Part shown: positions 1-33,297 of the stretch, in pieces
Layout: each line of letters begins with the position of its first letter
Numbering within the stretch: position 1 is the first letter of the stretch
Source: Nemertoderma westbladi
Lineage: Eukaryota; Animalia; Xenacoelomorpha
NCBI GenBank assembly: GCA_032718475.1
Contig: JAUCBJ010007323.1
Coordinates: 1-33,297, forward strand
Direction of reading: 5' to 3'
DNA: 33,297 nucleotides
Notes under the pieces: generated by a model
Databases searched by the model: none
Told to the model about the DNA's origin: nothing
Seen by the model: the letters and a program-made list of their open reading frames with translations, nothing else
Program-made: the position numbers and the translations under genes

Positions 1-915
1 GTTACCACGGTACAGCACAACCGATGGAAAGCTTTTATCTCACGGGAAAGCCTTATCTTATGTGTACAGTACAGTAGATACTGTACGTCGGTACTGTATA
101 CTCTAATGTGGGCGTATGATATTATTTGGAAATGAAAGCTCCCAAGTTCTAACGGAGCGACCTATCACACTCACACACTGTTTGTAGTTGGCATTGCTAT
201 ATCTGGGAATAATTCTAATGTACCGAACTTAGTTGTTCTGTCAGAGATGTTGTTGCTTACCTAATTACTATCGAATGCAGCTGAAATTAAACCAGTATAC
301 AGTACTGTACTAACTGTATGTCGAATAAATCAATAAATTGTGTAATGTATTATTATATTTACTGTCGGATACAAAACATCGTATACGACAGTAATTCATT
401 ACTGAGAGATAAAGTGATTACTATTAGTAATTACTTTATATTTATACTGGCAACCTGATAAATGTAGACGCATTATTTATTAGTAGACACCTCACAGTCA
501 CAATATCACCGGGCTCTCCACAGTATGGTCTTTTACCTGTGTCACTGTTGCTATACACAGTAGTACAGTACAGTTAGTTGCTTACTGCGAACTGAAAGAT
601 AGACTATAGGCCTAAATAGACCAACCCAACACCCTTGTCTATCCAAGCTATACATACGTTGATACTTTACCACACTAACAGACACCAAAGCAAATCCTAA
701 ATTGCGATACACCAATAGAAACATCTTGTCTACTCATGACTTATTTACTTTATTTTCTTTGCGCGAGAATGTGTATTTTGTGATCTTAGCAACATAACAC
801 GTTGCTTGATTTACCTATTCGAATGCTACGGTATATGTACTGTACTCTAGGCATGCAGCACTGTATAAGAAAACGTTAGATTAAATAGATTAATGTGGGA
901 TTAATTACCTTTCAG

Positions 916-1170
916 GTTGGCCGGTCCCACCGAGTCCATCTACAGCTATGGGACACCGCTGGGCAGGAGAGATTCCGCTCCCTAACCACTGCCTTCTTCC
1001 GTGACGCCATGGGTTTCCTTTTAGTCTATGACGTCACAAACGAGCAGTCGTTTGTAAACGTTCGCAATTGGGTGAGCCAGCTGCAAACTCACTCGTACAG
1101 CGACAAACCGGACGTGGTTCTCTGTGCCAATAAGATCGACTTAGGGCACCGTCGACAGGTTTCCATAAAG
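916..1170 (+). CDS. RAB27: Rab27-type small GTPase, internal exon (switch II to G4 box)
   Basis: TTTCAG|GTT acceptor (AG 914-915) and AAG|GTTAAT donor (1171). The 85 codons read [36 protein letters not shown]...[24 protein letters not shown] is characteristic of Rab27. No upstream exon recognised in the window. Confidence 0.93.
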
Positions 1171-1505
1171 GTTAATAATTAATTATTAGTTAATATTATT
1201 AGTATTAATATAACTGATACTTACTGTAGTACAATTTTAAAAATATACAGTATTGCACATAAACACAGGTTTGGTGTAGAAGAATGTGCTTCTTACATAA
1301 ACCTCGGAATGACCTGAAGAGATGTACCAGATACACGAAATATTCTATATTACTAAAACTCATCATCATGGTAATGAATATCCTTTACGTTTTTCTCATG
1401 GTTTTTCCTGTTATGTATACGATGAATTAGTACTGTACGTGTAAACGTGTACATATACATTAGTTTAGTGCAGTAAGGTTAACCGACATTCTGATTGGTT
1501 GATAG

Positions 1506-1742
1506 GATGGACAGGATCTCGCGGACAGTTACGGATTCGCCTTCTTCGAAACGTCGGCGGCTGGTGGGGACAACGTAGCTGAGGCTGTAGAGTGTCTGCT
1601 CAATAAAGTCATGTTGCGTATGGAACTCTGTGTAGATAGCTCACTTACAGGGACAGATTACTATGGTAACCTCTCGTCCAATAACAATCGTAAGAAACTT
1701 CAACTAGACGAAGCTTCCGATCCTTCTATGTGTACTTGTTGA
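1506..1742 (+). CDS. RAB27: Rab27-type small GTPase, terminal exon
   Basis: Not in the ORF track. Acceptor GATAG|GAT, phase 0, matches the previous exon. Translates DGQDLADSYGFAFFETSAAGGDNVAEAVECLLNKVMLRMELCVD...DPSMCTC*, with the G5 ETSA box and a C-terminal CXC prenylation motif. TGA at 1740-1742. Confidence 0.92.
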   Translation, partial: DGQDLADSYGFAFFETSAAGGDNVAEAVECLLNKVMLRMELCVDSSLTGTDYYGNLSSNNNRKKLQLDEASDPSMCTC

Positions 1743-2404
1743 TAACGCCCTCTAGCGGTGGATTAAGCAATACCTTCCATCGTCCCTTGTTAAAGCCCAG
1801 TACACAATCACTTGGTGTCACATAGAATTATTAATTTTATTAAATAATTTAATATTTATTATTACATTAATTTTGATGCTATGATATTTACTTATTTTAG
1901 TCAACTAATACCAAGCAGGATCTTTTCTTATTATATACAGGTAGACCTACTAATAACACTAGAGTTGTCTATAACATTATCTGATAGTTTGTTACCTACA
2001 CATACAGTACAGTATGTTTTCTTTCTGGCACATTCACACAACAATGATTCTAAAGTGAAAACTATTATTTTTTTACTTTGTATGTGAAGCCTACAGTATA
2101 TATCCGATATTTACATTAAGTTTTTTTCTCAAAAATATAATTTTATCTAAATTTTTGGTATACTGTAGTTTATACTCGTCGTCTTCTATTTCTATTGAGT
2201 AGCCTGTTATTTCTATTATACAATAGCCCTACCATAGATTGCCAATGCTTTATCATTATTTACTCAACGTCGATGTTAATATATTAATTATTATGTTATA
2301 CATATGCCAACACTGTAAAATCTCTAGTAAAATTTGCTTAAGGTTTAAAATTAGGGCCTTCTAGTTTTTAGTGTTGCGAGGCCCTGAAAAGTAATCAATA
2401 AACT

Positions 2405-2501
2405 GAACAATGGAGAAGTATTGTATATGTATAGGCTATAATTAATACTGAAGACTTACTCCAGATAAGTCTTCAGTATTATATGCACTTCTCCATTGTT
2501 C
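2405..2501. repeat. Nested inverted repeat (hairpin)
   Basis: Outer arms GAACAATGGAGAAGT (2405-2419) / ACTTCTCCATTGTTC (2487-2501). Inner arms TAATACTGAAGACTTA (2443-2458) / TAAGTCTTCAGTATTA (2466-2481), 7-nt loop. Confidence 0.85.
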
Positions 2502-2538
2502 TAGGTCTCGCGTGGATGATTGCTACCATGCTGTGTAA

Positions 2539-2730
2539 GGCCGCGTTCACACTACCGAGTCAAAGTCAAAGTCAAAAGAAAATAAATACAGCTAGCTAAG
2601 CAATAATAAATAATAATACATAATGTAGGCCCAATATAATATATAAGGGCATTCTAGAAAATATTCAATTTCCTGTGATTATGTTTTACATTTTGTCTTT
2701 TGACTTCGACTTAGTAGTGTGAACGCGGCC
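2539..2730. mobile_element. PIF/Harbinger (Tourist-like) MITE, 192 bp
   Basis: TIRs GGCCGCGTTCACACTAC (17 bp perfect, extending imperfectly to about 32 bp). TAA target duplication at 2536-2538 and 2731-2733. AT-rich non-coding interior. Confidence 0.88.
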
Positions 2731-3027
2731 TAAATCATTAATTATGAGTTCAGAACGCCAATATGTTGTCTTAATGGAACAAAATTACCTACATATTTTC
2801 TAAAAATTACACGATACAATGTTAAAGGCCCTTGTTTATGTAACCCTCCCTCCCTCCCTCGCTGCGCTCGCTCGGTACATATGTAAATACACTCGGGTCC
2901 CTAACTCTGAAAGGTGCACCTTTTCATACAATCATGTTTAAATAAACTGTATTTATTGTTTTGGTTGTTATTTGTTTGGGATTTGATAATCAGCCGATCA
3001 ACACTGGTCAGTCCAGTTTATTCTGTT

Positions 3028-3203
3028 GTAGGCCCCTACTGTAGTAGCCTACCTTACTAAGCTACAGTAACTGTATTTATATGTAGCTAGGCCCCTACTG
3101 TAGTAGGCCTAACTTACTAAGCTACTGTATTTATATGTAGCTAGGCCCCTACTGTAGTAGGCCTAACTTACTAAGCTACTGTATTTATAGCTAGGCCCCT
3201 ACA
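3028..3203. repeat. Tandem repeat, ~52-62 bp unit, about 3 copies
   Basis: Unit TAGGCCCCTACTGTAGTAGGCCTAACTTACTAAGCTACTGTATTTATATGTAGC repeated with small indels. Confidence 0.85.
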
Positions 3204-4019
3204 ATATAACATAACCCACAAAAGTAGCAGAATTTTCGGAAAATTTCCATTATGTAACTTTATTAAGCATATTATTTTCTTACTGTAACAATATTTTACA
3301 CTTTGAGATGTTCACATGTACGGATGTGCTTGGCTTCTTTCTACTGATCCAATAAGGACACACTCTAATGATGATATCATAAAACTATATACAGTATTAC
3401 TGTATATCATACTGGGGGTCTATATGCATTAGTACTACAATTTAGAAACCAAATGCTGAAAAGTAGAGAAGACGTACAATATTACAGTTTAACCGTTGCC
3501 GTAAATGGCGCATTAAATGTTGAGCAATTTGTGAATTTTAGAATTTGAAATCATTATCTATTTGGCAAGGAGCTGTGCGTATGTTGACATTAATTTAAAT
3601 ATTGCAATAACCAAACCGTCTTTAGTTGGATCTGTTTATGTAGGCCTAGAGGCCTATTGTATTTATTATTTATTATATTGTCCGCATATTTGCATTGTAG
3701 TGCAAAATTATACATACAGTAAAGTAAAGATTATACGCATTGTTGGCCTACCCCGTTTTATTTAATCGGGCGCGGTGTTCAATATCATTGTTTACGTATT
3801 GTAAATCATTGGAGATATAGTGTGGGGCGGTATGATCCTATATTGGCATTGTCAATCTAGATTTACAATTTATAATAAATTCTAAAATAAATTTAGTAGC
3901 TTTTGGAGAATGCTAAAATTTAAATATTTTGTTCCGGGAATCGCTCGGGATGGTATTCCAGATAGTCTGGTCTTGGAAACACATGGACCTTACTAAACTC
4001 AGTGATTAAAGACTAAAAC

Positions 4020-4345
4020 CTTGGCACCACGACTACTCCCCATGATTCTTCTGAATCGGGACTAGGCCTACTTAATTTAGATATTAGAGTTAAGCAGTTA
4101 TGTCTAAACTAGTGCATAAAGTTTATAATGGAAGGTAAGTGTCCCAATTACCTACAACAAAAATTCAACAAAGTGGGCGATGCACTAGAGCTAGTGCTTC
4201 AAACATCCCGAATTGTACATAAAACCTTCGAAACTGAAAGTTTCTAACTTCACAGTATGAAAAGTTAGAACAATTTGCCTGAAATCAAATACCTGGAATC
4301 AACACTCTTTTAAATCGGCAGTTAAATTTCCACTTCCGTTTGCAG
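4020..4345 (+). pseudogene. Decayed 3' end of a CR1/L2-type LINE ORF2
   Basis: Frame-broken translation GLGLLNLDIRVKQLCL / LVHKVYNG / CPNYLQQKFNKVGD / TRAS / NNLPEIK / SFKSAVKFPL resembles the C-terminal tail of CR1-group RT proteins. Boundaries approximate. Confidence 0.55.
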
Positions 4346-4736
4346 TGTAATAAGTCGGTACAATAGTCATACAGTAAGTTACTGTTGTATTGGGTTACCA
4401 ATCATTTACTGTATACTCGAATTACGTTTTATAAATTTCTTCGTTGTATCTTTATCGTTGAGTCGGTTGATTGTCAGGTAAAAGGTGTACAGATAAACTA
4501 AAAATAAATTTAGCGAATTGGTTATTGATATTTCGCTTAATCCACTTTTGATATAAAGTATCTGCATATATAATCCAGGTTATAAAATATGTAGTTAATT
4601 AAGGGTAAATCAAACAGATTTAAATTCCAGATGTGTTTACATAGTGTAAAGTGGACACGTATACAAATATATCTGTCTTAAAATTTTCAATAAAATGAAA
4701 TAATGCTTGGTATTTGTTATTTGCTGAAAGCTATAC

Positions 4737-5270
4737 ACTGAAAAAACGAAGTTGTACTTTTTTCATAAAAAAGTGCCGATTTTCCAAAAAAGTGCATCTG
4801 GTTTTGAGTACTCAAACGAGATACGCTTTTTTGAAAAACCGGCACTTTTTTAAGTAGCAAAAAGAGGCACTTTTTATTACAATATAAAAATGGCACTTTT
4901 TCAAGGAGCAGAAAAGATCAGTTTTAATTACTCTAAAAGTGGTACTTTTTTGATAATGTTAGTACTGATTTTCTGTTTAGAAAACGACACTTTTCTGAAT
5001 ATTATTTACGTTTTTATATTCATTAGTAGTAAAAAAGCTCATCTTTTTTTTATGTAATATGTACTTTACTTGTGGGATAATCATTTAAAACATGCACTTT
5101 TTAGATTAAGCAGCACTTATTAAAATATAAAGTGGTACTTGATTTCCAATTAAAGTGCTACTTTCTATTTAAAAATACCACTCCCCGCTATATTTAAGAT
5201 CAATTTATATTACTTAGTTTGTGAAAAAGAGGTACTTTTCACTGTAAAGAAGAACTAGTTTGGTTTGCTT
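4737..5270. mobile_element. Possible truncated end of a CACTG-terminus (EnSpm/CMC-like) non-autonomous element with degenerate subterminal repeats
   Basis: Begins TA|CACTGAAAAAA, followed by many AAAAAGTG(G/C).../GGCACTTTTT/GTACTTTTT motifs in both orientations. No matching right end found. Confidence 0.35.
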
Positions 5271-5414
5271 ATCAAAGGGGAACTTATATTCTTTTTAATA
5301 ATGAGTGTACATTTCTTTAAATTAAATGAAGTCATATGTTTAAGGTATGATGAATATTGACCCCAAAGTTTATCCCCATAAAAGTTTAATAATGAATAAT
5401 AAACAACACGAGAA

Positions 5415-6161
5415 TCAATTATTATAATTATGGCTATTAATATACACGAGATTGATCAAATATTTAACACAGAACAGTTTTACAGTTTCTATGGCAGCCG
5501 CTGCTTCAGTTAGATCATAACAGATAGTTATACTGGTATAAGACATGACATAAAACGCAACGAACATCGGAGGAGGGTCAGTTCCATATGGTGCAACAGA
5601 AACCTTACCAGGCCAGGGTATATTCTTTTTTCTTATTCTCGCCCAAATGAGAGCGCCGCCTCCTCCTCCAGGAATATAATCAGCATCTCCTAGATCTGAC
5701 TCCGAAATAGACACTGACTCGAGGCTCGAACTGGAAGCGGTTGTTGAATAGGAATTATCCGATTCGGGGTCATCTGAACTCCGCAGATCCTCCTGTAGGT
5801 CTGACCTGAACCGTTTTCTTTCTTGGTTTTTAATTTTTTTCTTAGCCGTCAACCAGTCAACACGTTCAACGTTCACTTTCATTCGTTTGCAGCCAGTAAA
5901 TCTCTTAGTTGCATCCTTACTCAACACTTGACCCTCCACAGCAGTTGATGTTACCGAGGTATCGGTACCGGTAGTAACACTTTCATTGTCATCGCCCTTG
6001 TTGTAGGCCTCGGATGGATCAACGGTGGTATCCTTAGGCCTTATCCCTATGCCTGCGGCACCCATGTGCCGGTAAGACTTGTTTGCCTTGTGTAGGGATA
6101 ACTTATGACGGAATTGTATCGTGAAGGCGGTGGTGTTTAATCTGCATCTCCGGATACACAT
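5415..6161 (-). CDS. Unknown ORF or exon: Ser/acidic low-complexity region, basic patch and a PWWP-like segment
   Basis: 248-codon frame, GC-richer than its flanks. GALIWARIRKKNIPWPGKV...PPPMFVAFY resembles the PWWP start (G-x-LVWAK...PWWPxxV). True start and end uncertain (Met at 6065; possible donor CTG|GTAAGG). Confidence 0.4.
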   Translation of the reverse strand: MCIRRCRLNTTAFTIQFRHKLSLHKANKSYRHMGAAGIGIRPKDTTVDPSEAYNKGDDNESVTTGTDTSVTSTAVEGQVLSKDATKRFTGCKRMKVNVERVDWLTAKKKIKNQERKRFRSDLQEDLRSSDDPESDNSYSTTASSSSLESVSISESDLGDADYIPGGGGGALIWARIRKKNIPWPGKVSVAPYGTDPPPMFVAFYVMSYTSITICYDLTEAAAAIETVKLFCVKYLINLVYINSHNYNN

Positions 6162-6324
6162 AACACACTGATTCCGCCATTTGATAAATATCGCAAATAT
6201 TCCGACTTTCTAAGTCAGATAGAAATTGACGAACGGCTCGACGAAATCCAGGAGTATCCTTGGCTACATCGCGGTAATTTCCAGTTGAATTACTGGGATT
6301 CTCAGCTGCATTTCCGGAAGGCGA

Positions 6325-6575
6325 TTCGCTAAGTTTGGTTTAATTTCATCAATGATTGACTGAGTTATTTTGGTTTTTATCAAAAGTCTTAAACTACCGG
6401 TAGCGACTGACAGACTGTCTGATTTTTGACCAAACTTCAGATTCTTTCCAAAGTACTGAATCCTGAAAGTACTGAAGTTCCGAAGTACTGCATACGGACA
6501 AGGTTTGGTTTAATTTCATCAAGGAATGACCGAGTTATTAGCATCAAAAATTTATGACGACGACGACAGACAACT
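6325..6575 (-). mobile_element. HINE/DINE-1-like (Helentron-associated) element fragment
   Basis: Two copies (~6331-6368, ~6501-6539) of the reverse complement of the core ATAACTCGGTCAATCCTTGATGAAAT..CCAAACTT seen at 14453 and 16005, plus a GAC/GACA microsatellite that ends where the LTR relic starts (6576). Confidence 0.5.
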
Positions 6576-7425
6576 TGTAAAAGCTTTTGTGGGATAACTG
6601 ATTCGTTTGCCTTGTTGGCCAGTTCCCCCCCAGTCGCTAAGAATACTCTCAAAGTGATCTACAGCTAAAAATAGTGCAAGTTACCAGCTTATTGGCTGAT
6701 TTGCTGTACGCAGGCATCTGGGCTCTGTTTAATCGGCCAACAAGCCTAGGGAGGTTGCGTCATAGCCTTGTTTTGTATCTCCCAATAGAATTTGAGTTAT
6801 CCTTGATGTTGACCTATCACAGGCTACTGAACTGAAAATTTCCTATCTCACTGCTCTTTCTCTGTGTTGAACGGGAGCTTCGTGGAATAAGGGAGTTGGT
6901 ATCCTCGTATAGAGCAGTAGTCACGAGTTTTTCAAAGCCACGAAAGAACGGCTTTTTAGTGTTTTATGTTTTATGCTTTTTAGCTCAACACTAGTAGGTT
7001 TAATTACAAGGACATATATCCTTTAACTGACAAACTGGCTGCAATTACGCATCAAACAACCTGGCTTTAAACTCTGTAAATATCAAAACAAACTGGCACG
7101 ATTGATCTGTGAATACTGCATACTGCTATTTGTTGTCGGTTATTCATTATATTTGTTGATGAATTATTATATTGGAATAACGAGAAATAACCCCGACACC
7201 CAATATTCTTGATATACCGAAGGTAAGAGAGAAAGGTTACCAATAACGATTGTGACTTATGTTAAAGTGGTTTGAAGTGAATCTAATGTTATTTGATAGA
7301 CCCTACATGAGTCAGTCTGTGTTCCTTTTATATGTGATTAAAATCAGTGAAGATTGGCAGATTAGTGTGCAGTATTGTGCAGCATTGCGTATGAGCGAGT
7401 CTGTTAAAGAAGCAATTCCTAAAGA

Positions 7426-8808
7426 GGGTAACAGACGTTTCGGTCTAAGACGTTTTGGCCTAGGACGTTTCGGCCCAATGAATGAAATACAAGATTTGCT
7501 TGTCGGACGTTTTGGCCCAAAGATTCACTTTACTCCCTTAAATAAGCGATTAATAATAAGTTATTCAATATATTTGTTTTGTAGTTGTTACGTTCGTTAC
7601 AAGAGGAGTTGTCAGTAGGAACTGCTCGAACACTTGTTTGAAAGTCGTCAAGATCGAAGTTCTACATTATATTTATAAATAATAACTAATGTAATATTAT
7701 TATTATTATTTATTAATATAAATTTACACCATACTGTAACTTAGAACAAAGATAACATATGTTGACAAATTAACTTTAGTATTATGATGATGGGGTTTCC
7801 CCCATAAAAAAACATACGTATTTTAAAATGTGAGTCAATAAATTAAGTACATTAAAATAAACCGAATTAAAATTATTACTGTATTTTAATGTTGGTCTTA
7901 AAAATATAATAGATAAGAAATATTTCATTATAGGAGCATTGCTAATAATTAAGAGACAGACAGGATGTCATATGGAATGAGATAAAATATATGCGTATTA
8001 AATTTAAATTTAGATGAAATGTATGCGTATTAAATTTAAATTTAGATGAAATGTATGCGCATTAAAAGGACCAGAGTGGATGTGAAGTGAAATAAAATAT
8101 GTATTAAAAGCATATGTATTAATAAAAGCATGATACGTCGTATGCGCATTAAAAGGACCAGAGTGGATGTGAAGTGAAATAAAATATGTATTAAAAGCAT
8201 ATGTATTAATAAAAGCATGATACGTCGTTATCTATCTATCAGTATAAATCAAAATCATCTATCATCGAAGATGAGAGTTATTGTTTCAACAGATCATTAA
8301 GACATAGCTGCAATACACTGTCCAGCTACAAGAATTATCAATTGAGTAGGCCTAATGTTTAAAGTTAATGAAGTATCTCCAAAATATATCGATCAGACGA
8401 GATATAAGCTCTACATGGGTCGTGAAATTGATTCACTTTGGTAGTACTGTATATTAGCAATGTGGTACTCGAGACCAATAGATTTGTTCTGACTTGCATT
8501 TTTTCGGCCGCATAACATAATTGATGGCGAATTGTTTATGAAACCAGAGCACCACTTCCCTTGTTTATTTTATTTTGAAATAAAGGTAAATTAAATAGCC
8601 ATTTCATGAAATATATTTTATTAAGTGTTTGTATGTTATTGTGAAATAATTATAATTTTAATGAATAATTATTATCATATCAAACAAGTTGGCCTTTTCA
8701 TTAAGTTACAGTCATGGGCCGAAACGTCCGGGCCGAATCGTCCGGGCCGAAATGTCCAGGCCGAAACGTCCTGGACCGAAACGTCCTAGGCCGAAACGTC
8801 TGTATACC
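7426..8808. mobile_element. Non-autonomous MULE/Mutator-like element with tandem-repeat TIRs, 1383 bp
   Basis: 9-bp TSD TCCTAAAGA (7417-7425, 8809-8817), present once in the intact LTR. Termini GGGTAACAGACGTTTCGG / reverse complement GGTATACAGACGTTTCGG. 14-15 bp GGACGTTTCGGCC(T/C) units at both ends in inverted orientation. No transposase. Confidence 0.88.
7990..8228. repeat. Internal tandem duplications (32 bp x2, then 87 bp x2)
   Basis: TATGCGTATTAAATTTAAATTTAGATGAAATG twice, then TATGCGCATTAAAAGGACCAGAGTGG...GATACGTCG twice (8054-8140, 8141-8227). Confidence 0.85.
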
Positions 8809-9127
8809 TCCTAAAGAATGCGCCATATATGTGAATTATAATTAAGCCATATCGTTGTGAGTAGTTTAAGTCATAACTCTGTTTATATAGATAAAGCGCC
8901 ACGTCCTAAAGGAACTGTTAATATTCCCGAAGGTGAATAATATTGTCAGAGATTATATAATACTGTCAGTCCGGAGTTGGGATTTGGCCGGAGCCGGAGT
9001 TGGGCAATTTGGCCGGAGCCGGAGTTTTTCAAAAATTTTAAAAAATTAATTATTTATTAAAAAAAAAATAAAGTATGGTTATCGTTCGCCAATCGCTCAT
9101 AATCAATCATACTGCTGTACTGTAGGT

Positions 9128-9451
9128 CTAATTAATTTCATAAATTTCATAAAGTCTAACTTTAGAGTAGCCTTGTTCGCATTGTTCCAGGTTTAGGCCT
9201 ATAGATTCCACCGTCTTCGTTCCAGGTTTAATTCTGTAATAGATTCCATTATCCGTCTCGATCGCTTCGCTATGCACCATCTTACTGGGTTTAATAAACT
9301 CCATCGCCTTCCTGTCGTTCTCTGTTTTGTAGATTACTTCGCCATCGTCTGATCGCTTTGGTTGCGTGTTTAATACTGTAATTGTAATAGAATCCGTCGC
9401 CATCGTATCGTTCTGGATATATTGAATAGACTCCATTCTGCCATTGTCCAT
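9128..9451 (-). CDS. Unknown 107-aa ORF, possibly a TE-derived fragment
   Basis: ATG-initiated frame with protein-like composition; no motif recognised. Confidence 0.25.
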   Translation of the reverse strand: MDNGRMESIQYIQNDTMATDSITITVLNTQPKRSDDGEVIYKTENDRKAMEFIKPSKMVHSEAIETDNGIYYRIKPGTKTVESIGLNLEQCEQGYSKVRLYEIYEIN

Positions 9452-9524
9452 CGCGATCGTTTCAATGAAACGATCGATTGAAATTGCTGCATTGGCAACT
9501 GCTCCAAATACTTGTGTTTGATTG

Positions 9525-9707
9525 TGTGCCTATTTTAGTAACATCCCTAATACGCTAGCAGATGCACAGCTTCTACTAAATAAAGTGGAGAGGGGTGCTA
9601 AGGAGGTTGGATTGAATATAAATGCTACAAAGACCGAATTCATGACTTTTAATGTTAATTGTAACTTGACCACTATTGATAATAATACATATATTAAGGA
9701 AAGTTGA
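9525..9707 (+). pseudogene. Non-LTR (RTE-like) reverse transcriptase fragment
   Basis: NTLADAQLLLNKVERGAKEVGLNINATKTEFMTFN matches the segment just after the YADD motif of LINE RTs (GLxINxxKTxxM). Confidence 0.75.
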
Positions 9708-10017
9708 CGACTCCCAGTAGGCCTACCGTACAGTAGTCATGGATACTAGAATAAATACTACAGATGTTCTACAGTCAGACAGTGGAAGTGTTTGTTATGA
9801 TTGTGTAATGTTTTGTACTTTACCTGTTAGTTATTATTTCACGATATACAGTTGTACCGACCGATATCAGTATAATGAATGGTATGAATCAAACAACATC
9901 GTCACTGTCTCTGTAATATTGCTTTGCGTAGAAAACACCGCAACATCAGCTGATAAAAATAAGTAAAACAAGGTCTCCTTGAATGGCTTACTACCAATCT
10001 TACAACAAAAATTCATT

Positions 10018-10090
10018 CACCGGAATGGGGGATTGAACTCTGTACCTAGAGATTAAAGGTCCCACGCTCTTCAAACTGAGCAACTGGGGC
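10018..10090 (-). pseudogene. Degenerate tRNA-Lys(TTT)-like sequence (tRNA pseudogene or SINE head)
   Basis: Minus strand GCCCCAGTTGCTCAGTTTGAAGAGCGTGGGACCTTTAATCTCTAGGTACAGAGTTCAATCCCCCATTCCGGTG (73 nt) is collinear with animal tRNA-Lys(UUU). A-box, B-box GTTCAATCC and a downstream TTTTT are present; acceptor and T stems are mismatched. Confidence 0.7.
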
Positions 10091-10534
10091 CGTATCAATC
10101 CCTAATGCCAACATCTAACGAGAAATTAACAACAACAACAACAATGGAGTGAATACTAGAGGTCTCGCTACGTGGACCTAAAAAAGAACAAAAATTCACT
10201 GCTTATGAATGCCTGTAAATGGCTACCGTTAGGCATATTGTAAATGAATAATATTAAGGGGAGCAGGCAGTGAAAAAAGAATTTTCTGACCAAATTTTTT
10301 TTATTGAATTTTCTAGTTCAAAATTTTATTAGCTATTCAAAAAATTAAGTCCTAATTAAATACAATCAAGCATTCAAAAGTTATGAACATTTGAGTGAAG
10401 TGCACTCCTGACATTTTTTTTCGAAAAAAAATTTAACAAAATTAACATGATGTAATCCTAAATATTATTCGTCTTTAATAATTTTTTTTTTCTGGAACAT
10501 TTTTTAAATGTATGAATAGCCACGTAATTGCACA

Positions 10535-10745
10535 TTAATAATTAAATAATTATTTTAATTAATAATTAATTAATTATTTTAATTAATAATTAATTAATTA
10601 TTTTAATTAATAATTAATTAATATTATATTAATATATTATTAATTATATAATATAATATTAATTATAATTATTAATAATATTAATATATTATATATTAAT
10701 AATTAATATTTAATTAATTAATTAATTGCACATTAATAATAATAC
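10535..10745. repeat. Almost pure A/T low-complexity tract with 24-bp TTAATTATTTTAATTAATAATTAA-type units
   Basis: Direct reading; lies downstream of the transposase ORF, within the element. Confidence 0.85.
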
Positions 10746-10982
10746 CATTAGCACGAAATTAAGTATTATAATTAGTAGTACCAGTAATATAGGATTAATT
10801 ATTAATAAGACAAAATGAAATGATATATAAGTGACAAAATGAACAAAAAAATTATTGATAAAACAAATTTATTATTATTAATTGTGATTAATTAATTAAT
10901 TAATTAATTAATAATGTTATTAATTATTTAATTACTAATTTATTGTATTAGGTGTAGAATTAGTTTCCATATTATTTGCAAG

Positions 10983-12728
10983 TTAGTATCCACCTGTAAT
11001 GTACTCATTATCAGTTTCTTCTTTCCTTTTTCTTTTACGCCTGTTCTTTGCTCTGGCTTCCCTATCAACGCGGTTAGCAGTGCGGACACGTCTCATGTCC
11101 AAGGAGAGTAGGCCATAGTTAGTATGTTTGCCTGGGTCTATCCCCAGCTGCTTTAGGACACGTATTCGAGATTCATTTCCATCATTATAGACCAATACAG
11201 CATCCAATGTTCCGAGTTGCAGCGTGTGTATACCAATAAATACTCGCTTTGGGCACCGAGTCCAAATTGAGTTATTTAAACTCTCGTTTACATTTTGAGT
11301 TTTCCCATGAAGGCACTTTGATAAGAGTTTATTCTCAGTGAGATCTCGATATATTGGTTTCAGCTTCAAAAGTATCGGTTCCGGAATTGAATTTTTATGA
11401 GTATAGGCTTGTTGGGTGATTTGTGCAATGTTATATTTGCACCAACTATCAGCACCTTTGGGGCAAAGTCCATGGGATGGGTTTTTGTCAGTGGAGAGAT
11501 AGTGGAAATACGTTGCCCAGATTGCCTTTTTCATCGCATCGACACTGTGACCATTTGCCCGAATAGCATTTCCATAGTAACCTTGAAGCCTATCTATCCG
11601 CGCGTCTGTTAGTCTGTTTTTACCAGAAATCACTCTTCCATCTGACAGTTTCACACCCTTCAGTGAAGCTTTCAATTTCCGCAAGCGACAACCCATCCTC
11701 TTTTGCACATGGCCCACACATTCTAGTTTTTCAATAGTTACTTTATCCCCATATGGTCTACTCTGGGCAACTTCAGAGAACGAGTTAGTATCACCATCAC
11801 CTAAATATTTGGTATATCGCATTCCTAGTTTAGACTTGCTTCTTTGAAATAGTATTCTAGCACCAACACCCTCCATTGCACCACTAGACCCACTATGATT
11901 TTTCACACAGACATTTTTATGTGCTTCAACACTTTCTTTCCTGATTGAACAACCGTGGCAATGTTTAGTTAGGCAGTGAATGTCTAAAACTTTCCCAGTA
12001 TCCATGGCAACTATAGAAACAACACCATTTTTTGATGTATGTCCACGTTTCTGCCATGAACCATCAATCGAGATGCCAATGTCTGTATTTCCACCATTTT
12101 CTTTTATTACCTCCTTAGCTGCGTCTACCATTGAGGCTTCTGCAATTGGTTTAGCAGCTTCAAGTAATGATTTTGTGTGTTCAATAAATTTTTGTGGAGG
12201 TTGTGGCAGTCCCATTATGCTGCATAAAGTGTTACCTCCTTCAAATCCCACACCAATACAACGCAAACCATACACTAAACGCAAATTAATTTCATATTGA
12301 TTATCCACTAATGGCGATGTATAAAACCTTTTCAGACTGGTACAATTATCGCAATGTAGTTTCAATTTGGAAGATAAACCCCTGCCACAGGTGTCTTCAT
12401 CAATTACTACAACTCCACCACAAGACTTACAACATGTATATTCCGATAACACACAATTCAAAATATCCAAATCTAAAACAATAAACCCCAGCCTGCCGGA
12501 ACTTTCATCGACCAACCCACTTCGGTTTAGTTTCTTAGTTGAAGCCGATATTTCTTTTACGGGTTTAGTAGGCCTATCAGGAATTTGAACAGTACCGGTA
12601 CTTTGTTTTTCAACCGGTGGTGTAGTACAGGTACTTACGGGGATTGGAATAGATTTGGCAATAACATTCGAACTAAATCGATTACCATGGTAGGAACGCT
12701 TTCCAAATATCGCTTTTCGTCTTGTCAT
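10983..12728 (-). CDS. DDE transposase, Kolobok-type (often annotated 'Mutator-like'), 581 aa
   Basis: Uninterrupted ORF. N-terminal CKSC...CDNC zinc ribbon; ISIDGSWQKRGH (D1), YLGDGD (D2), ECVGHVQKR (HxxK), TQNVNESLN (E); basic C-terminal NLS-like KNRRKRKRK. Confidence 0.92.
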   Translation of the reverse strand: MTRRKAIFGKRSYHGNRFSSNVIAKSIPIPVSTCTTPPVEKQSTGTVQIPDRPTKPVKEISASTKKLNRSGLVDESSGRLGFIVLDLDILNCVLSEYTCCKSCGGVVVIDEDTCGRGLSSKLKLHCDNCTSLKRFYTSPLVDNQYEINLRLVYGLRCIGVGFEGGNTLCSIMGLPQPPQKFIEHTKSLLEAAKPIAEASMVDAAKEVIKENGGNTDIGISIDGSWQKRGHTSKNGVVSIVAMDTGKVLDIHCLTKHCHGCSIRKESVEAHKNVCVKNHSGSSGAMEGVGARILFQRSKSKLGMRYTKYLGDGDTNSFSEVAQSRPYGDKVTIEKLECVGHVQKRMGCRLRKLKASLKGVKLSDGRVISGKNRLTDARIDRLQGYYGNAIRANGHSVDAMKKAIWATYFHYLSTDKNPSHGLCPKGADSWCKYNIAQITQQAYTHKNSIPEPILLKLKPIYRDLTENKLLSKCLHGKTQNVNESLNNSIWTRCPKRVFIGIHTLQLGTLDAVLVYNDGNESRIRVLKQLGIDPGKHTNYGLLSLDMRRVRTANRVDREARAKNRRKRKRKEETDNEYITGGY

Positions 12729-14351
12729 CTCGACGTTTCTTCACTCCACATATAAAATATATACCAATGCAGCATAAAATAATGCATAAAACAGGTAAGA
12801 GCAGAGATAAAATGTCTAACTGTGACAGAATGATCAGCTGATAATAGGCCTACCAAACTAGCTGTGCTTTTATTCAGATTATTGCTATAAAAATGTAAAA
12901 AGATGTAGTGTGCTATCAGTTTGAATTTCCCTCCAATTTGGTGCAGCCAATGACAGCGTCTTAGCTGCTCAGCTGAATTTCAATGTAGATTTATTTTTAA
13001 TTTTTCACATTTATCCCTCTCAGATTTGAAAATTTTGAAATGAATATTGGACTACATCCATCATAGCAGGTCAGATATAGTTACTTTAACAATTTTTATT
13101 ATGTGGGTTGATTCGCCTGACTGAGATAAATCCCAAACTATTTAGTTTTCCAAAAAAGACCGATTGGTGCTCGAGAAATAGCAGTTTAAAGATCAAAATT
13201 TTATGAATTTCGTTTTCAATTGAGTTTATCTCAAAATGACATATCCGTACACAAATGCCCCATTATTTCCAAAAGTTTTCGACCAAATTACTCAATATTT
13301 TGATTGAAGGTGTGGAATGACATGTCTCAAACATTGAACTAGAATTTTGATGTGAGCATTACTATTTTTTAAATTATTAATAAACTTTTGAGCTAAATAG
13401 TGCTAAATTATTAACTATTATTAATAATATTAAAAAGTTAAGGAAGTTATTAATTTTTTTCAATAATTCTAGTTCAATGAGTTATATTAATGTTTCTCTA
13501 CATATGTTCAAAATTTTGAGAAATTTCAATCAGAATATCACAAGATAACGGGGTAAATGTTAAATAGTAAAACATTAGTACTCCCTGCTCCCCTTAATAC
13601 TAGTAAACCACGCAGCAGTCGCTTGTTTACATTTCTACTCGAGTGATATCATGGCGTTCTAAATTCTTATACGGTAGAACCACATGAGTGGAATATAATC
13701 CGTGAGTGTTAGAAACATCAAACACTATGCATAAGATAATATCCGGTATCCGGATGTTGGAAAATAAATCAATAGACGAGATGCTATGTTGCCTACAGCT
13801 AAGTAGCCAATATAAGCTACATTGTTACCGTAGCAGCCTATTTCCTCGCAGAGCAAATATAAATATATTCCAGCCTTCCGTTTGAAATGTAAACAACCTA
13901 CTGTATAATATAGGCCTACACGATATGGGGCGTTCGCGCAGCACGTGATAAAAATTTATGTTGATTTATAAACTCGAATAGATTTTAAACCAAAATATGA
14001 TATTTCCAGTGCCTATAATTTTGCCCGCTAGGGTCACAATGGGTAACTACAGACGCGCCAATCCCTCACTAATACAGACAGTTATCTGTCAAAAATGGGT
14101 TATATTTATTTTATATGCTGTAGTTGGTAAATATTAGGCTAGAACGAAATATGAGGTTTTCACTTTCTGACATTCGCCATCTTGCGGCAGAGACTACAAA
14201 GTTTCGTATTTAAGGGATTATACGCTATAAAATGGGAAAAGGTTTTCACTTTCTGACATTTATCCCTCTAGTGGCACACTAGAGAACTGCGGATGGATTA
14301 ACATTCTCTCAAAGAATCGGGATTGAAAACCAACCTGCTTTAAAACGAACC

Positions 14352-14595
14352 TGTGGGGCGAGCCACGAAGTGAGTAAGCCTTAGCGTAGGGGTACCATTA
14401 ATCAACCTGTCGTTCTGTCGCGTTTTTTTTCAGTATTTTATTTTAAACGTTAATAACTCGGTCAATCCTTGATGAAATCTATCCAAACTTTGGTACACAT
14501 GTTGTTTGGCAAAAGTTTGAAAATTTTCCAAGTAGAATTTGCGTGGGGCCTTCGTGCAGCATCAGTGTAACTGTTATTGCAGTTATAATAAATTT
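14352..14595 (+). mobile_element. HINE/DINE-1-like element (second copy at ~15896-16147)
   Basis: CTGTCGTT microsatellite, core ATAACTCGGTCAATCCTTGATGAAATCTATCCAAACTTTGGTACAC, subterminal GTGGGGCCTTCGTGCAGCA and 3' stem-loop TAACTG-TTATTG-CAGTTA. A related subterminal motif occurs at ~13926 (+) and ~30021-30042 (-). Confidence 0.55.
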
Positions 14596-15236
14596 ATTTA
14601 TCCAAATTTAAAATGCGTTATTATTACTGTAGGATAAATCAGCTGGGTTTCTGACAAAATTTTGCAATACATTAGGGCTGTCTGCCAATCTGCATGTACC
14701 ATGTGTACCGGTACTGTCAGGCTGTACTCAATCCCTGAATCGAGAATCCTGCAATCAGTCAATACTGTAATACTGGTCAGCCAGTACTGCGGTACCATAC
14801 ACTGCAGACATGCCATATCATGTAATCTAATTAAACATGGCCCAGCAACCCTTGCGGTGATTATAGTTTAGGCCTAATTAGCCCAGTACCGGCACCGGTA
14901 ATAATCTTATAATAGTTTAGATAGTTACCGCTATTCATTCAGTCATTGGCACGGTACACCGTATTGCTGTACTGCCGTTGTAGTGCGCACCGTAGGTACC
15001 ACCCTACTACCAGATATAAAATAGTTATCTAAATTATATATATTACTATTGACAAGTATTGAAACATATGCCGTTATTCGTGTTATCAGTATTTGCAACA
15101 TCTGACATTGAAGAGGTGAGAGAAGATGAATACCAGCACTCAACAAAACCAACGCTTATCACAGGTCGGTATGGTTACCTCGAAACCGGCGCGACTGTCC
15201 ACTCGAATACAACTTCAAAACACAAACGCCAACAAT
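14352..15236 (+). repeat. Local duplication, copy 1 (HINE-like element plus ~650 bp downstream)
   Basis: Collinear, highly similar to 15896-16908, from TGTGGGGCGAGCCACGAAGTGAG to CACAAACGCCAACAAT. Confidence 0.93.
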
Positions 15237-15587
15237 GAACTCCACCTCATAGAACTTCATGTGTCTCCATCTGAAGTAGATATTTGTATTCTTCATAAAT
15301 TTATATGATTATAGGCTTATCAATGACTTCACCAGTAATCACCTAAACTGTAGGCTTGAAGTATTTCGAACATGCGTGGTTTTGACACAGAGCCGAAGGT
15401 CTTGAAGAAGACAATGAAAAATTTATGAACTATTAAAATTACGTTGTAAACACAACAAATGAAATCAAGTTTTAACGTTTATTCACTTCTTTTAAGTTAA
15501 TCGTTTAGTTTACATGTTAATGTAATGACTTGGCCCAAGACTCCGCGAGAGAATCGAATTTATTATAATTTCTTCTAAATATCGTGG

Positions 15588-15784
15588 AAGGGTCTTCCCT
15601 ATAAAAGGGTGTTCCCTATAAAAGGGTCTTCCCTATAAAAGGGTCTTCCCTATAAAAGGGTCTTCCCTATAAAAGGGTCTTCCCTATAAAAGGGTCTTCC
15701 CTATAAAAGGGTCTTCCCTATAAAAGGGTCTTCCCTATAACAGGGTCTTCCCTATAAAAGGGTCTTCCATATAAAAGGGTCTTC
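15588..15784. repeat. 17-bp minisatellite GGGTCTTCCCTATAAAA, about 11.5 copies
   Basis: Period 17 (15590, 15607, ...), three single-base variants, no spacers. Confidence 0.97.
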
Positions 15785-15895
15785 GCCTCCGGTTTTGTTT
15801 ATAAAACAATTAGGCGCCAGGCGCGAAGACCACTTAGAGCCTTCATTAAAACTGGTGATGATCACGCCATGTTTGACATCTATCAGGTACCTAAA

Positions 15896-16908
15896 TGTGG
15901 GGCGAGCCACGAAGTGAGTGAGCCTTAGCGTAGGGGTACCATTAATCAACCTGTCGTTCTGTCGTTCTGTCGCGTTTTTTTTCAGTATTTTATTTTAAAC
16001 GTTAATAACTCGGCCAATCCTTGATGAAATCTATCCAAACTTGGTACACATGTTGTTTGGCAAAAGTTTGAAAATTTTCCAAGTAGAATTTGCGTGGGGC
16101 CTTCGTGCAGCATCAGTGTAACTGTTATTGCAGTTATAATAAATTTATTTATCCAAAATTAAAATGCGTTAAATTATTATTACTGTAGGATAAATCAGCT
16201 GGGTTTCTGACAAATTTTGCAATACATTGGGGCTGTCTGCCAATCTGCATGTACCATGTGTACCGGTACTGTCAGGCTGTACTCAATCCCTGAATCGAGA
16301 ATCCTGCAATCAGTCAATACTGCAATACTGGTCAGCCGGTACCATACACTGCAGACATGCCATATCATGTAATCTAATTAAACATGGCCCGGCAACCCTT
16401 GCGGTGATTATAGTTTAGGCCTACGCCTAATTCAGTAATTAGCCCAGTACCGGTAATAATACTATAATAGTTTAGATAGTTACCGCTAATCATTCAGTAA
16501 ATGGCACGGTACACCTTATTGCTGTACTGCCGTTGTAGTGCGCACCGTAGGTACCACCCTACTACCGGTACCGGCTGACCGGTGGCAACTAGCACTTCAG
16601 CACTTGTACAGTAACAGCACTACCGGCGATACACAGGTTGGAATTTATGTAGAGTTTGCTCAACAGTACAGATATAAAATAGTTAACTAATTTATCTATA
16701 TTACTATTGACAAGTATTGAAATATATACCGTTATTCGTGCAATCAGTATTTGCAACATCTGACATTGAAGAGGTGAGAGAAGATGAATACCGGCACTCA
16801 ACAAAACCAACGCTTATCACAGGTCGGTATGGTTACCTGTTACCTCGAAACCGGCGTGACTGTCCACTCGAACAGTCGAATACAACTTCAAAACACAAAC
16901 GCCAACAA
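15896..16908 (+). repeat. Local duplication, copy 2
   Basis: Matches 14352-15236; carries an extra ~100 bp at ~16567-16669 and several small indels. Confidence 0.93.
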
Positions 16909-17181
16909 TAAACTGAAAGCGAATCGAACGTCTTCAGAAGAATCTGTCATTGGGACGAAGAAAAGGAAGCCGAAACCACAGGTATGGACCACAGCTAAGA
17001 TTGAATGCTCCCATTGTCAGAGTTCCTGGACCGAAATTGAAACACCAATTGCCGATGGGCTTGATCTCTCAAACCAAAACTTCCTCTGCGGGGTTTGCGC
17101 GGCAGTAAAGATTGAAAGTCTGGAAGCTGGCATCCCTAGGTATTATTATTATAAAGAGCGTCAGCCTGCGTTTAATAAATA
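16784..17181 (+). CDS. C4 zinc-finger-like ORF fragment (possibly LINE ORF1 N-terminus), cut by the LTR insertion
   Basis: KKRKPK...IECSHCQSSW...FLCGVCAAVKIESLE. CxxC-x23-CxxC followed by KIxxLE resembles CR1/L2 ORF1 zinc fingers. The frame runs into the LTR at 17182. Confidence 0.4.
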
Positions 17182-18419
17182 TGTACGCGCTTTTGGAAGA
17201 CCTTTAGCAGTTTAACCTGCCAAAATTTATATGTCTTTTGGTTTATAAATATACTTTAGAAGATGACAAATATTTAATACCAATAAACACAACATTAGCA
17301 GAAGCCAGCCTAGTGCGCGTCCATTCACCCGCTGGATATTCCCGGGAGACTGGATTCTGAGGGCTTAGATTATTATTGCAGTGAAACCTACTGTATTATT
17401 CGATTGATCGTTAATAAATAATTTCTGACTAATATTATTCACTTTCGGGAAATATTAACAGTTCCTTTAGGACGTGGCGCTCTATCTAAGTAAACAGAGA
17501 TATGACTTACACTAATCACAACGGTAAGTCGGTAAGGCTTATGATTCACGTATGAGGCGCATTCTTTAGGAAATGCTTAGTTATCAGTCACAATCAGGCA
17601 CACTACCGGTAACACACAATACTGCTCACTAATTTGCCGACCGTCAATGATTTTTATCATATATAGAGAGAACAGCAACGGACCAATGTAGTGCTTATCA
17701 AATAGCATTAAATTCACTACATACACAATAATATAAGTCGCAATCGCTATATATAACCCGTCTCTCTAACCTGTAGTGTATCAAGAAAATTGGGAAATTT
17801 GGGTTCTTTATATATGTTCTCCAAATAATATTCAACCAAAACACAACAGTAAACAGCATTAAGACGGTAGGTTAAGATATGATATGACAAGATGTGACAA
17901 GTGAGTTGGACTGATAACAGTTATACGCTCTTATAATCTTAAGCCTACTAATGTTTCTTCTAAAGTATGAAACGAATTAACTCTAGAGCCGGTGTTCCTG
18001 GCCTAGATAGAAACAACACAACAGTATCACAAAAACCAGTAAGACTGAACGCTCTAGCATGATCTGCCCAAAAGCTCCACATCTACAGAAAAAATCGTTC
18101 TGATTGGTCAACCGAACCACGAGAGAACAAAGAAACAAAGAAATGTCGACGTGGCAATATCAGCTGTTAGCCGTCGTCATGGTAGCGACACTGTTTTCAA
18201 GAGTATCCAGCTTATCGCGTCACGAGATTGCGGATTATGTCCTCTAAAGTACAAATCTAGAAGAATGACTTTTATGTCCGTTAAAACACCTATAACGGTA
18301 ACTTGCGTGCGAGGGGAATATATATATAGTTAGAAAGCCTTTTTAGAGTATTCCAGCGCCTGGGGGGAACTCGGACCGCAAAGCAAAAGGGCCAGCTAGA
18401 TCCCACAGAAGCTTTTACA
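17182..18419 (-). repeat. 3' LTR
   Basis: 1238 bp, TGTACGCGC...CTTTTACA on +; about 11 substitutions and no indels versus 28461-29698 (counted by eye). Confidence 0.97.
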
Positions 18420-18428
18420 CCGCTCCCA
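18420..18428 (-). promoter_or_regulatory. Short G-rich polypurine-tract-like site
   Basis: Minus strand TGGGAGCGG|TGTAAAAG immediately before the 3' LTR. Confidence 0.55.
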
Positions 18429-18497
18429 GAAAATGGGATTTGAGTCTATAACATATACAAAATCACAGTTTCTAATATATGTAAATACTCTAAACAG

Positions 18498-19658
18498 TTA
18501 GTCTTTCTTGCGCGGACGGCGTTTACGCAGTTTCTTAAAGCTAGCCAGAGTCCTTTTCTCTTTGGGGCGAGCCACTTTACAAGGAGGGCTATAACTCCTG
18601 GGTGAAGGGTGCAATATGATTGCATCAGAGGGTGTAGGATTATGGTCGGTGTATCCGCCAGTCGAAGTACCGGGTTGATTGATGTCAACGTCAGGTGAGA
18701 GGGGTCTAACGGCTTTGAGAGCTCGTTTTAAGACAGCCGCTCTTACGGGTCCTTTACGAGTGGTCTGAACGAGAGCCGTAGGTGGACCATAGGCAGTTAG
18801 AAACTTCCTGGGTTTAATGGTTCTTTCCAACTCGCGTTCGCGGGCTCGGTATTCATAAGGCCGATATACCTCCTGTAACTCAGGGTGTGAGTTAACAAAT
18901 AAGTCTCCATAGTCCGGATCTTGACGGATATAATTGATTAAGTTATAGGAGTGAATGTCGCTAGGATTAATACTCCGGAGAAATTTGCGCACAAACTTGG
19001 TTGAAATACATTCTCCGACACGCTTCAGTAGCTCGTAACTCGATATGCGTGATTTCTGTTCAACAGAAGCGAATAGATAAGGATGGAACGCATAAACTCC
19101 TTCGTAAGCGCGTCCGGGATAATAGCGATGGCGCGAATCACAATGTAAATCAGCGTTCGCTTCCCAAGCTCGGATGTAACGTAGTGTGATCATTTCATCT
19201 ACGCTTTCCAAATCGCGATTAAAAGGGCAATCGAAACTGGCGTGTCCCTTTAGTTGACAATGGTGACATTGAGTCATAAATTGAGGGCAAACCGCAAAGA
19301 TATGCAAGTTATTGAGTCTGCAATATGCGCAATAGATTTCCATAGTCGGTTGTTCTTGGAAATAGGAACAGCGGACGTTGGTGTCCATGGGCGTATCGTG
19401 GTCTCTCGATGCGCATAACCGACAACGTTGCCGAGAAACATAGTTGGCATGGCGATAATCGTACGCAGCGAGACACTGTGGACCTTGATACCATTCTAGG
19501 AGGTAATCGTTGTCGCTGTTCCGGGCGCGATAGGCTGAATCTCCTCAGATTCTAGGCATATTGGTTCGTCTTCCCAGTCTGTTACGAATATGATTTTCGT
19601 GATCTATTCTCGGTTTATCGTTACGACTCCGCTGGGTATGATATTTAAATAGAACCAT
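18498..19658 (-). CDS. Accessory ORF with CCHC-type zinc knuckles and a basic C-terminus; one in-frame TGA at 19545-19547
   Basis: The 296-aa track ORF extends upstream in frame to 19544 and, across one TGA, to an ATG at 19658. Motifs CRLCASRDH-x9-C, CAYCRLNNLHIFAVC and CHHCQLKGHASFDC (CX2CX4HX4C); tail KKLRKRRPRKKD. Confidence 0.75.
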
Positions 19659-19944
19659 TTCCCTTTTCGGTGTCTACATCGTCCGTATCATGTAAATCGA
19701 TAGGATGGCCGGTAGTTAAGAAGTCCATATACGTACCATTACGATGCGTATAGCGAGTGGTTAATTTTCGATAGTCCAATTCACGCGTAAGTTGCTCTTG
19801 GGACATCGGCGGTTCGATATAACGACCATCGTCCTCCGTAATGGTTGGATCGGCTTCACCGCGTATCAAGCTATCCACAAATGCTTGTAAAGGTAGAGTA
19901 TATCGCTCCCTGATACCAAGATCATCTTCTATCAACTCCGTCAT
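19645..19944 (-). CDS. Acidic 99-aa ORF overlapping the accessory ORF start; possibly its frameshifted N-terminus
   Basis: ATG start preceded by AG acceptor-like sites (ACTCAG, ATAGCAG); ends overlapping the ATG at 19658, which is in the +1 frame. Confidence 0.5.
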   Translation of the reverse strand: MTELIEDDLGIRERYTLPLQAFVDSLIRGEADPTITEDDGRYIEPPMSQEQLTRELDYRKLTTRYTHRNGTYMDFLTTGHPIDLHDTDDVDTEKGNGSI

Positions 19945-20764
19945 ATCTGCTATCTGAGTTTATTAAGATTATAATGAGTTTATGTTTAGGCGAACGGGCG
20001 TCGCTGCCTACCTTTCTTTGCCCCCGGACAGTGGGATTCTCAGCGCCGACGTATCGTCGTCGCGGTGTTTACGCCAACATGTAGCAACAGCACGACAACG
20101 ATAACCGGCACAAGTCACTCCACTGTCCGTCCCAAAGGCTTGGATCCACTTAGGTTCTTTCTATAGGAGAGTTGGGCTATTTTTACAATTGCGACTAGCT
20201 ACTGTAAACATACTTTAGCAGTAACATTCACCTATAAACGCACAAATTCCACACAACTGCCACTAACAGCACACATACAGGCCATTTGTCCGTTAGTCAG
20301 TGCCTTCCAGAATGTCACGTTATTACTGTGTATCCTTGGATACTAACAGTGTGCTATGTGTTCTCTATGCTAGGCAAGGGGACAAGCTTTCTATTGTTCT
20401 TTTAACTTGCTTCTAATTCTAGCGTGGGTGTTGCTATGGTGACATTATGGAATGCTAGCGGTAGAATTAGGGTAATTCTCATGCATACAGATCTGGGATG
20501 CTATTTAATAATAATTCTTTAATTGTCAATATTCTCTTTATGCATGATTTTATTATTTTTATCGGCTATTGACTATATGTTGGAGATTCTCGCACTCTAA
20601 TACACTCAATAGGATGAATCTCCGCTCCCATGATCTATTAATTAATGGAATTTTGGGAATATTATAAATTGTACAAAATGACAATTTATGAAATTCATTT
20701 TAAAATATGAATTTAAATTTATTCCCGTGAATTTTATTATTTAATGTTAAAATTGACACAATTT

Positions 20765-21026
20765 GATTCCAGAGCAGGTCTGGGGACATAGGATCCTTAA
20801 TTCTATGAAATTTGTCTTTTAAGAGTATCGGTAAGTGCTACGATATCTTAATTGACTAGAAATTTAAAGGATCTGAATTTTACAGATTTTACTAAATATT
20901 AAATTAATATTTAAGATGGGCACCGATTTATTCCAGAACTTGTCTGGGGACGTTAACCACTGATTCTAGAATTTGTCTTTCAAGTATATCGGTGGGTGCC
21001 GCGATATCTTAATCGACTAGAATTAC
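20765..21026. repeat. Diverged ~100-bp direct repeat pair in the element's 3' non-coding region
   Basis: ATTCCAGA..GTCTGGGGAC...AATTTGTCTTT.AAG..TATCGGT..GTGC..CGATATCTTAAT.GACTAGAA at ~20766 and ~20930. Confidence 0.75.
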
Positions 21027-21571
21027 AGATGGTCAAAAGGTTTAACAGATTTATTTGCGTTTTACGCTACTGTTATATGGACATCACGCTACTATATGTA
21101 TTATTATATATGGTATGAGAGCAATATCGCACGAAGCAATGTCAGTGTGAAGAGGCAAGTCGTTTCCAAGGTCTACCCAGAGCTTGGTTTAGCCGAGACA
21201 CGAGGATCTGAACTTTGCATTCCTAATACTCTGCCTACCAATAATACTTAAGTATAGTAGGAGCTTTATTGTACTTTAATAAGTACGGCCATTTCATCTT
21301 ACTGTAGTCACGTATTTATAATAACCAAATAAACAGTAAGGAAAGAGAAAAAATAATTATTTCTCGCCGTCGCACTAAATATATTATAAGTAATTACGTA
21401 CGTAATAAACACTAATATATTGCACTAATCTACTAAATAATCACTAAAATAACATTCTACTAAATAAAATTAAAGAAAACGATTATAATAAAATTACATA
21501 ATAATACATACATAAATATAAAATAAAAACAAATATAAAATGATATAGTCACATGCCCACTCCATATGTTA

Positions 21572-23074
21572 TTACGTTATGGAGTCCCTAGATATTTGTC
21601 GGATTAGGGAAGTGGTCGTAGGAAGAGTATCTTGCCTTCCATAGTTTCCGGACAGTTTTCGGTCTCTTTCCAGTAAACATAAACGACTAGCTGGGCGATT
21701 GAGTTGTTGTGTTACTTTCTCCGCTCCCTTGGCCTGTCTAATTTCTGCCGTGGTAAGATGAGGAGGCCATTCTTCTTCTTCTTTACTTAAGGAGTCGGAT
21801 CCACCTAACCAGCCTGGAGTATCTATCAGTTCTTGAAGAGTTGCTCCTCTGGAAGCGATGTCGGCTGGATTAATCGTCCCAAGGCAATGTCTCCATTGAT
21901 CTACATTGGAGTTAATATTGTCATTATCTGAGGAGTATGGTGTTCCCTCAGTTGGATCGTCCACATCACTGCTCTCCACTTCCCATTCCTTTACTTGGTA
22001 TACCTGTTGTTGAGGTAATCTCTCTTTGAGAGTTCTACGGGAAGGGCCAGTGAAGTACCAACCTACTCTAGTTCTTACCGCATAGGTTTGTAGTGGCTGC
22101 GGTTGAGCAGGCCGTTTCTCCAATGTCTCGAGCGCCTCATGCGCGTTTTGGCCGATGAGTATTTGCACTCCAGGATAATCTGTCTGGAATCGAGGTATCT
22201 TAAGATGTTGGATGCTCTCATCCTCGTCCCAATTATAAAGGTCTGCTTGGGTAGTAGCGAAGTTCTTTATAGCCACCATTTTTACCGACCTTATACCTTG
22301 TGCTCCTAATTTATCCTGGGGGGTGGACAACACACCTACATAGTAATCTGCCGTTAGGGTAGATTTCCAAACCTGCATAATTCCTAACATATTCAATTTA
22401 GTCCGGAATTTGGGTTGTCCAGCAAAGATATCTTCGGCTAGTTCTTGATCGATGAATGTTCCTGTGCTGCCGGAGTCAAGGAGGGCGTTCACTATGTAAC
22501 TTTTGTTAGGACCATGAACTCTTACCTGCACTACAGGAAATTCTCTGATTCCTACGTTGGAAGTTGGAGCTTTCCAAGATGGTTGTCTGGCAAAAGTAGT
22601 TGGGGGGAACTCATTGTCGGTGTCCTTTTCATAAGTAAGTGCTCGATACACTGCGGTATTGATTAGATAACAGGATTCGTTGGCGTCGGAGAATTCGTCA
22701 GTATAGAATCCTTCCATCTCAGATTCTTGATCAGTGTCGTTTACATCACTGAATTGGACATGTAGTTCGGGCTCACTTACCTGACTCAGTTTGTCTCGTT
22801 CGAACTCACTGTGTAACAAGATGTGATGTTTCGCGCCACACTTTGCACACTTTATGTCGGAGTAACAGGTTCGCCGTTGGTGTCCTGATCTGAGGCAATT
22901 ATAGCATAACCGCTTATTCCACAGGACTGTACGTCTGTCTACAAGGGATTTCTTTAGAAATTCAGCGCACGCACTCAAACGGTGGGGCCCGTCGCACAGC
23001 GCACATTTTGGTTTGATGTTACTCACCTTACCTTGGGTAACGTTATGCACTCTCGTTCTTTCTTCAGGCTTTCT
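21572..23074 (-). CDS. BEL/Pao nucleocapsid + aspartic protease + RNase H tail + integrase C-terminal tail (internally deleted pol)
   Basis: CALCDGPHRLSAC, CYNCLRSGHQRRTC, CAKCGAKHHILLH; protease ALLDSGSTGTFI...ILIGQ...RTRVGWYFTGP; then directly DQWRHCLGTINPADIASRG...EEWP (Pao RNase H end) and RPASRLCLLE (pol C-terminus). Same frame as the upstream gag ORF. Confidence 0.9.
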   Translation of the reverse strand, partial: RKPEERTRVHNVTQGKVSNIKPKCALCDGPHRLSACAEFLKKSLVDRRTVLWNKRLCYNCLRSGHQRRTCYSDIKCAKCGAKHHILLHSEFERDKLSQVSEPELHVQFSDVNDTDQESEMEGFYTDEFSDANESCYLINTAVYRALTYEKDTDNEFPPTTFARQPSWKAPTSNVGIREFPVVQVRVHGPNKSYIVNALLDSGSTGTFIDQELAEDIFAGQPKFRTKLNMLGIMQVWKSTLTADYYVGVLSTPQDKLGAQGIRSVKMVAIKNFATTQADLYNWDEDESIQHLKIPRFQTDYPGVQILIGQNAHEALETLEKRPAQPQPLQTYAVRTRVGWYFTGPSRRTLKERLPQQQVYQVKEWEVESSDVDDPTEGTPYSSDNDNINSNVDQWRHCLGTINPADIASRGATLQELIDTPGWLGGSDSLSKEEEEWPPHLTTAEIRQAKGAEKVTQQLNRPASRLCLLERDRKLSGNYGRQDTLPTTTSLIRQISRDSIT

Positions 23075-26000
23075 TCAGTGAATTCTCTTAGGAGACGCAG
23101 GAGGAGTTGTTGTTACCTGTTCTCTCCTGTCACTGGTTCGAGACTTATATTTACTTACGTCCTTATAGGTCTTGTTGTCATAGTAAGATTTTGCTGTGTC
23201 TTTCCCGCTGTCCTCTTCTTGAGAAGCTTGGCTTTCGCCGTCGTCAGTATAACAAACTGGTATTATCCTTCTCCTAGAAACGGGTTTCTCACTTACCTTA
23301 TTTTCCGATGTTTTCTCTCTGGACTGCTTTATGAGTTGTAATTTTACTTCACTATCTAAGAAGGACATGAGATCAGCCATGGTAGGGCTTCGTCGTTGTT
23401 GTTCATTCATGTACAACACTTTCTTGTCCCAACGCGTACATACTCCGCCCTTTGGTAAAGTAGAGACTATTGCTCCAATAACCATGGAACTCTGATATTC
23501 ATGAGACTTACCTAACCAGTCAAGTTGTCTACAGATCTCTTGAATCTCATCGGAAAACTCTATAATCCCGCTACTAAGGAAGTGTCGGGGGGCTACTAAT
23601 TTTGCATACAAATACTTAGCTATGTTATCCTTGTTACCATACCTGACGTTTAATGTATCCCATACTTGTCTTAATCCTTCTGGATGTCCAATAAACTTTA
23701 ACGCCATTAACCTGGGAGGTCCTTCCAAGCACTTGATGAGGAACCTAAGTTTCTCTCCGTTAGATAGTACAGAGTTTTGTATGCTATCTTTGTAATATTC
23801 GTTGAAAGGTAACCATTTCATCTCATCTCCATTGAATTTGACGATCTCTCCCACTTTGACCGCTTGGCGGGCTTCTGTTCTAGCCATCTGACGCGTAAAG
23901 CTTTCTTGGGCCATCGTGTTATTTAATATCGAATTATCGGTATATAAATTTCCTAGATTATTATCAGGTCTATAGGGAATATCATTAACAACAGGTTTAT
24001 AATCACCCTTAATAGGGTTTGCTATAGGTGTTTCTACTTCACTAGCAGTATAGATGCGTGTAGGCTCCACACCTTGCGCATGTAATACTTCAGACCTAAC
24101 AGGTTGACACAATGTTACAGGGGGTATTGGTATGCCCTTTTGGATATTGACTAATTTGTCGCGTTCTAGTGCGATACTTTGCTGCACTTCTTGCAACTCT
24201 GCTCTACCTTCCCTTACTGTTCCCTTAAGTTGGTGGACAGTCTCCTGCATCTGTCCGAGCAGGAGATTCATCCCCCACCGTCCCTCCTCTACCCACTCGA
24301 CCGCCGAAGCGGGAGTCGCCAACATTGTAGCGGGCTGACGTGGGACGACGGGAGACAAATCTTTGATTTCTCTCTCAGCTTCCAGGACAGGGATATTCTC
24401 ATGGACTGTTCTACCGGGTACAGGCAGTGTAGTACTGTGTAAAGGGAACTTAGAGTTAAGCTCTGGAAGTACAGGGGTCTCTAGCACAGAAGTGACTTTG
24501 GGAACGACAGGCCTAATTATTTCAGGCTCATCAACTATTGTAGGGAGTCTTTTGACCTGAATAATTTGTTCTGTGGGTTCTGTACTACCTAGGTCTGTGC
24601 TAGCTAGTTGTCTTCTAACAGCTGGGGGCAAATCAGGCAATTTGTGACGGTGAGATGTTTTTCTACGCCTGCTCAGACGAGATCTATTTCCTCCACCTTC
24701 AGGATCAGTGGTCTCGCCTTCCTCCGAGGATGTGTATCCTTGGCGTTTGGGAGTAGATCGACTCATCATCTGCATTCGACTATCCGTTAACTGTCTGTTT
24801 ATGTGGTCTTGCGTCTCTTGCAGATTTTCTAACTCCATTTGGGTGGCCTCTTCAGACGCTTTCCGTTCTGCTTCTGCCACTGCCTCCGCTGCTTTTCTTT
24901 TCGCTTCGGCTGCTGCTTCTGCCGTCTTTCTATCTGCTTCGGCTTCTGCCATTGCCGCTGCTACTGCTGTCTTTCTATCTGCTTCGGCTTCTGCCATTGC
25001 CGCTGCTACTGCTGCTTTTCTGTCTGCTTCAGCCATTGCTTCTGCCGCCTTTCTATCTGCTTCTGCTGTTGCCATTGCCGCTGTTACTGCTGCTGTCTTT
25101 CGGTCCTCTATCCGTTTTTTCTTTACTTGTTCTTCTTGGACTCTAGTGAGGCGGAGTTTTTCATCAAATTCAGCTTGGTTAGCAGCTAACATTTCAGCAT
25201 CGATGGAGTCTAGCACACGCTGGGTTCCTTCACTATTAGGGGAAAGTTCAGACAGCCGTCTCCTCAACTCTTCGTCGCCTAGGAATCGCTGATAGTCGGA
25301 CAGATAAATGTCGATGGCGTCTCTCGTTCGTGGTCTCTCTGCGGTCTCTTCGCCTTCCACTTGAGAAAGGGTGGCATCGGTTGGTTCTTCATAGGTTGGT
25401 CTCTCAGCCAGCTGGGATTTCCACTGGTCCGTTTCTTGTACTTTGAGACCTACCCGCTGGAACCAAGTTTTGACAGCAACCTGCAGCGACGTGTCCTGTC
25501 TTCTTTTGGAAGTTTCCTCAAAGGCGGATAGGATTAGTCGAATGCGTAGGGTTCTTTCGCGTACTTGATATAGCAGTTCTTCCTGCTCCTGAGGTCCTTG
25601 GGGTTGTCGAAACAGTTGTTCTTCTAATCGCTCTAAGGAGCCGAAGAACCCCTGCACATATCCTGCTGCCGACCTCTTCCAAACAGCTGGATCCATTGTA
25701 TCTTTAACCACTCCCATCCTGTGTATATCTTCCCAAGTAGCCTCGGACACATCTAACGGGAGTCCGGGTCCGGGAAAGTTCCATTGTGACTCGACAATAG
25801 ACATCAATTCTTCCCTGGCGTATCCCGCATAATTATCTTGGGTCGCTCGCTTATTTCTCGCCCAGTCGGCTTGATGTTCCTCCACCGCAATCAATATAGT
25901 AGTTAGTACTGCGGCAGGAAGGGTGAGAAGGGGGTCTGAGTAGGTTGTAGCCGCCATCGGCAATCCGCGTTTGGGGGTCAGCTCTACAGTATCCGAACTA

Positions 26001-26269
26001 CTGGAGCTATCGGGTCGCTGGGAACTAGGTTCTTGACCAAGATGTTGCTGCGATAGGACAGCTGCCTCTTGGTTCCGTTTGACCTGGGCCCGAGTGCCTA
26101 TGATGAACCTATGGTGGATTAGCCTAGGGTCTGATACTACTGGAGGGATGACCTTTCTTGCAGTAGGAGGTGAACTGAACTCCTTTCTTAATCGCTCCAC
26201 ACTCCTATCTGTGTCACAGATGGTGGTATCGATTAGACTGTCTGACAGGTTTTGCTGAGTGTCAGACAT
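23075..26269 (-). CDS. gag: BEL/Pao Gag (DUF1759-like capsid region) with a long N-terminal extension, 1064 aa
   Basis: KFNGDEMKWLPFNEYYKDSI...LSNGEKLRFLIKCLEGPP...VWDTLNVRYGN and IVSTLP...RW...PTMADLMSFLDSE are typical BEL/Pao Gag motifs. Ends at a TGA in frame with the downstream NC-PR ORF. Confidence 0.92.
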   Translation of the reverse strand: MSDTQQNLSDSLIDTTICDTDRSVERLRKEFSSPPTARKVIPPVVSDPRLIHHRFIIGTRAQVKRNQEAAVLSQQHLGQEPSSQRPDSSSSSDTVELTPKRGLPMAATTYSDPLLTLPAAVLTTILIAVEEHQADWARNKRATQDNYAGYAREELMSIVESQWNFPGPGLPLDVSEATWEDIHRMGVVKDTMDPAVWKRSAAGYVQGFFGSLERLEEQLFRQPQGPQEQEELLYQVRERTLRIRLILSAFEETSKRRQDTSLQVAVKTWFQRVGLKVQETDQWKSQLAERPTYEEPTDATLSQVEGEETAERPRTRDAIDIYLSDYQRFLGDEELRRRLSELSPNSEGTQRVLDSIDAEMLAANQAEFDEKLRLTRVQEEQVKKKRIEDRKTAAVTAAMATAEADRKAAEAMAEADRKAAVAAAMAEAEADRKTAVAAAMAEAEADRKTAEAAAEAKRKAAEAVAEAERKASEEATQMELENLQETQDHINRQLTDSRMQMMSRSTPKRQGYTSSEEGETTDPEGGGNRSRLSRRRKTSHRHKLPDLPPAVRRQLASTDLGSTEPTEQIIQVKRLPTIVDEPEIIRPVVPKVTSVLETPVLPELNSKFPLHSTTLPVPGRTVHENIPVLEAEREIKDLSPVVPRQPATMLATPASAVEWVEEGRWGMNLLLGQMQETVHQLKGTVREGRAELQEVQQSIALERDKLVNIQKGIPIPPVTLCQPVRSEVLHAQGVEPTRIYTASEVETPIANPIKGDYKPVVNDIPYRPDNNLGNLYTDNSILNNTMAQESFTRQMARTEARQAVKVGEIVKFNGDEMKWLPFNEYYKDSIQNSVLSNGEKLRFLIKCLEGPPRLMALKFIGHPEGLRQVWDTLNVRYGNKDNIAKYLYAKLVAPRHFLSSGIIEFSDEIQEICRQLDWLGKSHEYQSSMVIGAIVSTLPKGGVCTRWDKKVLYMNEQQRRSPTMADLMSFLDSEVKLQLIKQSREKTSENKVSEKPVSRRRIIPVCYTDDGESQASQEEDSGKDTAKSYYDNKTYKDVSKYKSRTSDRREQVTTTPPASPKRIH
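24861..25100 (-). repeat. In-frame 45/24-bp tandem repeats encoding an Ala-rich helix (AAAMAEAEADRKTAV)
   Basis: Exact 45-bp period at 24925 and 24970, plus degenerate flanking units. Confidence 0.9.
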
Positions 26270-26375
26270 GTTTAGCTATACAGTTGAATGTCTACTGCTA
26301 TAGTTTCAGTTAAAGCAAGTCTAGTAATTCAGTATAACCGTTGGCCTAGTACCGTTAATTTATTACAGTATATTA

Positions 26376-26622
26376 GAATACCGGTATACACTTATAGTAT
26401 ATATAAGTATTGTAAACTAGGTTTGTCACAAGGTACCGGTATATAAATTTAGCACAAATATACATAAATATATGATAGGCCTATCGTGAATACCGGTATA
26501 CAGCTTACACTTATAGTATATATAAGTATAATTATGAACTAGAATTAATCACAGAATACCGGTATGATTTCAGCTCAAATTTACAGAAATAAATATAATA
26601 AGCCTATGGTAAATACCGGTAT
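26376..26622. repeat. Diverged ~115-bp tandem duplication in the 5' leader
   Basis: GAATACCGGTATACA...CTTATAGTATATATAAGTAT at 26376 and 26488; TACCGGTA recurs about every 55-60 bp. Confidence 0.75.
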
Positions 26623-27607
26623 GTCAATTATTTTAAAATAATTGAATTTCTGAATATTTTAGGGTTACTTGGTTACTTTAACTTACTTTATTACCGTTAT
26701 TTAAGCAGTAGTCCAACTGATATTGAGACCTAGTTGTTGTATGGCAAGCCTACTATTTATAAATCGTTTGAGTTGATTTATAATAGATATATACCCGTTT
26801 AAAAGGGGTTTTGTCAATATTTGAAATAAATGTTATTATTTCTGGGGGTTCACTACACAGAAGCTGTGCGCTCTCAGTGAAGTGCTATTTATTGGACACT
26901 AAAACAGATAATTCTAATTTACCTAAGTTACTTAATACTACAAATTACTTACGATATGGGTGAGATTAATTCTCTAATTAAAACACAACAAAAAATATTA
27001 CGTACGAAATTTTTAGGGTAATTTTACAGGGAAAACTACAAACCAGCCTAACAAAGGGTTAGAATTCTGGTTATTACAACTGACAGGGTACTACGGTATT
27101 TAAAATAATAAGTAGTAGTAAATATATTGCACTGTCCAGATAGGAAAATACCACCGCCTGACGACCTATAGCCGTATCGCTATAGGTACTACGTTATGTA
27201 TCACGGAGTGTTCCTACCTAGAAGTTAATAGAGCTAACGAACGTGCCTATCAACCACTTTACAACACAAATATACTGCCTACACACTAATTACTTTCGGA
27301 AAGCACTGTACACTAAACCCTAAATTAGGTACAAGTACTGATACAACAAATAATCAGTAGTTAAATATACTTGAACAGTTAAAAGAACCACGGCATCTGC
27401 TGGAGTGACCGAAGCACAAAGTCACCAGTCTTTTCCTACGCCAAGCAGCCCGTGTAGTACCGGGGTTAATTTAACTATAACGGTATGTATAACAAGCACA
27501 ATTACTGTAGGAATAAACTTGGGGACATGAATGTTGCGAATAATCGCATAAACTCTGAATAATAAATATTACGCTACCCGTACAGAATACTCAAACAAAT
27601 ACAAGCC

Positions 27608-28135
27608 AAACGCTGGCAGACTACCACCAAGCCTAAATAAACTACAGTATGTGCAGATTCCAAAACGGTTAGTTAGTATGCGTTCTAACACGGTAGTACG
27701 ACTTATTCTTTAAGAGGGGATTGACCTTACAGCATATGGCTGCCCCAACTTACTAACTGGCACTCTATCGGACAAACTCTACACACGCAGTAATCTCTTC
27801 AGACCTAATAATAGCTAGACAACAATCCAGCCTACAAAATATCTGAGTAATAACTATTACGGTACCTGAACAGACCACACAAACAAACACAGGCTAAAAT
27901 GCTGGCAGACCACGATCAAGCCTAAATAAACTACAGTATATGCAGATTCTGAAATGGTTAGTTAGTATGCGTTCTAACACGGTAGTACGACTTATTCTTT
28001 AAGAGGGGATTGACCTTACAGCATATGGCTGCCCCAACTTACTAACGGCACTTTATCAGACAAACTCTACACACGCCGTAATCTCTCCAAACCCAACAAC
28101 AGTCAGACAGCAGCTCAGCCTACAATTATCTGAAC
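27608..28135. repeat. 289-bp-period tandem duplication in the 5' leader
   Basis: GCTGGCAGAC at 27612 and 27901; long identical core GTTAGTTAGTATGCGTTCTAACACGG...GCCCCAACTTACTAAC. Confidence 0.92.
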
Positions 28136-28449
28136 AATCTGAGCAGACTTACACGTCTTCAGCTCAATATTAACTTACTAGGAAATAAAACTGACAGAAA
28201 TAGACCTAAGTAAAATCCCAATAAAAACCAGGCGTCCCCGATTTAATATCGAGACCTACCGGTATACAATAATCAAAAATCGAATAATACTAATGTACTT
28301 ATACTGGAAGTACCGGTTAGGACAGTTGGGCCTACAGACCTACAGAAGTACCGGTTCTGGCAGTTAGGCCTACTGACCTACAGATGTACCGGTTCAGGTT
28401 TACCGGTTGACCGGTACTTTCAACTTTATTGTTTACTGCAATAAAGTCA

Positions 28450-28460
28450 ATAACTGTTAT
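28450..28460 (-). promoter_or_regulatory. PBS position: ATAACAGTTAT, not tRNA-like; complementary to an 11-mer inside the LTR
   Basis: Minus strand reads ...GCGCGTACA|ATAACAGTTATTGAC with no TGG. The LTR minus strand has ATAACTGTTAT at 29203-29193 (and 17924-17914). Confidence 0.55.
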
Positions 28461-29698
28461 TGTACGCGCTTTTGGAAGACCTTTAGCAGTTTAACCTGCC
28501 AAAATTTATATGTCTTTTGGTTTATAAATATACTTTAGAAGATGACAAATATTTAATACCAATAAACACAACATTAGCAGAAGCCAGCCTAGTGCGCGTC
28601 CATTCACCCGCTGGATCTTCCCGGGAGACTGGATTCTGAGGGCTTAGATTATTATTGCAGTGAAACCTACTGTATTATTCGATTGATCGTTAATAAATAA
28701 TTTCTGACTAATATTATTCACTTTCGGGAAATATTAACAGTTCCTTTAGGACGTGGCGCTCTATCTAAGTAAACAGAGATATGACTTATACTAATCACAA
28801 CGGTAAGTCAGTAAGGCTTATGATTCACGTATGAGGCACATTCTTTAGGAAATGCTTAGTTATCAGTCATAATCATGCACACTACCGGTAACTCACAATA
28901 CTGCTCACTAATTTGCCGACTGTCAATGATTTTTATCATATATAAAGGGAACAGCAACGGACCAATGTAGTGCTTATCAAATAGCATTAAATTCACTACA
29001 TACACAATAATATAAGTCGCAATCGCTATATATAACCCGTCTCTCTAACCTGTAGTGTATCAAGAAAATTGGGAAATTTGGGTTCTTTATATATGTTCTC
29101 CAAATAATATTCAACCAAAACACAACAGTAAACAGCATTAAGACGGTAGGTTAAGATATGATATGACAAGATGTGACAAGTGAGTTGGACTGATAACAGT
29201 TATACGCTCTTATAATCTTAAGCCTACTAATGTTTCTTCTAAAGTATGAAACGAATTAACTCTAGAGCCGGTGTTCCTGGCCTAGATAGAAACAACACAA
29301 CAGTATCACAAAAAACAGTAAGACTGAACGCTCTAGCATGATCTGCCCAAAAGCTCCACATCTACAGAAAAAATCGTTCTGATTGGTCAACCGAACCACG
29401 AGAGAACAAAGAAACAAAGAAATGTCGACGTGGCAATATCAGCTGTTAGCCGTCGTCATGGTAGCGACACTGTTTTCAAGAGTATCCAGCTTATCGCGTC
29501 ACGAGATTGCGGATTATGTCCTCTAAAGTACAAATCTAGAAGAATGACTTTTATGTCCGTTAAAACACCTATAACGGTAACTTGCGTGCGAGGGGAATAT
29601 ATATATAGTTAGAAAGCCTTTTTAGAGTATTCCAGCGCCTGGGGGGAACTCGGACCGCAAAGCAAAAGGGCCAGCTAGATCCCACAGAAGCTTTTACA
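28461..29698 (-). repeat. 5' LTR
   Basis: 1238-bp direct repeat of 17182-18419. The minus strand contains CCAATCAG (~29385) and TATATAAAG (~29090). Confidence 0.97.
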
Positions 29699-31092
29699 AA
29701 ATATATTTTAATACAAAACAGGTCGAACGCAAAGAGGCTTATAATGAAGACGAGTACTGCATTGATTATATTCCTATAAACCACCTGGCTTTGCATATTG
29801 AACGTGCGTTTGGAAATAAGTTCGTGCTACCCTTCCGTGGGTGGTAGATGTCGCGGTTATGTATTGGTGGGTGGGGGGAGGGGGGGGGGGGGTGCAGGTT
29901 AAAAGGGGTGAACACGTACTGTCCCCCTTTCTTTGATTAATTGGTGGTGTGGGTTAATCTCTCATAACCTGATTTTGTGATACAGTCGCACAATTTTAAT
30001 TTGTATCTCATAACTGGCCTCGTGCTGCGCGAAGGCCCCACGAACGTGTTGTATCTCACCGCATAATTACATCCGTCCTAATGTACCGAAAATACCGAAG
30101 TCCTTATGTACAATACAAAATGCCCGTTAATATTTTTTGTTGCTTTTTCACAATTCAATAACATGCCAGTGATCCTTTTAGGCTGGCCTAAAAAACTGGT
30201 CTTGGGGAAAAAAACTTTCAGTTTCTGGTATCATTAATGCACTTACAAGGTGGTACCGGTATCAGATGTGCCGATATACAGTACACTAATATTAGATAGC
30301 ATTGTGGTTCCTCTCGGTCCAATCATTCTATAATGAAAATTTCACACCATTATATTAAAAAAACATTATTTCATCACCAGCAAGCTGTAATTAAAATATA
30401 ATTGGATAACAAACAAAGGAAAAAAGCTGTTAGAGAACCACAATATGGTTGCCCGTCATTTAGTTCATTCCGCGGGACTTAGACCCCATACCTCCCACCG
30501 CGGCCTACAACGTGCCAAATGCAATGTTAGCACACTTTTTTAAGATTGATGTGGAAAGTCACCTTCAACTTACTAATTTTCGAGGACAATATATACTATT
30601 ATATAATACCTCATAAATCGGGACAAGCGGGACAAGCAGGGCATGGTCCGATGACAATGCAAGTTAATCATAAATCCAGGGATATCCAAAATCTCAAAAT
30701 CCTTACTACCAAATTATATAATATTCCCAAAACCCAAATTCACAGAAACCATTGGTTCTGTTTGTCGCGACCCCCCCCCCCCCCCTCCAACTGAAACAGT
30801 ATAATTTAGAATACCGGTACTGAAAGTGAAATTGAATGCTGACATCGCGAGAACCTCCATTTATAATTTCAAAATATTCGAAAAAATAATCATTATGGAT
30901 AAATACATACAATACAAACATACATGTATAAAGGGCCTACTATATAAAACACAAAATACTGCATAATTCCTATTTTTTAATTAATTATTGTTATTAATGA
31001 TAACATCGTCCGTTGAATGTGTGAATAAGTTTCAGCTCTACAATGAATCCAAATTTTGGTTATATTCATCCAATCGTCTGTAGTTCTCATTC

Positions 31093-31536
31093 TCAATACT
31101 TCGGAAACAATTCTTCGGATGTAAATATTTCCCCCTTTTCCTTGGCTTCTTTGGTTGCGTTGCTTTTCAGACCGGTCCCGTCGTTCAATAGGAGATGGTA
31201 CTGATCGCCTTGCCTCCAATCGTCCCATGGAAACCGACGGCGTTTATCTATGTGAACATCCGGGTGTCGCATAGCAACGCGCAGCGTAAACCACGTAGTC
31301 CAGGATACCGATCCTAAGAGTACCACAAAGAGAACTCCCATACTCCGGTTTTGAGCGTGGAAACTTTTGTTGAACATACAATCACGGAAGAATCTCGCTT
31401 TCTTTCCATAACCAACACGTCCAATATTCCATCCTCTAGCAATAGCACCAGTGTTCCAAGTAAAACGATCTTTAATTACTGGTTTCTGTTCTGTGGCCTC
31501 AGCTTTTGCAGCGGTTTTCCTATAGTTGGCCGCCAT
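31093..31536 (-). CDS. NDUFA4: NDUFA4/COXFA4 (B12D-family)-like protein with N-terminal extension, 147 aa
   Basis: Single TM segment MGVLFVVLLGSVSWTTWFTLRVAM followed by HPDVHIDKRRRFPWDDWRQGDQYHL, matching the NDUFA4 pattern LRLA..NPDV.WD....PW......QYK. No intron in the CDS. Confidence 0.8.
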   Translation of the reverse strand: MAANYRKTAAKAEATEQKPVIKDRFTWNTGAIARGWNIGRVGYGKKARFFRDCMFNKSFHAQNRSMGVLFVVLLGSVSWTTWFTLRVAMRHPDVHIDKRRRFPWDDWRQGDQYHLLLNDGTGLKSNATKEAKEKGEIFTSEELFPKY

Positions 31537-32489
31537 TGAGCATTGGAAGGATTGAATGGAAACAATAGTCTTGATGTTCCCTCGTAAGCATTTATTTATA
31601 TTCGTACTTATAGAATTGTTACTTACTTCCTGTATTATATAGAACTTTTATAGAATTGATACTTGCTACTATTGGCAGTAATTAAGGGAATTTCGGTATA
31701 TGCCAAGCGTTCCAAGTTATTGTATTATAATATGTATTTTCCTTGGTGCTAAATGTTAATTTCAAATATAAGCGTAACTATATATTTTAGTTATTACTCG
31801 CACCAACTCATCCAATTTATGAATTTAATTTTATTTTATTGAGTATACTTCACTACTTAATATCTGAATACGCGCTTCCCTAGCTATTCCAACTCATATA
31901 TAAGTAATTCTGCTGTCAGACAGATTGTGTCGAATAACACACATATTGAATTAATCACACTTGACTGGGGGGGTTTTCCTGTGTGCAGAGACGTGGATTC
32001 TACTGTTTGTAGTAGATAAGGATGTAAAATGATAACACGGTGTGCAATATGCGATGAAATATATGTCGGAATATTGGGACATAGGTGACACAGGACAAAA
32101 AATGTATCTAATTATTGATAAATAATATAATATAGACAACCCAACATGGGTTAACATAACCTACTATAATGCTACTATAACCAACAATTATAGTAGCTTC
32201 ATGGGGTAAGGTAGGAAATCAGTAGAAAATAAACAGGGTATAAACTGTAGAAACAGGGAGGGGGGTTTGGCGCAAATACCATCTCTGCGGATTAATATTT
32301 CGTTTATAAATTTTGGGAAAAGAGCAGATTTCAGTGGCAAGTTATCCTAATCAAATCAAGTAACGAACCTCAACAGAACAGGTTCCAGTTTCATTTTTGG
32401 AGGTAATATAATCAGTTGTTATTTGCGTCGATTTCCCCTGTTGAGGAATGCGTTTTTATTGCGCCGAAAGTCTCTCCTCCCACCCCCAC

Positions 32490-33297
32490 CCACTTATCTG
32501 AATTTGTAAGCATAATAAATTTATAATATGACAATTGCTACATTACTGGGAAGCGAGTTCGGGTAGAGATGGACAGACTGTACAGAAGGAAAGAACTGCA
32601 AGGATATAGGTAATCACAATCGGAAGTGAGCAAGTGAAAATGGGTTGCGTGGCCACAAATAAGATGATGGAAAGCATTGGATGACGCTCGGTTCACTCAT
32701 GTGAGAAAAAGGGGGCGTGTAGGTTTGGGGGGGGGGGGGGGGGGGGGCTCTAAACAGAACTGCATGCTCAACATTGAGATTCAGTGCTCGAGACGCAATG
32801 GTTCGATTCTCAGAACTAACTATTGAAGGCGCTCAGAAAAAGAATGCAACCGTTTAGAGACGTGCAACCTCACGATACAATCATTGCTTTACATCATTAT
32901 AGGGTGTGAGAAGAGCGAGCAATGGTCCGAGAAGAAAGATGGATAATTTAAGTAACCTCATGGACTGAACAGACAGACGATGTTTAAGTTGAGGCATAAT
33001 ATATCTAACTAATAGAGCAAGGGGAGTGAATCCTATGGGAGGAAACAGTCATATCCACCAAGAGACTTTGACCACAGAAATGAGAGGAAAAGGATTGAAA
33101 AAGTTTACTTGGTAATAGTACTCGGGCACTTCAGCACTGAAACCAACAGGATAAGAGTCGCTACGTTTTAGATCAACACTAACACTTACTCCAGGGATGA
33201 GAAAAGTTATGAGACACCTGATTTTTTTTATTATATATTATCGCAGGAACCTTAGGGGTTTGGAACGAAAAGAGATAAGTAAATTTTAAAATCAGGG
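32490..33297 (-). pseudogene. Possible heavily decayed CR1-like LINE 3' remnant
   Basis: Pyrimidine-rich minus strand; fragment RNPFSL...SLQFFPSV...NSLPSNV resembles the CR1 ORF2 tail (SFFPxxxxxWNSLP). Weak elsewhere. Confidence 0.35.

Follow-up and report, generated by a model that had tools for sequence, protein, structure and literature searches.

The window analysed here, a stretch of 33,297 nt from Nemertoderma westbladi, carries on its minus strand a 12,517-bp LTR element whose LTRs have TG...CA ends. The 5' LTR (28461-29698) and the 3' LTR (17182-18419) are each 1238 bp long, the ends of the former being set by flank divergence, and a 5-bp target-site duplication, TATTT, borders the element (upstream copy 29699-29703, downstream copy 17177-17181, minus strand). 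A purine-rich tract, GGGAGCGG (18420-18427, minus strand), abuts the 3' LTR without a spacer. The two LTRs show 11 differences over 1238 bp and are 99.1% identical. Ten of the 11 differences cluster in LTR positions 751-1082 (28617-28948 and 17338-17669 of the window). This clustering points to conversion, to template switching or to a mosaic in the assembly, and makes LTR identity a poor clock here. The 2.2-kb 5' leader contains a tandem duplication of about 290 bp at 27554-28133, its copies being 87% identical.

The gag ORF encodes 1066 aa (23075-26275, minus strand) with a DUF1759 domain (PF03564) at aa 814-942 (E 5e-13); a search for gag homologs gave no match. An ORF for zinc fingers and an aspartic protease (21572-23074, minus strand) follows in the same frame beyond one stop codon. 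That single stop codon (23075-23077), which splits gag from the zinc-finger/protease ORF, is a candidate readthrough signal or a lesion. After the protease the ORF skips to a short stretch of pol, one located in full-length relatives between PF05380 and the integrase zinc-binding domain. Domain and similarity searches found no RT, RNase H or integrase in the 12.5-kb element, and for that reason it was filed as a non-autonomous derivative; the assignment of BEL/Pao elements to clades goes by RT phylogeny. Before the 3' LTR, where an env or accessory gene would be placed, lies an extra intact Cys/His-rich ORF of 348 aa (18498-19544, minus strand), for which there was no Pfam match and a best Atlas score of 0.87, to CCHC-type proteins.

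Judged from its sequence, the element is a young, non-autonomous BEL/Pao-type derivative. Three collinear segments of it match polyprotein P0057, and among the 23 library matches scanned 16 carry DUF1759 and 10 carry PF05380. The TG...CA LTRs, purine tract, short (5-bp) target duplication, DUF1759 gag, zinc fingers and aspartic protease are shared with the Belpaoviridae (PMC8742986). Unlike members of that family, the element has lost RT, RNase H and integrase by deletion, encodes the extra Cys/His-rich 3' ORF and lacks an 18-nt tRNA site. It is also large by the measures of the virus-taxonomy committee ICTV, with an LTR of 1238 bp at the top of the 0.2-1.2 kb range and a length of 12.5 kb that exceeds the range of 4.2-10 kb. 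In the ICTV description, Belpaoviridae have an 18-nt tRNA-complementary site and are primed by host tRNA, and their replication is called poorly understood (PMC8742986). The insect BEL/Pao element Achilles of the olive fly has a tRNA-Tyr site, according to the available text of PMC4580426.

The flank of the 3' LTR pins the LTR end exactly, and therefore the leader begins at 28460, from where it reads ATAACAGTTAT. The initial annotation had noted that no TGG follows the 5' LTR; none occurs in the first 61 leader nt, so the element has no 18-nt tRNA 3'-end site of the ICTV type. Instead, the 11 nt that abut the LTR at the primer-binding site position (28450-28460, minus strand) have an exact reverse complement within the LTR, at LTR position 496-506 (29193-29203, minus strand), which is the candidate self-primer. 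This complement, which the initial annotation had placed at 29203-29193 with its match starting at the LTR edge, is confirmed and is also present in the 3' LTR (17924-17914). The match has offset 0 and ends after 11 nt. Earlier caveats that the 11-mer is AT-rich and quasi-palindromic hold as well; it is an interrupted palindrome, and hence the complement doubles as a direct repeat with one mismatch. The pattern ATAAC-N-GTTAT has three sites in the whole window, namely the primer site and its complement in each LTR. The primer-site/LTR duplex has an energy of -10.1 kcal/mol, within the range of -9.2 to -17.1 for the metagenome relatives described below, and the 11-mer is located at 40% of the LTR (36-60% in 13 relatives). 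As in the relatives L038/L057, no spacer separates the LTR from either the primer site or the purine tract, and by eye the offset of the primer site equals the purine-tract spacer in only some relatives. Palindromic cores like that of the element are also seen in the primer sites of L029, L017 and L009/L028/L062.

Shuffled leaders (20,000 trials) attain an 11-nt match in 0.15% of cases at offset 0 (P 0.0015) and in 0.5% at offsets 0-4 (P 0.005), and the Markov expectation for such a match is 0.001-0.005 per LTR. A complement in this LTR exists for 8 of the 10,031 element-internal 11-mers, the primer-binding site among them, and for 63 of 41,520 non-element 11-mers of the window. The same LTR also holds a second inverted repeat, 13 nt and exact (29247-29235 with 28542-28530), and a further exact 13-nt complement joins leader and LTR (28278-28290 with 28672-28684). 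Given the 13-nt inverted repeat and a palindromic 11-mer in an AT-rich LTR, the weight rests on the location exactly at the LTR edge, and by these counts and shuffles the match at that edge is beyond chance.

A relic LTR of a sister subfamily lies on the plus strand at 6577-8972. An insert with inverted ends breaks it up at about 7415-8819, and a second insertion truncates it at about 8972. The relic and element LTRs agree poorly over LTR 100-410 (140/311 alike), and from about 400 on the fraction alike is 0.55-0.82 per 40 nt. At the site homologous to the 11-mer (7016-7026), 7/11 letters are alike, with 24/35 and 21/34 in the flanks, and the earlier caveat that this LTR does not keep the exact 11-mer is borne out. 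Being no better kept than its flanks, the relic 11-mer would fit drift with a co-changing primer site and equally no constraint. The 3' end of the relic LTR and its primer site were not found within the window.

Contigs of public runs (X1, X3, X4 and X5, over 28100-29800) show a family that is very high-copy and variable. The 40 of 160 substitutions, 12 of 80 indels and 24 of 559 loose ends listed all lie outside the two 11-mers and the LTR end; as these are part of the variants, their absence from the 11-mers is not evidence of conservation. The X4 contigs give no cover across 29183-29353. Minus-strand intron ends were absent from the 15 joints listed for the run contigs over 28100-29800. Family-specific pattern searches returned two matches in viral contigs, neither similar to the window, and no match in metagenomes, and BEL queries against viral contigs returned nothing.

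To collect relatives from metagenomes, eight polyproteins with a relationship to the protease region of the element were aligned and used as the query. In the part of the metagenome contigs scanned, 479 matches were confirmed, and the best 80 gave 79 loci. Flanks were too short in 17 of these, no LTR pair was present in 26, and the other 36 showed a direct repeat. For 11 of these 36 the LTR end was fixed by the flank (for L038 through its relative L057), and they form eight family groups. Each leader was scored against its own LTR at an offset of 0-4, either contiguously or across GT(A/G)AG...AG introns, and a single G-U pair was allowed. In none of the 11 fixed-end loci do the first 10 leader bases contain TGG; two loci have one at 11 and 14. 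A complement of 10-15 nt in the locus's own LTR was found in all eight family groups, with letters differing between groups, and reached at least 11 nt in six of them. Non-cognate LTR/leader pairs reached 10 nt in 4/126 cases and 11 nt in 0/126.

In seven of the eight family groups the complement runs across an LTR intron, and in the remaining one (L054) it is contiguous, at 10 nt. The spliced matches are 15 nt long in L007 and L010, 13 nt in L028, 12 nt in L023, L039 and L068, 11 nt in L009, 11 nt with one G-U pair in L062 and 10 nt in L057; L038 was missed under the strict acceptor filter and reached 10 nt under an open one. The introns are predicted from DNA, and on these predictions the first exon contributes 4-10 nt of a spliced match. 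When the filter was GT plus AG only, 8/11 loci had GTAAGT or GTAAGG as the donor of their best junction. Altogether an intron-dependent complement is seen in L007/L010, L009/L011/L028, L016, L017, L023, L030, L032, L035, L036/L038/L057, L039, L062, L068 and L077.

A blind scan covered 18 loci with a known LTR start, the LTR end not being supplied. Matches of at least 11 nt appeared in 11/18 own pairs versus 6/306 non-cognate pairs, two of these six being from the related pair L047/L052. The scan added L047 (15 nt) and L052 (12 nt) as contiguous cases, both containing a T run. Matches were shorter than 11 nt in seven of the 18, with L005, L029, L040 and L062 under 10 and L035, L036 and L054 at 10. 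By eye, L029 has a 12-nt contiguous complement past the offset limit of the scan. The acceptor rule was relaxed and the range widened after by-eye matches in L016, L017 and L032, and the control was run under the same relaxed rule. As five of the 18 loci belong to the fixed-end set and two more come from its families, the two tests overlap, and a tRNA-primed BEL element to serve as positive control is absent from the locus sample.

As far as leaders and LTRs can be compared, readable BEL/Pao relatives as a rule have a primer site complementary to their own LTR. The initial annotation had proposed to look for complementarity across relatives and for co-variation of primer and site; the former is present in 8/8 readable family groups, each with its own letters, and the latter is seen between distant families in both the fixed-end and blind scans. 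The closest loci share at most 30% identity with the element of the window, which a quick tree leaves on a long, unplaced branch. Since the relatives are this distant, they speak for a mechanism that is common nearby and not for its use by the window family itself. For the element a splice-built primer was tried and rejected. The best junction, from a non-consensus donor at LTR 502 to an acceptor at 649, yields a 10-nt complement at offset 1, and consensus donors give no splice-built complement at all, so the contiguous 11 nt is preferred.

These comparisons bear on the possibility that the 11-nt match is due to chance and that the primer is a half-tRNA-type fragment from inside a tRNA or some other fitting host RNA. 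The AT-richness of the 11-mer, the inverted repeat elsewhere in the same LTR and the lack of conservation in the sister LTR would all agree with a chance match, and half-tRNA priming is known in copia lineages, according to the available text of PMC6317226. However, the P values of 0.0015-0.005 at this position and the presence of the same feature in every readable family group of the superfamily make such an origin very unlikely.

The complementarity could also be selected for a purpose other than priming, such as a long-range RNA structure, a masking switch or a dimer contact made by the near-palindrome, with a separate host RNA acting as primer. Consistent with a structural role, the site is an interrupted palindrome, several relatives have palindromic cores, and a hairpin and two more LTR-leader complements lie beside the site. 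The predicted hairpin, of 11-12 base pairs (28420-28449, minus strand), directly follows the primer-binding site in both the minimum-energy and centroid structures. A precedent is the fungal copia element GalEa, in which a palindromic hairpin site (Conserved Hairpin Site) directly after the LTR replaces the primer-binding site, with no tRNA site and no known primer in the available text of PMC5445492. Its authors, in the same text, found no complement of the site in the LTR, whereas the element of the window has an exact one. Moreover, the relatives' complements, 10-15 nt long, start at a distance of 0-5 nt from the LTR end, the place that the 3' end of a primer has to occupy, and change their letters between families; site homodimers are weak (-5.0 and -5.5 versus -10.1 kcal/mol for the duplex with the LTR). 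A structural role with a separate primer is unlikely.

Folding predictions were not counted as support for priming by the LTR segment because they depend on the ends chosen: predicted pairing of the 11-mer is 0.85-1.0 for 10/11 pairs with a start at 496 and an 81-nt leader, and 0 under three other end choices. For Tf1 a structure of three duplexes, the 'pretzel', is described in the available text of PMC10085805. A possible, weak second duplex of this type in the element would join LTR 1038-1047 (28652-28661, minus strand) to leader +17..+26 (28444-28435), of which it is the exact 10-nt complement; its shuffle p is about 0.05 in an exact Watson-Crick search. Such a second duplex was absent from the 12 relatives searched (p 0.09-1.0), and no extra duplex was found at the U5 end of the window element.

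The promoter motifs of the element point both ways. The motif TCAGT (29189-29193, minus strand), which we take to be initiator-like, overlaps the last base of the 11-mer, and a transcription start there would leave the 11-mer outside the 5' end of the transcript. The best TATA-like motif, TATATAAAG (29085-29093, minus strand), lies 110 nt downstream of the 11-mer start, as the initial annotation had cautioned, and no TATA box is present about 30 nt upstream of 29203. The sister relic LTR keeps neither TCAGT nor the downstream TATATAAAG, which weakens both as a promoter. Among the eight relatives checked for a TATA box at the expected place one was positive, L068, with TATATAA 31 nt upstream of the matched segment, which would be the expected spacing if transcripts begin with the matched segment.

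Judged by the promoter-like motifs that coincide with it or lie downstream, the 11-mer would be in U3, which is transcribed only at the 3' end, and this lends something to another form of self-priming in which the 11-mer of the 3' LTR (17924-17914) lies at a cleavage/polyadenylation site and provides the 3'-OH, either inside a single RNA or from one packaged RNA to another. The sole poly(A)-signal-like hexamer (AATAAA/ATTAAA) of the LTR tells against it. This is an ATTAAA at 28552-28557 (minus strand), 97 nt before the LTR end and 646 nt downstream of the 11-mer start, and 11/13 relatives likewise have such a hexamer 30-120 nt before the LTR end. In spliced relatives, furthermore, exon 2 and the poly(A) signal come after the primer segment, and priming from the RNA 3' end is extremely improbable.

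Taken together, the match beyond chance, the absence of a tRNA-type site and the prevalence of own-LTR complementarity in readable relatives argue that the element probably primes reverse transcription with its own LTR 496-506 RNA segment and not with a tRNA. The self-priming proposed in the initial annotation is upheld to this extent; the splice-built form in most relatives was not foreseen there. By analogy with Tf1, the transcript would start at or slightly upstream of 29203, and its 11-mer would fold back onto the primer site over a loop of about 730 nt. RNase H of the RT of an autonomous partner, acting in trans, would then cut after base 506 to leave a 3'-OH, which RT would extend as strong-stop DNA before jumping to the 3' R region. 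Under the general LTR mechanism, plus-strand synthesis would re-copy the primer site from the primer, so that a change in the primer would be handed on to the site, and this would explain how letters differ from family to family while pairing is kept.

The window element would be the contiguous form of this mechanism, and most relatives would make their primer only after an intron has been spliced out of the LTR. In such relatives the 3' LTR would be the template for all sequence 5' of the cut and with it for the intron, and this could account for the intron's persistence through retrotransposition. On balance we lean towards the view that a large part of BEL/Pao is tRNA-free and primed by its own RNA, mostly through a micro-exon of a few bases that the host spliceosome would join to exon 2, and in other cases through a ready-made segment.

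No description of self-priming in BEL/Pao was found in the titles, opening lines of abstracts and open text passages searched, in keeping with the initial annotation, which knew of none. Repbase notes reportedly mention self-priming palindromes in some Gypsy families, and an earlier mention for BEL is therefore possible. The words PBS, primer and tRNA do not occur in the main text of the BEL/Pao survey PMC3118150, and the Sinbad paper (PMC554778) has nothing on a PBS, priming or tRNA. The available portions of PMC9094657, PMC13524379, PMC3286476, PMC8220671 and PMC5443660 contain nothing bearing on BEL/Pao self-priming.

Self-priming is described for Tf1/sushi elements, Tcn1 chromoviruses and TAR copia in the accessible text of PMC6317226 and PMC4600332; in the sources as available it is proven for Tf1 only, with predictions for related chromoviruses and for one lineage of plant copia elements. 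The Tf1 primer is 11 nt, and its transcript start and RNase H cut are proven, according to the accessible part of PMC7175516; for the window element a start and a cut of this kind are predicted. Like Tf1/Tf2 of Schizosaccharomyces pombe, Tj1, Tosmo/Tcry and Tf1/sushi elements as characterised in the available text of PMC7175516, PMC10085805 and PMC4600332, the element lacks a tRNA site and has an LTR-internal segment of about 11 nt that complements the site after the 5' LTR. It belongs to another superfamily, however, with a DUF1759 gag, relatives that carry PF05380 and DUF5641, and a predicted loop of about 730 nt. Its proteins are of BEL/Pao type and not those of a Ty3/gypsy chromovirus pol with a chromodomain; the element may work like Tf1 without being a Tf1/sushi member. 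The three-duplex arrangement of Tf1 was not found in the relatives searched and has a weak, possible counterpart in the window element. Most BEL/Pao relatives would also need splicing to form the primer, and no such splicing is described for Tf1/sushi in the parts of PMC7175516, PMC10085805 and PMC4600332 available. The element resembles TAR/Houba/Osr-1 copia and plant Tcn1 chromoviruses in that self-priming is predicted from complementarity alone, outside the founding fungal elements (PMC6317226, available text); those, unlike the present one, are plant Ty1/copia or Ty3/gypsy elements and not BEL/Pao.

If the element is self-primed, self-priming would extend to a third LTR superfamily, with a bearing on the question, posed in the accessible text of PMC3601003, of an ancestral or a late origin for tRNA priming. 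It would also explain why annotation tools that seek a tRNA site give such elements no PBS. The splice-built form in relatives would connect the way retrotransposons are primed with splicing by the host; host splicing would then act as a gate on priming, and the definition of Belpaoviridae as tRNA-primed would hold for part of the family. With its high copy number, contiguous primer and one predicted start site, the element is a simple test case.

No tRNA genes were found in the window, and an Rfam search returned one chance-level match (U12, E 0.5). An ORF with a B12D/NDUFA4-like domain lies at 31093-31647 (minus strand; PF06522, E 1e-6), and a homolog search with it gave no match. An open ORF of 585 aa at 10983-12740 (minus strand) encodes a Mutator-like transposase (PF20700, E 9e-65). 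Two direct repeats (14352-15241 and 15896-16914), 90-93% identical, flank a 17-bp tandem array, the arrangement being possibly a small non-coding element. Each repeat copy holds a 10-nt look-alike of the primer site, and the initial annotation was right to point to a similar stretch at 14568.
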